Source: an uncultured Anaerolineales bacterium (lineage in GTDB: Bacteria > Chloroflexota > Anaerolineae > B4-G1 > SLSP01). Taken from it: DNA of 64,000 bases. The stretch is taken from NCBI GenBank assembly GCA_964504195.1, contig CAZDDI010000005.1, forward strand, positions 1,175-65,174, in the 5' to 3' direction. The position numbers and the translations under genes were made by a program. This document shows positions 1 through 64,000 of the stretch, one piece after another. The number at the start of each line of letters is the position of its first letter. Positions within the stretch are counted from its first letter, which is position 1. The notes below the pieces were generated by a model. It was not told where the DNA came from, did no database searches, and was given only the letters and a program-made list of their open reading frames with translations.

Positions 1-422
1 CGTCCGGAATTACCTTTTCTCAGCAGCGGCCAATCTCCGGCCATGACCAGGGTAGGCATTAACAGCACCAGTAATAAGACGGAAAACACGATTCTTACAC
101 GGCGAGCTGATTTGGTAAACATACGGGACTCCTTTCATAACTTAGAATTTGGTTGAGCAGATACAGCTGGAACACCAGCTTATTTTACCACATAATGCGC
201 AATATATCTGGCAACTTTCGCTTATAACCTTAGGCTACAACTGGCAATTGATGATTAGGTGATAAACTACAGTTTGGCTAAGCATCCAACACCTGCTCGG
301 AGCTGCTGATGATGAAGTTGGTGCGCAGATTGCGTTTGGCGATAGGACACCGCGGATCGGGGCGCGGCCCATCGCCGGTACACGAAAAGGCGCATCACAG
401 CCATCGGCGGCTGTGATGCGCC

Positions 423-1607
423 TTACTTATCCGCTAGCCTTACCGTGAATACGCGCCCATCGGAGATGAGCTCGATACATCCATGCTGATCGGTGCGGTA
501 GACGGGCGTAGTGCCCAAGCGCGCCAGCACGTCGGGCGCGGGGTCGCCATAGCGGTTCTCTGCCTCCACGCTGATAATAACGGTTTCCGGCGCGACAGCC
601 GCAAGGAAGTCTGGCGTACAGCAAGTTGCCGCGCCTTGACGCGGCAATAGCAGCGCGGTGCTGCGTAGCGCGTCGCCGTAACGTGCCACCAGTTCGCCTT
701 CTACCACCGTTGTGGCCGCGCCAGGGAGCAGCACACTCGTCTCGCCGTAGACCAGGCGCAGCACCAGTGGCCCAGCGACGCCCTCCGGCGGCCAGAGCAC
801 TTCAAGCGTCACGTCTTCATCCAGCTCCCAGCGGCCCCCAGCGAACAGCGTACCGGTGGTGTGCACCGGACGCGCGTCCAGCAGCTCGGCCCAGCGGGTG
901 GGCAAAGCGCCTTCGCGCTGCTCCCAAACCCCCGTGAGGACATAATCCACCCGGTAGCGCTCCAGCATAGGTACCAGCCCGGCCAAGCGCGCATTGCCAG
1001 GGCCGGTAAGCGCCACCAGTTCCACCCGGCGATCCCAGAACGGCAGCCGTCGCCCCACCCGACTGAGCAGGCGCGTAGGTTCAAGGCCGCCATCAATGAG
1101 CGCGTGTGCGCCGCGCGGTGTTTGCACGAGAATGGCATCGCCCTGGCCCACATCGAGGAAGTGGACATGCAGGCGGCCATCGGGCAGTTTGAGCGCGGTC
1201 GCGCCGAGCAAGATGAGCGCGGCGGCCCCGGCCATCCAGTACCGGCGCGCGCCCAGCAGGAACGCGCCGCGCCATGCCAGGCGTTGCGCGGACGAGGCGG
1301 TGAGCCACAGCGTCGCGCCACCCAGCAGCGCGTAATAGCTCCACACCAGTGGCAGGGTCATAAACTCCAGCGGCGCGGAGGCCCAGGGGACTTGGGCAGT
1401 GAGATAGACCATCTCGATAGTGTAGGTGAGAAATACCCAGGCCGACCACGCCACCAATTGCCCCAGGGCGGGCCAGACCAATGCCACTAACAACGCCACG
1501 CCCCCACAGATCATCACCGCTGGCTGAACAGAAGTTAGATTGTGAGAACAGTCGGATTCCTCCGATAGTTTTCGATACCTTGATTGAAGCATCCATGATA
1601 ATAACAT
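423..1607 (-). CDS. ComEC/Rec2-family membrane protein, short form carrying the metallo-beta-lactamase-like domain
   Basis: 394-aa ORF. Hydrophobic N-terminal segments are followed by HFLDVGQGDAILVQTPRGAHALIDGG, the hallmark motif of the ComEC/Rec2 MBL domain. GC-rich like the host genome. Confidence 0.6.
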   Translation of the reverse strand: MLLSWMLQSRYRKLSEESDCSHNLTSVQPAVMICGGVALLVALVWPALGQLVAWSAWVFLTYTIEMVYLTAQVPWASAPLEFMTLPLVWSYYALLGGATLWLTASSAQRLAWRGAFLLGARRYWMAGAAALILLGATALKLPDGRLHVHFLDVGQGDAILVQTPRGAHALIDGGLEPTRLLSRVGRRLPFWDRRVELVALTGPGNARLAGLVPMLERYRVDYVLTGVWEQREGALPTRWAELLDARPVHTTGTLFAGGRWELDEDVTLEVLWPPEGVAGPLVLRLVYGETSVLLPGAATTVVEGELVARYGDALRSTALLLPRQGAATCCTPDFLAAVAPETVIISVEAENRYGDPAPDVLARLGTTPVYRTDQHGCIELISDGRVFTVRLADK

Positions 1608-2069
1608 TGCAAAATAACAGCTAACCCAAGTTGCTACTTATTCGCTAGAATCTTTATAGGACATGGATTCTACGGATAAGAACAAAAAAATCCGCCTAGT
1701 CCGCAGAATCCGTGTCCTGAACCCTGAATCAACCGTGGCAACTTGGATTACATGTGGGATGCACAGAAATTCATTCATAGGTATTGCCACTAAATCCGCT
1801 AAACCTAAAGAGGCGTAAATTGCAGTAAATGTTATTCTCGATTTGCATCGACGACATCCTATGTGATACAATGATTTTAGAATAGTGAATATTCTCCGCT
1901 AATGCTTTGTCAAGCGTAATTTGAGAGGTAATACTGATTATTTTACGGCTAAATTAAAATTTTGCAGTTTCTTGTTTTGCACTTGACAGAACACTTAGAG
2001 ACAAAAGTAACCTTCTAATTCAGTAGGAAACCTTCAAGCCTACAACACTCCAAATAGAACTGGGGAAAA

Positions 2070-2115
2070 GGGGAGGATTTAGAACGCTGTGGCGTTCTAA
2101 ATCCTCCCCTTTTTT
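2070..2115 (+). terminator. Rho-independent terminator (18-bp perfect stem, TGTG loop, T6)
   Basis: GGGGAGGATTTAGAACGC-tgtg-GCGTTCTAAATCCTCCCC followed by TTTTTT. A TTGACA hexamer at 1983-1988 upstream could drive a short transcript ending here. Confidence 0.6.
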
Positions 2116-2128
2116 GTTAGCTGTTTTT

Positions 2129-2352
2129 AATAACAGTAGTTACGCGGTCGAAGCAGGTGGGGCGCACTTTTGACACTAAAACAGCATATTTGCTGCATCA
2201 ATAACGCAATTTGGGTTGGTTTTAAGTGCGGCCCACCTAAGGAATGGGTACGAAATAACTTATCCATTTGAACTCCAAATTGCGCCTGAAACGTCCAGAA
2301 AGCGGGACACTTATTTCGTACTCATTCCTAAACCGCGCAACTACTGTAATAA
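2129..2352. repeat. Nested-palindrome structured element (MITE-like or structured-RNA-like), ~225 bp
   Basis: Outer inverted repeat ACAGTAGTTACGCGGT (2133-2148) / ACCGCGCAACTACTGT (2332-2347). Inner hairpins AGGTGGGGCGCAC (2153-2167) / GTGCGGCCCACCT (2227-2239) and GGAATGGGTACGAAATAA (2241-2258) / TTATTTCGTACTCATTCC (2311-2328). Confidence 0.45.
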
Positions 2353-2552
2353 CTGAAACCAAAGTTTCCCTTTTGAGGTTTTTTCTGACTTTCTGAGAAC
2401 AATTGAAGGAGGTTAGTTAGTTATTTTTCAATGTATCACTTTATTGGATTTGACACAAGTATAACAAAAAAAATCAAAACACTCGATATTTCCCAACCAA
2501 AGACACAACATTTGACATAGAAACCTTAACTACAAATAGAAGAGGAGCGATA

Positions 2553-2759
2553 ATGCAAAACAGTGACTCGTCTTTACAAGATGCTTTATTTCACAATTCA
2601 CTTGTAGAAGTGTTGACTGAAATGGCTAAAAATTACATGCAACAATTAAGATTAGCCAGGAAAGGAAACAGTGTAATTAATAACGACGAAATGACAGGAG
2701 TTAAGGAAAGCAAAGGAATATTTATAACCCAGGTCGAAAACAACGCTGTAAGCTGCTAG
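2553..2759 (+). CDS. Small hypothetical protein (68 aa) in the AT-rich island
   Basis: ORF with a GAGGAG Shine-Dalgarno 6 nt upstream and a TTGACA at 2513-2518. A palindrome CGGGGATC-tagc-GATCCCCG at 2815-2838 lies downstream. No recognisable domain. Confidence 0.3.
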   Translation: MQNSDSSLQDALFHNSLVEVLTEMAKNYMQQLRLARKGNSVINNDEMTGVKESKGIFITQVENNAVSC

Positions 2760-3090
2760 AGGTAAACTCAGTAGATTACAGTTTGCTCGAATTGGATTGC
2801 AATATCCAGCCCAGAACGGGGATCTAGCGATCCCCGTTGAATATTTCGTGATCCACTGAAACTGGCTTGTGCCATAAAATCTTCATCAATTTTACTCACA
2901 CTGGTATCAATGCCTGTGCTACAAGGCTACGCCGGGCAAATCCGGCTTTACAACCGCGTAGACGAAGTGTTGTACTGTAGTCTCGTGATCGCTCACTAGG
3001 CGGGGTATTCATGTCGAATACTTTATGACAATAACCAAGTTTTCAGACAGGGAAGAAGTTTGTCTCAAAATTTCAAAGCATATATAGCAA

Positions 3091-3122
3091 GCACAATGTT
3101 GTTGATAACATTGTGCTTTTTT
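3091..3122 (+). terminator. Rho-independent terminator
   Basis: GCACAATGTT-gttgat-AACATTGTGC followed by TTTTTT, in AT-rich intergenic DNA. Confidence 0.5.
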
Positions 3123-3606
3123 ATAGTTACCCTCTTGTTATCAAAACAAATACATCTGCAATATACTCGAAAATTGAAATAAGAATTAATCATTGATAAC
3201 ATACAGTTGTTTTGTGTAAACAATCATACTAAAACCTCGCAGATTTTAATGTGAAATTGATACGTTACCTTGTCGTTTTGTAACAACAATTTCATCCTCA
3301 AGACTTCCACAGAACTTAGTAGAAATTTCTAGGCTTTCTGGAATTCGTATCAAGCTAACAGACTTAAGATAGAGAGAATTCACTCAAATCGAACAGTGTG
3401 AATAACTCTATTACCAGGAGATGATTTAATGGGAAATGTCTGGGGGTGGCTAAGAGCATCTAGCGTTTTTACGCAGCGTTGCTTTGTGTTGTTGCAAAAA
3501 ACCGTTTTTGGGGCACCCACTATCATTATAGCTGGTGACTTACTAAAATCCTCTATCTGTTCAATCACTGTTAAAAATCAGCATTTGGATGATAAGGCGG
3601 ATTACC

Positions 3607-4221
3607 ATGCAAACCCTGCGTAACACCTTCTCCGAACTCCTGGCCTGGGTGATAGCCGGCCTGCTCGTGGCTTGTATTGTGTGTTGCGTTATTCCTTATC
3701 TCGATACGACCATCCAGGACGCGCACTTGTGGTTTGCTACACCCCGGCCCACGCCGATAGCTGTGGTGCTGGATTTTGCGCCCGAAGACGAAGTGGGCGC
3801 ACGGGAAACGGTATATGCCTGGCTGCAAGCCCAGCAGGACTTAACGGCTCTTCCTACGCTTGATTTGGAAACCCGCGCCTATTACCTCGCTGGCGAAGCC
3901 CCCCGCTTGCGCCAGGGCGACTGGCCGATGTGGTATGGCCTGCGGTATGCCGTCGGCCCCGCTTCAGGCGCCTGGTTGTATTACTGGCCGGGCTGCCCGC
4001 CGTGCCCCGCGGGGTCTGCCTGTATAGCTTTGCCCAACAGCCCCCGCCCGAGCCTAGCCACCTTTGCCTACCCTGGTTTGTCCACCGCGCCCGAGGTGGG
4101 CGCGGCGCTGGCCTGGCGCGAGGAGCAAGCCTATATCGCGGTAATCTGGCCCGGCGTGTGTCCGCCGCCCGCGCCGGAACCCACCCGGCCTTACGTCGGC
4201 CCGACCGGGCCGGGCCAGTGA
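3607..4221 (+). CDS. Hypothetical membrane-anchored Pro/Cys-rich protein
   Basis: ORF 3589..4221. The ATG at 3607 has an AAGGCGG Shine-Dalgarno 6 nt upstream. N-terminal hydrophobic helix. The high-GC region begins here. Confidence 0.5.
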   Translation: MQTLRNTFSELLAWVIAGLLVACIVCCVIPYLDTTIQDAHLWFATPRPTPIAVVLDFAPEDEVGARETVYAWLQAQQDLTALPTLDLETRAYYLAGEAPRLRQGDWPMWYGLRYAVGPASGAWLYYWPGCPPCPAGSACIALPNSPRPSLATFAYPGLSTAPEVGAALAWREEQAYIAVIWPGVCPPPAPEPTRPYVGPTGPGQ

Positions 4222-4233
4222 GCGGAGCCTGCC

Positions 4234-4809
4234 ATGCCCTTACCAGTTACTTCTCCTAGTCCCCTGGTGCGCGCTGCTTGGTCGCCGGATGTCGGCTATT
4301 GGCAACTGGCGCAGAGTAGTGTGCTCCCGGCGTTCAAGCGCCTGGCGGCGGGGAAGCGGGATGCCGACGCACTCCTGTGCGCCGCCTTTAGTCCCCTGGT
4401 ACATTTGGTGTTGGAATTGGCGCTGGAACGGGGCATGGCCGGGTTGCCTAGTTTTTTGCGCGGCTTGACCCGCCCGCCCCGCCCGGAGAGCGCGACCCAC
4501 TGGGTGACGCCCGGCGCGGCCTGGAAATGGTTGCAAACATTACCGGCGGGCGAGGTCGCCGCGGTGTTTGACCTGCGCCCCGGCGGCGGGCCGGAATTGG
4601 ATACCTGGCCCTACGCGCCGCTCCTGGATCAGCAGGGGCGTATCCCGGAATTTCACCAGGAATTGTTACCGCTGGTGTTAAGCGTGTTGCAGGGCTGGGG
4701 CGCGAGTGTATTACTGATACCGCCGGCGCATACCCCGTTGCCCGTAGCACAGGCGCAGTGGGCAGCGTTATGTCAGGCGGCATCACCAGCCGGGAAGCGG
4801 GCCGGGTGA
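4234..4809 (+). CDS. Hypothetical protein
   Basis: 191-aa ORF with a GGAG Shine-Dalgarno, immediately downstream of the previous gene. No recognisable motif. Confidence 0.45.
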   Translation: MPLPVTSPSPLVRAAWSPDVGYWQLAQSSVLPAFKRLAAGKRDADALLCAAFSPLVHLVLELALERGMAGLPSFLRGLTRPPRPESATHWVTPGAAWKWLQTLPAGEVAAVFDLRPGGGPELDTWPYAPLLDQQGRIPEFHQELLPLVLSVLQGWGASVLLIPPAHTPLPVAQAQWAALCQAASPAGKRAG

Positions 4810-5159
4810 TACGCATTGCCCGCAAGCCGGGGTATGCGGCACGCGCTGCGGGTTTTCGTAACGGGCTATTTCGTGCCGCATACCCCCGCAATGCAGCGGT
4901 GGGGCTAAGCAGCGGAATATCAATCATTTTTACCCGTTTATTCGCGGTTTTTACGCCCATAACCGGCTTGTGGGCCACCTTGAGGAAGCGGAGCGTGACC
5001 CGTCTCGTGGGGGAGTGGCGGCTGGGTGGGGGGAATGCGGCACAAGGACAAGTTAGCCGTAATTGCCTGGTTTGTGCCGCATACGACCCCGGTTATTACC
5101 CGGGTTGACCCCGGTTGTACGGCGGCTCAGACACCGGGTTTCGACCAATGGCGACCCGC

Positions 5160-6010
5160 GCAAGCACGTCGGGGGTGACGCTAATAGGCAATGGTTATGC
5201 CCGGTTGCTACCCAGATAGCCCGCGCCAACGTCTAGGGTTACGCTGATGGGCTGCGGCTATTCGCGGTTGCCACCGGCGGCTCATGATAGTGCCTGGCGT
5301 CACACGGGCCAAGTCAACCCTGGTTTCCAGTGGCATCCCATGTAAACACGCCGGGGGATAGCGCTGATAGGCAATGGTTATGCCCGGTTGCCACCCGGAC
5401 AGCCTGCGATAACGCCCAGGTGGCTTTGATAGGCAACGGTTTTTCACCGGCGCCCCATGTAAGCACGCGGGGGATGGCGCTGATGGGCCGCGATTATTCG
5501 CCGTTGCTACCCGGATAGCCCGCGCTAATGCCGGGGGTGGCTTTGATAGGCAATAGTTTTTCACTGGCGGGCCGCGCGCGCGTTCTGGGTTACGCTGATG
5601 CGCCACGGCTATTCGCGGTTGCCACCGGCGGCGCATGATACTGCCTGGCGTCACACGGGCCAAGTCAACCCTGGTTTCCAGTGGCATCCCATGTAAACAC
5701 GCCGGGGGATAGCGCTGATAGGCAATGGTTATGCCCGGTTGCCACCCGGACAGCCTGCGATAACGCCCAGGTGGCTTTGATAGGCAACGGTTTTTCACCG
5801 GTGCCCCATGTAAGCACGCGGGGGATGGCGCTAACGCCGGGGGATGCGCTGATGCACGGTGGTTATTCGCGGTTACCACCAGCGGCCCGCGCGCGCGTCC
5901 AGCGTAACGCTGATGCGCCGCCGCTATTCGCGGTTGCCACCCGGATAGCCTGCGCTAACGCCCAGGTGACGCTGATAGACAACGGTTTCTCATGGGCGGC
6001 CCGCGCGAGC
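5160..6010. repeat. Complex tandem repeat array: ~13 degenerate 50-65-bp units organised into a ~351-bp higher-order repeat (about 1.7 copies, ~5233-5830)
   Basis: Recurrent unit GGGG[AT]T[AG]GCGCTGAT[AG]GGCAA[CT]GGTT.T.CCCGGTTGCCACCCGGA[CT]AGCC.GCG.TAACG. The identical spurious ORFs starting at 5330 and 5681 show the 351-bp period. No unique spacers, so it is not CRISPR-like. Confidence 0.7.
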
Positions 6011-6053
6011 GCCGGGGCCGTCCGGCTCAGTACCCTGTACAGGAGGTGCAAAG

Positions 6054-6488
6054 ATGCACCATGATGCCCCGCAGTTCATTCGGTATCTCGTCGCCCTCAC
6101 CGGGGGCGATCCGTGCCTGACCCAGATTCCGCGCGGGAAACATCCCCTGCGCATCCACACCCAGCGCGTGGGCGCTGTCCGGCTGGTCACCGTCGCGCCG
6201 GGTAGCGACCCCTTGCCCGAGGTGGATGAAACCGCGCTCAGCCCGCTGGTGGCCGCGCCCGGCACGGTGCTCTTGCGGGGGATCATCGCGGGGGTGCGCG
6301 ATACAGCCGCGGCGGACCGCGCGCTGTGGCTGACGCTGCCCGGCGCGGGGGCCGTGCCGCTGGTGGCAGCGGATGCGGACATTGCCGTGACCCTGCGCGG
6401 TTTGCTCCGCCGGCCCGTGATTGTGCGCGGCGTGTGCGCGGCACAGGGGATTGTTGTTCACATGGTGCAGGCGGAGGTCGCGCCGTGA
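6054..6488 (+). CDS. Hypothetical protein (144 aa)
   Basis: Strong AGGAGGT Shine-Dalgarno 7 nt upstream of the ATG, immediately after the repeat array. GC-rich codon usage. Confidence 0.55.
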   Translation: MHHDAPQFIRYLVALTGGDPCLTQIPRGKHPLRIHTQRVGAVRLVTVAPGSDPLPEVDETALSPLVAAPGTVLLRGIIAGVRDTAAADRALWLTLPGAGAVPLVAADADIAVTLRGLLRRPVIVRGVCAAQGIVVHMVQAEVAP

Positions 6489-6659
6489 GCAAGGCCAAGG
6501 GGCAACGAAAAAGCGCCGAAAGGTTCGGCGCTTTCAGAAGGTCCGTGCGTGGCTATCCGCACGCCAGGGTCAAGCTGACCCGCCTGGGCCCCCCCAGGCT
6601 TGGGCGGCTTTGAGACAGACTAACAGTTTTAGTATACCAGACTCAAGGAGGTACATGCA

Positions 6660-7184
6660 ATGCGAACTAAGATCGGCAGCGGGCTATTCCTGGCCCTCGT
6701 GGTGTTACCCCTGCTCATCGGCTATGTGACTGCGCCGTGTGATGCCTGGGGGGTGCCCGTAGTGTTGTCCCCGTACCGGCTGCGGCAGGCGCGCTATCTT
6801 GCCCAGGTTACGCGCTGGACGGACGCGGTGGCCGAAGTCGGCGCGACGCTAGACACCCTGGCCGCCGCGCCCGCGCCGCAGTCCACCAGCGCCGCGTTCC
6901 GCCTGGCGGAACAGGTTGGGCAAGCCGCTCAGCAGTTGGCGACCCTCGCGCCACCCCCCGCGCCGGCGGAGTATAGCCTGCTGGCGCTCCTGCTGGAACA
7001 AACGCGGGACACCTATGCGTATGCAGCGGAGCAATTGCTGGTCTTCTATGGCACCCAAGACCCGCAAGCGCTGGCCGCGGCGCACGTCTCGCTGGATTTA
7101 GCCGCGGCGGCCCTGGCGGAGGCGCGGGCCGGCAGTGCCGGGCTGACCTATCCGCTGTGCCGCGAGGTGTGGCATGAGCGGTGA
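6660..7184 (+). CDS. Hypothetical secreted protein (N-terminal signal-like hydrophobic segment)
   Basis: AAGGAGGT Shine-Dalgarno. MRTKIGSGLFLALVVLPLLIGYVTA signal-like N-terminus. Ala-rich. Confidence 0.55.
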   Translation: MRTKIGSGLFLALVVLPLLIGYVTAPCDAWGVPVVLSPYRLRQARYLAQVTRWTDAVAEVGATLDTLAAAPAPQSTSAAFRLAEQVGQAAQQLATLAPPPAPAEYSLLALLLEQTRDTYAYAAEQLLVFYGTQDPQALAAAHVSLDLAAAALAEARAGSAGLTYPLCREVWHER

Positions 7185-8418
7185 GCCGCCTGCCGCCGCG
7201 GCGGAAGCGCCGGCCATTGAACTAGAACTGCTCCGCGCACAACTGCGCAGTTGCCAAATGCGGCTGACCGGGCAGACCCGCGCCTATCAGCAGGCGGTGG
7301 CGGCGCTGCAGCCCTATCTGGAAACGCTGTTCCCCCAGGTATTCCCGCAGGCGTTGGCTCAGGGCTTGTCGGTGGTCACGGCGGGCGAGTATTGTTACCA
7401 GTACCACCTGCACGGCACTGATCCGCGGGAGCTCTTTGCCGGCGCGGAGGCGTCCCCGGCGGCGGCCCCCACAGCGGCGGCGGGGGCAGACGCGGGCGTG
7501 CCCCTGTCCGGCGACGCGGTGAAGTTCTTGTTCGCCGCGGGGCAGCAGGTGGTGTCCACCGCGATCAAAGCGCAGTGGGCGCAGCTCGCGGGCAAAGCGG
7601 TCAGCACGGCGAAGAACACGGTGCTGCCGGAACTGCTGGATAAAGGCTTACTGCGCGTGGAGCACATCCCGGCCCCCCGGTATCTCACCGGCTACGCCAG
7701 CGATGTCTGTTATGTGTTGACCGCAGCCGGGCGCGCGGAGCATCAGCGGCGGTTCAGTTGCGAGGCTGTGGACTACGCGGCCGCGTATGCCCCGCACAAA
7801 TCACCGGAAGCCTGGTGGCAGGTGCGCGCAGTCCAGGCGTTGGTGTTAGCGGGCAATACGCTGCCCGGCAACCAGCGCTGCACCTACGCGGTTTACGACC
7901 CCACCGGCGAGCCGGAAACAGCGGCGGAGGCCGGCTTTCAGCGGCGCTATGGGCAGAGCGAACCGGATGTCATTGTGGTCGTCACTTCGCTGTCACAGGG
8001 ACAGCCGAGCCGTATCGCGGTGGAGTCCGAGCGCGGCACTTACAACCCCACGCGCCTCAAGGCCAAGTTGCTCAAGAACTTGCAAGACTACGGCGCGGCA
8101 GGCTTCAGCGGCTGCTACTACATCGCCAACAACGGCGATACCGCTAGCAGCATCGCCGGGGCGCTCACCAAACTGCGCGCCGACCTCAAAGCGCACCCGG
8201 AAGCCGTGAGTACGCGCGGGTTTCTGGCCCTGTTCACCCTGGATGCGCTCAAAGACGCCTGGCTGCCTACGCCGCACTTCATTGACGCCGAGTTCTTCGA
8301 CCGGCAGACGCGGCGCGTGAGCGACCGCTGGCCGGCAGACGCGGCCAAGCCGGAGCGCTACTTCCGCTTTGCGCCCAAGGGCCAGGATGAAGGTGGCGGG
8401 GAGCGGGGGATGGGGTGA
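7174..8418 (+). CDS. Hypothetical protein, possibly a replication-relaxation / PD-(D/E)xK-like nuclease-fold protein (tentative)
   Basis: 414-aa ORF that overlaps the upstream gene by 11 nt (translational coupling). Segment EPDVIVVVTS...RIAVESERGTY resembles a PD-(D/E)xK core. Sits in a module with replication genes. Confidence 0.45.
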   Translation: MSGEPPAAAAEAPAIELELLRAQLRSCQMRLTGQTRAYQQAVAALQPYLETLFPQVFPQALAQGLSVVTAGEYCYQYHLHGTDPRELFAGAEASPAAAPTAAAGADAGVPLSGDAVKFLFAAGQQVVSTAIKAQWAQLAGKAVSTAKNTVLPELLDKGLLRVEHIPAPRYLTGYASDVCYVLTAAGRAEHQRRFSCEAVDYAAAYAPHKSPEAWWQVRAVQALVLAGNTLPGNQRCTYAVYDPTGEPETAAEAGFQRRYGQSEPDVIVVVTSLSQGQPSRIAVESERGTYNPTRLKAKLLKNLQDYGAAGFSGCYYIANNGDTASSIAGALTKLRADLKAHPEAVSTRGFLALFTLDALKDAWLPTPHFIDAEFFDRQTRRVSDRWPADAAKPERYFRFAPKGQDEGGGERGMG

Positions 8419-8489
8419 GGGGGAGGCAAGCCGCTGAGCCGCCTTTTCGCCTTCTCGCTGATTCACATTTTCGACAAGGAGAGTATCCC

Positions 8490-8696
8490 ATGAATGTAGA
8501 AACACTCTTGCTGTACGGTTTACGGCTGTGGCTGGCCGGGGGCATGCACCTCGGACAATTTTTGCTCCAGGTGGGGCCGTTCGTCCTGGCCGGAGCGGGG
8601 TTTGCGGGCTGGTGGCTCACCCAACGGCCCGCGCCCCGTGCCCCGCGTCGCTGGGAAGAGGTCGCCACCGACGGCCCGGCGTTCATCTTGCGGTAA
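8490..8696 (+). CDS. Small membrane protein (68 aa)
   Basis: Internal ATG of ORF 8415..8696 with a CAAGGAGAG Shine-Dalgarno. Two hydrophobic helices. Confidence 0.4.
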   Translation: MNVETLLLYGLRLWLAGGMHLGQFLLQVGPFVLAGAGFAGWWLTQRPAPRAPRRWEEVATDGPAFILR

Positions 8697-8724
8697 CCCC
8701 GCAGTTTAAGGAAAGGAGCGGCTC

Positions 8725-8913
8725 ATGTGCGTACCGAAGTTTTCGTGGGGCCGGCGCTGGGCCGGCCGCCTGTGGCGCGGCGGCGGACGCCTGCTGATGC
8801 GACTGGCGTTGGGGTGTATCACGTTGGGCGAGGCGCTGGCCGATTGGGGCTTGCGCTGCGCCATTTGGGGGAGCGGGGATGATCAACAGCAGCCGGGAGG
8901 CCCGGCATGTTGA
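8725..8913 (+). CDS. Small Arg/Trp-rich hypothetical protein (62 aa)
   Basis: AAGGAAAGGAG Shine-Dalgarno upstream. Overlaps the start of the next gene. Confidence 0.3.
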   Translation: MCVPKFSWGRRWAGRLWRGGGRLLMRLALGCITLGEALADWGLRCAIWGSGDDQQQPGGPAC

Positions 8914-10154
8914 CGCCGCGGCTGATGCAGCAGGCGCTCGCTGACCGGCTGGCGGGGCAAGCCGTGCCGCCCGTCAATCTGGCGCAGTGGAGCGAACCCT
9001 GGGCCAGCTGTTGGCGCGCGCTGGACGCCGCCGCGCCTGACGCACCGGCGCATACGGCCTTGTTCCAAGCGTTGGCCGACCGGCCCGACCGCGACCGGCT
9101 CATCGAAGCGCTCTTCAAACTGCAACCGGGCGCGCCAGCCCAGTATCCCACCCTGCAAGAACTGGCGGAGGGCCTGGCCCCTATTGCCTGGCTGTGGCCG
9201 GGCTGGATTCCGCGCGGGATGCTGACGCTCTTTGGCGCGGTGCCCGGCGTGGGCAAGTCGCTGGTGGCGCTGGATTTGTGCCGGCGCATTATCCACGGGA
9301 CCTCCTTCCCCGATGCCGCCCCCGTGGCTGCGCCCGGCGGGCCGGTGCTCTATGTGGACGCCGAGGCCGTGCCGCAGATCACGCACGAACGCGCCGCGGC
9401 CTGGCAGTTGGATATGCGCCGCCTGTACCTGATGTTGCCCGCTGGCGATGCGCTGCTGGACTTTGGGCGGGCCGCCGACCGCGACCGCCTGGTGGAAATG
9501 GTGTATACCCTGCGCCCGGCGCTGGTCATCGTAGACAGCCTGTCATCCGTGACGAGCAAGAGCGAGAACGCCGTCGAGGATGTGCGCGCGCTGTTGGGCT
9601 TTTTCGCCGGGTTAGCGCGGGAATACGCGCTGGGGCTGGTGCTGATCCACCACGCGCGCAAGCGGGGCCTGACGCTGGGCGGGGCCCCGCTGTTTACGCC
9701 CATCACGCTCGACGATTTCCGGGGCAGCGGCCACATCGTCGCGATGGCGCGCTCGGTGTTGGGCTTATCTGTGGTGCAGAATGGGCCGCAACCGGACAGC
9801 AATGGCCCGCGCCAACTGGAAGTCATCAAGAGCAACCTGGCGCGTGTCCCCGCGCCACTGGGCTTCGACCTGGTGGACGTGCCGCCGGCGGGCGTGGCAC
9901 TCCAGTGGGGCGCAGCGCCGCAGCCCTGGCAAGCACCGACCAAGTTGGATGAGTGCCGCCTGTGGTTGGCGACCTGGTTGCGCGAGGCGGCTGAGCCGTT
10001 AGCACCGAAGGAGATTGTCGCGGCCGCCCAGAGTCTGGGCTTCAGCCGCGCGATGGTGTTCCGGGCGCGGGAAGCGTTGGGCGAGCAGGTCCGCAACACG
10101 TCCGGGCGGCGAGATCCGCAGAACTTGTGGGGGTGGAACGGGGAGCAGTCCTAA
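8907..10154 (+). CDS. RecA-fold P-loop NTPase of the RepA/AAA_25 type (mobile-element replication or helicase-loader-like)
   Basis: Walker A GAVPGVGKS. Walker B-like LVIVDSL. LIHHARK motif typical of phage, plasmid and ICE RepA-like ATPases. Confidence 0.7.
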   Translation: MLTPRLMQQALADRLAGQAVPPVNLAQWSEPWASCWRALDAAAPDAPAHTALFQALADRPDRDRLIEALFKLQPGAPAQYPTLQELAEGLAPIAWLWPGWIPRGMLTLFGAVPGVGKSLVALDLCRRIIHGTSFPDAAPVAAPGGPVLYVDAEAVPQITHERAAAWQLDMRRLYLMLPAGDALLDFGRAADRDRLVEMVYTLRPALVIVDSLSSVTSKSENAVEDVRALLGFFAGLAREYALGLVLIHHARKRGLTLGGAPLFTPITLDDFRGSGHIVAMARSVLGLSVVQNGPQPDSNGPRQLEVIKSNLARVPAPLGFDLVDVPPAGVALQWGAAPQPWQAPTKLDECRLWLATWLREAAEPLAPKEIVAAAQSLGFSRAMVFRAREALGEQVRNTSGRRDPQNLWGWNGEQS

Positions 10155-10290
10155 CAGTCTCAAGAGTTCACTGTATTGGCACACCCCCCTGGGGCGCGCC
10201 CGGCGTTGAAACGCTGAGACAGTGAGATAGTTGCGACAGTAAGACAGTGGCGGGGGTACTGTCTCACTGTCGCAAGAGTTCACTGTTTTG
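10155..10290. promoter_or_regulatory. Cluster of at least 7 ACAGTG/CACTGT hexamer motifs with direct and inverted repeats; putative operator, iteron or origin region
   Basis: Direct repeat CAAGAGTTCACTGT at 10161-10174 and 10273-10286. GACAGT appears three times at 10218, 10235 and 10243. Inverted GAGACAGTGAG / CTCACTGTC. Confidence 0.35.
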
Positions 10291-10424
10291 ACCCCCACCG
10301 TCCGCTACCAGGGGTGTGCCCATGGGCGGGAGACAGTGACCTGCCGCGCGTTCGGCGTGGGAGGCGTTGTCGCGCGCCACCTGCGCTCGACGGCGCAGCA
10401 TGGCCCCCACACAGCTACCCCGGC

Positions 10425-10451
10425 TAATAATAATAATAATAATAATAATAA
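10425..10451. repeat. (TAA)9 microsatellite in an AT-rich tract ~48 bp upstream of the primase start codon
   Basis: Perfect trinucleotide repeat in an otherwise ~68% GC context, followed by TTTATATCTATTTATCTATCCC. Confidence 0.9.
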
Positions 10452-10498
10452 TTTATATCTATTTATCTATCCCTATCTCGCTCAGAAAGGCCCGGCCT

Positions 10499-11560
10499 AT
10501 GCCTGCTATTACCTGCCTCCCGACCCTGATTGCCACTATCAAAGCCCGGCTCGACCTGGCCGAACAGGTCATCATTCCCGACCTCGGCTCGCCGCAGACT
10601 CGCGGCCAACGGTTGGCCTGGCGCTGTCCGTTCCATGCGGATCATAATCCCTCGCTGTATCTCACGCCCGACGGCCAGGCGTACCGCTGCTTCGGCTGCG
10701 GCGCGCGGGGCGACGCCTTCACCTGGCTCATGGCGCGGCGCGGTTGGCCGTTTCGGAAGGCGCTGACCTACCTGGCCGACCTGACCGGGGTGGCGCTGGA
10801 TGACAACCGATCCCCGGCGCAAGCGGCGAAAGTCCCCGCACCGCCCAATGTGCAACCCCCTGGCGCGACCTGGCAAGCACGGGCGCGGCTATTGCTGGCG
10901 CGGGCGCAAGCGTTGTTGGAGGAGGACGCGGGCGCGGTAGGCCGGGCTTATTTGCAGGCACGAGGCTTGCAAGCACCCACCTGGCAGACGTGGGGCTTGG
11001 GCTGGTGTCCGCGCGAGGTGTTCGAGCCGCCGGAACGGTGGGGGTTGACGGGGAAGCAGATTTATCTACCGCGCGGTGTAGTGATCCCCCACTTTGTCGC
11101 TGGTGACCTGTGGGCGTTGAAAGTACGCCGCTTTGTGGGGGATACCCCGGTAACTGCTGACCAGGGCGGCAAGTACGGCGGGCCGCGCGGGGGACAGATT
11201 GCGCTCTACGGCGTGGACTTGCTGCGCGGCGGCGACCGCCCGTTGTTCCTGGTGGAAGCCGAGTTGGATGCGCTGCTGCTCTGGCAAGCAGCGGGCGACC
11301 TGGTGGACGCAGCGGCCCTGGGCAGCGCCAGCCGGACGTTGCCCGCGCGCTGGCTGGCGGCGTTGTTGCCGTATCCGCGCATCTATGCCGCGCTGGACGC
11401 CGACGGCGCGGGGACGCTGAACGCGGCGCGGCTGGCGGAGATCTCGGCGCGGATTACGTCGGTGCGGGTGCCGGCCGGCAAGGATATGACGGAGTATGGG
11501 CAAGGAGGCGGGGACGTGAGGGAGTGGGTGGAGATGGTGATGGGAATTGCAGAAAGATGA
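10499..11560 (+). CDS. DnaG-like DNA primase (CHC2 zinc finger + Toprim), mobile-element type
   Basis: CPFHADHNPSLYLTPDGQAYRCFGCGARGD is a CHC2 zinc finger. Downstream EAELDALL...ALDADGAG is Toprim-like. The annotated ORF start at 10367 would read through the (TAA)n run as Ile9; the ATG at 10499 is preferred. Confidence 0.75.
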   Translation: MPAITCLPTLIATIKARLDLAEQVIIPDLGSPQTRGQRLAWRCPFHADHNPSLYLTPDGQAYRCFGCGARGDAFTWLMARRGWPFRKALTYLADLTGVALDDNRSPAQAAKVPAPPNVQPPGATWQARARLLLARAQALLEEDAGAVGRAYLQARGLQAPTWQTWGLGWCPREVFEPPERWGLTGKQIYLPRGVVIPHFVAGDLWALKVRRFVGDTPVTADQGGKYGGPRGGQIALYGVDLLRGGDRPLFLVEAELDALLLWQAAGDLVDAAALGSASRTLPARWLAALLPYPRIYAALDADGAGTLNAARLAEISARITSVRVPAGKDMTEYGQGGGDVREWVEMVMGIAER

Positions 11561-11575
11561 GCGTAGTAAACCTGC

Positions 11576-12589
11576 TTACGCAGAACCGTTCCCCTGAGTA
11601 ATTCGACCGGCTACGTCTTGGTAGTGAGCCGCCGCTGCCGGATCGCCGACTGCCATGTACGCTTCGACCAGCCGCTTCAGGATGATGCGCCGGCAGGGCT
11701 GGTTGTCGGTGCGAGTCGTGATCTCCAATCCGGCGTGCAGGTGTTCCAGCGCCAACTCAAGTTGCCCCAGGGTCAGATAGGTCGCGCCCAGATTGCAGCG
11801 GATGACACCTTTTCCGGGCAAATCCGCCTCGGCCTGTGCAATCTCCAACGCTGCAAGGAAGTAGGGCAAAGCCGCTTGTGGGTGTTGATCCCGGAGTAGC
11901 GCGGTCCCCAGAAAATTGGCAGCGGATTTGATGCGCGGTCGGTCGCCGGCGGTGCGCGCTACGGCCAGCCCGGCGGTGAAATGCTCCGCCGCTGCGCCGT
12001 AGTCCGCAGCCTGTAAAGCGATCCGCCCCCGCAGGATGTGTACATCGGCGATGACCTCGGCCTCGCCGCGTTGCTCGGCCAACTGCTGTGTTTCTGGCAA
12101 CCAGGCCGTGGCCTTTTCCGATTTCCCCAACAGAAACCAGGCTTGCGCCAGATCCATGAACACGCGCGCTGCCGGAGCGGGGTAGTGCAGCGCGCGCACC
12201 AGGGCAGACGCAGCTTCGAGACAGCGCGCCGTCTCGGCATACTCGCCCAGGCGCATACACACTTCGGAGAGGTGCTGCTGCAACCAGAGCGTCAACAACG
12301 GATCATCCGTAGGCGCGCGTTGGACGAAATACTGCAAACACGCGCGCCAGGGCGCCCATTGCCCCTGATAGATCATGTAGCGATGCAGGCTGTGCGCCAG
12401 CGCCGCGCCTACGCTGCGGGTGGCGACGTGGGCGGCGCAGTGCTGTAATGTGTGGAGGATATTGGCTTGCGCCTGAGTCAACGCGGCGGGATCGGCCTGA
12501 TGCGCGTGGATGTAGGTTTGCCAGTACGCGCCGGCGCGGGCGATGCTGGCCTGGTAGACCTGCTGGCGTTCTGTGAGGGTTTCCATCAT
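11576..12589 (-). CDS. TPR-repeat protein, the C-terminal partner of a split STAND NTPase
   Basis: Multiple TPR-like helical repeats. Start MMETLTERQ overlaps the upstream stop in an ATGA arrangement. The ORF's listed start at 12670 lies inside the upstream gene. Confidence 0.6.
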   Translation of the reverse strand: MMETLTERQQVYQASIARAGAYWQTYIHAHQADPAALTQAQANILHTLQHCAAHVATRSVGAALAHSLHRYMIYQGQWAPWRACLQYFVQRAPTDDPLLTLWLQQHLSEVCMRLGEYAETARCLEAASALVRALHYPAPAARVFMDLAQAWFLLGKSEKATAWLPETQQLAEQRGEAEVIADVHILRGRIALQAADYGAAAEHFTAGLAVARTAGDRPRIKSAANFLGTALLRDQHPQAALPYFLAALEIAQAEADLPGKGVIRCNLGATYLTLGQLELALEHLHAGLEITTRTDNQPCRRIILKRLVEAYMAVGDPAAAAHYQDVAGRITQGNGSA

Positions 12590-14076
12590 ATGATAGGTTC
12601 GACGTCTGGCGCAGGCTGCACCAGCTCCGAGAGGATGAAGTTGCGCGTGAGCGGGTGGATGCTGTAGCACTTCTGGAGCGCATCCCCGCCGATTTCCAGC
12701 AGCGAGAGCCGCGCCAGCTCCCGGACCCCGGCGAGGGTTTGACGCTCATCCAGCCCACCGATGGCGACCAGGGCCTCCCACGGCCCGCCGGTCGTCGCCA
12801 GCAAGGGCAGGCTCAACAGGAGCTGGCGCGCGTCCGCTGAAAGCAGCTCCCAGGCCGCCCAGTAGATGAAGCGGTAGAAGGTCTCCAGATCGCCCCGTGC
12901 CTCGGCGATCTCCGCCAGCACTTGCGCCAACGGGCGCAGCGCCGCCTGCCCCACCACCAGTTTGAGCGCCAAGGGATTGCCGCCGGTCGCCTGATAGATG
13001 CGCGCCAGAATGGCATCATCCGCCTCCTGCAAAGCGCGCTCTCCCCGCTCCTGCGCGTGATAGCGCAACAACGCCGTCGCCGCAGCCGGCGGCAGCGCGC
13101 CCACATGCACGGAGGTGGCCTGCTCGAAGGTATCCAGGCGGTAGCGGCTGGTGATGAGCACCTTACTAGGGCCGGTAAGTGCCCAGAGTTCCTGCGCTAG
13201 AGCGCGATAATCGGCGGCGGTTTCCAGATTGTCCACCACCACCAGGTAGGGCTGCGCGTGGAGCAGCGCGTGCAAGGCTTCTCGCTTCTTGCCGCTGGGC
13301 CAGGCCGTGAAATGGGGGTTTCCGGTCTGCCGCGCGATGCTATTGAGCAGTTCATCCACGGTGAGCGCGGGCGCGGTAGAGAGCTGCACCTCGCTCCAGG
13401 CAAAGACCTGGCGCTGTGCAGTCTCCCAAACCAGGTGGGCGAAATCGCCTGCCTCTAGCGCTGCCAGCGCGACTGCGCGCGCCAGGGCGGTTTTGCCCAT
13501 GCCGCCCAGGCCATCCAGCACCACGAAGCGATGGCGCTCCGGCGCAGCGAGGAAATCGCGCGCGCGGGCCAGCAACGGCTCAACGCCGAACAGGCGGGTG
13601 TAGGTGGGTGGGGGCAGGTGTGCGCGCCAGGCGGCGGTTGGGGATTGGGGAGCGCTGTGCGCCCCGGCGATGCTATGATTTTCCCATTGGCACAGGAGCG
13701 CAGCGACTTGCTCAATACCTTGAGCCAGGTCGCGGTAATATTGCGCGCGGCTGACGTGCAACCGTGACGGGATGTCTTTGGGCGCGCTGCCCTGTTGGTA
13801 GGTTTGGGTGAGCGCCGTGTAGACGCGCAGGGCCGGGGCAGTATTCGCGGTATTGTCCGGCGGTTTCAACAGCGCCAACGCCTCATCGAGCAAAGCCTGC
13901 ACCAGCTGCCCGACTAGCACGGGTGTTACCTCTAGCCCTTCCGGCAACCGTCGCTGCACGAGATGCAGAGAGGCCAGCTCGCAAGCACCCAGAAAGGGCA
14001 GATCGTGATAGTGCTGCAAGGCCGCTTTGACGCGCGCCGCATCCGAAACCGCTGGTTGATGGGGTGGCAAATTCAT
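12586..14076 (-). CDS. STAND-class NTPase (NB-ARC/AAA domain) with an N-terminal helical domain
   Basis: Walker A VLDGLGGMGKTALA, followed by an NB-ARC-like arm. Confidence 0.65.
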   Translation of the reverse strand: MNLPPHQPAVSDAARVKAALQHYHDLPFLGACELASLHLVQRRLPEGLEVTPVLVGQLVQALLDEALALLKPPDNTANTAPALRVYTALTQTYQQGSAPKDIPSRLHVSRAQYYRDLAQGIEQVAALLCQWENHSIAGAHSAPQSPTAAWRAHLPPPTYTRLFGVEPLLARARDFLAAPERHRFVVLDGLGGMGKTALARAVALAALEAGDFAHLVWETAQRQVFAWSEVQLSTAPALTVDELLNSIARQTGNPHFTAWPSGKKREALHALLHAQPYLVVVDNLETAADYRALAQELWALTGPSKVLITSRYRLDTFEQATSVHVGALPPAAATALLRYHAQERGERALQEADDAILARIYQATGGNPLALKLVVGQAALRPLAQVLAEIAEARGDLETFYRFIYWAAWELLSADARQLLLSLPLLATTGGPWEALVAIGGLDERQTLAGVRELARLSLLEIGGDALQKCYSIHPLTRNFILSELVQPAPDVEPII

Positions 14077-14087
14077 CCTGTATCCAG

Positions 14088-14182
14088 TCTCAGTAGATCA
14101 CGATTTAGGCTCGTAGTGACGGCTTCAGCTGTTGGGAGAACCGCTAAAGCGGTCACTACCAACAGATCCGTGATCTACTGAG
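14088..14182. promoter_or_regulatory. Nested inverted repeat in a divergent promoter region
   Basis: TCTCAGTAGATCACG (14088-14102) pairs with CGTGATCTACTGAG (14169-14182), about 66 bp apart. An inner GTGACGGCTT / AAGCGGTCAC pair lies between them. Confidence 0.3.
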
Positions 14183-14302
14183 TCTAGGCAAAGTGTCACC
14201 TGGGTATTATACAACAAAGAGACACTTTGAGAAAATGAAGAGACACTAAGAGACACAAAATCGGTTAAGATAGAGAAAGGTTGCAAAATCAAGGAAGGGG
14301 AT

Positions 14303-14884
14303 ATGTCCTGGCTCACACTTTACAAAGTTGTGCAATGGCTCATTTTTAGCGTCTTCATTGTTTTCATTTCCGACCACCGCAAAAAGAACCCGGCTACGCC
14401 GCTGATTGATAAACGCTTGCTCCTGATGATGAAACTCTGCTATCCCATTACCTGCGTCATTCACGGCTATGTCATCACGACGATCCCACAAGTGCGCTGG
14501 ATTGACCTGGTGGCATTGGGTTGTGCGGCCATCGGTACCACGCTCATCGTTAGGTCGAAAATTGATCTAGGGCGCTATCATGCCTGGACGGGCTACTTCG
14601 CCGATATGCCGGAGTTTGTGACGCAGGGTATCTATGCCTATATGCGCCATCCGCTGTATGCCGGCATCAATATCTTCATCGCCGGAGATCTGCTCATTAT
14701 GAGCGGTCACGCTCCCTGGCAACTGACGCTGGTGATGGCCGCCATTTTGAGCTATATCATGTTCTTCACCACGCTCTCGGCGGTGCGGGAGACCCGGCAA
14801 CTGGCCGCTAAATTTGGGGCGCGTTTCGTGGCATATCAACAGCAGGTACACCCTTTTTTACCGCTGCGCAGATTTGATGCGTGA
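14303..14884 (+). CDS. Isoprenylcysteine carboxyl methyltransferase (ICMT) / phospholipid methyltransferase-family membrane protein
   Basis: Multi-transmembrane protein with MRHPLYAG (RHPxY) and an E/R-containing C-terminal motif typical of ICMT/PEMT. GC is lower than in the flanks. Confidence 0.7.
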   Translation: MSWLTLYKVVQWLIFSVFIVFISDHRKKNPATPLIDKRLLLMMKLCYPITCVIHGYVITTIPQVRWIDLVALGCAAIGTTLIVRSKIDLGRYHAWTGYFADMPEFVTQGIYAYMRHPLYAGINIFIAGDLLIMSGHAPWQLTLVMAAILSYIMFFTTLSAVRETRQLAAKFGARFVAYQQQVHPFLPLRRFDA

Positions 14885-14990
14885 GCTTGCAAACGGCAAA
14901 ACCCGGCGTGCTTGCACTTTGCGCTGTTTAGGTATACTTAATTTGATAAACCTTTGAAACATTCATGCTTCTATCATAGCGAGGTATACC

Positions 14991-17801
14991 ATGCCAGAAG
15001 AGAAATCGCAGATCACAGCTGTTTGCCCGGTTGAACCAACGCCGTTCGTGGGGCGGACGGAGGCGCTGAACACCCTGCGCGCGGCGCTGAAACTGACCCT
15101 GGCCGGCCAGGGTCAGGTGCGCTTTGTGGCGGGCGAGGGCGGCAGCGGCAAGACTACCTTGGTGACGGAATTTGTGCGCCGCGTGCAGGCGCGTCGCGCC
15201 GACCTGGTCGTGGCGCTGGGTGCCTGCAATGCGCAGACCGGCATCGGCGACCCGTACCTGCCGTTCCGCGAGGTGTTGCGCCTGCTCATCGGCGATGTCG
15301 AAGGGCAGCAGGCGCAGCGCGCTTTGACGCCGGAGAACCGCCGCCGCTTGCAAGAGTTGACGCAGCTGTCGGCGCAGGCTTTGGCGGAAATCGGCCCGGA
15401 TTTGATCGGCGTCTTCCTGCCCGGCGCCGGCCTCCTGGCAAAATTGGGCGCCTTCCTGGCTGATAAGGCCGGGTGGCTGGAGGCGCGCAAGGAAAAAGCC
15501 GCCGCGGTAGCACCCGAAGATATTGACGAAAGCCGCATTTTCGAGCAATATGTGGCGGTGCTGCGCCAGCTGGCCGCGCAACATCCGCTGATTTTGGTGG
15601 TGGATGATTTGCAGTGGGTGGATCAGGCCTCGGCGAGCTTGTTGTTCTACCTGATCCGGCAGCTGCGCGAAAGCCGCGTGCTTATTGTGGGGCTGTACCG
15701 GCCGGCGGAAGTGACTTTGGGGCGCGCGGGGCAGCGCCATCCGCTGGAGAAAATCCTCAACGAAGCCAGGCGCTATTATGGCGATCTGGTGCTGGATCTG
15801 GATCAGGCCGGAGCCGCCGAGGGCCGCCAGTTCGTTGAGGCGTTTTTGGATACGGAACCTAACCGGCTAGGGGCGGATTTCCGGGCGGCGTTGTTCCAGC
15901 ACACCGGCGGCCATCCATTGTTCACGGTGGAGCTGTTGCGCCATTTGCAGGAACGCGGCGACCTGGTACATGCGGCCGACGGCGCCTGGGTCGAGAGCGC
16001 GCGGGTCAGCTGGGATACATTGCCCGCGCAGGTCGAGGGCGTGATCGAAGAGCGCGTAGCGCGCCTGAGCGATGAACTCAAGGAAATTTTGTTGACGGCG
16101 AGTGTGGAAGGCGAGGAGTTCACGGCGCAGGTCGTGGCGCGGGTCGAGAGCTTGCCCGAAAGACGCTTGCTGCGGCGGCTGTGCCAGGAACTTGAACAGC
16201 AACATCGTTTGATCGGGCAACAAGGCGAGATGGAGGTGGGCGCGCACATTCTGGCGCGCTTCCGTTTCGCCCACATTCTTTTGCAACAACATTTCTATCA
16301 CCTTACGGGCGCAGAATGTCGCTCGTTACATGGTGAAATCGGCGAGATGCTGGAAGAGTTTTACGCCGGACAGACGGATGTCATCGTTTTGCAGCTGGCC
16401 CGGCACTTCGAGGCAGCGGGACTGTGGGGCAAAGCCGTGGCTTACCGGCTGCGGGCGGGCGCGCAAGCGCGGCAGTGTTACGCCTGCGCGGATGCAATCG
16501 CACACTACGAGCGCGCGCTGACGTTGGCAGGGAAGCTCGCGCCCGTGGATAGCCTGAGACCGCGTTTACAAGCATTGACCGGGTTGGGGGAATTGTTGAC
16601 CATTACTGGGCAATATGAACCGGCCCGCGCACGTCTGGAGGCGGCCTTGGCGGCGGCGCGGGAGGTGGGCGACCGCGACCAGGAGGCGCTAATCTGCCGC
16701 TGGCTGGCGCGCAGCTATGAAAACGCCGGCGACTATCCCACCGCGTTGGAATGGGTCCAGCGCGGACTGGCGGCCTTGCAGGGTCGGGAGACGGCGGAAG
16801 CTGTGCAATTGCGGCTGCTCGCCGGGCTGGTGCAGCTGCGGCGCGGGGAAATGGAGATAGCGCTGGAACAGGCCGAGCTCGCGCTACGGCTGGCGCAGGC
16901 TTTGGGCGACCAGTATGCTCTGGGGCGCACCTATGTGTTCTTGGCGGTGCTGACCTTGCAGCGCGGGCAGAATCAACATTCGGCGGGACTGGCGCAGCGC
17001 GGCCTGGACTGCTACACCCAGGCCGGCGACCTGGCGGGCCAGGCTACGGCGCACAATCAGATTGCCAATGCCCGGTTCAATAGGGGGGAGTGGTCAGCGG
17101 CCGCGGCGAGCTATACCCAGGCGCGGGATACCTTTCAGCGCATTGGCGACTTGCACAACCACACCATTGCCCAGAACAACCTCGGCGAGATTGCGCTCAA
17201 TCAAGGCCGGCTGGAGGATGCGTTGGCTGCGTATCATGAGGCGCTTCATTTGCAGGAGAAACTTCCCGACAGATCGCCCTATATTCTGGGCATTTTGCAC
17301 AACAACCTGGGCGCGGTGTACGTGCGCCGGGGCGAACTGGCGGCGGCCCGCGAGCACTTGCAAGCGAGCCTGGCGCACTTCGAGGCGGCCGGGTCGCGCG
17401 ATATTCTCCCGGAAGTCTATCGCCATCTGGGCGAGATTGCCTGGCAAGAGGGGGCTATGCCGGAGGCGGAAGCGGAAGCCCAACGCTCCCTCGCGCTGGC
17501 GCGGGAGTTGCAAGCCGAAAACGAGGCGGGGATCACGCTGCGCCTGCTGGGTGAACTGGCATTGGCGCGACAGGATTATGCCGTCGCTGCGGCGCACCTC
17601 CGCGAGAGCCTGGCGATTTTGCTCAAGTTGGGAGAGACCTATCAGGCGGCCCGCACGCGCCTGGCGCTGGCGCGCCTGGCCCTGGCCGTGGGCCGCCCGG
17701 CCGACGCCCGCGTTGAACTCGATGCCTGCGAGCCGGTCTTCGCGCAATTGGATGCCGCGCCCGACCTCGCGGCGGCGCGGGAACTGCGGGCGGGAATTTA
17801 G
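14991..17801 (+). CDS. Large ATP-binding regulatory protein, AAA_16 ATPase + TPR array (STAND-like)
   Basis: Walker A AGEGGSGKTTL. LILVVDDLQWVD Walker B. Long TPR-rich C-terminus of 936 aa. Confidence 0.7.
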   Translation: MPEEKSQITAVCPVEPTPFVGRTEALNTLRAALKLTLAGQGQVRFVAGEGGSGKTTLVTEFVRRVQARRADLVVALGACNAQTGIGDPYLPFREVLRLLIGDVEGQQAQRALTPENRRRLQELTQLSAQALAEIGPDLIGVFLPGAGLLAKLGAFLADKAGWLEARKEKAAAVAPEDIDESRIFEQYVAVLRQLAAQHPLILVVDDLQWVDQASASLLFYLIRQLRESRVLIVGLYRPAEVTLGRAGQRHPLEKILNEARRYYGDLVLDLDQAGAAEGRQFVEAFLDTEPNRLGADFRAALFQHTGGHPLFTVELLRHLQERGDLVHAADGAWVESARVSWDTLPAQVEGVIEERVARLSDELKEILLTASVEGEEFTAQVVARVESLPERRLLRRLCQELEQQHRLIGQQGEMEVGAHILARFRFAHILLQQHFYHLTGAECRSLHGEIGEMLEEFYAGQTDVIVLQLARHFEAAGLWGKAVAYRLRAGAQARQCYACADAIAHYERALTLAGKLAPVDSLRPRLQALTGLGELLTITGQYEPARARLEAALAAAREVGDRDQEALICRWLARSYENAGDYPTALEWVQRGLAALQGRETAEAVQLRLLAGLVQLRRGEMEIALEQAELALRLAQALGDQYALGRTYVFLAVLTLQRGQNQHSAGLAQRGLDCYTQAGDLAGQATAHNQIANARFNRGEWSAAAASYTQARDTFQRIGDLHNHTIAQNNLGEIALNQGRLEDALAAYHEALHLQEKLPDRSPYILGILHNNLGAVYVRRGELAAAREHLQASLAHFEAAGSRDILPEVYRHLGEIAWQEGAMPEAEAEAQRSLALARELQAENEAGITLRLLGELALARQDYAVAAAHLRESLAILLKLGETYQAARTRLALARLALAVGRPADARVELDACEPVFAQLDAAPDLAAARELRAGI

Positions 17802-17849
17802 CCACGAATTTCGCAAATTAGCACCAAGTTTATCTTGAGGAGGATAACC

Positions 17850-20800
17850 ATGTGGAATCGGCAGGTATTCAGATTGTTTGTGATGATGGGTGTCTTGCTG
17901 TTCGTTTTGCCCACCTCGGGCAGTGCGTGGGCTGAGAGAAATCAGCCGCCCATACCTTTTGAAAATATCCCAGAAGGTGAATTATTCGCGCCCTGCACGG
18001 TGGCCGGGTTCATCGCCACGAACACGGTGTGGAGTCCGGCGAGTTGCGACCCGTACATCGTGAACGGCAGTCTGATTGTGAACGCGGGGGTGGCGCTCAC
18101 CATTCAACCGGGGACGACGGTGCGCTTCGACGGCCAGAAGGCGTTGACCGTGAACGGGGCGTTGATCGCGCGGGGGACGGCAACGACGCCGATCACGTTT
18201 ACCTCGAACCTGGCGTATCCGGCGAAGGGGGATTGGGGCTACATCCATTTCACCAACAGCAGCGCGGACGCGACCTTCGACCCCGGCGGCAACTACACGG
18301 GCGGGAGCATCCTCCAGTACGCGGTCATCGAGTATGGCGGCGGGGGCAGCGCGAGCGAGAACGGGGCGGTGCGCATCGAGGCAGCGTCGCCGTACCTGGA
18401 TCACAACACCATCCGGCAGAATCGGGCGGATGGCATCCACGTATGGAGCGGGGAGGGCATCCGCATCACCAACAATACGATTAGCGATAACGGGATTGCT
18501 GGATCAGTCAATTCCAGTGGGATTTACGTTTCGGCCTCCGGCACGGCCCTGATTAGCGATAACATACTGACGAACAATGCCGGAGCGGGTATTGATCTTT
18601 ACGTCGGCACGGCGAATGTCAACGGCAACACGGCTACCGGTCATCCTTATGGCGGCATCTATGTTTCTGTTACGGCGCAGGCCGCCATCGTGGATAACGA
18701 AGTAAGTGGCAATGCCTGGAATGGCGGCATCTATGTTTCGGCTTCCAATGGCACAGCAACCATTAGCAATAACAATGTGCATCATAACTCCGCGAGTGCT
18801 ACGCCTAGAGGCGGTGGCATAACTGCCCGTGATGGTATATTCACCATTCAAGGGAATATGGTGAATAATAACAGTGGTAGCAATTCTGGTGGTATTGATT
18901 GTTACGGTTCTAGCGCTACCATTCGTGATAATACTATCACTTATAACAATAGTAGTTCTGGTTACGGTGGCGGCGGCGGCCTCCGCGTGTGGGGAAACGC
19001 GGCTACGGTGCTCAACAATACCATTACTCACAACACGGGTGATAATGGGGGTGGGATCTATGTTACTGGTTCAGCAACCATCGTGAACAACACTATCAGT
19101 AATAACACAGCCAACAATGTCGGCGGTGGCATACGCATCTGGAGTGGTTCCGCCACCATCAGCAATACCATACTCACCGGAAACTCGGCCCCCTATGGTG
19201 GCGCTATCTATGTCAGCGGCTCTGTGCCAGCCATCCAGCACAACACCATCACCAACAACGCCGCCACCGAACTCAACGGCGGCGGGGCGATCTATCTGGC
19301 GAACGGCTATCGCCCACTCATCAACTACAACGATTTCTACGGCAACACCGGCGGCGGCGCGACCAATTTCAACGACCTCTACAATGGCAACGCCGTCGGC
19401 GCGCCCGATGTCAATGCCCAAGACAACGATTGGGGTGAAACGGATCCCGAGGTTATCGAATCCCGTATCCACCACTACATTGACGACGCTTCTTTCAGTA
19501 TTGTAGATTACGCGCCTTACACCCTGGTCAACGCTCCGGCCAATTGCACGGTGGCCGGGTTTATCGCCACGAACACGGTGTGGAGTCCGGCGAGTTGCGA
19601 CCCGTACATCGTGAATGGCAGTCTGATTGTGAACGCGGGTGTCTCCTTGACCATCCAGCCGGGGACGACAGTGCGCTTCGACAGCCAGAAGGCATTGACG
19701 GTGAACGGGGCGTTGATCGCGCGGGGGATGGCAACGACGCCGATCACGTTTACCTCGAACCTGGCGTATCCGGCGAAGGGGGATTGGGGCTACATCCATT
19801 TCACCAACAGCAGCGCGGACGCGACCTTCGACCCCGGCGGCAACTACACGGGCGGGAGCATCCTCCAGTACGCGGTCATCGAGTATGGCGGCGGGGGCAG
19901 CGCGAGCGAGAACGGGGCGGTGCGCATCGAGGCAGCGTCGCCGTACCTGGATCACAACACCATCCGGCAGAATCGGGCGGATGGCATCCACGTATGGAGC
20001 GGGGAGGGCATCCGCATCACCAACAATACGATTAGCGATAACGGGATTGCTGGATCAGTCAATTCCAGTGGGATTTACGTTTCGGCCTCCGGCACGGCCC
20101 TGATTAGCGATAACATACTGACGAACAATGCCGGAGCGGGTATTGATCTTTACGTCGGCACGGCGAATGTCAACGGCAACACGGCTACCGGTCATCCTTA
20201 TGGCGGCATCTATGTTTCTGTTACGGCGCAGGCCGCCATCGTGGATAACGAAGTAAGTGGCAATGCCTGGAATGGCGGCATCTATGTTTCGGCTTCCAAT
20301 GGCACAGCAACCATTAGCAATAACAATGTGCATCATAACTCCGCGAGTGCTACGCCTAGAGGCGGTGGCATAACTGCCCGTGATGGTATATTCACCATTC
20401 AAGGGAATATGGTGAATAATAACAGTGGTAGCAATTCTGGTGGTATTGATTGTTACGGTTCTAGCGCTACCATTCGTGATAATACTATCACTTATAACAA
20501 TAGTAGTTCTGGTTACGGTGGCGGCGGCGGCCTCCGCGTGTGGGGAAACGCGGCTACGGTGCTCAACAATACCATTACTCACAACACGGGTGATAATGGG
20601 GGTGGGATCTATGTTACTGGTTCAGCAACCATCGTGAACAACACTATCAGTAATAACACAGCCAACAATGTCGGCGGTGGCATACGCATCTGGAGTGGTT
20701 CCGCCACCATCAGCAATACCATACTCACCGGAAACTCGGCCCCCTATGGTGGCGCTATCTATGTCAGCGGCTCTGTGCCAGCCATCCAGCACAACACCAT

Positions 20801-23800
20801 CACCAACAACGCCGCCACCGAACTCAACGGCGGCGGGGCGATCTACCTGGAGAACGGCTATCGCCCGCTCATCAATTACAATGACTTCTATGGCAATACC
20901 GGCGGCGGCGCGTCTAATTTTAACGACCTCTACAATGGCAACGCCGTCGGCGCGCCTGACATCAATGCCAAGAACAACTATTGGGGCACCACCGATCCCA
21001 ACGTCATCGAATCCCGCGTCTACCACTACATTGATGATGCTTCCCTCAGTATCGTGGACTACATCCCCTACTACTACACGTTACGCGATGACGCCGCGCT
21101 GCTTACTGCGCCGGTCACGGCCAATGTGCCAACCCCCATCACTTTTGCGCTCTATCGCATTGACGTGCCGCAGCCCGGCTCCGTCGTCACGGTCACGCTT
21201 TCTAATCTGCAACAGGATTTCGACCTGCTGCTCTTTGCCCCCGAACTCGATGAAGAAACCGGCAACCTGCGCGACCTGGCGCGCATCAGCAATATCGCCC
21301 GCATCAGCAATATCGGGCGGCTTAGCCAACTGGCGCGCATCAGCAACATCGCCCGCATCAGCAATATCGGGCAATTGCTCGGCATCGGCGATCTGGAAAG
21401 CCTCGCGCGCATCAGCAACATTGCCCGGATTAGCAATATCGCCCGCATCAGCAACATCGGCGAGACCGGCGCTTCCGGCACGCTGGTGGGCATCTCCGCT
21501 ACGCCGGGCCTGGCGGATGAGCAGATCGTCCACGAAGTTCACGAACTTGCCGGACCGTACTATGCCGCCGTGGGCGGCGCGTTTGCACAGGATAATGGCA
21601 CGCCGTTCACGCTCCAGGCGGTCATCCGGGGTTCGGATGATTCCTACACAATTATCAGCGGCGCTGTGCCGGTAACGTTTACCACTCCACCGCCTACCGA
21701 AGCCGTGCGCACGCTCATTCTCCACAATCCCACGCGCCTGGCGCAAAAATATCCCGGTCAAGCGGTAGAGATTCTGGATCTGACCGCGCAATTGGAGACG
21801 CTGGCCACGCTGCCGGAAGTGGATGGCGCGGTGATTTATCTGGATGATTATCCGGCGATTGTGCAGGCTTATCAGGATTGGGACATTCACGCCGACGATC
21901 CCTCGTGGGCCAACCGCGTCGCCGTGCATCTCAAGTCGCTGCTCTACAGTTTGGCGGAGGCCTACCCAGAATGGGAGTATCTGGTGCTGGTGGGGGGCGA
22001 TGAGATTATCCCCTATCGCCGCGTGGCCGATTATACTTACCTCGCCAACGAGCGCACCTACGAAATGGCGGATGCGGCGTTGCCGCTGGCGCGGGCGCGG
22101 CAGTTGCGCTATTATCTGAGCGACGACTACTACGCCGGGCTGCTGCCATTGCCACGCGATGGGCGCGAGTTCTACCTGCCGCACGTCGCCCTGGGGCGGC
22201 TGGTGGAATCGCCCGCAGAGATCACGGCGCAGGTGGAGGCGTTCCTCGCGCGGCCCGCGCTGGAACCCACGGACGCCCTGCTCACCGGCTACGAGTTCTT
22301 ATTGGATACAGTGGACGTGATGAGCCGCACGCTGGCGGCTTATGGCGTCGCCGAGCGGACGGCGTTGGCAGATAACACCTGGACGGCGCAGGACTTCCGC
22401 GACACGCTGTTCACGCAACCCACCGCGCCGGGGCTGATCGCGCTCAACTCGCACTTCACGCACTCCAGTTTCTTTCCCAATGATCCTAATGATGTGTACG
22501 CCACCGAAGTGACCGCCACCACGCGCTACAGCCATACGCTGGCGTTCAGCATCGGCTGTCACAGCGGCCTCAATGTGCCAGATGCCGCTTTCGCTGATGC
22601 GACGCTGGCGACAGACTGGGCGCAAGCCTGGACGCGGCAGGGGGCGACCTACCTCGGCAACACGGGCTACGGCTACGGCGACGCCGACCTGGTGGCCTAC
22701 TCCGAGCGGCTGATGGCGAACTTCGTGGGGCATCTGGGCGATTGGAGCGAAGGGCCGCAGACGGTGGGCCGCGCGCTCCTGCGCGCCAAGCAAGGGTATT
22801 TCAACGCGCTGGCGGCAGGGTCATTTACCAGTTACGATGAAAAGACCGTCGGTGTGATGACGCTTTACGGTTTCCCCATGCTTCAGATCAATTTGCCACT
22901 CACGACCACCGCGCCCTTTGGCGGCCCTAGTCTGGCGCAGGTCAAGCGCCTCGAGACAGCCGGGATGCAGGCGCAGGGGAACACCTCCGTGACAAGTACA
23001 CACATAGACTTGCATTTCAACTATACGCAACATTCTGCGCCTAACGGTGCGTACTATACCCTCGCCGGGAGTGAGGATGTACAGATAGTGGGGCATCGGC
23101 CCGTGCAGCCGCGCACCTCGGTCAATATAGCGCGCCCTGATGGTCAATACGCGCAGGGCGTTTTGTGGGTCGGCGGGACGTTCACTGAAAGCGCCGACTT
23201 CAACCCACTCATCGCGCGGTTGGTCACAGAGACCGTCACATCCACCGAACCGACCTACCCGATCACCCTGACTTGGTATCCTCAGCAACCCGGTTCGCTC
23301 AACACTTTCCTCAGTATTGACGCACAGATGCGCGAGCGGCTGGTGGTCGTGCCGGGGCAGTTCCGCGCCAACGGGACGGGGACGCCGACCGCAGGGACAC
23401 AGCGACTCTACACTGATCTGGCCTTCTACATATACTATGCTCCCTTTGATACCGAAGACTTTACCCCACCGGGTATCTGGGACGCACAGGCCGTGCAGCG
23501 CAGCAGCAGCGTGGACTTCGACGTGTGGACGAGCGACGAGAGCGGCATCCAGCGGGTGGTAGTCTTGTACCGTCGCCTCAATACGAATACCTGGTCAAAG
23601 GTGGAACTGACCCACGATTGGATGACCAGCCGGGCTACGGGCAGCGTGAACGACCTCACAGGCGAGTTCGAGTATTTTGTGCAAGCGGTGGATAGCGTGG
23701 GGAATGTGGGCGTGCGTTTCGATGGAAATATCATCACCAGGATGCACGCACTAACCGTCGAAAAGGTGGGGCAGGGGCTTGTCACAGTGTCGCCAACAGG

Positions 23801-24548
23801 CGGCGAATATGTGGCAGGCACGGCGGTGACGTTGACTGCAACCCCGGCAACTGGATGGGGTTTCGCCGGCTGGAGCGGCGCGTGCAACGGAACTGGCCTT
23901 TGCTACATCACCATGAACGCTGATCAGGCCGTCACGGCGACATTTGCCATCAATACCCACACCCTGACCGTGCAACAGGTGGGCCAGGGAACGATCAACC
24001 AGACGCCGCCAGGCGCCATCTTCGATTACGGCACAGTCATCACGCTGACCGCAACCCCGGCAACCGGTTGGCGTTTTTCCAATTGGAGCGGCGCGTGCAG
24101 CGGCAGCGGCGACTGCCATATCACCATGAACGCCGATAAGACCGTCACCGCAGTATTCAGTTGGATAGCGGTGTGCAGCCCCATTACCGACACTACGGTG
24201 AGCCTGCTGACAACCGGAGATTTGTATACCGATACCGTTGTCACGTTCCAGGCGGGGATTCTACCGCTCGACGCAACGCCGCCCTACTCGTACACCCTCG
24301 ATGACGGGGTGGAGATGAGCACCAGCAGCACGACATTCACCTTCACTCGCACCTTTGCCACACTCGGCGCGCATACCGTCACCTTTGCCGCGCGCAACTG
24401 CGGCCAAAGCACGCCGGTCACAGCCACAACGCATGTTACCATTGTGGCGCGGCCAGCACAGGATGAGCATTGGGTTTACTTGCCATTGGTGTTGCGGCAG
24501 CCTGCCCAGGCAGCCACAACCTTCACGCCGCGCCCGCCTGCTCGCTAA
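17850..24548 (+). CDS. Giant secreted surface protein with right-handed beta-helix repeat modules, (ARISNI)n repeat, C25/caspase-like peptidase-like domain and InlB B-repeat domains
   Basis: GAGGAGGA Shine-Dalgarno. Signal peptide. Repeated NNTI(T/S)xN...GGGI(Y/R)V PbH1-type turns. His/Cys dyad motifs NSHFTHSSFF...FSIGCHSGLN. Repeats VTLTATPATGW(G/R)F(A/S)(G/N)WSGAC..(T/S)G.C.ITMNAD resemble the divergent InlB B-repeat. Confidence 0.75.
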   Translation: MWNRQVFRLFVMMGVLLFVLPTSGSAWAERNQPPIPFENIPEGELFAPCTVAGFIATNTVWSPASCDPYIVNGSLIVNAGVALTIQPGTTVRFDGQKALTVNGALIARGTATTPITFTSNLAYPAKGDWGYIHFTNSSADATFDPGGNYTGGSILQYAVIEYGGGGSASENGAVRIEAASPYLDHNTIRQNRADGIHVWSGEGIRITNNTISDNGIAGSVNSSGIYVSASGTALISDNILTNNAGAGIDLYVGTANVNGNTATGHPYGGIYVSVTAQAAIVDNEVSGNAWNGGIYVSASNGTATISNNNVHHNSASATPRGGGITARDGIFTIQGNMVNNNSGSNSGGIDCYGSSATIRDNTITYNNSSSGYGGGGGLRVWGNAATVLNNTITHNTGDNGGGIYVTGSATIVNNTISNNTANNVGGGIRIWSGSATISNTILTGNSAPYGGAIYVSGSVPAIQHNTITNNAATELNGGGAIYLANGYRPLINYNDFYGNTGGGATNFNDLYNGNAVGAPDVNAQDNDWGETDPEVIESRIHHYIDDASFSIVDYAPYTLVNAPANCTVAGFIATNTVWSPASCDPYIVNGSLIVNAGVSLTIQPGTTVRFDSQKALTVNGALIARGMATTPITFTSNLAYPAKGDWGYIHFTNSSADATFDPGGNYTGGSILQYAVIEYGGGGSASENGAVRIEAASPYLDHNTIRQNRADGIHVWSGEGIRITNNTISDNGIAGSVNSSGIYVSASGTALISDNILTNNAGAGIDLYVGTANVNGNTATGHPYGGIYVSVTAQAAIVDNEVSGNAWNGGIYVSASNGTATISNNNVHHNSASATPRGGGITARDGIFTIQGNMVNNNSGSNSGGIDCYGSSATIRDNTITYNNSSSGYGGGGGLRVWGNAATVLNNTITHNTGDNGGGIYVTGSATIVNNTISNNTANNVGGGIRIWSGSATISNTILTGNSAPYGGAIYVSGSVPAIQHNTITNNAATELNGGGAIYLENGYRPLINYNDFYGNTGGGASNFNDLYNGNAVGAPDINAKNNYWGTTDPNVIESRVYHYIDDASLSIVDYIPYYYTLRDDAALLTAPVTANVPTPITFALYRIDVPQPGSVVTVTLSNLQQDFDLLLFAPELDEETGNLRDLARISNIARISNIGRLSQLARISNIARISNIGQLLGIGDLESLARISNIARISNIARISNIGETGASGTLVGISATPGLADEQIVHEVHELAGPYYAAVGGAFAQDNGTPFTLQAVIRGSDDSYTIISGAVPVTFTTPPPTEAVRTLILHNPTRLAQKYPGQAVEILDLTAQLETLATLPEVDGAVIYLDDYPAIVQAYQDWDIHADDPSWANRVAVHLKSLLYSLAEAYPEWEYLVLVGGDEIIPYRRVADYTYLANERTYEMADAALPLARARQLRYYLSDDYYAGLLPLPRDGREFYLPHVALGRLVESPAEITAQVEAFLARPALEPTDALLTGYEFLLDTVDVMSRTLAAYGVAERTALADNTWTAQDFRDTLFTQPTAPGLIALNSHFTHSSFFPNDPNDVYATEVTATTRYSHTLAFSIGCHSGLNVPDAAFADATLATDWAQAWTRQGATYLGNTGYGYGDADLVAYSERLMANFVGHLGDWSEGPQTVGRALLRAKQGYFNALAAGSFTSYDEKTVGVMTLYGFPMLQINLPLTTTAPFGGPSLAQVKRLETAGMQAQGNTSVTSTHIDLHFNYTQHSAPNGAYYTLAGSEDVQIVGHRPVQPRTSVNIARPDGQYAQGVLWVGGTFTESADFNPLIARLVTETVTSTEPTYPITLTWYPQQPGSLNTFLSIDAQMRERLVVVPGQFRANGTGTPTAGTQRLYTDLAFYIYYAPFDTEDFTPPGIWDAQAVQRSSSVDFDVWTSDESGIQRVVVLYRRLNTNTWSKVELTHDWMTSRATGSVNDLTGEFEYFVQAVDSVGNVGVRFDGNIITRMHALTVEKVGQGLVTVSPTGGEYVAGTAVTLTATPATGWGFAGWSGACNGTGLCYITMNADQAVTATFAINTHTLTVQQVGQGTINQTPPGAIFDYGTVITLTATPATGWRFSNWSGACSGSGDCHITMNADKTVTAVFSWIAVCSPITDTTVSLLTTGDLYTDTVVTFQAGILPLDATPPYSYTLDDGVEMSTSSTTFTFTRTFATLGAHTVTFAARNCGQSTPVTATTHVTIVARPAQDEHWVYLPLVLRQPAQAATTFTPRPPAR
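17994..21095 (+). repeat. In-frame tandem segmental duplication (2 x 1551 bp, 517 aa each) inside the giant gene
   Basis: Identical spurious ORFs recur at a +1551 offset (18029 and 19544; 18334 and 19885; 18504 and 20055). A few substitutions near the edges argue against an assembly artefact. Confidence 0.85.
21281..21460 (+). repeat. 18-bp tandem repeat, about 9-10 copies, encoding (ARISNI)n
   Basis: GC[GC]CGCATCAGCAA[TC]ATC repeated. Peptide ARISNIARISNIGRLSQLARISNIARISNIGQ... Confidence 0.85.
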
Positions 24549-24922
24549 GGCGGCGCGGCTATCCAGACAGCGCAAGGACGTAGAGCTGAGAAAGCGTCGC
24601 AGCCGTTTCTCCTCTGCGCCCTTGCGCATGCCGATTTTTTGGCGATTTCACTATGTCAAGTCGGCTCAAGCAGGCTGTAGCAGCCTCAGGGCTATCGCAT
24701 TTAGCCCCCAAAATGCTCCAAGCCCCCGTCCCGGGGGCGGTTTCAGGGTGAGATACTGCTTTGCAAGCGGTTTATTTGCGCCAAAGCCGCCCCGAGACGG
24801 GGCTTCGAGCGTTAAATGCGATTACCCTAGTAGCAGCCTGACTCAACGCTCGATCTCCCCTTGCACCACCCCCCGCCGCCGTGTTACACTGGTAGTACCA
24901 TTACCAACACGGAGGATAACCC

Positions 24923-25321
24923 ATGCCCTACCTGATCCTGGCCTTGCACTTGCTCGGCCTTAGCCTGGCCCCCGGCGCGCTGCGCTGGGTCTTGGCCCCG
25001 ATGTGGGGCGCGGCGGCGGCCCTGGCCTACTTTAAGCCCGACGACCGCGCCGCGACCACGAACTACGTCTACTTCTTCCTTGCCGGGAACGCCGGCCTCA
25101 TCTTTGGCTACCACATCGCCGCGCTGCTCGTCACCGGCACGCCGGAGCCGGGCGCGACAACGCTCTACGGCATCTCGGTGTGGCTGCTGGGCTTCGCCGT
25201 GATGTCTTGTATTGGCTTCTACGCCTACGTCCTGCGCTTTTTATTCTGGGACCGCACCACGCCGTTCTTCGGCGGGCGGCTGCAAAGCCGGGACGTGATC
25301 CAGCAGATCAAGCGACAGTGA
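24923..25321 (+). CDS. Hypothetical integral membrane protein (132 aa)
   Basis: GGAGGATAACCC Shine-Dalgarno. Four predicted transmembrane helices. Confidence 0.55.
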   Translation: MPYLILALHLLGLSLAPGALRWVLAPMWGAAAALAYFKPDDRAATTNYVYFFLAGNAGLIFGYHIAALLVTGTPEPGATTLYGISVWLLGFAVMSCIGFYAYVLRFLFWDRTTPFFGGRLQSRDVIQQIKRQ

Positions 25322-25324
25322 CGT

Positions 25325-25368
25325 GCTGCGTACTGCGTAAATTCCGGATTACGCAGTACGCAGTACGC
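25325..25368. repeat. Palindromic extragenic element, GTACTGCGTAA family, copy 1
   Basis: GCTGCGTACTGCGTAA-attccgga-TTACGCAGTACGCAGTACGC lies directly after the stop codon. A related copy is at 62358-62401. Confidence 0.5.
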
Positions 25369-25410
25369 AATAGCCGACACGCAACTTCCCCTAGAGAGGT
25401 AATCCTAGCC

Positions 25411-28400
25411 ATGACCCATCCCACCTTCAAAATGACCCTGACCCCCGACGGCGCGGCACTGCAAGCCTACGCCTGGGCAGAGAGCGCTGCCGCTTGGCGC
25501 GCGTGGTCGCCCTATGCGCTGCGCATCCTGCGCAAGCCCTACCGCCACGCGCGCACCCACCTGGAACTCACCGATGATGTCGTGAGCACCCTGTACGATC
25601 CGCAGTCCCAGCGCAACACCCCGGCGGCCTTTGGGCTCGCCAATGTGCCCGAACTGGGCCTCGTCCAGGTCTACGGCGGGCTGGCGACGGCAGACTCCCA
25701 AGAACTGGCCGTGCAAACGGCGGCGCTGCACTCCGCGCGCCTGGTCGCCGCGCTGCAAGGTCGCTTCCGGCAGTCGCGGTTCACGCTACTCGCCGCCGAA
25801 GAAGCCACGGCGTTCTACCGGCATCTGTGGGCTTGCCGCTGTACGGCGTCCCTGATCGGGCAACTGGTGCCCCGGATCGCGCCGGGGATGGGCTCCGGGC
25901 ACGGTATCAACCAACTGGTGACCACCGATGTCCAAGAACAACTGGAAGTCATCGCCGCGGCGCTGGCGGGGGAGCCGTTCGCCGTCCTCACCCTGGCGCA
26001 TCCCCTAAACGCGCTGGACATCCGGCAAATGCTGGCGGATACGGCGCAAGCCCTGAGTTACTTCGCTTCCAAAGTAAAGCAGAGCGAGTCGGCGAATATC
26101 AGCGCCGTGCTGCCGCTGTTTATCAACCCCGTGGCGCTGTTCAGCGAGCAGAGCCAGCGCACGACGCAGGTGGCGCGGGGCGACCAGCGGTTGACCAGCG
26201 AGCAAAACGCACACCGCCTGGCCGCCGGGCAGTCCGATGGGGTCACGGCTTACCGGCGAGAAACCGCCAGTAGCGCACAGCATCAGGGCGCGGAACGCAC
26301 GAGTTACCACGAGGAGCAGCGCAGCAGCGAGAACATCCGCGAACACGAAGAAAGCCGCGTCAATCTGGAACGCGACTATGCCGAGGCGTATAGCCTCGCG
26401 CGCTCCTACCAGGGCCGCGAGGCCGGGACGCTGACCACGCAGGGGCAGCGGGACGCCGATCAGACCGGGCAGCGGCAGCAGCACACGGCGGAACAGGGGC
26501 AGTTGCACAGCGTCGAAAGCATTGATGAGCAGGTCGCCGGCGTGCGCTCCGGCGCGGGCAGCCGCTCCAGCGTGGAAGCCTTCAGCGTGGGCGAACGCTA
26601 CGCCGGCGGCAGCAGTCGCGCCTGGCAGGGTAGTTATGATGAACAGACGCAGCGCGCGTTCAGCGGCGCGGGCCAGGAGCACACGGCGGAGGGCTATCGG
26701 CAAGCCGAGCAGCGCGCCGGCAGCCTGGTCAGCGGCGAGACCTTTGCGCGCACGACAGAAAACACGGTGCAGGGCGAGGGGGCACAGCTGCAGACCTACG
26801 CCGAGCGCGGCGTCGAAGGCGACCTCTCGCCGCGTGTTTTCGGCATCGGCGGCGGGGAAGTCATGGCGGCGGGCGAACGCGGCCATCTCACGCAGAGCCG
26901 CGACTCCGAACTGGCCCAGGCCGAAGGCGCGGCTAACCTGGTGCGCCAGACGCAGCAGGGCGAGGTGACGACCGGGGCGCAGGTGGCCGACAGCGCCTAC
27001 CAGCGCAGCGGGCAGCAGCAAGAAGGGCTGGGGCAGACCTGGCAAGGCCAGGAAAGTGTGCAGACCGCCGAGTGGCGCAGCGGGGGCGGGACGCGGAGCA
27101 GCCAGCTGGCCTATGGCTACAGTGAAGCCTATCAGGACGCCAGCCACACTGACCGGCAGGCGCAGCGCGCCTGGGACAGTCAGGTAGACCAGGACGCGGC
27201 CTGGCAGCAGGCGACCCGCGAGGGCTACCAGGGCGTCGAGCGTTTCGCGCGGGCGTTCGGCGGCAGTTACAGCGAGGCCGGGCAGCGCAGCGGGCATCTT
27301 TCACAGCAGGATGTGATCACTGCCGACCGCAACCTACAACGTGAGACCGAGCGCGTGCTGGACGGGTTCCGCGCAGAGACCTTCGCCGGGCACCGCGACA
27401 GCCAGGAGCAGGTGGCCGGCGTGGAAGCGCGGCAGGATGCCAAGATCGGCGCGGGGCGCGAGTTCGTGCAGGCCCAGGCCGCCGAACAGGTGGGGACGGC
27501 GGTAAGCGCCGCGGGGCGCACGCAGGTAACGACGCGCGGCGTCATGGGGCCGTCGGGCGGCTCGCTGGTGGCCGGGCTGGCCTTTGCGCGCCAGACCGTG
27601 GATATGCAGCGCGATCTGGTGGCGCAGTTGCTCGAGCAGCAGGTGCAGCGCCTGAACGCCGGGCTGGACACGGGGCTGTTCCTGACGCAGGTGACGCTGC
27701 TGGCCCCCGATGAATCCCGGCTGGAACGGCTGGCCGCCGCCGCGGTCGCCGCGATGCGCGAGGAGCACGTCGTGGTGCCGGTCGCGGTGCGCTCCGGGGA
27801 TGCGACGCTCTGGCAGCGCGCGGTGGCGCTGGACTTTGATGCGCGCCGCGAAGATGCCGCCGCCGGGCCGTTCGAGGCGTTGCGCCACGCGCAAACGCTC
27901 ACCGCCAACGAACTGGCGGCACTGGTGCATCCCATCAGGATTTCCGATGGGACCATTTCGGCCTCGCTGGACGCCTGGCCCGATGACCTCTCGCACCGGC
28001 GCACGCAGGGCGAGATCGCGCTGGGCCGGGTACTGGATGTGAACTTGCAGCCCGATTCTAACAACATCCACCGCTTTCGCGCCGATGAACTGATGCACGC
28101 CGTCATTGTGGGCGACTCCGGGTCAGGCAAGTCCAATTCGGCCTTGTGGTTTGTGTCGCAGGTAGTCAACGCTGTGCGCCAGGACGCGCAGGGCGACCCC
28201 CTCCCCGCGCCGACCACCGGGCCGGTGACGCCGCTGGCCCTGGGCGGGACGCCGCGCATCGGGGTGACGGTCTTCGATCCCACCGGGGAATGGCGCAAGT
28301 TGGGCAAGTTGATCCCGGCGGCGGACTTCCGGTACTACTCGCTGACGGATCCGCAGACGTATCCGTTACGGTTCAACCCCTTGCGCATCCCCAGCCCCTA

Positions 28401-29373
28401 CCTGGAACCGGCGAAGTGGGCGGCGGCGCTGGCGAAGCAGTGGCTGCTGGCGTACCCCGCCGGGGCGACGGGCTTCCACCACCTCAAGGGCGCGGTGCTC
28501 GACGCCTACCGCGCAGCGGGGGTCATCGAGCCGGACGGCAGCGCGCACCTGGAACGCTCGGCGAATCTGTGTATGGCCGACCTGCAACACGCCCTGGCCG
28601 CGCGCCTGGAGAAACTCCGCGAGGAGCGCAGCGATACGATTACGGCGGGGGTGGTCAAGCGCATTCTCGACAAGTTGGAAGAATTCCTGCCCGGCGGGGC
28701 GTATCACCGGGCCTTCGGGCAACCGGGTGGCACGACGGTGGTCGAGTGGACGGCTCCTGACAAGGCTACCGTGATCACCGGTAAGTTCGGCGATGACGGG
28801 CCGCTCAAGCAGTTCATCATCGGCCTGATGGTAGCAGGCATCTACCAGCACGCGGACGAGCGGTATGAGCATTACCTGCGCCAGCGGCGCACGATTCCGC
28901 AGCATTTGCTCTTCGTCGAGGAGGCCCATGTGGTGATGCGCTCGGACGCGAGTACCCAGACGGAAATCGCGCAAGCCATTGGCGAGGACGCCGGGCTGTG
29001 GAACAACATCACCGACCGGGGGCGGAAACTGGGGCTGTATCTGTGGACGTCGGCGCAGCATTGGGAGCCGTTGCCGGCGGGGGTAGTAACATCGAGCAGT
29101 ATTGCGATTATCCAGAAGGTAAGTACAATCAAAGATGCTGAGATCGCAGTCTCGAAGGCGGGGCGGCTACCGGGAAAGACCAGTATTGACGACTACTCGA
29201 AGTGGACGCTGAGTGTGCTCAATATGCCTACCGGGGTCGGCTACGTCCGGCGCACGCGGAAGACGCTCAGCCAGGAAGACGAGATGGAGATCTTCCCGGT
29301 GAACTTCGTGGATATTTCGGGGATTGCGCCGCCGTCGGATGCGGAGTTGGGGAGGATTGTGGTGAGGAAGTAA
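25411..29373 (+). CDS. Large protein (1320 aa): N-terminal domain, ~600-aa Q/E/R/G/A-rich low-complexity region, C-terminal HerA/VirB4-like (DUF87-type) P-loop ATPase
   Basis: Walker A AVIVGDSGSGKS. Walker B LLFVEEAH. GAGAGGTAATCC Shine-Dalgarno at the 25411 start; the listed ORF start at 25180 overlaps the previous gene. Confidence 0.6.
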   Translation: MTHPTFKMTLTPDGAALQAYAWAESAAAWRAWSPYALRILRKPYRHARTHLELTDDVVSTLYDPQSQRNTPAAFGLANVPELGLVQVYGGLATADSQELAVQTAALHSARLVAALQGRFRQSRFTLLAAEEATAFYRHLWACRCTASLIGQLVPRIAPGMGSGHGINQLVTTDVQEQLEVIAAALAGEPFAVLTLAHPLNALDIRQMLADTAQALSYFASKVKQSESANISAVLPLFINPVALFSEQSQRTTQVARGDQRLTSEQNAHRLAAGQSDGVTAYRRETASSAQHQGAERTSYHEEQRSSENIREHEESRVNLERDYAEAYSLARSYQGREAGTLTTQGQRDADQTGQRQQHTAEQGQLHSVESIDEQVAGVRSGAGSRSSVEAFSVGERYAGGSSRAWQGSYDEQTQRAFSGAGQEHTAEGYRQAEQRAGSLVSGETFARTTENTVQGEGAQLQTYAERGVEGDLSPRVFGIGGGEVMAAGERGHLTQSRDSELAQAEGAANLVRQTQQGEVTTGAQVADSAYQRSGQQQEGLGQTWQGQESVQTAEWRSGGGTRSSQLAYGYSEAYQDASHTDRQAQRAWDSQVDQDAAWQQATREGYQGVERFARAFGGSYSEAGQRSGHLSQQDVITADRNLQRETERVLDGFRAETFAGHRDSQEQVAGVEARQDAKIGAGREFVQAQAAEQVGTAVSAAGRTQVTTRGVMGPSGGSLVAGLAFARQTVDMQRDLVAQLLEQQVQRLNAGLDTGLFLTQVTLLAPDESRLERLAAAAVAAMREEHVVVPVAVRSGDATLWQRAVALDFDARREDAAAGPFEALRHAQTLTANELAALVHPIRISDGTISASLDAWPDDLSHRRTQGEIALGRVLDVNLQPDSNNIHRFRADELMHAVIVGDSGSGKSNSALWFVSQVVNAVRQDAQGDPLPAPTTGPVTPLALGGTPRIGVTVFDPTGEWRKLGKLIPAADFRYYSLTDPQTYPLRFNPLRIPSPYLEPAKWAAALAKQWLLAYPAGATGFHHLKGAVLDAYRAAGVIEPDGSAHLERSANLCMADLQHALAARLEKLREERSDTITAGVVKRILDKLEEFLPGGAYHRAFGQPGGTTVVEWTAPDKATVITGKFGDDGPLKQFIIGLMVAGIYQHADERYEHYLRQRRTIPQHLLFVEEAHVVMRSDASTQTEIAQAIGEDAGLWNNITDRGRKLGLYLWTSAQHWEPLPAGVVTSSSIAIIQKVSTIKDAEIAVSKAGRLPGKTSIDDYSKWTLSVLNMPTGVGYVRRTRKTLSQEDEMEIFPVNFVDISGIAPPSDAELGRIVVRK

Positions 29374-29482
29374 GGCAGGATGCGGTGCAAGATATTTTGA
29401 AATGAACTGGTATGCACCAGCTGCGGATATTGGGTGTAGGGGCTAGAAAATTTGACTTTTAGTTGAACTACTATATTATTGT

Positions 29483-29520
29483 GGACATGGCTCAAAACCC
29501 TGGAGAAGTCAGTTTGACAC
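29483..29520 (+). mobile_element. Solo terminal inverted repeat related to the IS at 36929-38532
   Basis: GGACATGGCTCAAAACCCTGGAGAAGTCAGTTTGACAC is ~34/36 identical to the reverse complement of that IS's right IR. The tip faces outward, to the left. Confidence 0.6.
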
Positions 29521-29541
29521 TTTCTGAAATAAGGAAATCTT

Positions 29542-31032
29542 ATGAACACAGCAAATTATATTTTACAATATGGTCAAGACGAAACTATAGCAATTATCAC
29601 AGAAAAATCCCAATATACCTACAAAGATCTGCGGAGTGCTGTGAACAAAATCGCTACCAAAATTCTAAGTATTGGAATTCTGCCTGGCGATGCAGTTGGA
29701 CTGCTTAGCGCAAACTCTTTGTTTTGGGTGGCTTCATATTTAGCCATTATGAAAATAGGGGGTATTGCAGTACCCTTTTCAACAACTTTGACAACAAAAC
29801 AATTTCAGCAAGCAGAGAGTTTTATTAAATGTAAGGCGATTTGTTTGCAGGAACTTTATCGTAGTAGATATGTGAGTGCATTAAAAAACAAACTGCCAAT
29901 AGTTAGCGAAAACATCCTGTTACCAACTGATTCAATGACGGTCGAAGAATCGCCGGAGACGGTGATAACTGATCCAGAGCAAGATGCAGCTTTCATGCTA
30001 ACTTCTGGAACAACTTCAGAGCCTAAGGTCGTGAGAGTTTCACATGAGAATATTCAATCGAATACCGAATCAATAATCAGCTATTTGGAAATCACTAATT
30101 CAGATCGCATAATGGTCATTCTTCCCTTCTTCTATTGCTTTGGTACATCTTTGTTGCATACACACTTGAGAGCGGGGGGCTCGCTTGTTATAAGCAATCG
30201 TTTTGCTTTCCCAGAAACCGTATTGAACTTGATGGAAACATATAATTGTACAGGCTTTGCTGGGGTGCCATCTACATATCAGATACTTCTCAGAAATACT
30301 ACTTTTCCCAAGCGTAAGCTGCCAATGTTAAAAAAAATCCAACAAGCTGGGGGAAAACTACCTTCTGTTCTCATAAAAGAGTTAAGGGCTATTTTGCCGG
30401 ATTCTAACATCTATATTATGTATGGACAAACAGAAGCTACAGCTCGACTATCGTATTTACACCCCGAAATGCTTGAAAGAAAATTAGGTTCAATAGGCAA
30501 GGGAATTCCAGGTGTTGAGTTGCGTGTAGTAGGAAGTCAAGGTATTGATGTTAGCCACGGTGAAGTTGGTGAAATCGTTGCAAAAGGAAAGAACATCACA
30601 AAAGGGTACTTGAATGATCTGCAAGCAACTGCGGTGAAGTTTAGAGACGGTAATCTGTATACAGGAGATTTAGCTACAGTAGATGAAGATGGCTTTATCT
30701 ATATCGTTGATCGTTCGAGTGATTTTATTAAATCATATGGACATCGAGTTAGTAGTCAACAGATTGAAGGTTGCATTTCAGAACTTCAAGATGTTATAAG
30801 CACAGCAGTTATTGGTGTTCAAGACGTTGTTCGAGGAGAAGCTATAGTAGCTTATGTAACTTTACATAAGAAATCTATTCTTTCTTCTGAGAATATAATC
30901 GCACACTGCAGACAAACACTACCAAGTTATATGATTCCGCGTGATGTGATCGTAGTAAGTGATCTGCCTATGAACGAACAGGGAAAGATATTGAAATCGG
31001 CACTCAAACAACAAGTCTTGGGTGAATTGTAG
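29542..31032 (+). CDS. AMP-dependent synthetase/ligase (acyl-CoA or acyl-ACP synthetase family)
   Basis: MLTSGTTSEPK (AMP-binding core), YGQTEA, and YTGDLA...DEDGFIYIVDRSSDFIKSYG motifs. AT-rich codon usage. Confidence 0.8.
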   Translation: MNTANYILQYGQDETIAIITEKSQYTYKDLRSAVNKIATKILSIGILPGDAVGLLSANSLFWVASYLAIMKIGGIAVPFSTTLTTKQFQQAESFIKCKAICLQELYRSRYVSALKNKLPIVSENILLPTDSMTVEESPETVITDPEQDAAFMLTSGTTSEPKVVRVSHENIQSNTESIISYLEITNSDRIMVILPFFYCFGTSLLHTHLRAGGSLVISNRFAFPETVLNLMETYNCTGFAGVPSTYQILLRNTTFPKRKLPMLKKIQQAGGKLPSVLIKELRAILPDSNIYIMYGQTEATARLSYLHPEMLERKLGSIGKGIPGVELRVVGSQGIDVSHGEVGEIVAKGKNITKGYLNDLQATAVKFRDGNLYTGDLATVDEDGFIYIVDRSSDFIKSYGHRVSSQQIEGCISELQDVISTAVIGVQDVVRGEAIVAYVTLHKKSILSSENIIAHCRQTLPSYMIPRDVIVVSDLPMNEQGKILKSALKQQVLGEL

Positions 31033-31049
31033 AGGGAGTTTAATATTCT

Positions 31050-33035
31050 ATGTGTGGTATTGCGGGTGCGATAGACCTAACTGGTGATAATCAGAATCCA
31101 TTTCCTGACGTTCGAACAATGGTTTCTATGTTAAAACATCGTGGCCCGGAAACTACGGGAGTCTACCATAGTAAATTTGTACACTTTGCTCATGCTCGGT
31201 TAAGCATTATTGACCTAGAAGGCGGTTTACAACCTATACCAAATGAAGATCGTACGCTTTGGGTAATCTGTAATGGGGAGTTTTATAATTTTATAGAGCT
31301 ACGAGAATTTCTGACAGCCAAAGGCCATCAATTCCTCACCGCTTCCGATACAGAAGTTCTTTTACACTTATATGAAGAAATAGGGGATGAGGCTGTAAAC
31401 AAACTTAACGGACAGTTTGGATTCGCTCTTTGGGATAGTGTTCGCCGCCGGCTATTACTTGGCCGAGATCGCTTTGGTATTCGCCCCCTCTTTTATGCAG
31501 TGAAGGACAATTATTTGCTGTTCGCGTCCGAAGTGAAGGCATTACTGGCTGCCAAAATCCAAACTCGCGTCGATTTTCATTCCTTAGCTCAAGTGTTTAC
31601 AACTTGGTCCCCCTTACCTGGAAAAACTATGTTAAAAGATGTATCTGAGGTTTTGCCTGGTCATATAGTCACGGTTAAGGTGGGAGAGGGAGTTGAATCG
31701 CGACCATATTGGCAATTGCAATTTCCAGCTAAAGAAGAAAGGCTTGACGGAGAAAAACTTGCTATCGAGGTAGAATCTATAAGAGAGGCGCTAACTAATG
31801 CTGTAAAGATTCGATTGAGAGCAGATGTACCAGTTGGTGCCTACCTAAGCGGAGGCCTGGATTCAACTTTTATCACGAGTCTTGCTCAAAAGATGAGTAA
31901 TCATCCTTTACATACTTTTTCTATTACATTTGATGATCCAGAATTTGACGAGAGTGAGTATCAATATCAAGTTGCTCACGAAATAGGTACAATTCACCAT
32001 ATTGTAAAATGCGATGTGCAAACAATTCGCAGAAATCTGCCGGACGTTGTATGGCACACTGAAACACCAGTACTTCGATTAGCTCCCGTTCCTATGTACC
32101 TTTTAGCACAATTAGTAAACCAACACAAGATAAAAGTGGTATTGACAGGTGAAGGTGCTGATGAATTTTTTGGAGGTTACGATATTTTTCGAGAAGCAAT
32201 GGTCCGACGTTTTATAGCCAGGGACCCTACTTCCAATATCAGACCTTTATTACTGAAGAGGTTATATGCTCACCTGCCTAATTTAAGCAAGCTCAGCCCT
32301 TCTTTGCTAAAAAAGTTTTATTGTAGAGATTCTGATAACTTATCCTCACCATACTATAGCCATACGCTTAGATGGGATAATACTTACCGTGCTTCTCGCC
32401 TGTTCTCCAAAGAACTTCTTCAGTATTTGCAGGATTATAATGTAATTGATGATATATCCACTTTGGTACCCAAACAAATAGAACAATGGTCTTCTCTTTC
32501 CCAAGCGCAGTACTTGGAAAGCGTTTTCTTCTTATCAAGCTACCTACTATCTTCTCAGGGAGATCGTATGGCTATGGCTCATGCAGTCGAAGGGCGATAT
32601 CCTTTCTTAGATCACCGACTTATAGAGTTGATTAATCAAATGCCTTCAAGATTTAAAATCAATGGGCTGCGGGGCGAAAAGTACATTCTCAAGTTAGCCT
32701 CCAGGGGATTGGTGCCTGATGTTATTAGATCTCGTTCAAAGTATCCTTATCGAGCTCCTGTTCAAAGTGTGTTTTCTAATCTTGCATTGCCCGATTATGC
32801 AAAGGAACTGTTATCAACAGTGAAATTGAAGACAAGTGGCTGCTTTGATCCGGTATTTGTACAAGAACTTGTAAAGAAGATACAAGAAGCACGATTCGTC
32901 GGGGAAATGGATCAAATGGCTTTTGTGGGCATTTTAACATATCAGATATTCCATGATCTTTTTATTGAAAAATTCAATGTTTCTGCACAATACAAACAAT
33001 CTGATTTTATAGATGTTACCAAAGTGTGGAATTAA
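31050..33035 (+). CDS. asnB: Asparagine synthetase B-family glutamine-dependent amidotransferase
   Basis: N-terminal MCGIAG with nucleophilic Cys2. PP-loop SGGLDS. 661 aa. Confidence 0.85.
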   Translation: MCGIAGAIDLTGDNQNPFPDVRTMVSMLKHRGPETTGVYHSKFVHFAHARLSIIDLEGGLQPIPNEDRTLWVICNGEFYNFIELREFLTAKGHQFLTASDTEVLLHLYEEIGDEAVNKLNGQFGFALWDSVRRRLLLGRDRFGIRPLFYAVKDNYLLFASEVKALLAAKIQTRVDFHSLAQVFTTWSPLPGKTMLKDVSEVLPGHIVTVKVGEGVESRPYWQLQFPAKEERLDGEKLAIEVESIREALTNAVKIRLRADVPVGAYLSGGLDSTFITSLAQKMSNHPLHTFSITFDDPEFDESEYQYQVAHEIGTIHHIVKCDVQTIRRNLPDVVWHTETPVLRLAPVPMYLLAQLVNQHKIKVVLTGEGADEFFGGYDIFREAMVRRFIARDPTSNIRPLLLKRLYAHLPNLSKLSPSLLKKFYCRDSDNLSSPYYSHTLRWDNTYRASRLFSKELLQYLQDYNVIDDISTLVPKQIEQWSSLSQAQYLESVFFLSSYLLSSQGDRMAMAHAVEGRYPFLDHRLIELINQMPSRFKINGLRGEKYILKLASRGLVPDVIRSRSKYPYRAPVQSVFSNLALPDYAKELLSTVKLKTSGCFDPVFVQELVKKIQEARFVGEMDQMAFVGILTYQIFHDLFIEKFNVSAQYKQSDFIDVTKVWN

Positions 33036-33055
33036 GCTGTTTTTAGGAGAGAAAT

Positions 33056-34030
33056 ATGAATTTCAACAAAGACATACTAGTTATTGACCCTGTTCACGAA
33101 GTAGAAAGGCTATCTGCGCTTATTCATGAATCACTTTTCAATAGATTCAAACGCAAAGGGGCTGTAATAGGAGTTAGTGGTGGAGTAGATTCCGCTACAA
33201 CACTGGCATTAGTTGTAAGAGCTATCGGGGCAGAAAACGTAATTGCGATAGCGATGCCAGATCAAGATTCCAATCCTGTGAGCGAAATTTTGGGAAAAGA
33301 TATCGCTACTAAATTCGGTGCATCTTTTGTCAAAGAAGACATAACACCGGTCCTTATCTCGCTCAAATGTTATGAACACCGCGATTCTGCTGTACGCAAA
33401 GTCTTCCCAGATTACAATCCAGATACAGATGGAATAAAATTAGTTTTGCCTACTGATTTATTGGGTAAAGGCAGTTTGAACGTATATTCTTTGGCGCTAG
33501 TTCGTAATGGAGAAGAGATTGGCCGACGTATTCTTCCCGCCCCCGTGTATCTAGAAATTGTAGCAGCATCAAATATGAAGCAGAGAACTCGTATGTTGAC
33601 ACTTTATTATCATGCTGAAAAACGGAATTACGCTGTTATAGGAACTGCTAACAAGAATGAACATGCGCAAGGTTTCTTCGTTAAGTATGGCGACGGAGGT
33701 GTTGATATACAACCTATTTTACACTTATACAAAACGCAGATTTATCAACTGGCGCAATACTTAAATGTGCCACAGGAAATAATAGATCGAACACCTACAA
33801 GTGATACTTACAGCGCTGAATGTACGCAAGAAGAATTCTATTTCAGACTCCCCTTTGAACTTATGGATTTGATCTGGTATGGATTTGAGCATGAGGTTTC
33901 TCCTGAAATAGTTGCTAATGAACTAAACCTTGCTACCAAACAGGTAGAAAACGTATATAGGGATCTAGCTCAAAAAGCAAGAAGCACTGAATACTTGCGT
34001 ATGGTTCCAATTACTAGCAATTCCAACTAA
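33056..34030 (+). CDS. NAD synthetase (NadE)-family PP-loop ATP pyrophosphatase / amidating enzyme
   Basis: GVSGGVDS PP-loop. YGDGGVDIQPI...LYKTQIYQLAQYLNVP matches the NadE-family C-terminal signature. Confidence 0.7.
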   Translation: MNFNKDILVIDPVHEVERLSALIHESLFNRFKRKGAVIGVSGGVDSATTLALVVRAIGAENVIAIAMPDQDSNPVSEILGKDIATKFGASFVKEDITPVLISLKCYEHRDSAVRKVFPDYNPDTDGIKLVLPTDLLGKGSLNVYSLALVRNGEEIGRRILPAPVYLEIVAASNMKQRTRMLTLYYHAEKRNYAVIGTANKNEHAQGFFVKYGDGGVDIQPILHLYKTQIYQLAQYLNVPQEIIDRTPTSDTYSAECTQEEFYFRLPFELMDLIWYGFEHEVSPEIVANELNLATKQVENVYRDLAQKARSTEYLRMVPITSNSN

Positions 34031-34078
34031 TCGAATTCTTAAATGTTTCTAAATCAATGACCCAGGGAGTGTAAGAAC

Positions 34079-34321
34079 GTGGAGATTAAAAACCGTATAC
34101 GTGAATTCATTATTACAAATTTTGTCACGGCTTCGGGAGTCTTTATAGATGACACTACTGCTTTGTTAGAGTCAGGTATTATTGACTCTACAGGTGTCAT
34201 GGAGATGCTACTCTTTGTCGAGGAAGAGTTTGATATCGAAGTTCCCCCCGAAGATCTTCTGCCTGAGAATTTTAACTCAATTGCAGGCTTGGCTGACTAT
34301 ATACAAAGAAAACTCACTTGA
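34079..34321 (+). CDS. Acyl carrier protein-like (phosphopantetheine-binding)
   Basis: 80 aa. LESGIIDSTGVMEML has the DSxxxxE-type Ser attachment motif. Apparent GTG start. Confidence 0.6.
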   Translation: MEIKNRIREFIITNFVTASGVFIDDTTALLESGIIDSTGVMEMLLFVEEEFDIEVPPEDLLPENFNSIAGLADYIQRKLT

Positions 34322-34355
34322 TCTTTCTCAGATTTAGATATTAAGGAGGGGAAAA

Positions 34356-35138
34356 ATGAGTTCCGCACAACTCAATTTTAGAGTTAACAAACCGGAGAAC
34401 ACAATCCGGATAGTATTTGTACATCATTCAACTGGGAGAAACCTAATACAACAGGGCGAAGTTCGGGAGTTAATGCAGACTCAAGCGTCGAGGACTGCGA
34501 TGCATTATGAATTTTGGGACCAAGACTATAACAAGATTGGTTTAAGTGATGCGTCTGGCAGCAAACTTGGGATAACTTTAAATATGCCAGGAGATAATAC
34601 TGACCCAGATGGGTTAGAAGCATTGTTTAGTCAACCAATTCATACTCCTCCAGACAATGCCTTAAGTGCTCTTCTCACTTTTGATGTGGTGATTTTCAAG
34701 TCTTGCTATCCAGTTTCAGCGATTCATAATGAGGAACAGTTGGAGCGTTACAAGCAGCACTATTTACGAATACGAGAGACCATGTTAGCAAATCCACAAA
34801 CCTTTTTTGTGGTTATGACTCCTCCTCCATTAATACCAAAACCATTTCCTGTATTTCCCGGGTCTTCTACTACACCAGAAGAAGCAAGGCGCGCAAGAGA
34901 GTTCGCAAATTGGTTAACGTCTGGAGAATTCATAGCAGAACTATCTAATGTTGCTGTTTTCGACTTTTTTGATTATTTAGCTGCGCCTGATGATTCTTCA
35001 AAACAAGCAAATATGCTCCGTGCAGAATATCGAAGCCTCTTAGGGTTTGATTCACACCCAAATTCGACCGCAAACAAAGCAGTCGCTCCGCTATTTGTGG
35101 ATTTTATCGTTAAAGGGATTCAACAATTCTTCAACTGA
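34356..35138 (+). CDS. SGNH/GDSL-hydrolase-like protein, cytoplasmic paralog (tentative fold call)
   Basis: AAGGAGGGG Shine-Dalgarno. Blocks VFVHHSTG, MPGDNTD (GxND-like) and DSHP (Asp/His-like) resemble the SGNH blocks I, III and V. Confidence 0.55.
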   Translation: MSSAQLNFRVNKPENTIRIVFVHHSTGRNLIQQGEVRELMQTQASRTAMHYEFWDQDYNKIGLSDASGSKLGITLNMPGDNTDPDGLEALFSQPIHTPPDNALSALLTFDVVIFKSCYPVSAIHNEEQLERYKQHYLRIRETMLANPQTFFVVMTPPPLIPKPFPVFPGSSTTPEEARRAREFANWLTSGEFIAELSNVAVFDFFDYLAAPDDSSKQANMLRAEYRSLLGFDSHPNSTANKAVAPLFVDFIVKGIQQFFN

Positions 35139-36058
35139 ATCTTCTTATAGCTAGCATTTTGTGACAACTCGTTTAGTTTTTAAGGATGTATTAGATGGTG
35201 AATAGTTCCATAAGTCAGGTTAAAAAAGCAAGATTACTATTTTTCACAATACTTTTGATAATTCTTTTCCTCTTAGGGCGAAGTTGGTTGCGTCCACAAG
35301 AGATATGGCCCTTTATTCTTAATGAAGGACAAAACAAACCGGAGAACACAATCCGGATAGTATTTGTACATCATTCAACTGGGAGAAACCTAATACAACA
35401 GGGCGAAGTTCGGGAGTTAATGCAGACTCAAGCGTCGAGGACTGCGATGCATTATGAATTTTGGGACCAAGACTATAACAAGATTGGTTTAAGTGATGCG
35501 TCTGGCAGCAAACTTGGGATAACTTTAAATATGCCAGGAGATAATACTGACCCAGATGGGTTAGAAGCATTGTTTAGTCAACCAATTCATACTCCTCCAG
35601 ACAATGCCTTAAGTGCTCTTCTCACTTTTGATGTGGTGATTTTCAAGTCTTGCTATCCAGTTTCAGCGATTCATAATGAGGAACAGTTGGAGCGTTACAA
35701 GCAGCACTATTTACGAATACGAGAGACCATGTTAGCAAATCCACAAACCTTTTTTGTGGTTATGACTCCTCCTCCATTAATACCAAAACCATTTCCTGTA
35801 TTTCCCGGGTCTTCTACTACACCAGAAGAAGCAAGGCGCGCAAGAGAGTTCGCAAATTGGTTAACGTCTGGAGAATTCATAGCAGAACTATCTAATGTTG
35901 CTGTTTTCGACTTTTTTGATTATTTAGCTGCGCCTGATGATTCTTCAAAACAAGCAAATATGCTCCGTGCAGAATATCGAAGCCTCTTAGGGTTTGATTC
36001 ACACCCAAATTCGACCGCAAACAAAGCAGTCGCTCCGCTATTTGTGGATTTTATCGTT
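34389..36058 (+). repeat. Tandem gene duplication: ~720-bp near-identical segments (34389-35110 and 35337-36058)
   Basis: Offset of ~948 bp. Identical antisense spurious ORFs at 34384..34623 and 35319..35570. Confidence 0.85.
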
Positions 36059-36091
36059 TCTAGTGTTGAAAAATGGTGTGCAGGTAGATAG
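35195..36091 (+). CDS. SGNH/GDSL-hydrolase-like protein, membrane-anchored paralog
   Basis: Same core as 34356..35138 but with an N-terminal transmembrane anchor KKARLLFFTILLIILFLLG and a different C-terminal tail. Confidence 0.55.
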   Translation: MVNSSISQVKKARLLFFTILLIILFLLGRSWLRPQEIWPFILNEGQNKPENTIRIVFVHHSTGRNLIQQGEVRELMQTQASRTAMHYEFWDQDYNKIGLSDASGSKLGITLNMPGDNTDPDGLEALFSQPIHTPPDNALSALLTFDVVIFKSCYPVSAIHNEEQLERYKQHYLRIRETMLANPQTFFVVMTPPPLIPKPFPVFPGSSTTPEEARRAREFANWLTSGEFIAELSNVAVFDFFDYLAAPDDSSKQANMLRAEYRSLLGFDSHPNSTANKAVAPLFVDFIVSSVEKWCAGR

Positions 36092-36093
36092 CA

Positions 36094-36840
36094 ATGATAG
36101 AGGAAGAAAAAACACCTTTCTGGCAAAAAGCAGGCAAATTCCTACTTCGATGGAGTCTAAGTAAGCATTTTGCCCATATCTATTTGCGTCCCCAGAACTA
36201 CAATATCCCCTATAACAAACCTGTTATGCTGTGTATTAACCACAGTTGCAGATGGGACGTTCCTTTATCGTTATTCTTATCTGAATCTATCCTACAGTTA
36301 GATAGCTATCTTATGGCGGCTCCTCAGGTTATACAAAAATACCCACTTATGTGTAGATTTGGGTGTTTTGAAGCAGATAGCTCTAATCCTATAGAAACTA
36401 CCCGGACTCTTAAATATGCGTCAACTCTTATAAGTGGTAAAAGTGATCGTTGCTTAATCATGTTTCCACAGGGAAGGTATAAGAGAAGCTATCAACGCCC
36501 TTTGGATTTCCGCCCTGGATTTGCTCAAATAGCACGTATAACACGCCCAGTAATCATCCTACCAGTAGCTTTTTATTATGAATACTTCATAGAAAGAATC
36601 CCCGAAGCATTTGTCAGCATAGGTCCTCCGGTGTTTGTTGAATCTCAAATTACGACCAACAAATTAGTCGAAGATGTTGAAGTAGCAGTAACCCGAGAAT
36701 TGGATGCTTTGCAGAAAGATATTACAAATAATCAACTTGATGAATTTATCGCTATACTTGAAGAGCAAAAGAATATGCTTATAAAACTGTGGCATAGATT
36801 TGACTCAGAATGGATAGAGAGAGCTAAACGTACACTTTAA
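36094..36840 (+). CDS. PlsC-family (lysophospholipid / 1-acylglycerol-3-phosphate-type) acyltransferase
   Basis: HxxxxD motif CINHSCRWDVP. ATGA overlap with the upstream gene. Confidence 0.7.
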   Translation: MIEEEKTPFWQKAGKFLLRWSLSKHFAHIYLRPQNYNIPYNKPVMLCINHSCRWDVPLSLFLSESILQLDSYLMAAPQVIQKYPLMCRFGCFEADSSNPIETTRTLKYASTLISGKSDRCLIMFPQGRYKRSYQRPLDFRPGFAQIARITRPVIILPVAFYYEYFIERIPEAFVSIGPPVFVESQITTNKLVEDVEVAVTRELDALQKDITNNQLDEFIAILEEQKNMLIKLWHRFDSEWIERAKRTL

Positions 36841-36928
36841 ACTCTCTGCTAAAGTTATAGAAAACACCATTTTCTTATATTAGGAAATAATAAGGTGTGA
36901 GATCTTGTAAAAACTCAGGGCGTTTTTT

Positions 36929-38532
36929 GGCATGGCTCAGAATCAGTTTGACACTTGGCAAACCGGCAGAAGCCCCGATAATACCGCTAACTTGAAGGGG
37001 GAGGGCTGGGCCATGGCAGCACGAAAATCTTTGTCGGTGACAGAGCGGCGGACGATTGCGGTAAAGATGTTGGACCCGGAACGCCCGCGCGGCACCCCCG
37101 GGCAATTGGCTGAGCAGTATAACCTGAGCCGACAGATGACGTACTATCTGGCGGATCGCGCGGAAAGGGCATTGGACGCGGCCCTGACGCCCCGCTCGGG
37201 GCCAGAGCCGCAGGATACGGTCATCACTGTCACCCCCGCGCGGTTGCGCCGGGCGGTGACCTTGGCGGCGTTGGTGGGCGTGTCGCAACGAGACACCCAG
37301 CTGCTCCTGGCGGAAGTGTTGGACACGCAACGCTCGACAGGGTATGTGGCCCAGGTCCTGGCGCAGGCAGAGCACTTGGCTGCCGCGCGCAACGGCGAAC
37401 TCCAGCTGCCCTTGGCAGGATTGCTGGCCGCGGATGAGCTCTTCTTGCACGCGCAACCGATTCTGGGCGTGGTGCAGCCGGCCAGTTTGTTTATTGCGGA
37501 TCTGCGGCTGACGGCCCACCGCGACGGGACGACGTGGGGCTGCACATTTCTCGACTTACCCGAGGTCGCAGGGGTGATTAGTGATGCTGGAGCGGGCTTG
37601 GCGGCCGGGGGTACCCTGGCCGCAGTTCCCTGTCAGGTGGGGGATTGGTTTCACCCGTTGCTGCAAGCGGCGTATATTGAAGCACAATACGAGCGGCAGG
37701 CTTATGCGGCCTTGGCCAAAGTCTATGCGCGGGAGGAGCAGTTGGCTCAGACCACCACTACGAAACGCTGGGAAAACCATTGGCAACAATACCTGCGTGA
37801 GGACGCCGTCGCCGCCCAAGCCATTGAGCGCTATGACCAATGGCGGCTGTTGCGGTGGCAGTTGCGCGCGTTGGCGGGGCAGTTTGACTGGGATACCGGG
37901 GCGGTACGTCAGCCGGAGACGGTGCAAGCGCACCTGCTGCTGCTGGCCGACCGCTTGGCCCCGTGGGCCGTGGGCACGCTGGCTCAGGCGCTGGTCCGCT
38001 TGCTGCGCACCCAAGCCGCAGCCTTGACCGTGGGACTGCCGCAACTGGCCCAAGCCCTGCAGCCGTTGGCGCAAGCTTGGGGAGCAGAGGCCGTCCGTGT
38101 GGTCTGCCGCCTGAGCCAAGCGTTGCACGAAGCTGCCTGTCCGGCCTGGTTGCCAGCGCAACGCCGCCACCTGGAACAGGCCATCACAGAGAGCCTCGCT
38201 TGGGCCAGTGCCTACCTGGGGCCCCATCTGGCGACCCTGCAACGCCTGCTGGCGGCCATCTTGGCCTACTGGCCGCGCACCAGCAGTGCCATCGAGTGCC
38301 TGAATAGCCTGTTGCGCCCGTATTTGAACGGCCGCAAGCAGGTCGATCAAGGGTTTCTGGACCTCTTCCGTTTCTATCATAACACCCATTGCTTTGTGCG
38401 GGGCAAGCGTGCGGGGGCCACGCCCCTGGAATTGGCCGGTGGTCCGGCGATTCCCGACCCGCTCGCCTTCCTCGGCCTCGGAGCAAAATCCTGATTTGTC
38501 AAACTGACTTCCCTAGGGTTTTGAGCCATGCC
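36929..38532 (+). mobile_element. Complete insertion sequence, tentatively IS256-like, with perfect 8-bp target-site duplication
   Basis: IRL GGCATGGCTCAGAATCAGTTTGACAC and IRR (reverse complement) GGCATGGCTCAAAACCCTAGGGAAGTCAGTTTGACA. Flanking direct repeat CGTTTTTT at 36921-36928 and 38533-38540. The body is GC-rich inside the AT-rich island. Confidence 0.7.
37010..38494 (+). CDS. Transposase (C-terminal TSSAIECLNSLLR resembles the IS256/mutator TTNxIExLN signature)
   Basis: Annotated ORF is 36932..38494. The ATG at 37010 has a GGGGGAGGG Shine-Dalgarno. N-terminal HTH-like segment. Confidence 0.65.
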   Translation, partial: AMAARKSLSVTERRTIAVKMLDPERPRGTPGQLAEQYNLSRQMTYYLADRAERALDAALTPRSGPEPQDTVITVTPARLRRAVTLAALVGVSQRDTQLLLAEVLDTQRSTGYVAQVLAQAEHLAAARNGELQLPLAGLLAADELFLHAQPILGVVQPASLFIADLRLTAHRDGTTWGCTFLDLPEVAGVISDAGAGLAAGGTLAAVPCQVGDWFHPLLQAAYIEAQYERQAYAALAKVYAREEQLAQTTTTKRWENHWQQYLREDAVAAQAIERYDQWRLLRWQLRALAGQFDWDTGAVRQPETVQAHLLLLADRLAPWAVGTLAQALVRLLRTQAAALTVGLPQLAQALQPLAQAWGAEAVRVVCRLSQALHEAACPAWLPAQRRHLEQAITESLAWASAYLGPHLATLQRLLAAILAYWPRTSSAIECLNSLLRPYLNGRKQVDQGFLDLFRFYHNTHCFVRGKRAGATPLELAGGPAIPDPLAFLGLGAKS

Positions 38533-40019
38533 CGTTTTTTGACTTCGAATTTTTTCTTGTTCTTGTGTATAGACCCTACCCATCCCGCCGCCAGTAACAT
38601 GCACCGTTGGGTCGCTTAATAATATTGTTTGGCACGCAAAAAGTTATTCGTTAAGAAAAGTGGTAATTCTTTATGTGTAACTTTTTTGAGGGGGTTTTAC
38701 TAGGATATCTTGAAGCAGCATTTAGAGCATGGAAAGACATGTTATTTGAAGAATTCTCTTGAAAGAAGTTTTTCTGTTCACCATTGATTGTTGCGTTATG
38801 GGTAATTATTCTAGGTCCTATGGTTGTTCCCTGATGGTCACTACATATTAGACATTATCGGAAATAAGGATTTGCAACTTGAATCATAAAATGTTCATAG
38901 TAAATTTTTAGCAATATAATACAAGGTTGTATTTGCGGTGTACTCACCCCATTTTAAGCAGGGAACATACTCTTATTCTTGCGCTATCACATAAAAAAAC
39001 AATCTTTACTACAAAACCTTTCACAAGGTGTGCCCCGCGAGATTTATTGCCTCATTGTCACATTATCAAGGATATTTTAAGCGGTATTACCACAGATTTT
39101 TAAGAAATAGCGATGGAGTTCTTCATAGATTGCACAACTTGTTTATTTTATTGCGCAAGATAAGATATTTCGTTTTATTTTTAATTTGCGTGGAATATCA
39201 AAAAATTATTTAAGATAATGTCTATTGATTGGAGCCAGCGCAGTAGGAATGGAGCGGATTACCTTGAAACATGGAAAGCGTTATTACGAAAGCCTCCTAG
39301 TAAATTTATGCAAAAAGAAAGAGATACTAGATGGTTACTCAAAAAAAATAACTCGCTTCTTAAGTTGTGGAGATAATTAACAGCCACTGATATCAAACAG
39401 AGTTATGTGAATAGTTTCTCAAAGCGACAGATTTACATATCTAATTCTATATCAGATTAAGTAATAAATATAGTTTGCGTATTTTAAAAATAATCTTTAA
39501 ATGAAGAAAATCACAGTAATAGGAAGTGGTAATGTCGGCGGTTCTATAGCCCAACGGCTTGCAGATGCGGGGGGAGTTAATATTGTCCTGGTTGACAGAC
39601 TTGGGGATTTAGCGCGAGGAAAAAGCCTTGACCTTTATGAGTCCCTGCCCCTTATTGGTATAGATACTGATATCGTTGGTACTTCAAATTATGAGGAGAC
39701 AGCAGAATCGGATGTTGTAATCATCACAGCAGGCATTCCGCGCAAATCGAAAATGACGAGGAATGATTTACTGGATTCGAATGCGGAAATTGTTGCGGAG
39801 TGTGTATCGGCAGCTATCGAGTATTCTCCCAATAGTATTTTACTCATAGTAACTAACCCAGTATGTGCTATGTCTCATGTGGCTTACATCGCCAGCAAAT
39901 TCCCCAAACAACGTGTTATTGGGTTGTCTGGTTTGTTAGATACATCACGTATGAGAGCTTTTATAGCTACCGAAATTGGTGTTTCTGTGGAGAGCATTCA
40001 GGCACTTGTAATAGGTGAC

Positions 40020-41212
40020 CTAGCCACCGGACACTTTTTTCAAAAGTACGGTAGCCAGTAGATACGGAACGTCTCTTCATTGGTAATGTGGCGATTGACC
40101 ATCTCCAAACCAATGCGGAAAATGCTCAAATCCCGGCGGTCGGCCCGGTCGACCAGATACCGCTGACTGTTTTTGATGACCCGGGAACCATAGGCGATGA
40201 GCCACAGGTAGACCAAGACCACCCCTAAAGTCAGGCGGGAGAGGCGCAAAAAATGGCGGAGTTGGGTGCTTTCTAAATCAAAACCGTGCCCCTTGAGATC
40301 GCCAAACAGCTCCTCAATCCACATCCGTTTGCGGTACAAGCGCAAGGCTGCGCGGAGATCGGGAAAATTGGTCGCCAAGAGCCAGGGGTGAGCTTCTCCG
40401 GGCTGCCAATAAGCGGCCAGGTTGACGTGATAGGCGTGCTTGTGGGTCAGCTGGGCTTGGGGGTGCCACACCTGTTGGCGCCAGCGCGTGATCAGGGTTG
40501 CAAAGGGCTGCCACCCGCCCTGAGGCTGGACTTGGACCTGGGTATCGCGGGCTTGGCGCAAGACATATTTCCAACCCACGCGGTCTAACCATTTTAATAC
40601 CGCTACTGCGCCAAATTCACCGTCTCCCGCCAGATACACTTGTGCGCCGGCGGGCATTAAGCTGTGAACGTAGGCCAGCAAGGCTATTTGTTTCCGGCCA
40701 CTACTGTGCCCGCGCGGGCCTTGCACCCACGTCCAGGCGATAGGAATGGCCCGCCGCCGATAAGCGACTGCCACCATCAGCAGTTGGTGATTAAAGCCAA
40801 TTTTGCTGCCATCGAGCAACAACCGAATCGGCAGGCCCTGGGCGACGATTTCAGCCAAGATGTTTTCCGCGAGTGGGCGATACCAAGCGCGCACGCGAAT
40901 GGCCGGGTTGTCCAGCAGCCGGCGGATTTTGCGGGTCTTGCTGGGATTGGTGGCCGGGCCCGGAATTTCCTTCGCCACCTTGTACAGGTATACCGACCCG
41001 CAAAAGAACAGGCCCATCAAGAACTGGGCGAAGACTTTTAAGCGGCCCTGATGTTCATCCGGCAACCAGGTTGCCAAATCCGCGTGTAGTTGATGTGCTA
41101 ATTGACTGCGTGCATTCATAGAACCTCCTTGCAAGATTATGCTTATTTATAACCATATAATTATTGTTTATCTTTGTCAAGTCATTCCTGACAAAAAGTG
41201 TCCGGTGGCTAG
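40020..41212 (-). mobile_element. IS4-family insertion sequence (1193 bp) with 20-bp terminal IRs and 9-bp target-site duplication
   Basis: IRs are CTAGCCACCGGACACTTTTT at 40020 and the reverse complement ending at 41212. Direct repeat ATAGGTGAC at 40011-40019 and 41213-41221. Confidence 0.8.
40040..41134 (-). CDS. IS4-family DDE transposase
   Basis: YRKRMWIEELFGDLK matches the IS4 Y-x2-R-x3-E-x6-K signature. 364 aa. GC-rich. Confidence 0.8.
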   Translation of the reverse strand: MQGGSMNARSQLAHQLHADLATWLPDEHQGRLKVFAQFLMGLFFCGSVYLYKVAKEIPGPATNPSKTRKIRRLLDNPAIRVRAWYRPLAENILAEIVAQGLPIRLLLDGSKIGFNHQLLMVAVAYRRRAIPIAWTWVQGPRGHSSGRKQIALLAYVHSLMPAGAQVYLAGDGEFGAVAVLKWLDRVGWKYVLRQARDTQVQVQPQGGWQPFATLITRWRQQVWHPQAQLTHKHAYHVNLAAYWQPGEAHPWLLATNFPDLRAALRLYRKRMWIEELFGDLKGHGFDLESTQLRHFLRLSRLTLGVVLVYLWLIAYGSRVIKNSQRYLVDRADRRDLSIFRIGLEMVNRHITNEETFRIYWLPYF

Positions 41213-41955
41213 ATAGGTGACCATAGTGACAACATGCTACCCCTTACAAATTATTCCAATATTGCAGGTATTCCTCTCTCTGAGATAATGACCGGAGAAC
41301 AGATAGAGCGAGTTATAGTTCATACTAAAAATAGCGGAACCGAAATTGTAAATTTGTTAAAGACGGGAAGTGCTTATTACGCCCCTTCGGCTGCTGTGCT
41401 TGAGATCGTGGACTCCATTTTGAAAGACAAGAAAAAAATACTTCCTTGTGCGGTTTATCTAGAAGGCGAATTTGGAATCAATGATACCTTTATTGGGGTA
41501 CCGGCAAAAATCGGTAGGGGTGGTGTGGAACAAGTCTTCGAAATCATCCTTAGTATGGACGAAATAACATTGTTACAAAAGTCAGCGAATTCCATAAAGC
41601 AAATTGTTAATACACTAGGTCGGGTGGGGTGATGAAAGTGGTGGATCCAAACTGGGTCTTTAACTGCCTTCGGCGACGCGGGACGCGCCGCCGAAACTTG
41701 GATGAAACCGGCCAGCTCCTCGGCATGCAAGCGACTTTTGGCTGGCGACTTACCCGTCGCTTCATTCGACAGCTTTGCCCGCCACTTGCGCGCGCTGTGT
41801 GTGACTCAAAAACTAACTCAAGAGACCTGCTCTAGTGTACTGGACTTTCTATTCGAAAAAATCACTTTGCTATCACTCTCTATCCCATGCTACAATAAAA
41901 CCATAACACTGTAACCAACGCTCACCGCAGGAACCTCCATGCCTGCACATCCAAA

Positions 41956-42002
41956 GGGGAGGCCGCGACAATGCCCGGTATTGTTGCGACCTCCCCTTTT
42001 TT
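41956..42002 (+). terminator. Rho-independent terminator
   Basis: GGGGAGGCCGCGACAAT...ATTGTTGCGACCTCCCC followed by TTTTTT, at the right edge of the AT-rich island. Confidence 0.6.
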
Positions 42003-42035
42003 GTTGTCCCCAATCCCATACCCAGGAGTCACAAC

Positions 42036-42587
42036 ATGCCCAAAGTCATTCCCTTGCTCATCCTCATCGCCCTGGCCCTGCTCTGGCCCGGCTGCACCCC
42101 CACGCCGCCGCCCGGCGATGCCCTCCCCCCGCATCCCATCGTCGTCGCCACGCCCACGCCGGGCGCGGCGCAGCTCCGCGTCACCCGCGCTATCACCCAG
42201 GCCAATACGCCGCTGCCCACTGCAAGCAGCGCGCTGACCCTGACCGCGCCTCTGTCCTTGCATCTCGCGGTCCCGCCGCCCGGTATCCGCGTCATCGTCA
42301 CTGCCGAGGTGCAGAACACCGGCGCGGCTGCGCTCGCCCTGCCCCGCGCCGAGTTCACCCTGCACGATAACGCCGGGCAAGTCTACAGCCGCGATCGCGC
42401 CGCAGAACTGGCCCTGCTCGATACCCCGCTGCTCGCGGAGCACTCCCTGCCGCCCGGCGCACAAGCCACAGGCGCGCTGGTTTTCGCCGTCAGCCAGGAG
42501 TACGCGCCGCCGCTGCGCCTGGTAACGCGACTCCCCGGCAGCCCGCCGCTTATGTCCACCTCGTTCACGCTTGAGGAGGAGAACTGA
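42036..42587 (+). CDS. Lipoprotein (signal peptide + lipobox Cys), hypothetical
   Basis: MPKVIPLLILIALALLWPGC signal peptide. Pro/Ala-rich linker. CCAGGAG Shine-Dalgarno. Confidence 0.55.
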   Translation: MPKVIPLLILIALALLWPGCTPTPPPGDALPPHPIVVATPTPGAAQLRVTRAITQANTPLPTASSALTLTAPLSLHLAVPPPGIRVIVTAEVQNTGAAALALPRAEFTLHDNAGQVYSRDRAAELALLDTPLLAEHSLPPGAQATGALVFAVSQEYAPPLRLVTRLPGSPPLMSTSFTLEEEN

Positions 42588-42588
42588 G

Positions 42589-43248
42589 ATGCGCCACGTC
42601 CTGTGCATTGCCCCCCAAGAGAGTCAGGCCGAAGCCTTGAGCGCCGCCCTCGCCAGCGTGCCGGAGGTGCTGGTCGTCGGTATCTGTGATCCAGCGCAGG
42701 CCGCGCAACTGGCCCGCGTGGTCGGCGCGGATTTGCTCGTCGCCAGCCATGACGTAGCCTTGCCCGACACTGGTTTGCCCGTGTTCACTGCGCCGGAAGA
42801 TGCTGATCCGGCGGAAGCGTTGCAAGCCTACCTGGAAGCACACGCTAAGCCTGCGCCAGAATCTCCACCAGCGACACCCCGTCTGCCCTTTGCGCCGGTG
42901 ACGCGGCAAGTGCGCCTGGGCTTCTACGGCGTGCGCGGCGGCGTGGGCGTGACCACGGCTGCTGTCACCGCCGCCAAACTGCTGGCCGCACAGGGACAGC
43001 GCGTGGCGCTCTACGATGCCGCCCAACGCGGCGACCCGTACCTGCTGCTGGGCCTCACGCCGTCCGCTCAACCCGCCAGCGCGGAGGGGATCACGGTCTA
43101 CCCCGCGCTGCCCACCGCCGACGCTGAGGCCGCCGCGGCCAGCATCATTGATGGCGGACGGGAACGCCGGCTGTTTCCGGCGCGCTGGCTGGCGCTGGAG
43201 CACCCTCTGGCGGAAGCCGAAATTGCCAAACTGCTGGGATTAGCCTAA
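42589..43248 (+). CDS. CpaE/TadZ-like protein, degenerate (receiver-like N-domain + partial deviant P-loop)
   Basis: GVRGGVGVTT resembles the CpaE GxKGGVGKTT loop but the protein is short. GGAGGAG Shine-Dalgarno at MRHVL. Confidence 0.45.
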   Translation: MRHVLCIAPQESQAEALSAALASVPEVLVVGICDPAQAAQLARVVGADLLVASHDVALPDTGLPVFTAPEDADPAEALQAYLEAHAKPAPESPPATPRLPFAPVTRQVRLGFYGVRGGVGVTTAAVTAAKLLAAQGQRVALYDAAQRGDPYLLLGLTPSAQPASAEGITVYPALPTADAEAAAASIIDGGRERRLFPARWLALEHPLAEAEIAKLLGLA

Positions 43249-43256
43249 AACTCGAC

Positions 43257-43286
43257 TTGCATCCGCCCCCGGCGGTATGGTATAGT
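43257..43286 (+). promoter_or_regulatory. Sigma-70-like promoter with extended -10
   Basis: TTGCAT (43257-43262), 18-nt spacer, TGgTATAGT (43278-43286). Confidence 0.4.
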
Positions 43287-43292
43287 AAAAGA

Positions 43293-43487
43293 GGCGCGCA
43301 GGAACGGCCTGCGTCGCCCCGCGGGATGCCGTAAAGCGCACCCGTAATACACGCAGAGCGGGAATCCTACCAGCCCGCTGGCCCGGTGGCGCCGCGTAAA
43401 CCGCGCGCTCGGGCAATTCACTATAGGGGAGGCCCAGGACTGCCCGGAGTAATCCACTCCGGCACAGTCCGGGCCTCCCCATTTTTG
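43293..43487 (+). ncRNA. Candidate ~195-nt small RNA or terminated 5' leader (promoter to intrinsic terminator)
   Basis: Bounded upstream by the promoter above. Ends in a long hairpin GGGGAGGCCCAGGACTGCCCGGAGT-aatcc-ACTCCGGCACAGTCCGGGCCTCCCC (43427-43480) followed by ATTTTT. No credible ORF on either strand. Confidence 0.35.
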
Positions 43488-43529
43488 TAGCTATTCGCCA
43501 TCCAGTCCTGTTACGGAGTGTAGCCGGGG

Positions 43530-44081
43530 ATGTTATTGCTGAGCATCGGCGCCAAAGGCGGCTTAGGTACCACCACACTGGCCTATCAGATTAGCCAGTG
43601 CGCGGGAGCGCTGCCGCTGGACGCTGCCGACGGGCAACTGCTCCGGTGGGTGGGTGGGGCCGGCCTGGACCTGAGCGCCGTCCCGCAGTGGACCGCCAGC
43701 CGGCGCAGCCGCGCGGTCGAGCACCTCATCCGCACCCGGCCCGCGCTGCTGTGGACGCCCGCGTGTAACGTGTGGGCGGCGGCGGTGGCCGCCTTTGTGC
43801 GCGACCTGGCCGCCGTCGGGCACGTCAGTGTAGATGGCGGCCTGGCCCCGCCCGCGCCGCTGGTAGACCTGGCGACCGTCATCCTCATCGTCAGCAGCGA
43901 TGATCCAGTCGCACGCTGGCACGAACAACGCCTCAAACAACAGTGGCCGCAGGCGCGCGCCCTGGTCGGCGATGTCCAGGCCGCGGCGCCCGCCCTGGTG
44001 GAGCAATTACTGGGCGTCCCGCCGCGGCAAGCCTGGTGGAAGCAAGCCCGCTCCTGGCGGCCCACAGGGAAAAACGCCTGA
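43530..44081 (+). CDS. ParA/CpaE-like degenerate ATPase-domain protein
   Basis: N-terminal IGAKGGLGTTTLA deviant Walker A. 183 aa. Confidence 0.4.
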   Translation: MLLLSIGAKGGLGTTTLAYQISQCAGALPLDAADGQLLRWVGGAGLDLSAVPQWTASRRSRAVEHLIRTRPALLWTPACNVWAAAVAAFVRDLAAVGHVSVDGGLAPPAPLVDLATVILIVSSDDPVARWHEQRLKQQWPQARALVGDVQAAAPALVEQLLGVPPRQAWWKQARSWRPTGKNA

Positions 44082-44117
44082 ACCGGCTTTCCCTTTACGC
44101 AATAATCTGGAGGAAAT

Positions 44118-45029
44118 ATGCGCATTTTGAAATCCATTCAATTCTGGCTCGGTCTGCTCCTCGTCGGCGGGGCCTTTGTGGGCGTCCTGCTCTTCGCCCA
44201 ACTCACTACCCCGCCCACTTACGAAGTCGCCATTGCGACCCAGGACATCCCGGCGTATACCACGCTGCAAGACGCCTACACCTACGGCTACATTGTCTTG
44301 GATCGGCAGTCGTTCAGCCCGTCCTTGCTGCAAGTGGTGGTGTCGCCAGCCGCGCTGCAAGCCATGCTGGCCGATGGGGTCTTCGTCGAGACGGTGCGCG
44401 CGGGCGACGTGCTGAACCGGGGGCGCATCGCCACCGGGGAGAATGCGGAGAAAGTCCGCCGCCTGGCCCTGGCGCTCACTGACCCCGCGTTGGTCATCAA
44501 GTCCATCCCGGTCAGCGCCCAGAGCACGCCGTATATCGCCGTGGGCGATCTGGTAGACCTCTACGCGACGCTGGGCAGCGTGCGCGCCACGGAGTTAGCC
44601 ACAGCGACCGTGTTGCCCCTACCGCCCCACGTCACCCCACCGCCACCGACGCCCGCACCGCCACCAGATTTCGCGGTGTTGCTCCAGCCCGTGACCCTGA
44701 CGCTGCAATTGCCCGTGACCAAGCGGGTGGTGGGCGGAGCGCTGGTCGTCCGCGTCAACCGCGAGCAAATCCCGAATCCGCAGTACGGCGCGATGACCGC
44801 CGATGGGCAGGCCCCCGCGCCGTTCATCGCCGGCAACGTCATCAGCGTGGATGTGCTCGTCCCGGAGACCTCCGCTGAGGCGCTGGATTGGGCCGTGTTC
44901 AATGGCAAGATGTCCCTCGCCGTGCGGCCCGCGCTGTGGCGCGCGACGCTGGATGCCGGGCAAGCCCTGCCGGAGACGCCAGGATTCGCCTGGGAAGATT
45001 TCAATGCCGTGTTCTGGAGCGGCCGGTAG
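44118..45029 (+). CDS. cpaB: Flp pilus assembly protein CpaB/RcpC (N-terminal transmembrane + SAF domain)
   Basis: GGAGGAAATATG Shine-Dalgarno. N-terminal transmembrane segment, then the CpaB pattern IATQDIPAYTTL... Confidence 0.7.
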   Translation: MRILKSIQFWLGLLLVGGAFVGVLLFAQLTTPPTYEVAIATQDIPAYTTLQDAYTYGYIVLDRQSFSPSLLQVVVSPAALQAMLADGVFVETVRAGDVLNRGRIATGENAEKVRRLALALTDPALVIKSIPVSAQSTPYIAVGDLVDLYATLGSVRATELATATVLPLPPHVTPPPPTPAPPPDFAVLLQPVTLTLQLPVTKRVVGGALVVRVNREQIPNPQYGAMTADGQAPAPFIAGNVISVDVLVPETSAEALDWAVFNGKMSLAVRPALWRATLDAGQALPETPGFAWEDFNAVFWSGR

Positions 45030-45098
45030 TCTAGGTAGCCGGTAGTAGGTAAACGGTAGCAGGCAGACCGTCACTTCGTTTACCTTATTACCCTAATC

Positions 45099-45140
45099 CC
45101 GTCTACCGTCTACCGTCTACCGTCTACCGTCTACCGTGTA
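45099..45140. repeat. (CCGTCTA) heptamer tandem repeat, about 6 copies, 14 bp upstream of cpaE
   Basis: CCGTCTA x5 + CCGTGTA. Preceded (45030-45075) by several copies of the complementary CGGTAG motif, forming a mirrored arrangement. Confidence 0.85.
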
Positions 45141-45153
45141 CTGAGGAGCAGCC

Positions 45154-46521
45154 ATGGAACGCATCAAGATCGTCATTGGCACATCCGCCTGGGCCGACGC
45201 GCAAACGCTGGAACGCGCCCTGGCCGATACGCCGGAACTCCAGATCATCGCCGGGCCGACCACGGCTTCCGGCGTCTACCGCGACGCGACCGAGATGGAC
45301 GCCGATCTGGTGTTGCTTTCACCGACGTTGCCCGGTTTCCGACCCGACCTGGTGAGCGAGCTGCTGCACTCCGACGCCCGGCCCATTGCCAGTATTGGCC
45401 TGCTCGCGCCGCTGGAATCCCGCACCGACGAATTATTGGCGTTGGGCATGAAAGGCTACATCTCGCTGCCGCTCGACCCGGCCCAACTGCGCCGCCTGCT
45501 GGAACTCATCCCGGAAGCCGTCACCCAGGCCCGCGCCGAGCGCGCCAGCCGTAGTTACGTCCCGCTGGACACGCCCACGTTGCACACCGTCGCCGAGGCC
45601 GGCTGGCAACGCCTGGTCATCGCCCTGTGGGGCACCGGCGGCGGGGTGGGCAAAACCAGCCTGTCCATCAATTTGGCCGCGGCCCTGGGCGTACACGCCA
45701 AACGCAGTACCTTGCTCATGGATTTGGACATGACGCGCGGCGCGCTGGCCCCGCGATTGGGGCTGGTCCCGGAGCGCAACCTGTTCGCGTTGCTCAACGC
45801 CTTATTGCCCGATTACCTACGCCAGCAGAGCGGCAGTTGTCCGCCGCTGGCCCTCAAGGACAAGGTGCAACTGTGGGGCAGCGCCCGCGCTTCCAAACTG
45901 GACTGCCTGGGCGGGCTGCCGGCCATGCACATCGCGGGACTACCGCTCTTCCGGGAAGACCCGGCGCGCACGCAGGCATTACTCCGGGCGATCCTGGACA
46001 CCGCGCACAAGCAATATGATTTCGTGGTGCTGGACTTGGGGCCGGACATCAACAATGATGTACATTTTGCCGCGCTGGACGCCGCCGACCTGGTGCTCAC
46101 CGTGGTCCGCCCCGACCGGGCCGACATTTATTCCACGGCACAGACCGTGCCGCGCCTCAAGCAAGTCTTCGGCGAGGACATCGGCAAGTTCGAATTGGTC
46201 ATCAACCAGTGGAGCGAGGCCGCCGGCATCCGCTTGAAAGACCTGATTGCGGCCATCGGCATGAAGAAGTTCGCGCAAGTGCCCTACGACCCGGCCCTGA
46301 CCTACGCCAACAATCAACAGCGGCCCCTGGTGCTGGACAAGCCCAACCCCACGAGCGATGCCATCGTCTCAATGGCGGTGCGTTTTTTCCCGCCGCTGGG
46401 CCCGATCTGGGTGCGCCAGGGCGGGCGCGTCGAAGGCGACGCCGCCGCATTCAAAACGCCGGCGCGCCGCCCGGGGCCGGGCCTCTGGCAGCAAGTACGC
46501 GGCGTGTTCACGGAGAAGTGA
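45154..46521 (+). CDS. cpaE: CpaE/TadZ pilus-assembly ATPase-like protein (receiver-like N-domain + MinD/ParA-type domain)
   Basis: GTGGGVGKTSLSINLAAAL P-loop. 455 aa. Confidence 0.75.
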   Translation: MERIKIVIGTSAWADAQTLERALADTPELQIIAGPTTASGVYRDATEMDADLVLLSPTLPGFRPDLVSELLHSDARPIASIGLLAPLESRTDELLALGMKGYISLPLDPAQLRRLLELIPEAVTQARAERASRSYVPLDTPTLHTVAEAGWQRLVIALWGTGGGVGKTSLSINLAAALGVHAKRSTLLMDLDMTRGALAPRLGLVPERNLFALLNALLPDYLRQQSGSCPPLALKDKVQLWGSARASKLDCLGGLPAMHIAGLPLFREDPARTQALLRAILDTAHKQYDFVVLDLGPDINNDVHFAALDAADLVLTVVRPDRADIYSTAQTVPRLKQVFGEDIGKFELVINQWSEAAGIRLKDLIAAIGMKKFAQVPYDPALTYANNQQRPLVLDKPNPTSDAIVSMAVRFFPPLGPIWVRQGGRVEGDAAAFKTPARRPGPGLWQQVRGVFTEK

Positions 46522-46627
46522 TGCTTGTTGCTAGAAGCTGGTTGCTGGTATCCAGTCACGAGCATCGAGCAACCAGCATCCAGTAACAAGCAACGAGCAC
46601 CCAGTAACCAGCCTACAAGGAGTCCCT

Positions 46628-47962
46628 ATGTCCCAACCTTCCGCCTTTGCCCAACGGGTGGCCGCGCAAGCGACCACCCAGCAAGCCGATCCCTACGCGG
46701 GCTTGCTCGCCGCCGCGCGGGAACGCCTGGCCGCGCAGTTCAGCCTGGAAGCCCTACGCGCGCCCACCGCCGCACAGGAACAAGAAGCCGAGACCGCGTT
46801 GCGCGCTCTCGTCGCAGCCCAGGTCGCCAGCGCCGTCCAACAGGGGCGCCCCTTCGCCGAGAGCGGCGAACAGCTCCTGCTGCGTTTGCAATACGACATC
46901 TTCGGCTACGGGGTCATTACCCCGTATCTGAATACGCCCACCGTCGAGGAAATCATGATCAACGGCCCGGATGTGATCTGGATTGACGATGCGGAGCGAG
47001 GGATGTACCGCGCCAGCGCGCGCTTCGCCCATGCCCGCGAGGTGCAAAAACTGGTAGACCGCATCGCGGCGCGGCATGGCCGGCGCTTTGACCGCTCCAA
47101 TCCGCGCGTCAATGCCAAGATGCCCGATGGCAGTCGCCTGAACGCCGTGCTCGAACCGTTGGTAGACAACGTCCCCATCGCGGTCACCATTCGCCGCCAC
47201 CGCCTGGTGGCGCGCACGCTGGCCGACCTGGTGGAACTGGGCACGCTCACCGCCGAAGTCGCCGGGTTCTTGCAAGCCAGCGTCCTGGGCCGCCTGAACA
47301 TCATCGTGGCGGGCGGCACGGGGTCGGGTAAGACCAATACCCTCAACGCGCTGTGCGCGGTCTTGCCCCCGGAGGAGCGCGTCGTCACCGTCGAAGACAC
47401 GCCGGAGCTGCAATTGGCGCGGGACAACTGGCTGGCATTGGTCACTACCGAAGAAACCGAAGAAGGCCAGCGGGCCATTACCCTGGATGACCTGATCATC
47501 AACGCGCTGCGGATGCGGCCTGACCGCATCGTGACCGGCGAGGCGCGCGGCGCGGAAATCCGCTCGGTCTTGATGGCCGCCAACACCGGCCATGATGGGC
47601 AACTGCTCACCCTGCACGCCAACGGCGTCCACGAGATCGCCAGCCGGGTGGGGCAGATGTGGCAGTTGGCCGACTCCGGCATGGCCCCCGGCGTGGTCAC
47701 GCGCTATCTGGTGGATGCCTTCGACCTGGTGCTCTACATCGAGCGCATCACCGTGGCCGGGCAACGCCGCCGCGTCGTGCGGCAGGTAGCCGAACTCCTG
47801 CCCGCTCGCCAGATGGAAGGCGACACGCCCGCCGTGAATGTTCTGTGGCAGGATACCGGGAGTGGCTTGCAGTGGACGGGCCTGTATCCCGAAACCCTGG
47901 AAGAGCGCATCCGCCAGCACACCGGGCAGCGCGCTAATCTGCGCCAATATCTCAAGAGGTAG
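46628..47962 (+). CDS. cpaF: CpaF/TadA secretion ATPase (VirB11/GspE superfamily)
   Basis: Walker A IIVAGGTGSGKTNTLNAL. VTVEDTPEL. His-box GHDG. 444 aa. Confidence 0.85.
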   Translation: MSQPSAFAQRVAAQATTQQADPYAGLLAAARERLAAQFSLEALRAPTAAQEQEAETALRALVAAQVASAVQQGRPFAESGEQLLLRLQYDIFGYGVITPYLNTPTVEEIMINGPDVIWIDDAERGMYRASARFAHAREVQKLVDRIAARHGRRFDRSNPRVNAKMPDGSRLNAVLEPLVDNVPIAVTIRRHRLVARTLADLVELGTLTAEVAGFLQASVLGRLNIIVAGGTGSGKTNTLNALCAVLPPEERVVTVEDTPELQLARDNWLALVTTEETEEGQRAITLDDLIINALRMRPDRIVTGEARGAEIRSVLMAANTGHDGQLLTLHANGVHEIASRVGQMWQLADSGMAPGVVTRYLVDAFDLVLYIERITVAGQRRRVVRQVAELLPARQMEGDTPAVNVLWQDTGSGLQWTGLYPETLEERIRQHTGQRANLRQYLKR

Positions 47963-47966
47963 CCCG

Positions 47967-48899
47967 ATGTTCAAACGCAAAATGCCCTTGTGGGTCGTCA
48001 TCGCCACGCGGCAACGCCAAGTCCCGGAAGCCCTGGACGCCGCCCTGGCGCAATTGAGCGCGGTGCAGCTGGAACGCCGGGAAGCGCTGAGTTGCAGCGG
48101 GGCGTACCGCGCGCTCGCGGGCGCACACTTAGCGATTGTAGATACTGCCGACCTGCGCGCGGATGCCGCTGCTCCGGCGCTGGCAGTCGCCTTGCAGAGT
48201 CCCGGGCTAGTCGTCGTAGACAGCGCGACCTTCCTGGCCGCGCCGCTGCACTATCTGGAATTGGCCGCCGCCGCGCGCGGGTTGGGCGGGGTGTGGCCGC
48301 CGCGGCGCGGGGCATTCACGGCGCTGGCGGGGGGCGTGGGCAAGACGACGCTGGCCCTGGCGACCGCGCAGGCTTTTCACCGCGCAACGGGGTTGGCGGC
48401 GGTGGTCATCGAACTCAGCCCCGGCCCGGCGGCGCTGCTGGCCGTGACCGAAACGTCCGGGGCCGATCTGTACCAGATCATCACGCAAGGCGCGCCGTAT
48501 CCAGTGTGGCGCGGGGTGACGCTGGCCCCGCTGAACTGGGAGACCGCGCGGTTGCTCCCCACGGCGCAACTGACCGCGGCCTGGGAGGCGTTGGCGGCGC
48601 AGCATATCTTGACGCTTTACGATGCGCCGGCCGGGCATCCGTTGTGGGAACACGTCCAGGCGGACCTGACCCTGGTGCTGGCCGACCACCGCCCCGACGC
48701 GCAAGCCGCCGCCGTAGCAGTGGTGGCGCAGGTCCGCGCGCGGGGGCAGGCAGCGGCCCTGGTGCTCAACCGCGCGGGGCTGGGAGGGCGCTTAGCCCTG
48801 CCCGAAGCGCCCGTGGTGACCCTGGCCGCGGCGCGCGACCCGCAGCGCTGCGGCGCGCAACTCTTGCCGGCCCTCTATCCGGGCTGGCGGCGACGCTAA
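47967..48899 (+). CDS. Additional CpaE/ParA-like protein
   Basis: ALAGGVGKTTLALA deviant Walker A. Start at MFKRKM is internal to the listed ORF 47838. Confidence 0.5.
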   Translation: MFKRKMPLWVVIATRQRQVPEALDAALAQLSAVQLERREALSCSGAYRALAGAHLAIVDTADLRADAAAPALAVALQSPGLVVVDSATFLAAPLHYLELAAAARGLGGVWPPRRGAFTALAGGVGKTTLALATAQAFHRATGLAAVVIELSPGPAALLAVTETSGADLYQIITQGAPYPVWRGVTLAPLNWETARLLPTAQLTAAWEALAAQHILTLYDAPAGHPLWEHVQADLTLVLADHRPDAQAAAVAVVAQVRARGQAAALVLNRAGLGGRLALPEAPVVTLAAARDPQRCGAQLLPALYPGWRRR

Positions 48900-49108
48900 A
48901 ACATGCCGGAGGGAGTGGATGTTCCCTATACCTGTCTGGTTAATGCAGCTCCCCTTACGGGGCGCGGGGCTCGTCGCGCCGGGCCCGGAGCTGCCCCCTT
49001 TTGGGAGTCCGCCGGTGCTCATCCGGCTGGTGCTGGTGACGCTAGGGGCGCTGGGGGGCAGTTTCCTGCTCGGCGTGGGGTTAGCGGCGGGTTTCCCGGA
49101 GGATACCG

Positions 49109-50134
49109 ATGAGTCATAAGAGTCAAGCCGTACTCGGGTGTCTGGCGCTGCTGCTGGCGGCGCTGAGCGGGTATGCGGTGTGGCGGTTTTTCGACCGCTT
49201 GACGCTGACTACTACGCTGCCCGTGCCCAACCAGGCCATTCCCGCCGGGGCCTGGATTGAGGCCGGGATGCTCACGGAACGGGTGGTGCCGCGCGCGCTG
49301 GCCGCTGAGCCGGTGTATACCCGCGCCGCCGACCTGGTGGGCCGGGTCGCGCAGGTGCCGCTGTATCCGGGGCTGGTGGTGTACCAGGCGTATGCCGTGC
49401 CGCCGGCGCAGTACCGCCTGGTAGCCGATCCGACGCTAACGGTGATCTCCCTCCCCGTAGACCCGGCGCGGGCCGTGGGCGGGCAGCTGCAACCGGGACA
49501 CCAGATTGACCTGTGGCAAGTGCCGCTGGCGCGCGCCGGGGCCGCCGGGGAGGCCCCGCGCCTGACGCCGACGCTGGTGCTGAGCGCGGTGCAAGTCGTG
49601 GACGTGCGCGGGGCGTCCGGGCAGGCCGTGGCCCGCCAACCGCAGGCCGTGCCGGGGCAGGCGGCGGGGCAGAGTGCGCCTGCGGGGGCCGCTTTGCCGC
49701 TGCATATTCTGACTGTGGCCGTGCCGGTGTCGCAAACGCAGCCGCTCTTGAGCCTCATCGCCGCAGAGCACTCCCAGCAGGCCGCGCTGTGGGTAGCCCT
49801 GGCGCCGCTGGTGCGTCCGGCGGGGCCGGCGGCGGCGCTGCCGCCGAGTACCCCGCCCCCGCCCGGGGCCAGTCTCGCGCCGCCGGCCGCGCTGCCGGGA
49901 ATGCCCCGGTTAGTGGTGCGCCAGGTGCTGGGCACGGCGGGCGGCGGGAGCGCGGTATATGAGCGCCCCGGCGGGCCCCAAGTGGGAGAGTTGCCCGCGG
50001 GCGCGCTGGTCATAGTGCTGACCGGGCCGCAGCCGGACGCGGGGGGCGAGCTGTGGTATCACGTCACGCAACACGGCAGCCAGGCGGTCAGCGGCTGGAT
50101 GCGCGGGCCGGCGCTCAGTGCGGAGGAGCCCTGA
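49109..50134 (+). CDS. Second CpaB/RcpC-like protein with Pro/Ala-rich linker and C-terminal SH3-like tail
   Basis: GGAGGATACCG Shine-Dalgarno. N-terminal transmembrane segment. The TLTTTLPVPNQAIPAGAWI pattern parallels the first cpaB. Confidence 0.6.
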   Translation: MSHKSQAVLGCLALLLAALSGYAVWRFFDRLTLTTTLPVPNQAIPAGAWIEAGMLTERVVPRALAAEPVYTRAADLVGRVAQVPLYPGLVVYQAYAVPPAQYRLVADPTLTVISLPVDPARAVGGQLQPGHQIDLWQVPLARAGAAGEAPRLTPTLVLSAVQVVDVRGASGQAVARQPQAVPGQAAGQSAPAGAALPLHILTVAVPVSQTQPLLSLIAAEHSQQAALWVALAPLVRPAGPAAALPPSTPPPPGASLAPPAALPGMPRLVVRQVLGTAGGGSAVYERPGGPQVGELPAGALVIVLTGPQPDAGGELWYHVTQHGSQAVSGWMRGPALSAEEP

Positions 50135-51369
50135 TGTTACTGGACGCCACCCTGGTAGAAACGCTGCGCACCTACATTTTGGAGCGTGGGCTGGCCGTGC
50201 CGGGCTGGGGCAGTAGCGCGGCTGAATTGCGCGCTTTCGAGGGGGCGCTGGCCGAGGCGCTGGTGCAACTGCGCCTGGCGTCCCAGGTCGCGGCGGTGCC
50301 GGAAGCCGCTCACCACCTGGCCCGGCGCTTGACGGGGGTGGGGATCTTGCAGCCCTTGCTGGACGATCCCACCGACACGCTCCAGGAAATCATCGTGCGT
50401 GACGGTTGGGTGCAAGTAGAGCGGCAGGGCGTCATCCAGGAGCTCGGGGCCCTGGCACCGGACGCGGAGTTCGCGGCGCTGATTGCGCGGACCAGTGATT
50501 TGGCGCGGCGGCAGACGACCGGCGCGCGCCCGTATGTGCTGGTGGACTTGCCCGACGGGGCGCGGTTCACCGCCTTGCTGCCGCCCTTGTCGGCGCAGGG
50601 CAGCGCGATCAATATACGCCGTTTTCCGCGCGCGCGCCTAGACCTGACAGCACTGGTCGCGCAGGGGTTCTTTGCCCCCGCGCCGCCGCCAGTGGGGGCA
50701 GCGTTCCCGGCCGTTACCGGGCAGCCCGTGGCGGACTATCTGGCGACGCTGGCCCAAACCGGCAGCGCCTCGCTGTTGATCTCCGGCGAATTCTCGGCGG
50801 GCAAGTCCACGCTCTTGGGCGCGCTGGCCTCCCTACTGCCCGCGACCACCCAGGTAGCGGTGGTGGAGACCTTTAAAGAATTGCCGCTGGCGCACCCGCA
50901 CCCGCTGCGCGTGGTGGTGCCAGGCGACCGGGCGGACTTTCCCAGTATGGACGAGGTGCTCAACGTCGTCATCACGCGGATGCGCCCGGACCTGCTCATT
51001 GTGGGGGAAATTGTGCGCGCCGAGGCGCCGCGATTTCTCGAAGCGGTTAATTTGGGGAAACGCGCCTGGGCCACGATTCACGCCGGGAGCGCCCTGGGCG
51101 CGCTCTACCGGCTGGAGACCAAAGCCCTGAGCAGCGGGCTGCCCCACCCGGCCGTGCGCGAGCAGTTGGCCCAGAGTGTGGACCTGGTGATCCATTTGGC
51201 CCGGGAGGGCGGCGCGCGGCGCATCGCTGAAGTCGCGCTGGTCCGGGGCTTGACGCCGGCCGGCGGGTATGACTTGCAGTATCTCCCGGTCGGGCGCGTC
51301 CCGGAACGGAGCGCGGGGCTGGTTGCCCTGTGGGCGCGCGGCAGCGCGGCGGCGGAGGGCCGGGCATGA
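50134..51369 (+). CDS. Second CpaF/TadA-family secretion ATPase
   Basis: Walker A LLISGEFSAGKSTLLGAL. VETFKELPL. ATGA overlap with the upstream gene. Confidence 0.8.
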   Translation: MLLDATLVETLRTYILERGLAVPGWGSSAAELRAFEGALAEALVQLRLASQVAAVPEAAHHLARRLTGVGILQPLLDDPTDTLQEIIVRDGWVQVERQGVIQELGALAPDAEFAALIARTSDLARRQTTGARPYVLVDLPDGARFTALLPPLSAQGSAINIRRFPRARLDLTALVAQGFFAPAPPPVGAAFPAVTGQPVADYLATLAQTGSASLLISGEFSAGKSTLLGALASLLPATTQVAVVETFKELPLAHPHPLRVVVPGDRADFPSMDEVLNVVITRMRPDLLIVGEIVRAEAPRFLEAVNLGKRAWATIHAGSALGALYRLETKALSSGLPHPAVREQLAQSVDLVIHLAREGGARRIAEVALVRGLTPAGGYDLQYLPVGRVPERSAGLVALWARGSAAAEGRA

Positions 51370-52241
51370 GCCCCGGGCTGTACTGGTTGGCGCGGCTGCT
51401 CCCGCCGGGCTTAGCTGCCCTCGGCGCGGGGCTGTTGGCGTATGTTGCGCTGAGCGTCCTGGAGTCCGCCGGACGCGGACTGCGGCGGCGGTACGGGCGG
51501 CTGCGCTGGACGCCCACGCCTACCGGCGGGGAATTGCAGGTGGGGGCGCGGCGCGTGCTGGTGACGCCCAGCCGGTTGCTGCCGTTAGGGCTAGGGCTGG
51601 GCCTGGCCCTGCTGTGGCGCACGCCCCTGTTCGCCGCCTGGACGCTGCTGCTGGGCGGGATCGCTACCGGCCTCACGCAGGCCGCGCGGCCCCGCGTCAC
51701 CCTGGCGGGGCGCGCGCAGCAAGAATTGTTCTTGAGCGCCCTGCATAGCCGGTATGCCGTGGCACAATCGCTGGCCGCGGCGCTGGCCGGCGCGGCGCTG
51801 GATTTGGAAGACCCTACGGCGGAGTTGGTGCTGGCCGTGAGCGAGAGCGGCCGCCGGGTGCGCCTGGGCCTGCCGCTGCCCCTGGCGCTGCGCCCGCTGG
51901 CCGTTCAGGGGGGCTTATTGCAGCGGCTGGCCACGGTCTTGAGCCACGCCCCCGGCGCGGCGGCCGCCGAAACCCACGCCCTGCTGGAGAGCCTGATGGC
52001 GGCGGCGCGGCAACAACGCCACCGGGCTGCCCGCGCGCAAGTGACGCTGACCGTGGTGCGGCTGACCTGGCGCGTCCTGGTAACCGTCAATGTGCTCGCC
52101 GCGGCCCTGAGCGCGCTGCTCCCGGCCTGGCGCAGTTATTATCTGGCGCACCCCACGCCGTACCTGCTGAGTACCGCGCTGGCGCTGGGCGGCTATGGCT
52201 ACTTGCGGTTCCAGAGCCAAGCCCTGGAGGATAGCCTGTGA
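51366..52241 (+). CDS. tadB: TadB-like inner-membrane platform protein (T2SS-F type)
   Basis: Polytopic membrane protein in the canonical position after cpaF. ATGA overlap. Confidence 0.55.
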   Translation: MSPGLYWLARLLPPGLAALGAGLLAYVALSVLESAGRGLRRRYGRLRWTPTPTGGELQVGARRVLVTPSRLLPLGLGLGLALLWRTPLFAAWTLLLGGIATGLTQAARPRVTLAGRAQQELFLSALHSRYAVAQSLAAALAGAALDLEDPTAELVLAVSESGRRVRLGLPLPLALRPLAVQGGLLQRLATVLSHAPGAAAAETHALLESLMAAARQQRHRAARAQVTLTVVRLTWRVLVTVNVLAAALSALLPAWRSYYLAHPTPYLLSTALALGGYGYLRFQSQALEDSL

Positions 52242-53026
52242 GCTGGGCCGGGATCCCGGCACTGAGCGCTGCCCTGGGGGTGCTGAGTCTCACCCTGGCG
52301 CTGGGCCGCACCGGAAACGCCCTCTGGCGCGCGCACCGCCGCCGGCGCCACTGGCTAACGGGGCCCGCGGGGCCGCCGCCGGTGACCGCCGCGGAGCTCT
52401 ATGGGCTGGCGCCGTTACTGCCCTGGCTGCTGGGGACGGCGCTCTTGGGTGGGGCAGTGGCCTACACCCTGTTCGTGGGGCCGGCGCGCTATCTAGGGCC
52501 GTTAGCCGCCCTGGCGCCCCTGTTCTGGCAACGCGCGCGCCGCCGCGCCGGGCAACGGCAGATCCGGCAGGAAGTGCTGGAGTTGCTGGAAACCTTGCGC
52601 CTCTATGGCGCGTTAGCGCCCACGCCGGGCGCGGCGTTGGCCCTGGCGTTGGCCGAGGCGCGCCCCGGCCAGTTATGGGCGCGGCTGCGCGCCCACCGGG
52701 AGGTGTTGGCGTTGGCGGGCCCCGAGGCGCTCTTGCGCACGGTGGCCGGGGAAGTGGCGTCCCCCGAACTGCGGCGGCTGGTGAGCCGGGTGCGCGCGGC
52801 CCAGGCCGGGAACACCGCCCTGGCGCGCGCTTTGCAGGCGGCGACGGACGAATTAGTGGCAGAGGTACACCGGGAGCTGGAAGAAATGGTGGAGGCCGCG
52901 CCGCCGCGGTTGCTCCTGCCCAGCCTGGTGCTGCTCTTGCCCCCCGCGCTGGTGGTGGTCTTGACCCCGCCAGTGCAAGCCCTCTTGGACACGCTGGCAG
53001 GCGCGGGTCCGGGGCTGGGGCGGTAA
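52238..53026 (+). CDS. tadC: TadC-like inner-membrane platform protein
   Basis: Polytopic membrane protein. GTG start overlapping the upstream stop. Confidence 0.55.
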   Translation: MSWAGIPALSAALGVLSLTLALGRTGNALWRAHRRRRHWLTGPAGPPPVTAAELYGLAPLLPWLLGTALLGGAVAYTLFVGPARYLGPLAALAPLFWQRARRRAGQRQIRQEVLELLETLRLYGALAPTPGAALALALAEARPGQLWARLRAHREVLALAGPEALLRTVAGEVASPELRRLVSRVRAAQAGNTALARALQAATDELVAEVHRELEEMVEAAPPRLLLPSLVLLLPPALVVVLTPPVQALLDTLAGAGPGLGR

Positions 53027-53056
53027 CCTCCCGGGGCTGGGGAAAGGGAAAGCCAG

Positions 53057-53173
53057 ATGCGATTTCTGCGAGGCCAACACGCGGGCCAGCTGGCCGAATG
53101 GGTGGTGGGGGTGCTCCTGGCGGGCAGCCTGGGGTGCCTGATCCTCACCTGGTTAGCCGGGGCCGGCCCGTGA
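53057..53173 (+). CDS. flp: Flp-family pilin 1 (38 aa)
   Basis: Not in the supplied ORF track because it is shorter than 60 aa. MRFLRGQHAGQLAEWVVGVLL shows the Flp G-x4-E(W) processing motif, then a hydrophobic helix. GGAAAGGG Shine-Dalgarno. Confidence 0.65.
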   Translation: MRFLRGQHAGQLAEWVVGVLLAGSLGCLILTWLAGAGP

Positions 53174-53209
53174 TGGCGGGCGTTAATTCAAATTTCAAGG
53201 AGGGTGACG

Positions 53210-53383
53210 ATGCGTTTTCTTACCGGTACACACGCCGGCGATACGGTTGAATGGATTGTGGGCTTGATTCTGGTGGTGAGCGTGGTGGGTTCGATGATCT
53301 ACACCATTGCGCATTCCAGTAAAGTCCAGGGGGGGCTGACCAACGGGTGGATCGCGGGGATTCCCGCGCCGACTAGCCCGTAA
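53210..53383 (+). CDS. flp: Flp-family pilin 2 (57 aa)
   Basis: MRFLTGTHAGDTVEWIVGLILVV. AAGGAGGGTGA Shine-Dalgarno. Confidence 0.65.
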   Translation: MRFLTGTHAGDTVEWIVGLILVVSVVGSMIYTIAHSSKVQGGLTNGWIAGIPAPTSP

Positions 53384-53460
53384 GGCCAGCCCGGACCTGC
53401 GGGCAGCCTGCCCTGCCCGCTTAGGTAACCATTACTTTTTTGCAGTTGGAGGGAGGCACT

Positions 53461-53607
53461 ATGCGCTTTTTACAGGGCACGCGCGCGCAAAGCGCGGTGG
53501 AATGGTTGGTCGTAGCGGCCATTGTGGTGGGCGTGCTGGGCGGGCTGCTCTGGCAAATCCACGCGACGTTGGCGCTTAAATTGCGGGAGTATCACGATGC
53601 ACTCTGA
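53461..53607 (+). CDS. flp: Flp-family pilin 3 (48 aa)
   Basis: MRFLQGTRAQSAVEWLVVAAIVV. GGAGGGAGG Shine-Dalgarno. A hairpin GCGGGCAG/CTGCCCGC lies between pilin 2 and pilin 3. Confidence 0.65.
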   Translation: MRFLQGTRAQSAVEWLVVAAIVVGVLGGLLWQIHATLALKLREYHDAL

Positions 53608-54232
53608 AGTGGTCGCGTGCGGGTTGCCGCTGGGCGCCCTGGTGGTGCTGGGCTGGTTGGCGCCGTTGGCCTGGAGTGACGCGCGCACCGGCGCAGTCTC
53701 CGCGAAAGGCACGGCTATCCCGCTGGTACTCGTGGGCCTGCTCCGCGTGGGGCTGTGGCCCCCGGATGGGGCAGTCTGGCCCGGCGGGGTAGCGGTGACG
53801 GCGGCGTTAGCGATGCTGGTGTTGTCGGACACGCGCTGGGCCACGCTCCCGGCGGGCGTGGCCGCGCTCGGCCTGGGGCTGGGGGGGCCGGAGACGCAGG
53901 TGCTCGTGGGCAGTTGGTTTGCCGCTTTGCTGCTTACCTTATTGGGCATCTGGGGCGCGGGCGATGGCAAAATTTTCGCCACGTTGCTGGCGGTCTTTCC
54001 CGATGCGCGGCTCCTCGGCGCGCTGGGGCTCGCCGTGACGGTGGGCAGCGGCCTGGCCGTGCTGCGCCGGGATGGCCTGACCACCCCCTGGGTCTTGCAG
54101 GCGGTCCTGCACGCGGCGCTGCGGGGGGAGTTTCCGGCCCGCACGGGCGCGGTGGGGACGCACCCGACCGTGCCGTGGCTGGCGCTGGGGACGCTGGGCT
54201 ATCTGGCCCTGCGCCTGGGAGGCATTTGGTGA
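53597..54232 (+). CDS. tadV: Prepilin peptidase TadV/CpaA (A24-family aspartyl protease)
   Basis: Polytopic. GAGDGKIF matches the GxGDxK motif of CpaA. The start overlaps the pilin 3 stop. Confidence 0.7.
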   Translation: MHSEVVACGLPLGALVVLGWLAPLAWSDARTGAVSAKGTAIPLVLVGLLRVGLWPPDGAVWPGGVAVTAALAMLVLSDTRWATLPAGVAALGLGLGGPETQVLVGSWFAALLLTLLGIWGAGDGKIFATLLAVFPDARLLGALGLAVTVGSGLAVLRRDGLTTPWVLQAVLHAALRGEFPARTGAVGTHPTVPWLALGTLGYLALRLGGIW

Positions 54233-54648
54233 AGGCGCGCGGCCCTGACGAACGCGGGCAGGCCGGGATCGAGATGCTGGTGGTGCTGCTCCTGCTTGTC
54301 CCGTTGGTGTGGGGCGGGCTGCGTTTGACCCAGGGGGTCGGCGCGCGGCACGCGCTGGACACGGCGACGGCAACCGCGGCGCGCCACATCGCGCTAGACC
54401 CCGGCGCGTGGGAGAGCGCCTTAATCCGGGTGCAGGCTGGCGTAGATGGCGCGTTGCTGGGCCCGGTAGGGCCGGTAACGTGCCAGGTGACGGCGGCGGG
54501 CGTTCCGGTAGTGCCTACCGGATTAGCCTTTGGCACGCCGTTTGCCGTGACGTGCAGCGTACCGTTCTCGGGGCAATTACCTTTTGCGGCAGCCGCGCCG
54601 CGGACATTGACCAGCACGCAGTGGGCCATCCTGGAACGCTATCCGTGA
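54229..54648 (+). CDS. TadE-like pseudopilin
   Basis: N-terminal ERGQAGIEMLVVLLLLVPL is the TadE signature. GTG start with GTGA overlap. Confidence 0.55.
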   Translation: MKARGPDERGQAGIEMLVVLLLLVPLVWGGLRLTQGVGARHALDTATATAARHIALDPGAWESALIRVQAGVDGALLGPVGPVTCQVTAAGVPVVPTGLAFGTPFAVTCSVPFSGQLPFAAAAPRTLTSTQWAILERYP

Positions 54649-54667
54649 TGCGCGGAGGACGCTAATT

Positions 54668-55297
54668 TTGGAAGGAGCGCGCTATGTTTCACCAATTGGG
54701 GGGCCCCTAATGGGCGTGGGGTTCTTACCGGCGGGGGGCCGCGACCGGTCTGGGGCTCCCGACGCGCACTGCGGGGGGCCGGGGCGGCCCCCGCGGCAGG
54801 CGGACGGGCAAGCAACCCTGGCCGCCGCGCTGAGCCTGCTGGTACTGGTGCTCCTGCTGGCCGGACTGCTCGACCTGGCGCAGAGCTGGGCGACCCGCAG
54901 TTGGGCGTACCGCGTGGCCGAGGCGGCGGCCCTGGCGGGGGTGGCGCAAGGCCGCGACTATGGCGCGTATGTGGCGACCGGGGTGCCGGCATTGCACCCG
55001 CTGGTGGCGGAGATGGCGGCGGGCACGACGCTGGAAACGGCCCTGGCCGCGCGTGGGCAGCTCAGCGGCGCGACATACGTTATTCGCGTCCATCCCACGC
55101 CCGGAATGTTAACCTATCCCGGCTATCCACCCGTCCCGCACGCGGCCCAGCCGCCAGGCGACTGGACGCCGACGGCCCCGGCGGTAGCGGTCTATCTGAC
55201 GCTGCCGCGCACCCCCGGGTTCTACGGGTGGGTGAACGGGAACGCGCCGGCACGGCTCCATGTGTTCGCCGCGGCGGAACTGGTGACCGCGCCATGA
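54668..55297 (+). CDS. TadE/TadG-like protein
   Basis: RQADGQATLAAALSLLVLVLLLAG N-terminal helix. GGAGGA upstream. Confidence 0.45.
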   Translation: MEGARYVSPIGGPLMGVGFLPAGGRDRSGAPDAHCGGPGRPPRQADGQATLAAALSLLVLVLLLAGLLDLAQSWATRSWAYRVAEAAALAGVAQGRDYGAYVATGVPALHPLVAEMAAGTTLETALAARGQLSGATYVIRVHPTPGMLTYPGYPPVPHAAQPPGDWTPTAPAVAVYLTLPRTPGFYGWVNGNAPARLHVFAAAELVTAP

Positions 55298-56436
55298 AGC
55301 CGGGGCGACGCTGGCTATGGGGCGGGCTCCTCTTGCTGCTCCTGGGCGGGCTGCGCGCGGATGCCGCGCCCGCGCCCGCCACCGGGCGGACGTATACGCT
55401 GTATGCCCAGGCCGAGTTCACCGGCCCCGCGTGTGGCGCGGGGTGGCAGTGGCAGGATGGCTGGGGCGCGGCGACTTATAGCTGCACTGGGGACACCGTG
55501 CGCCTGCTGCCCGCCAGCGCCACGACTCAGTATCGCACGACCGGTTTGCTGTGGCGCAACGATCTCTTGCCCAGCAGCGGCAATCTCGCTATCGAAACCC
55601 GCGTGCGGCTGGCCGCCTATGCCGGGTATGGCAATGATCCGCTGGTGTTGCTGCCCAGCCCCTATCACGGCGAACGGCAATGCTACGACGGGGTGCAGGG
55701 CCATCACCAGAATGCGCCGGCCTGTCCGGTAGCGCCGCCCCCGGGCTACTGGGGCGTCCACGGCGCGGGCAATGCACATACCCTGTATATCGGGCTGTTC
55801 GGCCAGGACTACCTGGAAATCCCGGCGACCACCCACTGGCATATCGTGCGCTGGGAGTATACCGCGGCGACACACCAGTGGGTCATGCGAGTCTTCCGCA
55901 CGGCAGCGCAGCCCCCCGGAACGCAGCCGTATGCCGGGCCGCCCACGGCGACGTATACCGTGACGGCGGCGCTGCGCCCGCAAGCGGTGCGCCTGGGGCA
56001 TCCGCTGTATTTCACCGGGCCCGAGGGCGCTTATGGCCCTGGCTATTGGAGCAGCCCGGAGACGGATTATCTGCGGGTCTGGACGTGGACCGCCTATGCG
56101 CTGGCCCCGACGCTCACCCGGGAGTATCCCTGGCTGGTCTGGTATGGCCCGCAGGTGGGCCAGCCGACCCAAGTGCTGCGCGGGACGGGTTACACGCCCC
56201 AGGGCGCGGTCACGGTGCAGGTGGCGGGGCCCGCCGGGTGCGGCCGGCACACCTATCTGGTCACCGCGGACGCGGCTGGGGCGTGGACCCTGGACGCGCT
56301 GAGCAGCGGCGAGGGGTGGTTCGGCACGGCTTGCCGGGGGACCTGGCAGGCCACGGCTACGGATGCGGCCAGCGGCTTGGGCAGTCCGGCCGCTACCTGG
56401 ACGGTGGCCTGGTTTCCGGTGCGGCGGACGCGCTGA
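55294..56436 (+). CDS. Secreted hypothetical protein (signal peptide, Trp/Gly/Tyr-rich), possibly pilus-associated
   Basis: MKPGRRWLWGGLLLLLLGGLRADAA signal peptide. ATGA overlap with the upstream gene. Confidence 0.5.
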   Translation: MKPGRRWLWGGLLLLLLGGLRADAAPAPATGRTYTLYAQAEFTGPACGAGWQWQDGWGAATYSCTGDTVRLLPASATTQYRTTGLLWRNDLLPSSGNLAIETRVRLAAYAGYGNDPLVLLPSPYHGERQCYDGVQGHHQNAPACPVAPPPGYWGVHGAGNAHTLYIGLFGQDYLEIPATTHWHIVRWEYTAATHQWVMRVFRTAAQPPGTQPYAGPPTATYTVTAALRPQAVRLGHPLYFTGPEGAYGPGYWSSPETDYLRVWTWTAYALAPTLTREYPWLVWYGPQVGQPTQVLRGTGYTPQGAVTVQVAGPAGCGRHTYLVTADAAGAWTLDALSSGEGWFGTACRGTWQATATDAASGLGSPAATWTVAWFPVRRTR

Positions 56437-56494
56437 GGGGCGCGGGGTAGGGACAGGGGCAGGCTCATATTTACCGAAGGGAGGCATTAGATTC

Positions 56495-57385
56495 ATGACT
56501 TTAGCTACTACAGTCTGGTTTTGGGCGGCTCTGGCTGCGGCCGGGGTATGGCTGGCCTGGCTGGCCGCTACGACCCGCGCCTATGTGCGCGTGGCCCCGG
56601 TGACGCAGTCCGGACTGCTGGCGCGGCTGGACGCCCGCTTGCAAGCTGCGGAGGTACCCGTGACGGCCCGCGAGTTCTTGCTGACGGGCCTGGCGATTGG
56701 CGCGGGGTTGGCCGGGGGAGCGCTGCTGGTGCTGGGGCCGACGGTGCTGGCGGCGGTCGTGCTCCTGAGCGGGCCGGTGATTTACTGGCAGGTGTGGGCC
56801 GCGAAACTGGCGCGCTACCGGCGTGCGTATCTACTGGCGCTGGACAAGGCCATTGAGACGCTGCTCCGCGCCTACACGGCCAATCCCAATCTCAACGCGG
56901 CCTTGCAGGAAGCCACGCCCTATATGCTGGAACCCGTGCGCAGCGATTTCGTGCAGGTGGTCACCGCTTTGCAGACCGGCACCAGCATCAGCGACGCGGT
57001 GTATCAGGTGGCTGAGCGTCGCGCTAACCCCTATTTCGACATGCTGGCCGAAGCCCTGGCGGTGCGCGAGCAGCAGGGCGGCAAACTCAAGAGCGTGCTC
57101 CAGGGCTTGCAGAGCCTCATGCACGGCGTCATCCAGATTCAGAACGAAATCCGCGCCCGGCAAACGCAGCCCCAACTAGAGGGGGCGATTGTCGCAGTAG
57201 CGCCGTTCGGCTTCTTGATCCTGCTCAAGGTGGGCATGGCGCAATACGAGGGCGGTTTCTACGCCACCCTGGAAGGGCAGCTGGTGCTGGCAGTGGCGAT
57301 TATCTTTTCCGGCCTGGCCTATCTGCTGGCGCAGAAAATCGCCCGCGCGGGCCTGGATCTGGAAGCCCAAGGGGGGGGCCGATGA
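56495..57385 (+). CDS. Second TadB-like platform protein
   Basis: GAAGGGAGG Shine-Dalgarno. Three transmembrane regions with a cytoplasmic T2SS-F-like domain. Confidence 0.6.
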   Translation: MTLATTVWFWAALAAAGVWLAWLAATTRAYVRVAPVTQSGLLARLDARLQAAEVPVTAREFLLTGLAIGAGLAGGALLVLGPTVLAAVVLLSGPVIYWQVWAAKLARYRRAYLLALDKAIETLLRAYTANPNLNAALQEATPYMLEPVRSDFVQVVTALQTGTSISDAVYQVAERRANPYFDMLAEALAVREQQGGKLKSVLQGLQSLMHGVIQIQNEIRARQTQPQLEGAIVAVAPFGFLILLKVGMAQYEGGFYATLEGQLVLAVAIIFSGLAYLLAQKIARAGLDLEAQGGGR

Positions 57386-58284
57386 CCGCGGCGCACTGGT
57401 GGTGGGCGGGCCTGGCCGCCCTGGGGACCGGCTTGCTGGTCACCGCCGGCCAGCGCCGCGCGCCGCGGGCGCTGGGGCTACCGGACCGGGGACTGGCCCA
57501 GCGCCCGCTGGTAGACCGGCTCTTTGGCGCGTGGGCGGAAGGGCTATTGCAGCGCCGCAATGCGCCGGACATAGAGACTCGCCTCCAGCAGGCCGGGCTG
57601 TGGCAACGCGCGGGCGCGCTCTATCCCGATGTCCGCACTTTCTATGCCTATTGCCTGGCAAGCGCGACGCTGCTGGCCGGGCTGGGGCTGGGCGGGGGCC
57701 TCTTGCTGGCGCTGCTGGGCGAGCTGCCGCTTACCCTGGCGGTGGGGTTGGCCGTGGGGCTGGGCGCGCTGGGCGGGTTTCTGCCGGTCGGGGATCTGCG
57801 CAGCCAAATCGCGCACCGCGATGATCGCATGGTGGCCGATATGGCGTCCGCGCTTGACCGGCTGGCGAATTTCCTGGCGGCGGGCTATCCCTTGCCCTAC
57901 GCCATCCACGAGTTGGCCCAGCGGCCCGGCGGCGTGTTCGTGGCCGAGTTACGGGAGGTGGCGGCGCATTACGACGTGAGCGGCGATTTGGTGGCCGGGG
58001 TAGAAGCCCTCTTGGAAACCAACGGCCATCTGCCGCCGCTGCTGCCGTTTGCCACGCTGCTCAAGACCGCGACACGGCTGGGCGGCGGCGTCAGCGAAGC
58101 GCTGCGCGCCCTGGCGGCAGAGCTGCGCGCGGAACTGACCCAACGCATCACGGCGCGGGGCTATCGCAACACGGTCTTGATGATCGTGCCGGCGTTTTTC
58201 GCCATCCTCGCCACGCTGTTGGTGTTGGCCGCGCCGGGCGCCCTGCGCGCCTTTGCCAGCCTGGGCGCGGGCGGCGGGTGGTAA
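57382..58284 (+). CDS. Second TadC-like platform protein
   Basis: ATGA overlap with the upstream gene. Polytopic with a T2SS-F-like central domain. Confidence 0.6.
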   Translation: MTAAHWWWAGLAALGTGLLVTAGQRRAPRALGLPDRGLAQRPLVDRLFGAWAEGLLQRRNAPDIETRLQQAGLWQRAGALYPDVRTFYAYCLASATLLAGLGLGGGLLLALLGELPLTLAVGLAVGLGALGGFLPVGDLRSQIAHRDDRMVADMASALDRLANFLAAGYPLPYAIHELAQRPGGVFVAELREVAAHYDVSGDLVAGVEALLETNGHLPPLLPFATLLKTATRLGGGVSEALRALAAELRAELTQRITARGYRNTVLMIVPAFFAILATLLVLAAPGALRAFASLGAGGGW

Positions 58285-58408
58285 GCCGCGCCGCGGGGGC
58301 GCAAAATCTACCGGAGGGGGTGTGGCGCTAGTACGACGGGGAGTAGCGCGCCCCAGCTGCTTCGACTCAGGTTTTAATTTCACCAATAGGAGGTTTTGAC
58401 CAACGCTT

Positions 58409-58690
58409 ATGAGATGGACGTTACGAGTAGCGGGCCTGGAGCAGGCGGTGCTCCGCCGGTATTGCCAGGCCACTGCCCACCCGGTAGCGCGGCGCTGGGC
58501 CGCGGTATGCCAGGGGCGGATACGGACAGCGCTCGCCCGCGAAGAAGGGCAAGGGCTGTTGGAGTATATTATCGCCATCGCCGGCGTGTTTGTCGTGGCG
58601 GCGGCGGTGTTGGCGCTGTATCGCGCCGTGCAGGGCAAGTACGGGGAGGCGACCACCAGTGTCAATTCCCTGAGTATTTCTGCGCCCTGA
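58409..58690 (+). CDS. Flp-like pilin with an unusually long leader
   Basis: EEGQGLLEYIIAIAGVFVVAAAV is a canonical Flp G/xxxxEY + helix. AGGAGGT upstream. The true start may be internal. Confidence 0.5.
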   Translation: MRWTLRVAGLEQAVLRRYCQATAHPVARRWAAVCQGRIRTALAREEGQGLLEYIIAIAGVFVVAAAVLALYRAVQGKYGEATTSVNSLSISAP

Positions 58691-58746
58691 CTTAACCAGA
58701 GCGGGCGCCGGCCACCGGCGCCCGCTCCCCTGAAGGAGGTATCCCG

Positions 58747-59172
58747 ATGACCCAAATTTCTCCCCCGCCTGCGCGCCAGAGTGAGCGCGGGCAAGCCTTG
58801 TTGGAAATGTTGTTGGTGCTGCCGGTCTTTCTGTTTTTGACCGGCGCCATCCTCGGCATCGGCTGGACGTACTGGGTCCGCCTGAATCACGCGGCCTACG
58901 CGCAAGAAGTGACCACGCTGGCCGGCAAAGCCAATGCCTTGGCCGCCGGGGCCGCCGGGGCGGCGCGCTTTATGGCCGGGAGCAATGTGGACTTCGGCGC
59001 GCACACGACGGTCTCCCACCTCACCCTCCAGCGTGGCGTCCAGGCGACCGCGCGCTATCCGGGGCCGGAGTTGCTGCTGTGGGACCTGGCCGCGCCAGAA
59101 ATCACGGCGGGCGCGTTCACCCGCTGGGAACAGTTCTATGCCGGGCCGCCGGCGGCGGGCGCCTTCGAATGA
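58747..59172 (+). CDS. TadE-like pseudopilin
   Basis: SERGQALLEMLLVLPVFLFL. AAGGAGGT Shine-Dalgarno. Confidence 0.6.
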   Translation: MTQISPPPARQSERGQALLEMLLVLPVFLFLTGAILGIGWTYWVRLNHAAYAQEVTTLAGKANALAAGAAGAARFMAGSNVDFGAHTTVSHLTLQRGVQATARYPGPELLLWDLAAPEITAGAFTRWEQFYAGPPAAGAFE

Positions 59173-59609
59173 GGCGCGGGGCCCGGCGCTACCCGGATGA
59201 ACGCGGGCAAGCCGCTTTGGAAATGCTCCTGGCGCTGCCGGTGCTCATGTTAATCCTGGCCGCCGTGTTGGGCTTTGGGCGGGTGCTCTTCGTGGCCCTG
59301 GCCGTAGACCAGGCGGCTTTCAGCGGGGGACGCTTCGCGGCGGAGAGCCTCAATCCGTATCAGGCGGCGTATCAAGCCGCCCGCGCGACGGCCGGGAATC
59401 TGACCGCCAGCGGCCTGGACGCGACGGCCGCGACCTGGCAACTCCAGGCGGCGGGCTGGCAGCGCGGTGGGGCCGTGACCAACCGCGTGGGGGTGGCCGT
59501 ACCAGTGGGCGACATCCCGCTGGCCCCGCTGCTGTTCGGCGGGGAGCGGGTGTCCGTGTGGCAGCAAGCTACGTTCCGCGTGCAGCGCTGGAAGTCGCGG
59601 TGGCAATGA
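59169..59609 (+). CDS. TadE-like pseudopilin
   Basis: DERGQAALEMLLALPVLMLIL. ATGA overlap with the upstream gene. Confidence 0.55.
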   Translation: MRRGARRYPDERGQAALEMLLALPVLMLILAAVLGFGRVLFVALAVDQAAFSGGRFAAESLNPYQAAYQAARATAGNLTASGLDATAATWQLQAAGWQRGGAVTNRVGVAVPVGDIPLAPLLFGGERVSVWQQATFRVQRWKSRWQ

Positions 59610-60124
59610 GGCGGATGACGGACGACGGACGACCGCCGACGGCAGCAGCGCCCTGCCCCGCGCCATTGCAAGTAACTGACAGCAGTCAGCGGTCACCGCT
59701 CGCAACCTGCTTGCAAGATGAGCGCGGCCAGGTGCTCGTGTGGTTGCTGATTCTGCTACCGCTTTTGCTGCTCATGGCGGGCATCCTCATCGAAGGCGGC
59801 CTCATGTACCGCGCCTACCGCCTGGCGCAATTGGCCGCCGATAGCGCCGCGCACGCCGCCGCGCAGGAACTTGATACGGCGCTGTACCTGCGCACCGGGC
59901 GCGTGGCCTTGACCCCGCAGGCCGCCGCAGTCGCGCAAGCCTTCGCCGCGCCCAACGCGCGCGGTCCGATCACTTGCGGGACGCCGCAGATCTGGGCCAA
60001 CCAGGTGGAACTCATCTGCCAGGCTACGTTACACCCGGTAGTGCTGGTCAATGGCCCGCCGGTGCGTGTGACGGTGCGCGGCCGCGCCCGCCCCGCGTGG
60101 GGCGCGCTGCTCGAGGGCGAGTGA
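59606..60124 (+). CDS. TadG/TadE-like pseudopilin
   Basis: DERGQVLVWLLILLPLLLLMAG. ATGA overlap with the upstream gene. Confidence 0.55.
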   Translation: MRRMTDDGRPPTAAAPCPAPLQVTDSSQRSPLATCLQDERGQVLVWLLILLPLLLLMAGILIEGGLMYRAYRLAQLAADSAAHAAAQELDTALYLRTGRVALTPQAAAVAQAFAAPNARGPITCGTPQIWANQVELICQATLHPVVLVNGPPVRVTVRGRARPAWGALLEGE

Positions 60125-60223
60125 GCGAGCAGGCGAGTCAGCGAAAAAACGCATCCACGCATCAGCAAGCGCACGCTTGATTATCCGACTAAAGACTATC
60201 TGACTACGGACAAGGAGGAAACC

Positions 60224-60886
60224 ATGAAACTCAAATCCACGGCTTTGATTTTGGGAGCAGTCTTGCTCATCTTCACAGGCGTGTTGGGCGCGTGCGGGAG
60301 CCGGGTGTATCAGCAGCTTACCGCGCCGCGCGTGGCCCCGGCCGCAGCGCCTGACCCGCGCCTGACGCCGGCGCTCCTGGCGACTGCGTCGCCGCCCCCG
60401 CCAGTGGCGGGCAGCGCCCCGGCCACGCCCGCCGCGGCGGAGCAGGCCGCCGTGCGCGCCGCCTTTGCCGCGCTCTTACCCCGCGCGCGGGTGTTATCCG
60501 CCGATGCGGCGACGTTGCGCGCCTATGACCGCGCCGCGCAGACCGCCGCCGCGCAAGCGCAGCTGGCCCCGGACTATGCCTGGCCCCCCTTACACAGCGA
60601 TTTCGTCTTCGTCTATACCGCGTTAGGGCCGGAGAATCCCCTCAGTTGCGCCGCCCCGGACGCCTGCCGCCTCACGCAGGCGGTGCTGGGCATTCAGGCG
60701 GTGTTGCTGCTGGACCCGGCCTTGTGCGTCCCGGACAGCGCGCCGTGTCTGACGCCGCTGGCCGACCACCAGGTTGACGCCCGCGACAATCTCATCACGG
60801 CGGATTTCCAACGTGATCTTGACGGCGCGTGGCGCTTGTGCGGCTGGGAGATTACCCCGCTGCCCGCGCCGCCGCCAGGCTGGTAG
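60224..60886 (+). CDS. Lipoprotein, hypothetical
   Basis: AAGGAGGAAACC Shine-Dalgarno. MKLKSTALILGAVLLIFTGVLGAC lipobox. Confidence 0.5.
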   Translation: MKLKSTALILGAVLLIFTGVLGACGSRVYQQLTAPRVAPAAAPDPRLTPALLATASPPPPVAGSAPATPAAAEQAAVRAAFAALLPRARVLSADAATLRAYDRAAQTAAAQAQLAPDYAWPPLHSDFVFVYTALGPENPLSCAAPDACRLTQAVLGIQAVLLLDPALCVPDSAPCLTPLADHQVDARDNLITADFQRDLDGAWRLCGWEITPLPAPPPGW

Positions 60887-60896
60887 GCACCCGCCG

Positions 60897-62357
60897 ATGA
60901 CGCGCTGGTGGGTGCGCTTACTGATTTGGGCGCTGGTGACGGCGCTGTTGGTGGGGCTGTGGCACTGGGCCGGTGCCGCGCCGGTGGGCGCGTGTTGTAC
61001 GCCGCCGGCCAATGGCTGTTGCGGGACGCCGGCGAGCGGCTGTTTCCTGTGCCAAACCCAGGATGACGGCGGCGGCGGTAGCGGCGGCACCACCCCGCCC
61101 GGCCCGCCGGCCCCCACCCCGCCGCCCGGGCCGGGGGACCCGCCGGGGCCGCCCGGAACCCCCGCGCCGCCGCCGCCCACGCCCGCGCCCCCGCCGGGGC
61201 TGCCCGGAGCCGGCTACTATACTAGCGCGTGTGATGCGGTGCTGCTCGGTTGCCCGCACGGGTGGGCGGTGGTGCTCTGGTGGTGTGTGCCCGGCGGACA
61301 GTGTTATCTGGTGCGCGCGCGCTGCGCGGCGGCGGGCGAGTGCGACCTGGTAACGCCTACGCCGCGTCCTACGCCCGGCGCGGGCGACCCGTCGCAGTGG
61401 CCGTGCGCGGATGTGCCGGACGTGTACCCCGGCGGCCTGGATCAGACCTGCGACGACTGGCAATGGGATTTGCGCGTGCAGGTGCAGATCCCGCCCGCGC
61501 AAGTGCTGCGCCATCCCTGGCCGCGCGCGCTGGTGGGGTTGCCCACTACCCTCTGGTACACGGGGGCGCCGCAGCGCGTCGAGCAGTTCTCAGCGGGCCG
61601 CGCCTTCCCCTGTCAGGTCCAGCCGGGCGCGGCGTATAGTCGGCTGGGGGATGTCCCCGCGTGCCCGGCCCCTATCGGCGCACCCAGCGCCGGCACGCGG
61701 GTTAATCTGCAACTGGGCGTGGCCTGGCAGCGCTGGCAGCTGGGCGGCCCGGCCGTGTACGGCTACACGCCACCGTATGAGGTGCGGGTCACAGTGGAAG
61801 AGCGCGCCTGGAATGCGGCGGGCGCGGCGGAGGGCTACGTCTTACAGCACACCTTCGAGACCTCGTCGTATGGCCTCATCGCCAATGGCCCGCGCTGGAA
61901 TCCAGCCTGTCAAGACCGCGCGTGTGCCTGTGATGAGCGGGTGGCCGGCTGGGATATGCCCGCGTATCAGGGCAGTGTGCAGACCTGGTGGTATCCGCTG
62001 TGGACGTGGAAATATGATGAACTGCACTGCACCCGCCGCGAGTGGGGGCCCTGCTTCTACCGCGCGGAGCCGCCGCTGGGCCAGCCTTACCAGACGTGTG
62101 CGGAGGCGGAGCATTACCAACTGGAAGTCTGCACGGAATGGCAGTGGCGCCCGGTCACCGGGCCGCTGTTTGGGTGTCCCGGTGAGCAACAGGGCGCGTG
62201 GTGTGTGTATGATTTGCGGGGGTTGGGCTATCACCCGCTGACCCCCTGGGCCGCTGCGGAGACGGCCGGCGCCGATGCGCACGGGGTGCCCTGCGGCAGT
62301 TTCACGCCGGGTTTGGCGATTCCGGTCATCGAAGCGCAATCTATCTTAATTCCGTAG
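60897..62357 (+). CDS. Secreted Cys-rich protein with poly-Pro/Gly linker, hypothetical
   Basis: N-terminal transmembrane/signal segment. CCTPPANGCCGTPASGCFLC cluster. PPGPPAPTPPPGPG linker. The listed ORF start at 60774 overlaps the upstream gene. Confidence 0.5.
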   Translation: MTRWWVRLLIWALVTALLVGLWHWAGAAPVGACCTPPANGCCGTPASGCFLCQTQDDGGGGSGGTTPPGPPAPTPPPGPGDPPGPPGTPAPPPPTPAPPPGLPGAGYYTSACDAVLLGCPHGWAVVLWWCVPGGQCYLVRARCAAAGECDLVTPTPRPTPGAGDPSQWPCADVPDVYPGGLDQTCDDWQWDLRVQVQIPPAQVLRHPWPRALVGLPTTLWYTGAPQRVEQFSAGRAFPCQVQPGAAYSRLGDVPACPAPIGAPSAGTRVNLQLGVAWQRWQLGGPAVYGYTPPYEVRVTVEERAWNAAGAAEGYVLQHTFETSSYGLIANGPRWNPACQDRACACDERVAGWDMPAYQGSVQTWWYPLWTWKYDELHCTRREWGPCFYRAEPPLGQPYQTCAEAEHYQLEVCTEWQWRPVTGPLFGCPGEQQGAWCVYDLRGLGYHPLTPWAAAETAGADAHGVPCGSFTPGLAIPVIEAQSILIP

Positions 62358-62401
62358 GACGTACTGCGTAAAGGCGGCGCTGGTTACGCAATACGCAGTC
62401 C
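62358..62401. repeat. Palindromic extragenic element, GTACTGCGTAA family, copy 2
   Basis: GGACGTACTGCGTAA-aggcggcgctgg-TTACGCAATACGCAGTCC lies directly after the stop codon. It shares the CGTACTGCGTAA / TTACGCA.TACGCAGT arms with the 25325 copy. Confidence 0.5.
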
Positions 62402-62465
62402 GCCTTAAAACCAGTAACCAGCAACCAGTTTCAAAGAATTATTCTATGCACAAGGAGTGTGAACG

Positions 62466-62882
62466 ATGAATAACATTTCGCTTTCGGGGGTGGTGGTGCG
62501 GCGGCGGGTGTCGCCGGATCAGACGACGGTCTACCGGATGTTGATTCCCCGCCAGCCGGGGATGTTGCCGAATCCTGACGGCAAGAACTTCGATGCGATT
62601 GACGTGTGTTTCCCGCAGGCCGTGGGCCGCGCGCCCGCGTGGCAGCCGGGCGACCAGGTGGAAGTGGCCGGGTTCTTGCAGCAGCGCGATACGCGGGAGA
62701 GCCTGGTTCACCTGTTGCGCCGCGCTGAAGGCTGGAGCGCCGGGGAACACCCCGCGTTGCCCAAGGCGGGCACGGGGTTTGTGCAGCAGGCCAAGGTCGA
62801 GGTGGTGGCAACGCAGTGGCGGTGGTTGGGCCGGAAGGAGGAGCGCGAAGCAAGTCGGCCCGCAGCGCCGTCCGCAGCGTAG
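62466..62882 (+). CDS. Hypothetical protein, possibly OB-fold/SSB-like (weak)
   Basis: CAAGGAGTG Shine-Dalgarno. The N-terminal pattern MNNISLSGVVVRRRVSPDQTTVYRML resembles SSB N-termini only loosely. Confidence 0.4.
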   Translation: MNNISLSGVVVRRRVSPDQTTVYRMLIPRQPGMLPNPDGKNFDAIDVCFPQAVGRAPAWQPGDQVEVAGFLQQRDTRESLVHLLRRAEGWSAGEHPALPKAGTGFVQQAKVEVVATQWRWLGRKEEREASRPAAPSAA

Positions 62883-62967
62883 TTTTGTAACCCGTCTTGG
62901 TGCAGTGTGCCGCCCCCACGCCAGTTCTCGTGGGGGCGGTGTGGTTAATCTGCCCGCGCGACGGCGC

Positions 62968-63582
62968 TCAGGGGATGTCCTGATAGCCGGCTGCAAGCAA
63001 TGTGGGACATTTACGGTCCAAATCCAGGTAGAGGATGTGAGCGCCTACCGGGCCGCGGAAGCCCAGGCGTTGATAATAGCGGATTAGCCCGGCCCTGGCG
63101 GTTTCCAACTCTGCGGGTGTCAGTTGCGCGGCATTCAGGGGTTGGGCGGTGAGCAGCACCAGGCTACAGCCGTGTCCAAACCGCCGAATCGTCTCCCAGA
63201 GCGCGGCCAGACCCATCTTGTACCCCTGGAAAGCCGGCACAATGCTCAGGTGTTGGATAATCAAGACGTTTTCTCCCCTGACCTGTTCGGACAGCGTGCC
63301 TTGGAGCTCCCCGTTGGCATCGTAGAGCAGGTCGTAGTAGGGGAGTAGCCCGCGGGACCCCTCGCCCGCGGCATCGAAGACATCCCAAATGTTTACCTCA
63401 TTATCAATCGCAGCTTCAACATCTACATAACAGGCGGTGATTTCCCCGGCTACGTTGTCCGCGTCCGTATCCGTGGAGTGAGGGGTAACTTCCATGATCT
63501 TTCCGGTAATGTCAGTAAACAGATCATCCTCGTTCAAGGGACCCGCATTGACAAATGTGCTCAGCGTATAGTGAATAATCAT
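62968..63582 (-). CDS. Hypothetical acidic protein (204 aa)
   Basis: Clean ORF on the minus strand. No recognised motif. Confidence 0.45.
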   Translation of the reverse strand: MIIHYTLSTFVNAGPLNEDDLFTDITGKIMEVTPHSTDTDADNVAGEITACYVDVEAAIDNEVNIWDVFDAAGEGSRGLLPYYDLLYDANGELQGTLSEQVRGENVLIIQHLSIVPAFQGYKMGLAALWETIRRFGHGCSLVLLTAQPLNAAQLTPAELETARAGLIRYYQRLGFRGPVGAHILYLDLDRKCPTLLAAGYQDIP

Positions 63583-63711
63583 CTGCGATGGCTCCTGAAT
63601 AGTATGGAACAGTGAATTCGGTTATATGATAGCCATACTTGCTATATTGGGGATTACCGTTGAAAAGGATCCGCAGCCTTTTCAAAACTTCTATAATGAC
63701 ATACATTTGCT

Positions 63712-64000
63712 TTACCCTACGATAACCGGCTCCAGCGCGATCAGATCGGCAAATTCATCGGGATGTAATTGTTCATACTCTTTTTGATGAACGATTTGGT
63801 ACCGCCATTCGACCTCGGTGAGTTGCGTGGCGTTCTCGCACCACAGCACAGCAGCGCGATTCTTGGGCGCAACGGTAAGGTCTTCACGGCCTTTGGTTTC
63901 GATGAGATGATGCACGCCGTCGCTGGTGACGGCGACGAAATCCGGCTCGTAATAACGCAGGTTCGCCACGTTGTCGGTATAGGGAATGCTGAAACCGAAA
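63712..64000 (-). CDS. Partial CDS (continues beyond the window): C-terminal PD-(D/E)xK-type nuclease domain
   Basis: YEPDFVAVTSDGVHHLIETKGRE contains PD...E.K. The open frame runs to the window edge, so the N-terminus is missing. Confidence 0.45.
   Translation of the reverse strand, partial: FGFSIPYTDNVANLRYYEPDFVAVTSDGVHHLIETKGREDLTVAPKNRAAVLWCENATQLTEVEWRYQIVHQKEYEQLHPDEFADLIALEPVIVG

Follow-up and report, generated by a model that had tools for sequence, protein, structure and literature searches.

A Giant HerA-Clade ATPase Encoded with Tad Pilus Genes on a Chloroflexota Mobile Element, a Candidate Motor for DNA Transfer

Gene Content of the Locus

The window, a 64,000-nucleotide stretch of DNA from an uncultured Anaerolineales bacterium of the phylum Chloroflexota, encodes a giant three-part ATPase together with a small membrane protein, DNA-processing and replication genes, and Tad pilus genes. 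The features are listed below; L numbers denote loci compared with the window.

6660..7184, forward strand: conserved 174-aa protein with N-terminal anchor or signal (hydropathy); orthologues in L004, L011 and L012
7174..8418, forward strand: 414-aa wHTH and PD-(D/E)xK protein, distantly Replic_Relax/MOBC-like; putative DNA-processing enzyme
8415..8696, forward strand: small hydrophobic conserved protein, 93 aa; orthologues in L004, L012 and L025
8907-10154, forward strand: AAA_25 helicase (Pfam AAA_25, 4e-32)
10367-11560, forward strand: CHC2/Toprim primase (Zn_ribbon_DnaG, 2e-16)
24923..25321, forward strand: small membrane partner, 132 aa, 3-4 TM segments, directly upstream of the ATPase
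25411..29373, forward strand: giant three-part ATPase, 1320 aa (ORF and translation)
29450..42030, no strand assigned: low-GC cargo island (GC 0.39-0.44 versus 0.63-0.70 around it), outside the machine
42036..42587, forward strand: lipoprotein, 183 aa, with lipobox and signal sequence; directly after the ATPase in related loci
42571..44081, forward strand: two ParA/KGGVG-type ATPases, 225 aa and 183 aa (NCBIfam AAA_KGGVGR and ParA)
44118..45029, forward strand: CpaB-like pilus assembly protein, 303 aa (TIGR03177, weak)
45154-46521, forward strand: TadZ-like ATPase (Pfam AAA_31, CbiA, ParA)
46628-47962, forward strand: CpaF/TadA ATPase (T2SSE, 6e-43)
56363..60124, forward strand: TadB, TadC, Flp prepilin and three TadE-like pseudopilins (T2SSF twice, TadE, Tad)
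58409-58690, forward strand: the Flp prepilin (Flp motif GLLEY)

The helicase and primase (8907..11560) match PHROG primase/helicase families and are replication genes of the element. The cluster that contains them is mobile-element-like, in agreement with the setting proposed in the preliminary description. Neither an oriT nor an integrase nor an element boundary could be found in the window, which also lacks tRNA genes. The 414-aa protein matches the Clostridia-type family hyp481 (hhalign probability 96.5%, E = 8.6e-10), and the D, E and K of its PD-(D/E)xK motif are invariant. PF13814, the MobC relaxase family (PMC5357655), gives weak matches in 5 of the 29 hyp481 members, the best with E = 1.8e-3 and 16.9 bits against a gathering cut-off of 25.3; judged from these matches, the link of the wHTH-nuclease to relaxases is weak. 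In L004, L011 and L012 the orthologues of the 174-aa protein adjoin this relaxase-like gene. The lipoproteins of L004, L006 and L012 match positions 42126-42575 of the window by tblastn, the ParA/KGGVG-type ATPases share the consensus motif GAKGGVG and are conserved in 13-15 loci, and the CpaB-like protein is orthologous to a SAF-domain protein of L011 and to the Clostridia-type hyp279.

This copy of the module contains an IS and cargo insertions. The cargo island, marked by its GC and gene content, separates the ATPase from the remaining module, its insertion point being inferred from synteny, and the module is intact though split by cargo. Giant surface or RHS-type proteins adjoin the ATPase gene in L006 and, at 17835-24548, in the window. 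Across the loci compared the giant surface protein does not recur beside the ATPase; it is cargo that entered the module by insertion.

Architecture of the Giant ATPase

The ORF at 25411-29373 and both Walker motifs of the giant protein are confirmed. Alignment of homologues places the start at the ATG at 25411 rather than at the upstream GTG at 25180. The protein has 22 homologues with 30-90% identity, and its parts are as follows.

25411..26196, forward strand: N-terminal alpha/beta domain, aa 1-262, folded core ~aa 4-235, family-specific
26197..27525, forward strand: central A/Q/G/E/R/S-rich domain, aa 263-705
27526..29370, forward strand: C-terminal HerA-clade ATPase region, aa 706-1320
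28111..28134, forward strand: Walker A GDSGSGKS, aa 901-908
28906..28929, forward strand: Walker B LLFVEEAH, aa 1166-1173
29014..29028, forward strand: DRGRK motif, aa 1202-1206, counterpart of the HerA EGRK motif

The conserved C-terminal region makes up 47% of the protein, more than the C-terminal third to which the ATPase had been assigned. Across 14 homologues its three motifs are invariant or near-invariant; the invariant columns are G901, S903, G904, S905, G906, K907 and S908 in Walker A, E1170, E1171, A1172 and H1173 in Walker B, and D1202, G1204, R1205 and K1206 in DRGRK. When the family profile was compared with PDB sequences, Walker B aligned with the FEEAH motif of solved HerA proteins and DRGRK with EGRKFG/EGRKYG of 8yho and 8wiv. 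The AF2 model of the N domain has a mean pLDDT of 77, and Foldseek searches with this domain against PDB and BFVD returned no significant structural neighbour. Hydropathy indicates no true TM segment in the giant ATPase. The fusion of a biased tract to an ATPase is real but no one-off: an N-domain profile finds the three-part architecture in 109 of the 117 long family representatives, in which a polar spacer ~160-770 aa long separates N domain and ATPase.

The Central Domain

The central tract was previously described as a low-complexity stretch of ~600 aa without repeat periodicity. It measures 443 aa (aa 263-705), with a composition (in %) of A14, Q13, G12, E10, R9 and S9, a single Pro, a single Lys and a net charge of -21. 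Its bias is moderate, because its entropy is 3.68 bits compared with 3.96 and 4.04 in the flanks. Tandem repeats are indeed absent at the DNA level. The residues nevertheless alternate with period 2, identity being 0.102 at even and 0.070 at odd lags (z = 7.4), a signal reached in 0 of 1000 shuffles and not found in the N or C domain. The tract has no sequence match in PDB.

Conservation of the tract in homologues, recommended as a check in the preliminary description, was examined: the tract is indeed conserved, and homologues are only slightly less identical to it than to the flanking domains. For the tract dN/dS is 0.065-0.17, compared with 0.04-0.10 and 0.045-0.09 for the N and C domains, respectively; the tract is under purifying selection about as strong as that on the flanking domains. 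The “low-complexity” tract is a domain constrained in sequence, in which residues alternate, and no plain linker; the two-residue alternation suggests extended beta structure.

Affiliation of the ATPase

The family profile retrieves the solved HerA proteins 8yho (2.4e-20), 8wiv (8.7e-18) and 4d2i (7.6e-11) from PDB sequences. The same profile matches FtsK with E = 8e-4, a similarity limited to the P-loop, and EccC weakly (E = 0.013), while no VirB4 chain is found at E<=1. Pfam DUF87 matches weakly, below threshold. A low-confidence model of the C domain (pLDDT 54) matches DndH-C, VirB4, Cag-beta, HerA and TrwB in Foldseek (VirB4 4ag5 2e-5, Cag-beta 9e-5, TrwB 7e-3). The profile matches place the C-terminal half among the P-loop ATPases of the HerA clade, within the FtsK-HerA superfamily. 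The assignment to a HerA/FtsK/VirB4 type thus holds for the superfamily, with a HerA profile E of 2e-20, and lacks a sequence match for VirB4; the protein did not turn out to be a routine housekeeping FtsK, the outcome named beforehand as refuting.

A HerA-based anti-phage defence system resembling Sir2-HerA, DUF4297-HerA or DndFGH/DptH is a very improbable reading of the locus. The best PDB relatives belong to defence systems, PADLOC HerA models match weakly (best 2.6e-7), and both the window and L001 have STAND/TPR conflict-type genes close by. The matches are restricted to the ATPase core, however, and the STAND neighbours are not conserved. None of the loci examined has Sir2, DUF4297, NurA or another effector next to the ATPase gene, and the conserved partners are pilus, notably Tad, and DNA-processing genes. 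The defence function first suggested for the giant ATPase is accordingly unlikely.

Family Distribution and Conserved Gene Order

The giant ATPase matches NF033849 “ser_rich_anae_1” (serine-rich protein), an uncharacterised family, with E = 5e-107 over model positions 21-1162 of 1163, at a score of 358.6 against a curated cut-off of 650. Homology extends end to end over the three parts, and in the NF033849 loci, too, the gene follows that of a small TM protein and precedes Tad genes. The central domain in NF033849 is S/G/T-rich (Ser 20-33%), in contrast to the A/Q/G/E/R-rich domain of the window protein (Ser 9%), and the NF033849 hosts are anaerobic Bacillota rather than Chloroflexota. The giant ATPase is a member of an uncharacterised family of motor ATPases; our literature search found no paper describing it. 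Family members are carried by mobile elements in both Chloroflexota and gut Clostridia. Several MAGs hold 2-4 diverged copies, which, like the insertions in the window's copy, speaks for mobility. A tblastn search of PLSDB identified only four plasmid replicons with relatives (five records, none from Cutibacterium); the plasmid hosts are megaplasmids of 0.4-0.9 Mb.

The TM partner, homologous across phyla and with 3-4 TM segments by hydropathy, is directly upstream in 34/34 Chloroflexota loci and in 69/72 metagenome loci of the serine-rich (Clostridia-type) branch. The metagenome synteny set of that branch comprises 80 loci, with denominators that differ per gene: the relaxase-like gene is present in 52/57, SSB in 49/51, TadZ in 50/56, CpaF in 36/51 and TadB in 35/47. 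Ten of the 80 loci, most from human gut metagenomes, have neither CpaF nor TadB within 10 kb. The set conserved in two phyla consists of the TM and ATPase pair, the Replic_Relax/MOBC-like wHTH-nuclease, small membrane proteins, ParA-like ATPases and, in its pilus part, CpaB, TadZ, CpaF, TadB, TadC, Flp and TadE. SSB joins the module in the serine-rich loci and in one Chloroflexota locus, and primase, helicase or DnaE genes are frequently close. Gene order is alike in the window and the Chloroflexota loci L004, L006, L011 and L012, and likewise on megaplasmids pRUMAL01 and pB6464, where the module adjoins DnaE, primase, SSB and topoisomerase IA. Within the clade to which the window's protein belongs (77-90% identity), most loci have no Tad genes inside 10 kb of the TM and ATPase pair, which may therefore also act independently. 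A Pontibacillus plasmid carries a T4SS-type pilin-like gene near a family member; canonical T4SS genes are therefore possible in some elements.

This context bears on two further readings. The ATPase could power secretion or assembly through the Tad machine and move no DNA, handling pilus-associated proteins or large surface proteins and toxins. The adjoining giant proteins, the envelope proteins kept by the module (the lipoprotein, the anchored 174-aa protein and the CpaB-like protein) and the protein translocases of the FtsK-HerA superfamily, such as the weakly matching EccC, would fit. We regard this as unlikely, since the giant neighbours are not conserved and sit in inserted cargo, the conserved neighbours are DNA-related (SSB, relaxase-like nuclease, primase, DnaE) and the nearest solved relatives are DNA-acting HerA proteins. 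Less probable still is element maintenance, in which the protein would serve a large replicon as a segregation or resolution pump of FtsK type or as a helicase for replication or repair, with the adjacent ParA-like ATPases as partners. Two ParA/KGGVG ATPases do lie shortly downstream, the host replicons are of megaplasmid size, and FtsK is likewise built of an anchor, a long linker and a motor. Maintenance leaves unexplained the strict TM-protein pairing and the co-linearity with Tad assembly genes; moreover, TadZ-type ParA proteins normally position pilus machines, and the giant ATPase has no TM segment and resembles FtsK in the P-loop only.

Comparison with Known Systems

HerA ATPases (archaeal HerA-NurA; bacterial Sir2-HerA, DUF4297-HerA and TdpA) are the best profile relatives of the core and share its Walker A, Walker B and GRK motifs. 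The giant ATPase differs in ~700 extra N-terminal residues, a DUF87 score below threshold, and a membrane protein and pilus as partners in place of a nuclease or Sir2. TdtA, the transjugation donor pump of Thermus thermophilus ICETh1, is a membrane-associated HerA-like hexamer required to push DNA out; it is encoded on a mobile element and operates with type IV pilus machinery (PMC5365140). TdtA differs in its size of ~64 kDa, in having neither N domain nor spacer, in a NurA-like nuclease encoded alongside it, and in working with pilus machinery that is the recipient's. T4SS coupling proteins and translocases (VirD4/TrwB, TcpA, Streptomyces TraB, VirB4) share the superfamily, the position beside a relaxase-like gene and the fold matches from the low-confidence model. 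Against these, the giant ATPase has no significant sequence similarity and no TM anchor of its own, no VirB6, VirB8 or hydrolase genes were seen in its loci, and these encode a Tad (type IVc) pilus in place of a VirB2 one. The linear Tad plasmids of Cutibacterium acnes (p15.1.R1, pIMPLE type) are likewise monoderm mobile elements (PMC5696575, PMC3316620) and carry conjugation ATPases immediately upstream of the tad locus (PMC5696575), but they differ in having recognisable FtsK/TraB-like, VirB4-like and TcpC-like genes.

In archaea, the VirB4/HerA-like ATPase CedB works with small 2-TM proteins (CedA/A1/A2) alongside type IV Ups pili that provide cell contact, and Ced/Ted loci contain ParA-like ATPases (PMC9905601). 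Ced differs in importing DNA, in being a domesticated chromosomal system, and in its VirB6-like channel and VirB2-like pilin, neither of which was found in the giant-ATPase loci. It is one model for a further alternative, in which Tad pilus, HerA-type motor and TM partner take up DNA instead of exporting it; Tad-dependent transformation in Micrococcus is another. CedB/CedA1/CedA2 import DNA in cooperation with Ups pili (PMC9905601), Tad genes are reported, in work cited in PMC5696575, as needed for M. luteus transformation, and an SSB kept in nearly all metagenome loci could coat the incoming single strand. Import is nonetheless rather doubtful, as the module is carried by plasmids and by multi-copy elements that bring along replication genes and a relaxase-like protein, which fits self-transfer better, and the Pfam tables of the loci list no ComEC, ComEA or DprA-like genes.

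Proposed Role

The reading that we tentatively favour is that the giant ATPase could be the DNA-pumping motor of an uncharacterised Tad-linked, conjugation-like DNA-transfer module on a mobile element. The conserved context of TM protein, relaxase-like nuclease and Tad pilus suggests such an undescribed machine. The HerA affinity with its invariant motifs, the shared architecture, the gene order and the signs of mobility speak for it, and TdtA, CedB with its small TM partners and the Tad plasmids of C. acnes provide precedents. The weak relaxase link, the failure to find an oriT, integrase or element boundary in the window, the Tad genes missing within 10 kb in most loci of the window's clade, the poor C-domain model and the Pontibacillus pilin-like gene weigh against it. 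The C-terminal domain would assemble into a hexameric, HerA-like ring on the cytoplasmic side of the membrane, docked by the N domain to the small TM protein or the Tad platform. The central domain may be a beta-rich spacer or conduit, either rigid or self-associating, and not a floppy linker. The relaxase-like nuclease would process the DNA of the element, the ring would export it by pumping, and the Tad pilus would provide cell contact. If this is true, the family would be the motor of an undescribed DNA-transfer machine in Chloroflexota and gut Clostridia.

The giant ATPase gene and its family

The protein discussed here, described as a low-complexity tract fused to an ATPase in the preliminary description of this DNA, is encoded by the following gene.

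25411-29373, + strand, open reading frame and translation of the giant ATPase, 1320 aa

An alternative, longer reading can be made from a GTG start at 25180. Translation more likely begins at the ATG at 25411, since each of the 13 aligned homologues starts at, or close to, MTHPTF/TFxMTL. The GC fractions of the three codon positions (0.70/0.49/0.81) fit a real gene of a GC-rich genome. Hydropathy analysis reveals no real transmembrane (TM) segment in the protein.

The giant ATPase matches the NCBIfam model NF033849 (ser_rich_anae_1, “serine-rich protein”) with 358.6 bits and E = 5.1e-107, aa 29-1316 aligning with positions 21-1162 of the 1163 in the model. The score lies below the curated cut-off of 650 bits; judged by sequence, the protein is a homologue of NF033849 and a non-member under the curated rule. 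It differs in lacking the long Ser-rich region of that family, its central tract containing 9% Ser compared with typically ~20-33% in family representatives outside the Chloroflexota-type branch. The three-part architecture, consisting of an N-terminal domain, a polar spacer of ~160-770 aa and a C-terminal ATPase, is common to the giant ATPase and 109 of 117 long representatives, and the fusion is thus the defining architecture of the family. The reading frame and its ATPase are real, while their description as low complexity joined to an ATPase was too plain for a constrained tract in a widely shared fusion.

An exhaustive profile search with the C-terminal domain retrieved 938 representatives at E ≤ 1e-3, 258 at E ≤ 1e-10 (clusters at 50% identity) and 94 at E ≤ 1e-30. 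Close relatives (77-90% identity) are found in Chloroflexus and in metagenome-assembled genomes (MAGs) of Anaerolineae and Chloroflexia. The homologues at loci L019 and L025 look truncated or split, with open reading frames of 341 aa and 675 aa, and the homologous protein P0024 has 613 aa; the shortened L019 and L025 homologues may be pseudogenes or assembly frameshifts. A full-text literature search found no paper on this giant ATPase family or its module. The family is catalogued but uncharacterised, and the giant ATPase is a divergent member, forming part of a Chloroflexota branch with a spacer rich in Q/E/R/G/A instead of S/G/T.

The C-terminal ATPase belongs to the HerA clade

The Walker A (GDSGSGKS, aa 901-908) and Walker B (LLFVEEAH, aa 1166-1173) motifs noticed by eye are borne out by the alignment, in which both are invariant or nearly so among the homologues, as is a DRGRK motif at aa 1202-1206. 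Pfam gave no match with the full protein and nothing meaningful with 10 relatives of the serine-rich branch; PF01935 (DUF87) reached 18.0 bits, against a gathering cut-off of 23.2, with a C-terminal fragment only. A phmmer search of PDB sequences with the single protein returned nothing. A profile built from 66 family members, in turn, matched solved proteins of the HerA family in the PDB, namely 8yho (2.4e-20), 8wiv (8.7e-18) and Sulfolobus HerA 4d2i (7.6e-11), together with 9c1m, 8xau, 8ziq, 8j4u and TdpA. DptH scored 1e-8. EccC (0.013) and VirD4-type proteins (~0.8) scored more weakly. The Walker A, Walker B and GRK motifs align with those of the solved HerA proteins. The C-terminal domain is a HerA-clade ATPase with intact motifs.

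The position expected for a HAS barrel, aa 706-900, is conserved across homologues, but is modelled by AlphaFold2 (AF2) with pLDDT <50. The AF2 model of the whole C-terminal domain, made from an alignment of just 9 sequences, has a pLDDT of 54 and a confident core at aa 910-1170. With this low-confidence model, Foldseek returns DndH-C, VirB4, Cag-beta, TrwK, HerA and TrwB; the predicted fold thus places the domain in the superfamily without discriminating inside it.

Of the earlier label “HerA/FtsK/VirB4-type”, the HerA part stands. Likeness to the fold of the VirB4 C-terminal domain is seen in the model of pLDDT 54 (4ag5, E = 2.3e-5; TrwK, 4e-4), which HerA, DptH and VirD4 match equally. By sequence, no VirB4 chain appears at E ≤ 1 in the PDB profile search, and there is no Pfam CagE, AAA_10 or TraC match. 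Membership of FtsK/SpoIIIE/TraB is rejected as well: similarity to FtsK is confined to 44 residues at the P-loop (E = 8e-4), the giant ATPase has no TM anchor, and the analogy goes no further than an overall plan of anchor, long spacer and motor. A prophage or packaging ATPase was also considered and rejected, with no relatives in the phage database or IMG/VR and a PHROG terminase match confined to the P-loop. We regard the giant ATPase as a putative FtsK-HerA-superfamily translocase of mobile elements.

The N-terminal domain and the central tract

The N-terminal domain was modelled from 66 sequences with a pLDDT of 77 and a folded core at aa 4-235. Foldseek found no significant neighbour of this model in the PDB (best E = 0.076) or BFVD. 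Resemblances to chains of the R388 type IV secretion system (T4SS; probability 0.4-0.66, TM score 0.28) and to HUH Rep/NS1 nickase domains (TM score <0.26) are not significant.

The compositionally biased tract occupies aa 263-705, which shortens the first estimate of ~600 aa to 443 aa. Its composition is A14 Q13 G12 E10 R9 S9 (%), with 14% hydrophobic residues, one Pro, one Lys and a net charge of −21; its entropy is 3.68 bits, compared with ~4.0 in the flanking regions. The statement that the tract has no repeat periodicity holds for the DNA, where TRF detects no tandem repeat across the gene, but not for the protein, which carries a cryptic period-2 alternation. Residues an even number of positions apart are identical more often (mean 0.102) than those at odd lags (0.070; z = 7.4, a value attained by 0 of 1000 shuffles), and no such signal is present in the N- or C-terminal domain. 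One phase holds E, R, Y, F and W, which are bulky, charged or aromatic, and the other the small residues A, S, G, Q and T; the register is kept for at least 40 residues, and the phases switch near aa 543. Every Chloroflexota-type spacer tested shows the signal (z 4.2-8.7). The serine-rich branch carries it in extreme form (even lags 0.21-0.26, odd lags 0.03-0.09); its S/G/T-rich spacers consist of units of ~8 residues such as G-T-S-x-S-x-S-x.

A check of the tract's conservation in homologues was called for in the preliminary description, and the comparison reveals purifying selection. Identities to the giant ATPase in the N-terminal, middle and C-terminal parts are 95/79/94% for the homologous protein P0001, 45/40/64% for P0017 and 33/22/36% for P0022. 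Between paralogues and orthologues 89-95% identical, dN/dS is 0.065-0.17 in the tract, 0.04-0.10 in the N-terminal domain and 0.045-0.09 in the C-terminal domain. The tract looks low in complexity, yet its strong purifying selection and strict two-residue alternation mark it as more than a plain linker. An extended beta-type structure is suggested by the alternation together with the scarcity of proline. A profile of the tract has no match among PDB sequences, and the structure of this unusual protein domain could be new. With the Ser-rich spacer, marginal profile matches to anthrax PA and CDTb, in their pore stems (E ~0.1), were deemed compositional.

A conserved module with Tad pilus genes

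The neighbours of the giant ATPase in the window that belong to the conserved module include the following.

7174-8418, + strand, relaxase-like protein, 414 aa
24923-25321, directly upstream of the giant ATPase, TM protein of 132 aa with 3-4 TM segments
45154-47962 and 56363-60124, tad genes, co-linear with the giant ATPase

The TM protein and the giant ATPase form an obligate pair. The former is encoded directly upstream of the latter in 34/34 Chloroflexota loci, and is homologous to the small protein encoded upstream of the serine-rich genes. At the more distant Chloroflexota loci L004, L006, L011 and L012, proteins of ~175, ~430 and ~80 aa, the TM protein and the giant ATPase are followed by a lipoprotein, two ParA-like ATPases, CpaB-like, TadZ, CpaF, TadB, TadC, Flp and TadE. 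All of these genes are found in the window in the same order, split by three insertions. Two megaplasmids of Clostridia, the 421-kb pRUMAL01 and the 436-kb pB6464, share this synteny, and on both, genes for DnaE, primase, single-stranded DNA-binding protein (SSB) and topoisomerase IA adjoin the module. Across 80 loci of gut, rumen and fermenter metagenomes, the TM protein (69/72), a ~480-aa counterpart of the relaxase-like protein (52/57) and SSB (49/51) recur, along with TadZ (50/56), CpaF (36/51) and TadB (35/47). Co-linear tadZ, cpaF/tadA, tadB, tadC, flp and tadE thus occur in the window, the Chloroflexota and metagenome loci and the megaplasmids. The pair is co-linear with the relaxase-like nuclease, the ParA-like ATPases and a complete Tad pilus, SSB being added mainly in Clostridia-type loci.

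The association is looser in places. In the window's own clade, the pair usually lies >10 kb from any Tad genes, so an independent role of the pair is possible. Metagenome loci L048, L050-L056, L058 and L061, most of them from human gut, keep SSB, the relaxase-like protein, the TM protein, the ATPase and a TadZ-like protein, but are without CpaF and TadB/TadC over a distance of 10 kb. In this sub-branch, the pilus genes may be elsewhere or lost.

We also note two small envelope proteins that are module members in the window, a 174-aa protein with an N-terminal anchor (6660-7184) and a 93-aa protein with a hydrophobic hairpin (8415-8696); both could be channel or pilin-like components. A further arrangement is observed at L120, positions 312-352 kb of the 898-kb Pontibacillus plasmid NZ_CP062975.1. 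Here a homologue of the relaxase-like (~480-aa) protein lies directly 5' of the Tad operon, and a shorter DUF87 ATPase relative of 999 aa is encoded with SSB 10 kb off on the opposite strand, with TubZ-like and ClpX genes in between. A T4SS-type “Mbov_0395 pilin-like conjugal transfer protein” is encoded in the vicinity.

Alignments of the 414-aa and ~480-aa relaxase-like proteins reveal a winged helix (wHTH) followed by a PD-(D/E)xK core, in which D, E and K are invariant in both (PDL...EVE...K and PDI...EYE...K). Matches to MarR-type wHTH domains are marginal. An hhalign comparison shows homology between the Chloroflexota proteins and those of Clostridia type (probability 96.5%, E = 8.6e-10). 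Weak matches to Replic_Relax (PF13814), which corresponds to the MobC relaxase superfamily (PMC5357655), occur in 5 of 29 Clostridia-type members, the best with E = 1.8e-3 and 16.9 bits against a cut-off of 25.3. The 414-aa protein on its own has no PDB or Pfam match, PF13814 included, and is linked to Replic_Relax solely via its Clostridia-type homologues. Kinship of these neighbours with MOBC relaxases, below the gathering cut-off, is thus a lead.

Insertions, cargo and mobility

The three insertions and the main genes within them are as follows.

Between the 93-aa gene and the TM gene, insertion 1: helicase/primase pair, STAND/TPR genes and the 2237-aa beta-helix protein
17835-24548, parallel-beta-helix surface protein, 2237 aa
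29450-42030, between the ATPase and the lipoprotein gene (42036-42587), insertion 2: 12.6 kb, ~40% GC, with an insertion sequence (IS)
40040-41134, − strand, DDE transposase inside insertion 2
47990-56360, between CpaF and TadB, insertion 3: 8.4 kb, GC-rich
49109-50134, second RcpC/CpaB-like gene, in insertion 3
50053-51369, divergent T2SSE-type ATPase, in insertion 3

The insertion point of the second island is exact, separating the ATPase from the lipoprotein gene that follows it in related loci, and its ~40% GC compares with 63-70% in the genome. It also codes for an AMP-ligase, an AsnB-like amidotransferase, an NAD-synthase-like protein, an ACP and an acyltransferase, and has the appearance of a cassette for acyl or amino-acid modification that was gained recently. 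The genes of the third insertion have no orthologues in the other loci.

The giant surface protein had been taken as a suggestive neighbour; its adjacency to the ATPase is not conserved in other loci. Its gene contains an internal direct duplication (spacing 1551 nt, copies 95-100% identical) and 18-nt repeats coding ARISNI at 21282-21463, and three public contigs with the ATPase gene start inside it. STAND-type conflict genes (NB-ARC, AAA_16+TPR and TPR-only) occupy 11576-17801, and nSTAND5, Pkinase-TPR, EAD7-bDLD1 and RlaP flank the pair at L001-L003, the loci of P0008; STAND genes beside the pair may be meaningful or may mirror their abundance in Chloroflexota.

Single MAGs contain 2-4 diverged copies of the pair (L013/L016/L023, L014/L018/L020 and L026/L035/L036), with 88-97% amino acid identity inside one MAG and a dS of ~0.4-0.7 for copies 89-95% identical. 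Every copy in one Anaerolineales MAG has its own downstream ParA/CpaB genes. Placement in a mobile element, as first suggested, agrees with a module that is found on plasmids, lies beside replication genes and has accumulated cargo and an IS. No element ends, integrase or tRNA gene were found within the 64-kb window.

Proposed function and implications

The comparative evidence places the giant ATPase in a Tad-linked module of mobile elements that probably transfers DNA. It would act as a membrane-docked hexameric motor that moves the DNA of the element across the envelope, while the Tad pilus would supply cell contact. There are precedents. TdtA, a HerA-like hexamer on ICETh1, is required for pushing DNA out of Thermus (PMC5365140); archaeal CedB and small TM proteins cooperate with type IV Ups pili (PMC9905601); and transfer ATPases are encoded immediately 5' of the tad locus on Tad plasmids of C. 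acnes (PMC5696575, PMC3316620). The T4SS-atypical conjugative megaplasmid pXO16 of B. thuringiensis was rejected as a relative, having no tblastn match and, according to a review, different genes.

DNA import, protein or pilus handling, replicon maintenance and defence are the alternatives to a DNA-transfer motor. Defence, also raised in the preliminary description, would have the ATPase work with an effector, and PADLOC HerA models do match it, weakly and within the ATPase core. It is the weakest of the four because no effector partner is adjacent at any locus: no Sir2, DUF4297, NurA or other nuclease effector Pfam family occurs among the neighbours at the Chloroflexota loci and megaplasmids examined.

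Within the DNA-transfer reading, there is a real, if less than even, chance that the module represents a new class of conjugation apparatus in monoderm bacteria. The Tad (type IVc) pilus would make contact, the MOBC-like PD-(D/E)xK nuclease would process the DNA, and the giant HerA-clade motor, docked to the small TM protein, would pump it outward. The central domain would form an extended beta rod, solenoid or barrel as part of an envelope conduit.

Monoderm conjugation is currently detected via VirB4-based T4SS or TraB-type systems, so that in Clostridia and Chloroflexota many integrated elements and large plasmids are scored as non-transmissible. The MOB-suite calls given by PLSDB are non-mobilizable for pB6464 and the Pontibacillus plasmid, and only mobilizable for pRUMAL01. 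If the module moves DNA, it would constitute a new transfer route. Many family loci come from human gut, rumen and fermenter metagenomes, which are reservoirs of gene flow. The new conjugation class, if true, would be common among Chloroflexota and among the Clostridia of gut and rumen, and current T4SS-based detectors would miss it. The proposal would tie Tad pili mechanistically to DNA transfer and gives a testable function to a family named by NCBI just “serine-rich protein”.

Follow-up and report, generated by a model that had tools for sequence, protein, structure and literature searches.

Inverted insertion-sequence ends around an AT-rich seven-gene cassette as probable separate landings in an acquired island

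Results

A seven-gene cassette in the window, the 64,000-nucleotide stretch of DNA analysed here, lies between two outward-facing ends of one insertion sequence (IS) lineage, and this inverted pair of ends probably reflects two separate landings rather than the means by which the cargo arrived. The cassette is part of a horizontally acquired island, recognised by base composition and codon usage that deviate from the host; the surrounding cell-surface locus is variable, and the chromosome is of the Anaerolineae type with a high GC content (~65–68%). The account that we favour, and hold to be somewhat better than even, is that since its arrival this has been an ordinary island which received at least three separate IS landings and that the bracket is incidental. 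The bracketing ends are probably not a working transposon.

Composition and extent of the island

The island spans ~29.4 to 41.64 kb; the foreign DNA within it amounts to ~9.4 kb and has a GC content of about 39%. Its left edge falls somewhere inside an intergenic stretch (29374–29483, forward strand, 40% GC) located 3' of a host gene for a 1397-aa surface protein; its right edge is at ~41633–41640. The cassette has a GC content of 39.5% compared with 61.5–68.4% in the host flanks, and GC3 is 0.31–0.37 in the cargo genes versus 0.71–0.85 in host genes. A preliminary description of this DNA had portrayed the cargo as AT-rich and horizontally acquired in appearance, and the IS as GC-rich like the host; the windowed GC and codon usage that it proposed as a check bear this out, with the cargo deviating sharply from its flanks.

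The AT-rich DNA is not confined to the interval between the two ends. It runs for 3 kb beyond the complete IS, to about 41635, and beyond the tip of the solo end there are a further ~40–110 bp of AT-rich or intermediate composition. The cassette, an AT-rich non-coding spacer (38541–39500, 960 bp, 33% GC) and a malate dehydrogenase gene (mdh) share one composition (GC 0.33–0.43, GC3 0.31–0.37), while both transposase genes are host-like in GC3 (0.68–0.75). The spacer contains no ORF of more than 61 aa and no Rfam match, and a 67-aa ORF at 41632–41835 matched no family. Searches for tRNA genes in the window, for Rfam elements in the island, for recombinase or integrase domains among the island ORFs, for direct repeats at the island borders and for an IS remnant at its right edge were all negative.

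The seven-gene cassette

All seven genes are on the forward strand. Gene 1 (29542–31032) is predicted to encode an adenylate-forming enzyme of 496 aa (Pfam AMP-binding, 2.7e-68), the closest PDB relatives of which are oxalate- and malonyl-CoA ligases; it scores 315 against TIGR03098, under the cut-off of 592, and is therefore not a member of that family. Gene 2 (31050–33035) encodes a predicted AsnB-type glutamine amidotransferase of 661 aa (TIGR01536, 500 bits), which at 422 is likewise under the cut-off of TIGR03108 (817) and so not a member. These are followed by genes for a NadE-like PP-loop ATP pyrophosphatase of 324 aa (gene 3, 33056–34030; NF002048, 423 bits) and a stand-alone acyl/peptidyl carrier protein of 80 aa (gene 4, 34079–34321). 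Gene 6 (35195–36091, 298 aa) encodes a putative SGNH-fold esterase/acyltransferase that carries a membrane helix at its N terminus, and gene 5 (34356–35138, 260 aa) a paralogue without the membrane anchor; the two share a 726-bp repeat that is 100% identical (34386–35111 in gene 5 and 35333–36058 in gene 6). The AlphaFold model of the gene 6 product (pLDDT 89.6) gave Foldseek matches to PAF-AH, acetyl-xylan esterase and the SsfX3 acyltransferase, which indicate the SGNH fold only; a PDB sequence search with the SGNH protein was empty. Gene 7 (36094–36840) encodes a PlsC-type acyltransferase of 248 aa (PF01553, 2e-10).

An IS4-family element splits mdh

Beyond the spacer, mdh is present as a 5' part (Ldh_1_N; 39501–40019) and a 3' part (Ldh_1_C; 41222–41632), both on the forward strand. 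They are separated by a 1193-bp element on the reverse strand (40020–41212; transposase gene 40040–41119, reverse strand), which is assigned to the IS4 family by its model score (NF033591, 176 bits versus a cut-off of 152), its 20-bp perfect terminal inverted repeats (CTAGCCACCGGACACTTTTT) and its target duplication. The latter is the 9-bp sequence ATAGGTGAC, found at 40011–40019, as the last 9 nt of the 5' part, and again at 41213–41221. Removal in silico of the element and one copy of the duplication restored an intact malate dehydrogenase of 311 aa, with a GC3 (0.36–0.37) as AT-rich as that of the cassette.

The complete IS is a simple insertion from an uncatalogued family

The complete IS (36929–38532, forward strand, 1604 bp) comprises a left end of 25 nt (36929–36953), an internal promoter-like site TTGGCA-N16-GATAAT (36955–36982), a transposase gene encoding 493 aa (37013–38494) and a right end of 36 nt (38497–38532). 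Its GC content is 64.2%, with a transposase GC3 of 0.75, and its insertion point is 80 bp downstream of gene 7. It is flanked by an 8-bp target duplication, CGTTTTTT, at 36921–36928 and 38533–38540; the preliminary description had both the coordinates and the duplication correct and was right to regard the IS as a simple insertion. As this duplication is private to the IS, the element appears to have landed in an island that already existed. The intact state of the duplication also shows that both IS flanks were contiguous before the landing, and that no composite move since then has employed the right end of the IS.

Eight family members of 1600–1608 bp (65–100% amino acid identity) were compared. 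In each of the eight, the left end measures 25 nt and the right one 35–36 nt, and the two differ by a conserved insert of ~11 nt; tips read GGCATGG in all 16 ends, and every element has one end of each type, none carrying two right ends. The 8-nt flanks of these elements have a mean GC content of 29% in loci of 39–73% GC, and an 8-bp duplication is visible in four of them (the window, L013, L016 and L026). The family thus targets AT-rich 8-mers, a preference drawn from these eight elements.

The window transposase did not match the ISL3 models PF01610 and NF033550 even at E ≤ 10, and together with its relatives at ≥ 59% identity it matched no Pfam or NCBIfam model. Among 20 aligned relatives, however, PF01610 was found in three, NF033550 in five and IS256 in six, and remote relatives (28–33% identity) pass PF01610 and match NF033550 or NF033543; the apparent link to ISL3/IS256 is thus transitive only, via these aligned relatives. 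A GTDB genome scan with the transposase, over representatives that exclude the host genome, returned a single true relative, from a Deltaproteobacteria MAG (65% identity), and a second metagenome scan returned three loci. Among 72,556 plasmids there was no DNA match to the IS and the protein search gave essentially nothing, so that the family is nearly absent from these plasmids and from GTDB species representatives.

The solo end is a right-end remnant

The second end of the bracket is a solo terminal inverted repeat of 36 nt (29484–29519, reverse strand), with a tip directed to the left and hence outward, as previously described. By ungapped comparison it is identical at 33 of 36 positions to the reverse complement of the IS right end (38497–38532) and differs at positions 2, 20 and 22; the earlier figure was ~34/36. 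A repeat search paired 29483–29519 with 38497–38533 (37 nt, 92% complementary), and blastn of the complete IS against the remainder of the window detected the solo at E = 2e-8 and no further IS remnants. A 34-nt degenerate pattern matched only two sites in the window, the solo and the IS right end, and had no matches in 100 shuffles. A chance match, part of the case that the preliminary description had held against its own proposal, is excluded by these shuffles. The solo is also carried by the independent assembly L007.

Given that left ends are 25 nt and right ends 35–36 nt throughout the family, the solo classifies as a right end (IRR), and its box-to-box spacing of 19 nt is that of right ends. 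The resident IS is its nearest relative, with two differences in the variable spacer; the next relative has four. Past the inner edge of the right end, at the place expected for the transposase stop codon, the solo has no further homology to the IS; this junction is therefore a deletion endpoint and not a transposase joint. From these comparisons the solo is best described as the scar left by the right end of a copy that lay in the opposite orientation and came from the same IS lineage as the resident IS. Three other origins were considered and rejected: a left end with an internal deletion, by the conservation of the short-left/long-right arrangement in all eight relatives; a left-end remnant, as suggested by a shared CACTT, by the inter-box spacing; and part of a MITE, by the lack of a partner end within the island.

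Immediately beyond the solo tip is the 8-mer TTATTGTG (29476–29483), which is consistent with the AT-rich targets of the family. The solo is placed between a promoter-like site in the intergenic stretch, TTGACT-N16-TATTAT (29452–29479, the best in the region), and the ribosome-binding site of gene 1. Promoter-like sites overall are not enriched (24 found versus 22.4 expected), and this one is a positional hint only.

Do the two ends form a mobile unit?

The preliminary description saw in the two tips the bracket of a transposon-like, potentially mobilisable unit and took the solo for either the remnant of a second copy or a one-ended transposition substrate. The remnant holds; the one-ended substrate sits poorly with the mutated tip and the single locus. 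That description overlooked the AT-rich DNA on the far sides of both ends, the second IS in mdh, the unequal lengths of the IS ends with the right-end character of the solo, and the substitution in the solo tip. A functional composite of two right ends, or a one-ended substrate, that moves the cassette could draw on two outward ends with 92% identity and on a resident transposase that is full length and retains all family-invariant residues, including D141, D211 and E428. We nevertheless consider it very improbable: position 2 of the solo tip has changed from G to A where G is invariant in 16/16 family ends examined; a right-end/right-end pairing is unlike 8/8 natural elements; the outer flanks, TTATTGTG and CGTTTTTT, differ and so share no unit-wide duplication; foreign DNA passes the IS by 3 kb; and all assemblies show a single locus. 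That the mutated solo end still cooperates with the resident right end, making the envelope-modification cassette a nascent right-end/right-end composite driven by the uncatalogued ISL3/IS256-related transposase, is in our judgement likewise very improbable; if true, the 25-nt/36-nt end asymmetry would be dispensable for transposition.

Occurrence of the locus in other assemblies

Exact-protein look-ups returned the cargo and both transposases at this locus only, as did 90% clusters of the cargo and transposase, and the island was found in no second context among 15 billion proteins. In a donor search of 5.8 billion protein clusters the best identities were 59% (gene 6) and 58% (reconstituted MDH); the donor lineage thus appears to be unsampled among these clusters. 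A related MAG contig (L021, 78–89% nucleotide identity) does not have window positions 24.5–45.1 kb, a block of 20.6 kb which is larger than the island, and the locus is therefore variable. No precise empty site was found, and a right-flank protein scan of a metagenome collection, apparently one without the source contig, was blank.

The window comes from a MAG or metagenome contig, and the assemblies carry either one or two SGNH genes in the cassette, both of which could point to an assembly chimera. The left and right junctions are, however, 100% identical in JGI, ENA/MEGAHIT and Logan assemblies from different samples, which excludes a chimera; disagreement between assemblies is confined to the 726-bp exact repeat; and GC-rich ISs with perfect duplications in AT-rich DNA are in vivo events. 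With the shuffles standing against chance similarity of the ends, we regard an artefact of either kind as scarcely credible.

Discussion

We propose that the foreign ~9.4 kb, consisting of the seven-gene cassette, the 960-bp spacer and mdh, would have arrived first as one island, and that resident GC-rich ISs then landed in it independently. The IS4-family element would have inserted into mdh and the 1604-bp ISL3/IS256-related element 80 bp downstream of gene 7, the latter preceded by a copy from its own lineage that landed, in the opposite orientation, in the 5' leader of gene 1. A deletion not mediated by transposase may then have removed the body of the leader copy and left its 36-nt right end, possibly under selection to restore expression of the operon. 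With a family that targets AT-rich 8-mers, a dispensable AT-rich island becomes a natural sink for ISs in a GC-rich genome, and this one most likely acts as such a sink for host elements; the AT preference may be what drew them there.

The position of the solo deserves comment in its own right: the sink model accounts for its nearness (~110 bp) to the left edge only by a scarcity of tolerated non-coding targets. The same position could be read differently, with the solo as the last trace of an IS that helped to deliver the island and marks the left integration junction, either as the left arm of a decayed composite or as a resident IS copy that foreign DNA joined into or next to. The solo does lie within ~110 bp of the left GC break, where a boundary role predicts; DNA outside the tip is indistinguishable from host intergenic stretches (e.g. 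41800–41900, 35–38% GC); and IS-flanked acquisition of foreign DNA is common. Against delivery, no IS remnant occurs at the right edge or elsewhere in the window, the IS family, in contrast to the cargo, has the high GC content of the host, the cargo-side junction is the inner edge of the repeat rather than a transposase-cut tip, and no second island context emerged from 15 billion proteins. We consider delivery by this IS unlikely, though deserving of more weight than any mobile composite, and retain independent landings as the preferred reading.

These landings illustrate how something that looks like a composite transposon can come about fortuitously: host ISs that target AT-rich sites pile up in a low-GC island of a high-GC genome, and the inverted pairs of ends so produced imitate the bracket of a transposon. 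No by-product of the analysis overturns current understanding. The eight 1.6-kb elements do define an IS group missed by Pfam and NCBIfam, in which the two-box design of the terminus is conserved and the right end is longer by one helical turn. The cassette of adenylation enzyme, carrier protein, double amidotransferase, SGNH proteins and PlsC is uncharacterised, and its four-gene core is also found on rhizobial plasmids. Our literature searches found nothing usable on this four-gene module or on ISL3 solo inverted repeats, and no tested function for any member of the module.

Comparison with known systems

The locus shares with genomic islands that accumulate ISs a sharp break in GC and GC3, cell-envelope-type cargo, a strain-variable location and later colonisation by host ISs with intact target duplications; here it is without an integrase, tRNA or flanking direct repeats, and its donor was not found. 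With composite transposons it has in common two outward termini of one IS lineage around a gene cassette, but the pair consists of one complete IS and a mutated 36-nt scar of the same end type, the IS has a private duplication, and foreign DNA continues past it. Competent termini, a duplication of the unit and occurrence at other sites, which characterise composite transposons, are not seen here.

ISL3 elements generate 8-bp target duplications and have terminal inverted repeats of ~15–39 bp, and the window IS (8 bp; 25 and 35–36 nt) falls within this description. With ISL3, and with IS256/Mutator, it shares the 8-bp duplication, inverted repeats of 25–36 nt, a single DDE ORF and a length of 1.6 kb; it differs from ISL3 in matching no Pfam or NCBIfam model, in its GGCATGG tips and in the insert of ~11 nt that sets the lengths of its ends apart.

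For the cargo, PEP-CTERM/exosortase-associated ligase and amidotransferase sets have similar enzymology, although the cassette proteins score under their cut-offs. The four-gene module of rhizobial plasmids (AsnB, carrier, adenylate-forming enzyme and NadE) comprises the same four protein types at ~40% amino acid identity, and in Shinella, Sinorhizobium, Rhizobium and Mesorhizobium its neighbours are exopolysaccharide and phospholipid genes. Gene order differs between the two, and the cassette adds two SGNH-fold proteins and a PlsC-type acyltransferase to this set.

Extent and composition of the island

The seven-gene cassette (29542-36840) is AT-rich, as the preliminary description had stated, with 39.5% GC against 64.2% for the complete IS that follows it (36929-38532, plus strand) and 61.5-68.4% for the flanking host DNA. 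GC3 ranged from 0.31 to 0.37 in the seven cargo genes and from 0.71 to 0.85 in nine host genes; the two transposase genes of the region gave 0.75 (ISL3-like, in the 1604-bp IS) and 0.68 (IS4 family). To the right of the 1604-bp IS the AT-rich DNA carries on through a 960-bp spacer (33% GC) into the malate dehydrogenase gene mdh, which lies in two parts (39501-40019 and 41222-41632; GC3 0.36-0.37). The gene is split by a GC-rich IS4-family element (40020-41212) whose 20-bp inverted repeats are perfect and whose duplication measures 9 bp (ATAGGTGAC); removal of this element and one copy of the duplication restores an intact MDH of 311 amino acids, and the insertion is present in all assemblies. 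Since spacer and mdh lie beyond the 1604-bp IS, we take the island to span ~29.4 to ~41.64 kb, with about 9.4 kb of foreign DNA and the 1604-bp IS inside it. Self matches aside, gene 6 reached at most 59% identity, with hits mostly in Chloroflexota, and MDH at most 58%. An assembly chimera is excluded, as both junctions, both IS elements and the lone inverted repeat left of the cassette (the solo IR) showed 100% identity across assemblies of different samples by JGI, ENA/MEGAHIT and Logan.

Precisely where the composition breaks on the right, the mdh stop codons are overlapped by a GC-rich ORF of 67 amino acids (41632-41835) that has no family match; one assembly (L007/L029) annotates it as a gene and others do not. 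A second AT-rich patch (~1600-3600, 40-45% GC) holds a perfect 22-nt hairpin (2066-2113) and no ORF above 85 amino acids; it has no similarity to the main island and could represent either a decayed island or an extended regulatory or intergenic region.

The locus is flanked by giant beta-helix and serine-rich surface proteins on one side and by a tad-like pilus cluster on the other. The closest related contig (L021; GCA_964396925.1, CAYNIR010000064.1; 78-89% nucleotide identity) lacks 24.5-45.1 kb of the window, having ~480 bp in place of the 20.6-kb segment 24499-45114, which comprises a gene for a 1397-amino-acid serine-rich protein, the island and four downstream genes. The absence of so large a block marks the locus as hypervariable; the gap is wider than the island and leaves its borders undefined. 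Another contig from that MAG (L022) has a version with genes for 303 and 455 amino acids, and the bin may hold two strains or a duplicated locus.

The 1604-bp IS and its family

The perfect duplication (CGTTTTTT) reported to flank the complete IS was confirmed. Its family was assembled from this element and seven further members from metagenomes and one MAG, with 65-84% amino acid identity and lengths of 1600-1608 bp throughout. Every member has a left end of 25 nt (GGCATGG-N8-CAGTTTGACA) and a right end of 35-36 nt (GGCATGG-N18/19-CAGTTTGACA), and the tip GGCATGG is present in 16 of 16 ends; the short left end of the window IS was considered as a deletion and this was rejected, 25 nt being the family norm. 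The termini (36929-36953 and 38497-38532 in the window; L010, L013-L016, L025 and L026 elsewhere) keep a two-box layout, the tip box being GGCATGG[C/T]TCA and the inner one TCAGTTTGACA; right ends are always ~11 nt longer between the boxes, about one helical turn, and this inter-box spacer is kept in length and variable in sequence. A promoter-like site, TTGGCA-N16-GA(T/C)AAT, is conserved internally after the left end. A clean 8-bp duplication was found in four of the eight members, and the 8-mers into which all eight are inserted are AT-rich (mean 29% GC) in loci of 39-73% GC.

Neither Pfam nor NCBIfam gave a match to the 493-amino-acid transposase, even with the threshold relaxed to E<=10. 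Almost all of its relatives (n=61) come from metagenome contigs 1.6-2.5 kb long; the remotest (28-33% identity) pass PF01610 (ISL3), NF033550 (ISL3) or NF033543 (IS256), and the family profile matched the structure of a Mutator-family transposase (6xg8) weakly (E = 0.08). D141, D211 and E428, followed by R435, are invariant and fit a DDE triad. These residues, the remote ISL3 and IS256 matches and the 8-bp duplication together place the element in the ISL3/IS256 neighbourhood, in an uncatalogued group with virtually no member among 72,556 plasmids or in the GTDB species representatives.

The solo inverted repeat

The solo IR (29484-29519, minus strand; GACATGGCTCAAAACCCTGGAGAAGTCAGTTTGACA) matches the reverse complement of the IS right terminus (38497-38532) at 33 of 36 positions, in agreement with the earlier claim. 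The two form the longest inverted repeat of the 64-kb window (37 nt, 92%), and a 34-nt degenerate pattern found them and nothing else, with no match in 100 dinucleotide shuffles. A blastn search with the IS as query and the remaining window as subject recovered the solo site (E = 2e-8) and no further piece of the element. With an inter-box spacing of 19 nt the solo IR is unambiguously of the right-end type. Being inverted on the plus strand, it is the remnant of an oppositely oriented copy whose body lay where gene 1 now starts; the homology ends at the repeat's inner edge, the expected position of the transposase stop codon. Its variable spacer has two differences from the resident IS and four from the next relative, which points to the same IS lineage; at tip position 2 it has A where the family has an invariant G.

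Outside the tip lie ~40 bp at 35-38% GC and 110 bp of intermediate DNA, so that the tip is close to, but does not quite coincide with, the compositional edge. TTGACT-N16-TATTAT (29452-29479), the region's best promoter-like site, adjoins the tip, which would put the scar within the 5' leader of gene 1; as promoter-like sites are overall unenriched, this site is only a positional hint.

Origin of the arrangement

The observation of outward-facing tips on both sides of the cassette holds, and its interpretation does so in part; the transposon-like, potentially mobilisable unit proposed from it does not, as AT-rich foreign DNA extends to the right beyond the IS. The private CGTTTTTT duplication indicates that the cassette (left) and the spacer and mdh (right) were contiguous when the IS landed and, being intact, that the right end of the IS has not since been used in moving a larger unit, because a composite move would set new target DNA beside it. 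The 8-mers outside the two outward tips are unrelated (TTATTGTG versus CGTTTTTT), and the bracketing pair consists of two right ends, one with a mutated tip, where each of the eight natural elements has one left and one right end. The bracket is incidental. Exact look-ups of both transposases and the cargo proteins returned this locus only, in several samples, and none of the assemblies so matched was a variant lacking either IS.

In the main alternative reading, the solo IR would be the leftover of an IS that helped to deliver the island, either as the decayed arm of a composite or as a resident IS that served as a joining point. The position of the scar near the left GC break is the one point in favour of this; no IS trace is found at the right island edge and the IS composition is host-like, and we consider such delivery unlikely. 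An ordinary genomic island is the probable explanation, the foreign AT-rich DNA having arrived first and host-type IS elements having landed in it later, each independently. A dispensable island of 39% GC in a genome of ~66% GC would be a preferred and insertion-tolerant target, and preference and tolerance together could account for three IS landings within 12 kb. A copy in the leader would cut the cassette off from its promoter, and ordinary deletion of the body of that copy may then have restored expression. What is new here is limited to three things: the IS group, ISL3/IS256-like and unclassified; the cassette, which is uncharacterised; and the donor, which is unsampled.

The cassette genes

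Gene 1 encodes an adenylate-forming enzyme, with oxalate- and malonyl-CoA ligases as nearest solved relatives; genes 2-4 encode an AsnB-type glutamine amidotransferase, a NadE-like PP-loop enzyme and a carrier protein of 80 amino acids; genes 5 and 6 SGNH-fold proteins and gene 7 a PlsC-type acyltransferase. Assignment of the cargo proteins to exosortase-associated families was rejected, the model scores being below cut-offs. The gene 6 model (pLDDT 89.6) has an N-terminal membrane helix, an anchor that gene 5 lacks. Its structural similarities are to PAF acetylhydrolase, to acetyl-xylan and sialate esterases and to the acyltransferase SsfX3, and 36 homologues all keep S61, D268 and H270.

The paralogous genes 5 and 6 contain a 726-bp direct repeat (34386-35111 and 35333-36058), 100% identical, which suggests very recent gene conversion or duplication. 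Two JGI assemblies contain the unique 221-bp joint between the copies (35112-35332). In contigs L007, L008 and L009, from MEGAHIT and Logan, one hybrid gene of 262 amino acids takes the place of both, either through collapse during assembly or through a genuine deletion by recombination.

By analogy, and with low confidence, the cassette may follow a Dlt-like logic: a small acid, possibly a dicarboxylate like malonate or oxalate, would be activated by adenylation and attached to the carrier protein, the AsnB-type and NadE-like enzymes could amidate the loaded acid, and the PlsC-type and membrane-anchored SGNH enzymes might pass it on to either a lipid or a surface polymer. An uncharacterised module of asnB, carrier protein, adenylate-forming enzyme and nadE-like genes is conserved on many rhizobial plasmids and chromids, among them a Shinella plasmid (L023; NZ_CP086611.1, 351.6-356.3 kb), where it adjoins exopolysaccharide export, glycosyltransferase and phospholipid-headgroup genes, and a Rhizobium plasmid (L024; CP021374.1). 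The four-gene core of the cassette is shared with rhizobial plasmids, at ~40% identity and in another order there, beside genes for exopolysaccharide export and phospholipids.

Follow-up and report, generated by a model that had tools for sequence, protein, structure and literature searches.

Taken together, our domain searches, gene-neighbourhood comparisons and composition profiles lead us to suggest, with about even confidence, that the seven-gene operon at 29542-36840 of the window (the whole stretch of 64,000 nucleotides analysed here) specifies a horizontally acquired, carrier-protein-dependent acylation pathway, in which an amide-bearing acyl-ACP would be built and passed to a lipid or glycan of the envelope. 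A ligase, an acyl carrier protein (ACP), a NadE-like enzyme and usually an AsnB form a conserved, so far undescribed module that recurs in many phyla. In the window the seven open reading frames are co-oriented and closely packed (intergenic gaps of 17, 20, 48, 34, 56 and 2 bp), and all seven are intact with their catalytic motifs kept. The original prediction had described them as contiguous, co-oriented genes; they lie on the + strand at the positions given below, and every one of its domain assignments is upheld, SGNH and NadE included:

29542-31032, + strand: adenylate-forming acyl ligase, 496 aa (Pfam AMP-binding, 2.7e-68, plus AMP-binding_C)
31050-33035, + strand: AsnB-type glutamine-hydrolysing amidotransferase, 661 aa (N-terminal Cys glutaminase and PP-loop synthetase domain)
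33056-34030, + strand: divergent NadE-type PP-loop amidating enzyme, 324 aa (PF02540, 1.4e-49; SGGVDS PP-loop)
34079-34321, + strand: dedicated acyl carrier protein, 80 aa (PP-binding, 4.6e-7; phosphopantetheine serine in IIDSTG)
34356-35138, + strand: SGNH-fold protein, cytoplasmic form, 260 aa (without signal or anchor)
35195-36091, + strand: SGNH-fold protein, N-terminally membrane-anchored form, 298 aa (catalytic domain identical to that of the previous gene)
36094-36840, + strand: PlsC/LPLAT-type acyltransferase, 248 aa (PF01553, 41 bits against a cut-off of 23; NHSCRWD (HX4D), FPQG and ILPV motifs)

We infer that the ligase loads the dedicated ACP. It would adenylate a small carboxylic acid and load it as a thioester onto the holo-ACP; this acid is probably no alpha-amino acid, perhaps a short dicarboxylate. 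The ligase has a Cys where NRPS adenylation domains have the Asp that binds the alpha-amino group (a second ligase subtype in other module loci has Asp at this position), and the nearest PDB entries are oxalate-CoA ligase 5ie0 (1.7e-57) and malonyl-CoA synthetase 4fuq, the identity to oxalate and malonate ligases being about 30-35%, which is too low to define specificity. FadD-type models are also among its NCBIfam matches. Nothing indicates the fatty acid earlier proposed as substrate, the nearest solved relatives being these oxalate- and malonate-CoA ligases. In the carrier protein the DS motif is invariant in 27/27 module ACPs among the matches listed, and in one related locus (L013) a PPTase gene adjoins the ACP.

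Both PP-loop enzymes would use ATP to activate a carboxyl (or amide) group by adenylation and introduce nitrogen there, the AsnB with glutamine as its ammonia source and the NadE paralogue, which has no glutaminase domain, presumably taking free ammonia; the putative outcome is an amide-bearing acyl-ACP. The AsnB (Asn_synthase 2.1e-90 plus GATase_7; TIGR01536 500 bits against a cut-off of 267) carries an N-terminal MCG and an SGGLDS PP-loop, and in the PDB it comes closest to the hydroxyamidotransferase 7ylz (8.5e-58) and to E. coli AsnB 1ct9. The malonamyl starter unit of tetracyclines is made by OxyD-type AsnB homologues, which amidate the carboxylate left free on a short dicarboxylate bound as a thioester. 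The cluster, with its AsnB homologue and a ligase similar to malonyl-CoA synthetases, may offer a parallel, but unlike the OxyD pathway it has no polyketide synthase. The NadE-type enzyme passes NF002048 (423 bits against 313) and aligns in two blocks to P. horikoshii NadE 2e18, with an insertion at residues 103-169 between them. We found that this insertion of about 50 aa is specific to the subfamily, for the PP-loop and GTxNxxE lie 152-156 aa apart in 39 members of the subfamily but only 93-117 aa apart in 52 ordinary NadE proteins. The paralogue may have NAD synthetase activity, because it keeps the general NadE motifs and passes the NCBIfam 'NAD(+) synthase' subfamily model.

Module loci were taken from two collection scans, among the matches listed, with neighbouring genes called by a simple ORF finder. 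Among these matches, a ligase lies within 5 kb of the ~320-aa NadE paralogue at 19/22 loci, an ACP at 16/22 and an AsnB at 13/22, as against 2/57, 0/57 and 0/57 near ordinary NadE, and in all-against-all clustering these three were the only conserved neighbours of the paralogue. The quartet singled out earlier is a conserved co-occurring set by this comparison, its loci cover at least 12 phyla, one archaeon included, and we found no curated family or paper that describes it. Fused proteins support the tie of NadE to ligase and ACP: ligase-NadE (P0263, 849 aa, and P0392), NadE-PPTase (P0265), NadE with AMP-binding_C and PP-binding (P0268) and NadE with an AsnB glutaminase domain (P0314). Moreover, two PP-loop amidating enzymes (AsnB, NadE-like or WbuX-like) are usual in loci uncut by a contig end, as AsnB with NadE in most, NadE with a WbuX-like protein in L025, L026 and L036, and AsnB with a WbuX-like protein in L176, L097 and the P0013 contig; the WbuX-like matches are below cut-off (87-142 bits against 203), and in L022 and L033 the NadE-like protein is the only PP-loop enzyme seen. 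It is hardly credible that the cluster merely has ordinary asparagine and NAD synthetases of housekeeping metabolism in its AsnB and NadE, placed beside lipid genes with no joint pathway. Both do pass their generic family models (TIGR01536, NF002048), but against this stand the synteny contrast among the matches listed, the subfamily-specific NadE insertion, the NadE fusions to ligase, PPTase and ACP, and the replacement of one of the pair by WbuX-like enzymes in other loci. A separate 283-aa NadE on the L010 contig also bears on the point; since L010 is no module locus, it shows only that a Chloroflexota-type genome has an ordinary NadE outside such clusters.

Among curated families, ligase and AsnB are closest to those of the exosortase-A EPS set (TIGR03098 ligase, ACP and TIGR03108 AsnB-type amidotransferase), which like our module is an uncharacterised ligase/ACP/amidotransferase trio tied to polysaccharide loci. 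In fact these two models are the best or second-best specific NCBIfam models in every locus tested, which would fit membership of the cluster in this XrtA/PEP-CTERM set. However, all scores are under the curated cut-offs: ligases 302-485 bits against 592 (315 for the ligase here, whose best specific model is TIGR03098) and AsnB 389-422 against 817 (422 here). The window holds no exosortase, PEP-CTERM, LPS, EPS or glycan genes, in agreement with the original prediction as to exosortase and LPS genes. Unlike the exosortase-A set, the module includes a second PP-loop enzyme, of NadE (or WbuX) type, and most sampled module loci have no PLP decarboxylase or alpha/beta-hydrolase partners; no NadE-type protein is known to belong to the XrtA set. 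XrtA is known as a system of Gram-negative bacteria and is thus not expected in some of the module-bearing phyla or in the archaeon. We regard membership as very improbable, and with both models so far under their cut-offs the view that the cluster matches no classical named pathway is borne out.

For the last step, an SGNH-fold enzyme (through an acyl-serine intermediate) and the PlsC-type acyltransferase would shift the acyl group from the ACP to an envelope acceptor. An exact repeat of 726 bp (34386-35111 = 35333-36058), absent from the first reading, is common to the two SGNH genes, which differ only at the N-terminus (10 aa in the cytoplasmic form, 46 aa including a membrane anchor in the other) and over the final 9-11 residues; they are two genes, as had been proposed, but not diverged paralogues. 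An independent assembly (L002) has one collapsed SGNH gene instead. The anchored form has a hydrophobic segment LLFFTILLIILFLLGRSWL (2.37 on the Kyte-Doolittle scale), and residues 5-30 are helical in its predicted model. SGNH genes also lie beside module genes elsewhere (L013, L018, L097, L125, L145, L153, L155, L161-L163, L167, L168, L171, L176 and L177), with weak GDSL-like proteins in L011 and L014. The PlsC-like gene is outside the conserved module (0/22 loci among the matches listed); its homologues adjoin ACP and SGNH genes in L013 and L007, the closest relatives, whose lipid-related partners are two PlsC genes, a DedA/VTT protein and a CMAS-type methyltransferase. Surface-polysaccharide loci are the usual setting of the module in other organisms, and its most frequent variable neighbours are glycosyltransferases, Bac_transf, Wzy_C, Poly_export and hexapeptide acyltransferases (both among the matches listed). 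Lipid-related partners in the closest relatives and polysaccharide loci elsewhere together point to a membrane lipid or lipid-linked glycan as acceptor, and the usual polysaccharide setting makes glycan decoration at least as likely as an amidated lipid.

We think it unlikely, while still giving it some weight, that the ACP receives a fatty acid and that the pathway yields an amidated lipoamino acid or aminolipid, a membrane lipid akin to ornithine or glutamine lipids. The aminolipid O-acyltransferase OlsA belongs to the PlsC family, the ligase matches include FadD-type models, the partners in L007 and L013 join ACP and SGNH with lipid genes, and the ACP weakly matches the ornithine-lipid ACP model NF052616, but at 34 bits is far under the cut-off of 130. 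Our Pfam and NCBIfam searches found no OlsB/GNAT- or FeeM-type N-acyltransferase, and a lipoamino acid is not supported because the N-acyl amino acid synthase it requires is absent; a thioesterified fatty acid, moreover, has no free carboxylate left for amidation, and the short dicarboxylate relatives of the ligase and the polysaccharide setting of the module also argue against it. The domains, quartet, novelty and general logic of the original prediction stand, and its fatty acid and lipoamino acid are not supported.

Somewhat more doubtful is a soluble small molecule, either an amide starter unit (malonamyl, as with OxyD) or an amide or hydroxamate natural product, with the SGNH protein as releasing thioesterase. 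AsnB homologues work in natural-product pathways, and the nearest structure here, 7ylz, is a hydroxamate-forming amidotransferase; the ligase is similar to malonyl-CoA synthetase, the SGNH protein has a fold match in SsfX3, an acyltransferase of a tetracycline pathway, and L013 has a PPTase, an MBL-fold hydrolase and a DUF1330 protein and L011 an amidohydrolase. But no ketosynthase, PKS, NRPS or exporter occurs in the window or in the 27 module loci among the matches listed, glycan assembly genes are the commonest neighbours there, and a membrane-anchored SGNH protein with a PlsC-type enzyme indicates a membrane-associated acceptor. ACP loading, ATP-dependent amidation and transfer to the envelope remain the best reading.

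Known systems share parts of this proposed route. The Dlt D-alanylation system (DltA ligase, DltC carrier protein, DltB MBOAT and DltD membrane-anchored SGNH-like protein) likewise has an adenylate-forming ligase that loads a small acid onto a dedicated carrier protein of about 80 aa, and a membrane-anchored SGNH-type protein that helps pass the group to an envelope polymer. The Dlt model matches are weak and far under cut-offs (DltA 175 bits against 560, DltC 33 against 68), the cluster has no MBOAT, its ligase has no amino-binding Asp, neither SGNH protein matches the DltD family in Pfam, and Dlt has no amidating enzymes. AlmEFG, which puts glycine on Vibrio cholerae lipid A, and Aas, an acyl-ACP synthetase fused to a PlsC-type acyltransferase, similarly run from ligase to carrier protein to an LPLAT-superfamily acyltransferase acting on a membrane lipid, but unlike the cluster have no PP-loop amidating enzymes or SGNH partner. 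AlmG falls in the late-acyltransferase branch of lipid A synthesis rather than in PF01553; the Aas model NF006386 is among the matches of the L036 module ligase (209 bits against 1221). AlmG is cited in PMC11631085. WbpS-type AsnB and WbuX/WbpG-type 'N-acetyl sugar amidotransferases' resemble the module in ATP-dependent nitrogen addition within surface-glycan (O-antigen, EPS) loci, and WbuX-like proteins stand in for NadE-like or AsnB in some module loci. The substrates known for these enzymes are sugars (or sugar nucleotides), and they are not known to need a carrier protein, whereas the module amidating enzymes are locked to ligase and ACP. Genes for AsnB annotated wbpS occur in the EPS cluster of PMC3684757.

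The operon was acquired horizontally, on imported DNA. The first reading had not included this low-GC island or its IS insertions:

29385-41900, no strand: low-GC imported island, ~40% GC apart from two IS inserts (genome 63-68% GC; composition profiles)
29452-29479, + strand: promoter-like site TTGACT-16-TATTAT (10/12 matches; 63 bp upstream of the ligase ATG), candidate operon promoter only
29483-29519, + strand: solo 37-nt terminal-inverted-repeat copy of the IS at 36929-38533, inward-facing, just upstream of the operon (92% complementary to 38497-38533)
36929-38533, + strand: high-GC IS element, 1,605 bp (GC 0.642; 7-bp target duplication GTTTTTT on both sides)
39501-41632, + strand: low-GC malate dehydrogenase (mdh) gene interrupted by an IS4-family element (Ldh_1_N and Ldh_1_C halves)

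The GC fraction is 0.396 in the cluster, 0.334 in the spacer and 0.422 in mdh, as against 0.629 and 0.684 in the flanks, which puts the island about 25 points under its host. At least five independent assemblies contain the locus joined to its high-GC flank in this way, so it is no assembly chimera. The two host-like IS elements are later insertions, made after the island arrived. The IS4-family element (40020-41212) has inverted repeats, a 9-bp duplication ATAGGTGAC and a transposase (NF033591, 176 bits); the other carries a 520-aa ORF at 36932-38494, with no family match in Pfam or NCBIfam and no plasmid match. Because of the IS insertions and broken mdh, the operon may be silent in this host. 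That it is inert cargo, a recent import decaying whatever its role in the donor, would agree with the GC difference, the two insertions, the broken neighbour and the lack of acceptor-pathway genes nearby, but the seven intact ORFs with their catalytic motifs, the identity of the locus across several assemblies and the sparing of the operon by both IS insertions leave this only a rather small probability. The promoter candidate is weak evidence, since such sites in the region are not above shuffled expectation. No target duplication was found flanking the solo repeat at 29483-29519; the 37-nt motif has only two copies in the window, with a chance expectation of none.

Seven plus-strand ORFs occupy 29542-36840 with spacings of 17, 20, 48, 34, 56 and 2 bp, and profile searches of each bear out the gene assignments made for all seven in the original prediction.

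Genes of the operon, with position, strand and supporting matches
29542-31032, plus strand, adenylate-forming ligase (AMP-binding 2.7e-68)
31050-33035, plus strand, AsnB-type amidotransferase (Asn_synthase 2.1e-90; TIGR01536 500 bits, cut-off 267; N-terminal MCG; SGGLDS PP-loop)
33056-34030, plus strand, NadE-type PP-loop enzyme (PF02540 1.4e-49; NF002048 423 bits, cut-off 313)
34079-34321, plus strand, ACP of 80 aa (PP-binding 4.6e-7)
34356-35138 and 35195-36091, plus strand, two SGNH-fold proteins
36094-36840, plus strand, PlsC-type acyltransferase (PF01553 41 bits, cut-off 23; NHSCRWD, that is HX4D)

The ligase is a class I adenylate-forming enzyme (PF00501/PF13193), with Pfam matches to the core (2.7e-68) and C-terminal domain (1.3e-16), the sequence TSGTTSEPK at the class motif TSGTT(S/G)xPK, and the GK of NEQGKILK supplying the catalytic Lys near the C-terminus. 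Among solved structures the ligase is closest to oxalate-CoA ligases (5ie0, 1.7e-57; 6qjz) and the malonyl-CoA synthetase 4fuq, with MenE and FadD13 coming next, and its identity to the oxalate and malonate ligases is 30-35%, a level that does not decide specificity. In NRPS A domains and in DltA, the Asp of the A4 motif FDxS binds the alpha-amino group. At this point the ligase has a Cys, aligned with the Asp of gramicidin synthase LgrA, and does not carry the signature of an amino-acid-activating enzyme; module ligases of the window type in general have Cys, Ile or Val there. Because of its oxalate and malonate ligase relatives and the Cys in place of the amino-binding Asp, the likeliest substrate, judging by sequence, would be a small carboxylic acid other than an alpha-amino acid. 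Another subtype of the ligase (LPL[AS]FDYG), found in loci L015, L024, L025, L027, L030, L032 and L162 of other genomes, does have Asp at the NRPS amino-binding position, and given these two subtypes the modules of different lineages may activate different acids.

The AsnB-type protein belongs to the glutamine-hydrolysing asparagine synthase superfamily (TIGR01536; PF00733 with GATase_7; MCGIAG and SGGLDS), and its nearest structure is that of the trichostatin hydroxyamidotransferase 7ylz, an AsnB homologue using a non-aspartate acid. MCG is kept in 23/28 module AsnB proteins, the other five being three contig-end truncations and, for the rest, proteins with an uncertain start call, and the PP-loop is present in 27 of the 28. 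Similarly, the NadE-type protein has the SGGxDS and GTxNxxE...GDG motifs of NadE, and the ACP scores 30.4 bits against the PP-binding cut-off of 20.8, with the DS motif present in 27/27 module ACPs. The SGNH proteins show the flavodoxin-like SGNH/GDSL hydrolase-acyltransferase fold with its block I Ser, block III Asn and block V Asp...His. In the PlsC-type protein the PlsC/LPLAT motifs NHSCRWD (HX4D), MFPQGRY (FPxG) and ILPVAF (hydrophobic-Pro) can be read from the sequence, and no solved structure matched it by sequence. Such a gene is rare, occurring only in the window, L013 and L007 among the loci examined, and since a word-index homologue search with the protein returned only itself, our view of the family's distribution comes from those two other loci.

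The exact operon proteins are restricted to this organism. The NadE-type protein has thousands of relatives at 55-65% identity in Chloroflexota, mostly labelled 'NAD(+) synthase', and it is the surroundings of this subfamily that are most informative. We scanned one genome per species and, among the matches listed, obtained at least 22 loci of the ~320-aa NadE-like subfamily (40-55% identity) and, as a control, at least 58 loci of ordinary NadE (27-33% identity), of which 57 could be scored.

Module genes within 5 kb of NadE-like and of ordinary NadE genes (among the matches listed)
Ligase: 19/22 NadE-like loci, 2/57 ordinary NadE loci
ACP: 16/22 NadE-like loci, 0/57 ordinary NadE loci
AsnB: 13/22 NadE-like loci, 0/57 ordinary NadE loci

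The neighbourhood comparison that had been suggested for the quartet of AsnB, NadE-like protein, ACP and ligase thus reveals a recurrent association, and several of the NadE-like loci without a module gene are truncated by a contig end. When the neighbours of these listed loci were clustered all against all, no conserved gene emerged besides ligase, ACP and AsnB. Gene order is ligase-AsnB-NadE-ACP in L011 (Chloroflexales) and AsnB-NadE-ACP-PPTase-SGNH-...-PlsC-PlsC in L013, and in L014 and L015 the trio or quartet lies inside glycosyltransferase/Wzy/Bac_transf loci. Among the matches listed, the NadE-like loci come from Anaerolinea, Bacteroidota, Ignavibacteria, Zixibacteria, Rhodocyclaceae, Eubacteriales, Manganitrophaceae, Brucellaceae, Sorangium, Cellvibrio, Verrucomicrobiota, Actinomycetes, Fibrobacter, Acidobacteriota, Gemmatimonadota and Methanoregula, with Chloroflexota, Proteobacteria, Myxococcota and Firmicutes also given as groups of the subfamily. 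The subfamily is marked by an insertion of ~50 aa, visible at residues 103-169 of the NadE paralogue of the window, which sets the PP-loop 152-156 aa from GTxNxxE in 39 members versus 93-117 aa in 52 ordinary NadE proteins. Moreover, an exhaustive HMMER search with the paralogue (291 clusters at 50% identity, E <= 1e-30) returned fusions of NadE to ligase, complete in P0263 (849 aa) and partial in P0392, to PPTase (P0265), to AMP-binding_C and PP-binding (P0268) and to an AsnB glutaminase domain (P0314). Gene-call merging may account for some; the 849-aa architecture of P0263 is complete. Taken together, the synteny, the common insertion and the fusions make a housekeeping role in NAD metabolism unlikely for the NadE paralogue, as far as sequence can tell.

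A further regularity concerns the number of nitrogen-adding enzymes. In three NadE-like loci that have no AsnB (L025, L026 and L036) a WbuX-like PP-loop protein stands in its stead; these WbuX-like proteins align over their full length to TIGR03573 ('N-acetyl sugar amidotransferase') at 87-142 bits, under the cut-off of 203. Conversely L176, the P0013 contig and L097 have operons of AsnB, WbuX-like protein, small ORF, ligase and SGNH protein with no NadE-like gene, and among the matches listed these operons hold the closest cytoplasmic relatives of the window SGNH protein. Because the WbuX-like protein replaces either the NadE-like protein or AsnB, most loci uncut by a contig end appear to have two nitrogen-adding PP-loop enzymes, and the module would usually pair its ligase and ACP with two ATP-dependent enzymes drawn from AsnB, NadE-like and WbuX-like proteins. 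In L022 and L033 the NadE-like protein is the sole PP-loop amidating enzyme, and L037 has it without any other module gene.

SGNH proteins of the same family adjoin module genes at least in L013, L018, L097, L125, L145, L153, L155, L161-L163, L167, L168, L171, L176 and L177, and in L011 and L014 the ACP has weakly GDSL-like neighbours from other subfamilies. An N-terminal anchor or signal is present in about half of the SGNH family and absent from the clade nearest the window. The operon had been described as encoding two SGNH paralogs, one of them membrane-anchored; the fold and the anchor stand, and the idea of diverged paralogues does not, as the two genes share an exact 726-bp repeat (34386-35111 = 35333-36058) and have identical catalytic domains. 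The differences lie solely at the N-terminus and in the final 9-11 residues, one protein beginning with 10 residues and no anchor (cytoplasmic) and the other with 46 residues including a hydrophobic anchor after Lys-Lys-Ala-Arg. One independent assembly (L002) has a single hybrid gene with the start of the first and the end of the second, and several contigs terminate within the repeat. In view of the hybrid gene and the contigs broken in the repeat, the duplication is either very recent or homogenised, or else polymorphic or collapsed by the assembler.

A Pfam scan of 148 variable neighbours of the module returned most commonly GT4/GT1 (7), GT2 (4), hexapeptide acyltransferases (4), aldo-keto reductases (4) and methyltransferases (4), and then Bac_transf (3), Poly_export (3) and Wzy_C (2). 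L176 and a relative are flanked by SLH-domain wall proteins, and in L007 the SGNH/ACP/PlsC set lies beside a DedA/VTT protein and a CMAS-type methyltransferase. This polysaccharide context goes beyond what was originally predicted, as do the exact SGNH repeat and the location on an imported island.

Several known systems are functionally near. Dlt has a ligase, a carrier protein and the anchored SGNH-like DltD among its own parts. However, Pfam gave no DltD match for our SGNH proteins at E <= 0.01, no MBOAT protein (DltB) was found in the window or in the Pfam counts of module loci, and the Dlt models score far under their cut-offs for the operon proteins, so that we reject membership of Dlt. 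AlmEFG and Aas likewise have a ligase, a carrier protein and an LPLAT acyltransferase, the AsnB-type (WbpS) and WbuX-type amidotransferases act in O-antigen/EPS loci, and OxyD, which amidates a thioester-bound malonyl unit, offers a possible analogy. Among curated families, the ligase and the amidotransferase come nearest in sequence to the exosortase-A-associated ones, TIGR03098 and TIGR03108. The window ligase scores 315 bits with the former and those of six other module loci 302-485 (cut-off 592), and the window AsnB scores 422 bits with the latter and its relatives 389-419 (cut-off 817). With these scores under the curated cut-offs, and no exosortase in Pfam scans of the larger ORFs of the window, exosortase-A membership was rejected also. 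The statement that no classical named pathway fits therefore holds, and no NCBIfam model names the module; equally, as had been noted, neither exosortase nor LPS genes lie nearby, the scanned ORFs of the window including none of these and no other glycan genes. We found no description of this gene combination in the open-access literature, an absence that is not proof of novelty, and for AsnB in exosortase or floc EPS loci the literature yielded only general WbpS context. We rate the module, which is widespread and coherent, as a probable case of carrier-protein-dependent envelope decoration combined with PP-loop amidation.

How the enzymes might work together can be outlined. If the acid loaded on ACP were a short dicarboxylate, a free carboxylate would remain on the tethered acyl group, which would explain the amidating enzymes downstream. 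AsnB, with an intact glutaminase Cys and PP-loop, would be one nitrogen-adding enzyme of the pathway, and the NadE paralogue, which lacks a glutaminase domain, would presumably use free or channelled ammonia. Two additions of nitrogen could give a diamide, or could take the carboxylate to an amide and then to an amidine or nitrile by analogy with QueC and WbuX, whose chemistry is a precedent for such steps. The SGNH enzyme could take the acyl group from ACP onto its own serine for hydrolysis or transfer, and acylation of a lyso-lipid or other hydroxyl would fall to the PlsC-type enzyme. The logic proposed at the outset, of ACP loading, acyl transfer and amidation, is supported by these findings; its fatty-acid and lipoamino-acid specifics are not, given that the ligase's relatives are oxalate and malonate ligases. 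Because L007 has the DedA/VTT protein and CMAS-type methyltransferase beside its SGNH/ACP/PlsC set, a membrane-lipid acceptor is plausible in the lineage of this island, and a glycan acceptor is more likely for most other lineages.

We can at present only speculate, and with rather low confidence, that the NadE paralogue is no NAD synthetase and instead a dedicated enzyme of a carrier-protein pathway, one that together with a second PP-loop enzyme adds two nitrogens to an ACP-bound acid, so that glycans or lipids of the envelope gain an acyl decoration rich in nitrogen. If true, the NadE family would have its first enzyme for a non-pyridine substrate, and the decoration, not described before, would be shared by a methanogen and bacteria from twelve or more phyla. 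Carrier-protein envelope decoration by Dlt and Alm alters aggregation, surface charge and susceptibility to antibiotics and phages, and the module would bring to it an amide-forming branch. Annotation pipelines name its parts 'NAD(+) synthase', 'asparagine synthase' and 'AMP-binding protein', and therefore NAD metabolism would be over-predicted in module genomes and the pathway overlooked. Envelope chemistry influences granule and floc formation in anaerobic-digester communities, and the window gives a case of the module being passed between very different genomes in such a community. With six distinct genes the system is small and suited to reconstitution.

The operon has a GC content of 39.6% against 63-68% in its flanks, and lies in a low-GC block from ~29385 to ~41900 that otherwise contains a gene for malate dehydrogenase (mdh) and an AT-rich spacer, and into which two elements of host-like GC have been inserted. 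The first, at 36929-38533, is a high-GC IS of 1,605 bp with a 7-bp target duplication (GTTTTTT) and a left end that repeats its right end in shortened form; its 520-aa ORF matched no Pfam or NCBIfam model, a tblastn search against plasmids was empty, and the IS may belong to an undescribed family. The second, an IS4-family element at 40020-41212 with perfect 20-nt inverted repeats and a 9-bp duplication (ATAGGTGAC), splits mdh (39501-41632) cleanly, and the mdh frame, read by eye, is restored across the junction on removing the element and one repeat copy. A solo 37-nt terminal repeat of the first IS (29483-29519) sits at the left edge of the island just upstream of the operon, faces inward, has no target duplication, and is closer to the right end of the IS than the IS's own left end is. 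With ends matching at 92%, the segment 29483-38533 might be taken for a composite or unit transposon carrying the operon, yet GTTTTTT brackets only 36929-38533, no target duplication is found at 29482/38534, and low-GC DNA extends past the right end, and we therefore reject such a unit. An assembly chimera at the GC jump is ruled out by the recurrence of the same junctions, the left one in at least five assemblies and the right one in two, so that the island is real. The JGI contig Ga0334883_1000223 (L001) is identical to the window across 20,975 bases, and its source metagenome, 3300033177, comes from a Wageningen anaerobic digester (PMC10159854). No Rfam match was obtained in 28000-42500 or in 1-7000, and as there is no tRNA gene in the window there is no clue from this to the integration site.

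Elsewhere the window carries a Tad pilus locus as well as genes for a giant beta-helix protein, STAND NTPases and a primase/AAA_25 pair.

17835-24548, high-GC ORF of 2,237 aa shortly before the island; its domains are right-handed beta-helix, NosD and InlB-B-repeat, and its DNA contains repeats (17994/19545, 95% identical; 18-bp periodic repeats at 21260-21470)
25180-29373, high-GC ORF of 1,397 aa just upstream of the island, with no Pfam domain
8907-17801, AAA_25 (RepA/RecA-like) ATPase, CHC2-zinc-finger/Toprim primase, NB-ARC STAND NTPase and MalT-like AAA_16-TPR protein
5171-6017, direct repeats of 261, 113 and 67 nt (75-99% identity, spacing 116-351 bp) overlapping a 223-aa minus-strand ORF with no Pfam match
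1600-3600, second patch of low GC (42.6% over 2001-4000), lacking any ORF of at least 90 aa at 1607-3589 and any Rfam match
45154-58284, Tad/Flp-type pilus locus

The genes at 8907-17801, which follow one another in the order given, appear to belong to a variable region, mobile or rich in defence genes, that lies upstream of the island. The Tad/Flp locus lies in host-GC DNA downstream of it, and encodes a CpaE-like ParA ATPase, two T2SSE ATPases, an RcpC/CpaB-like protein and two T2SSF proteins.
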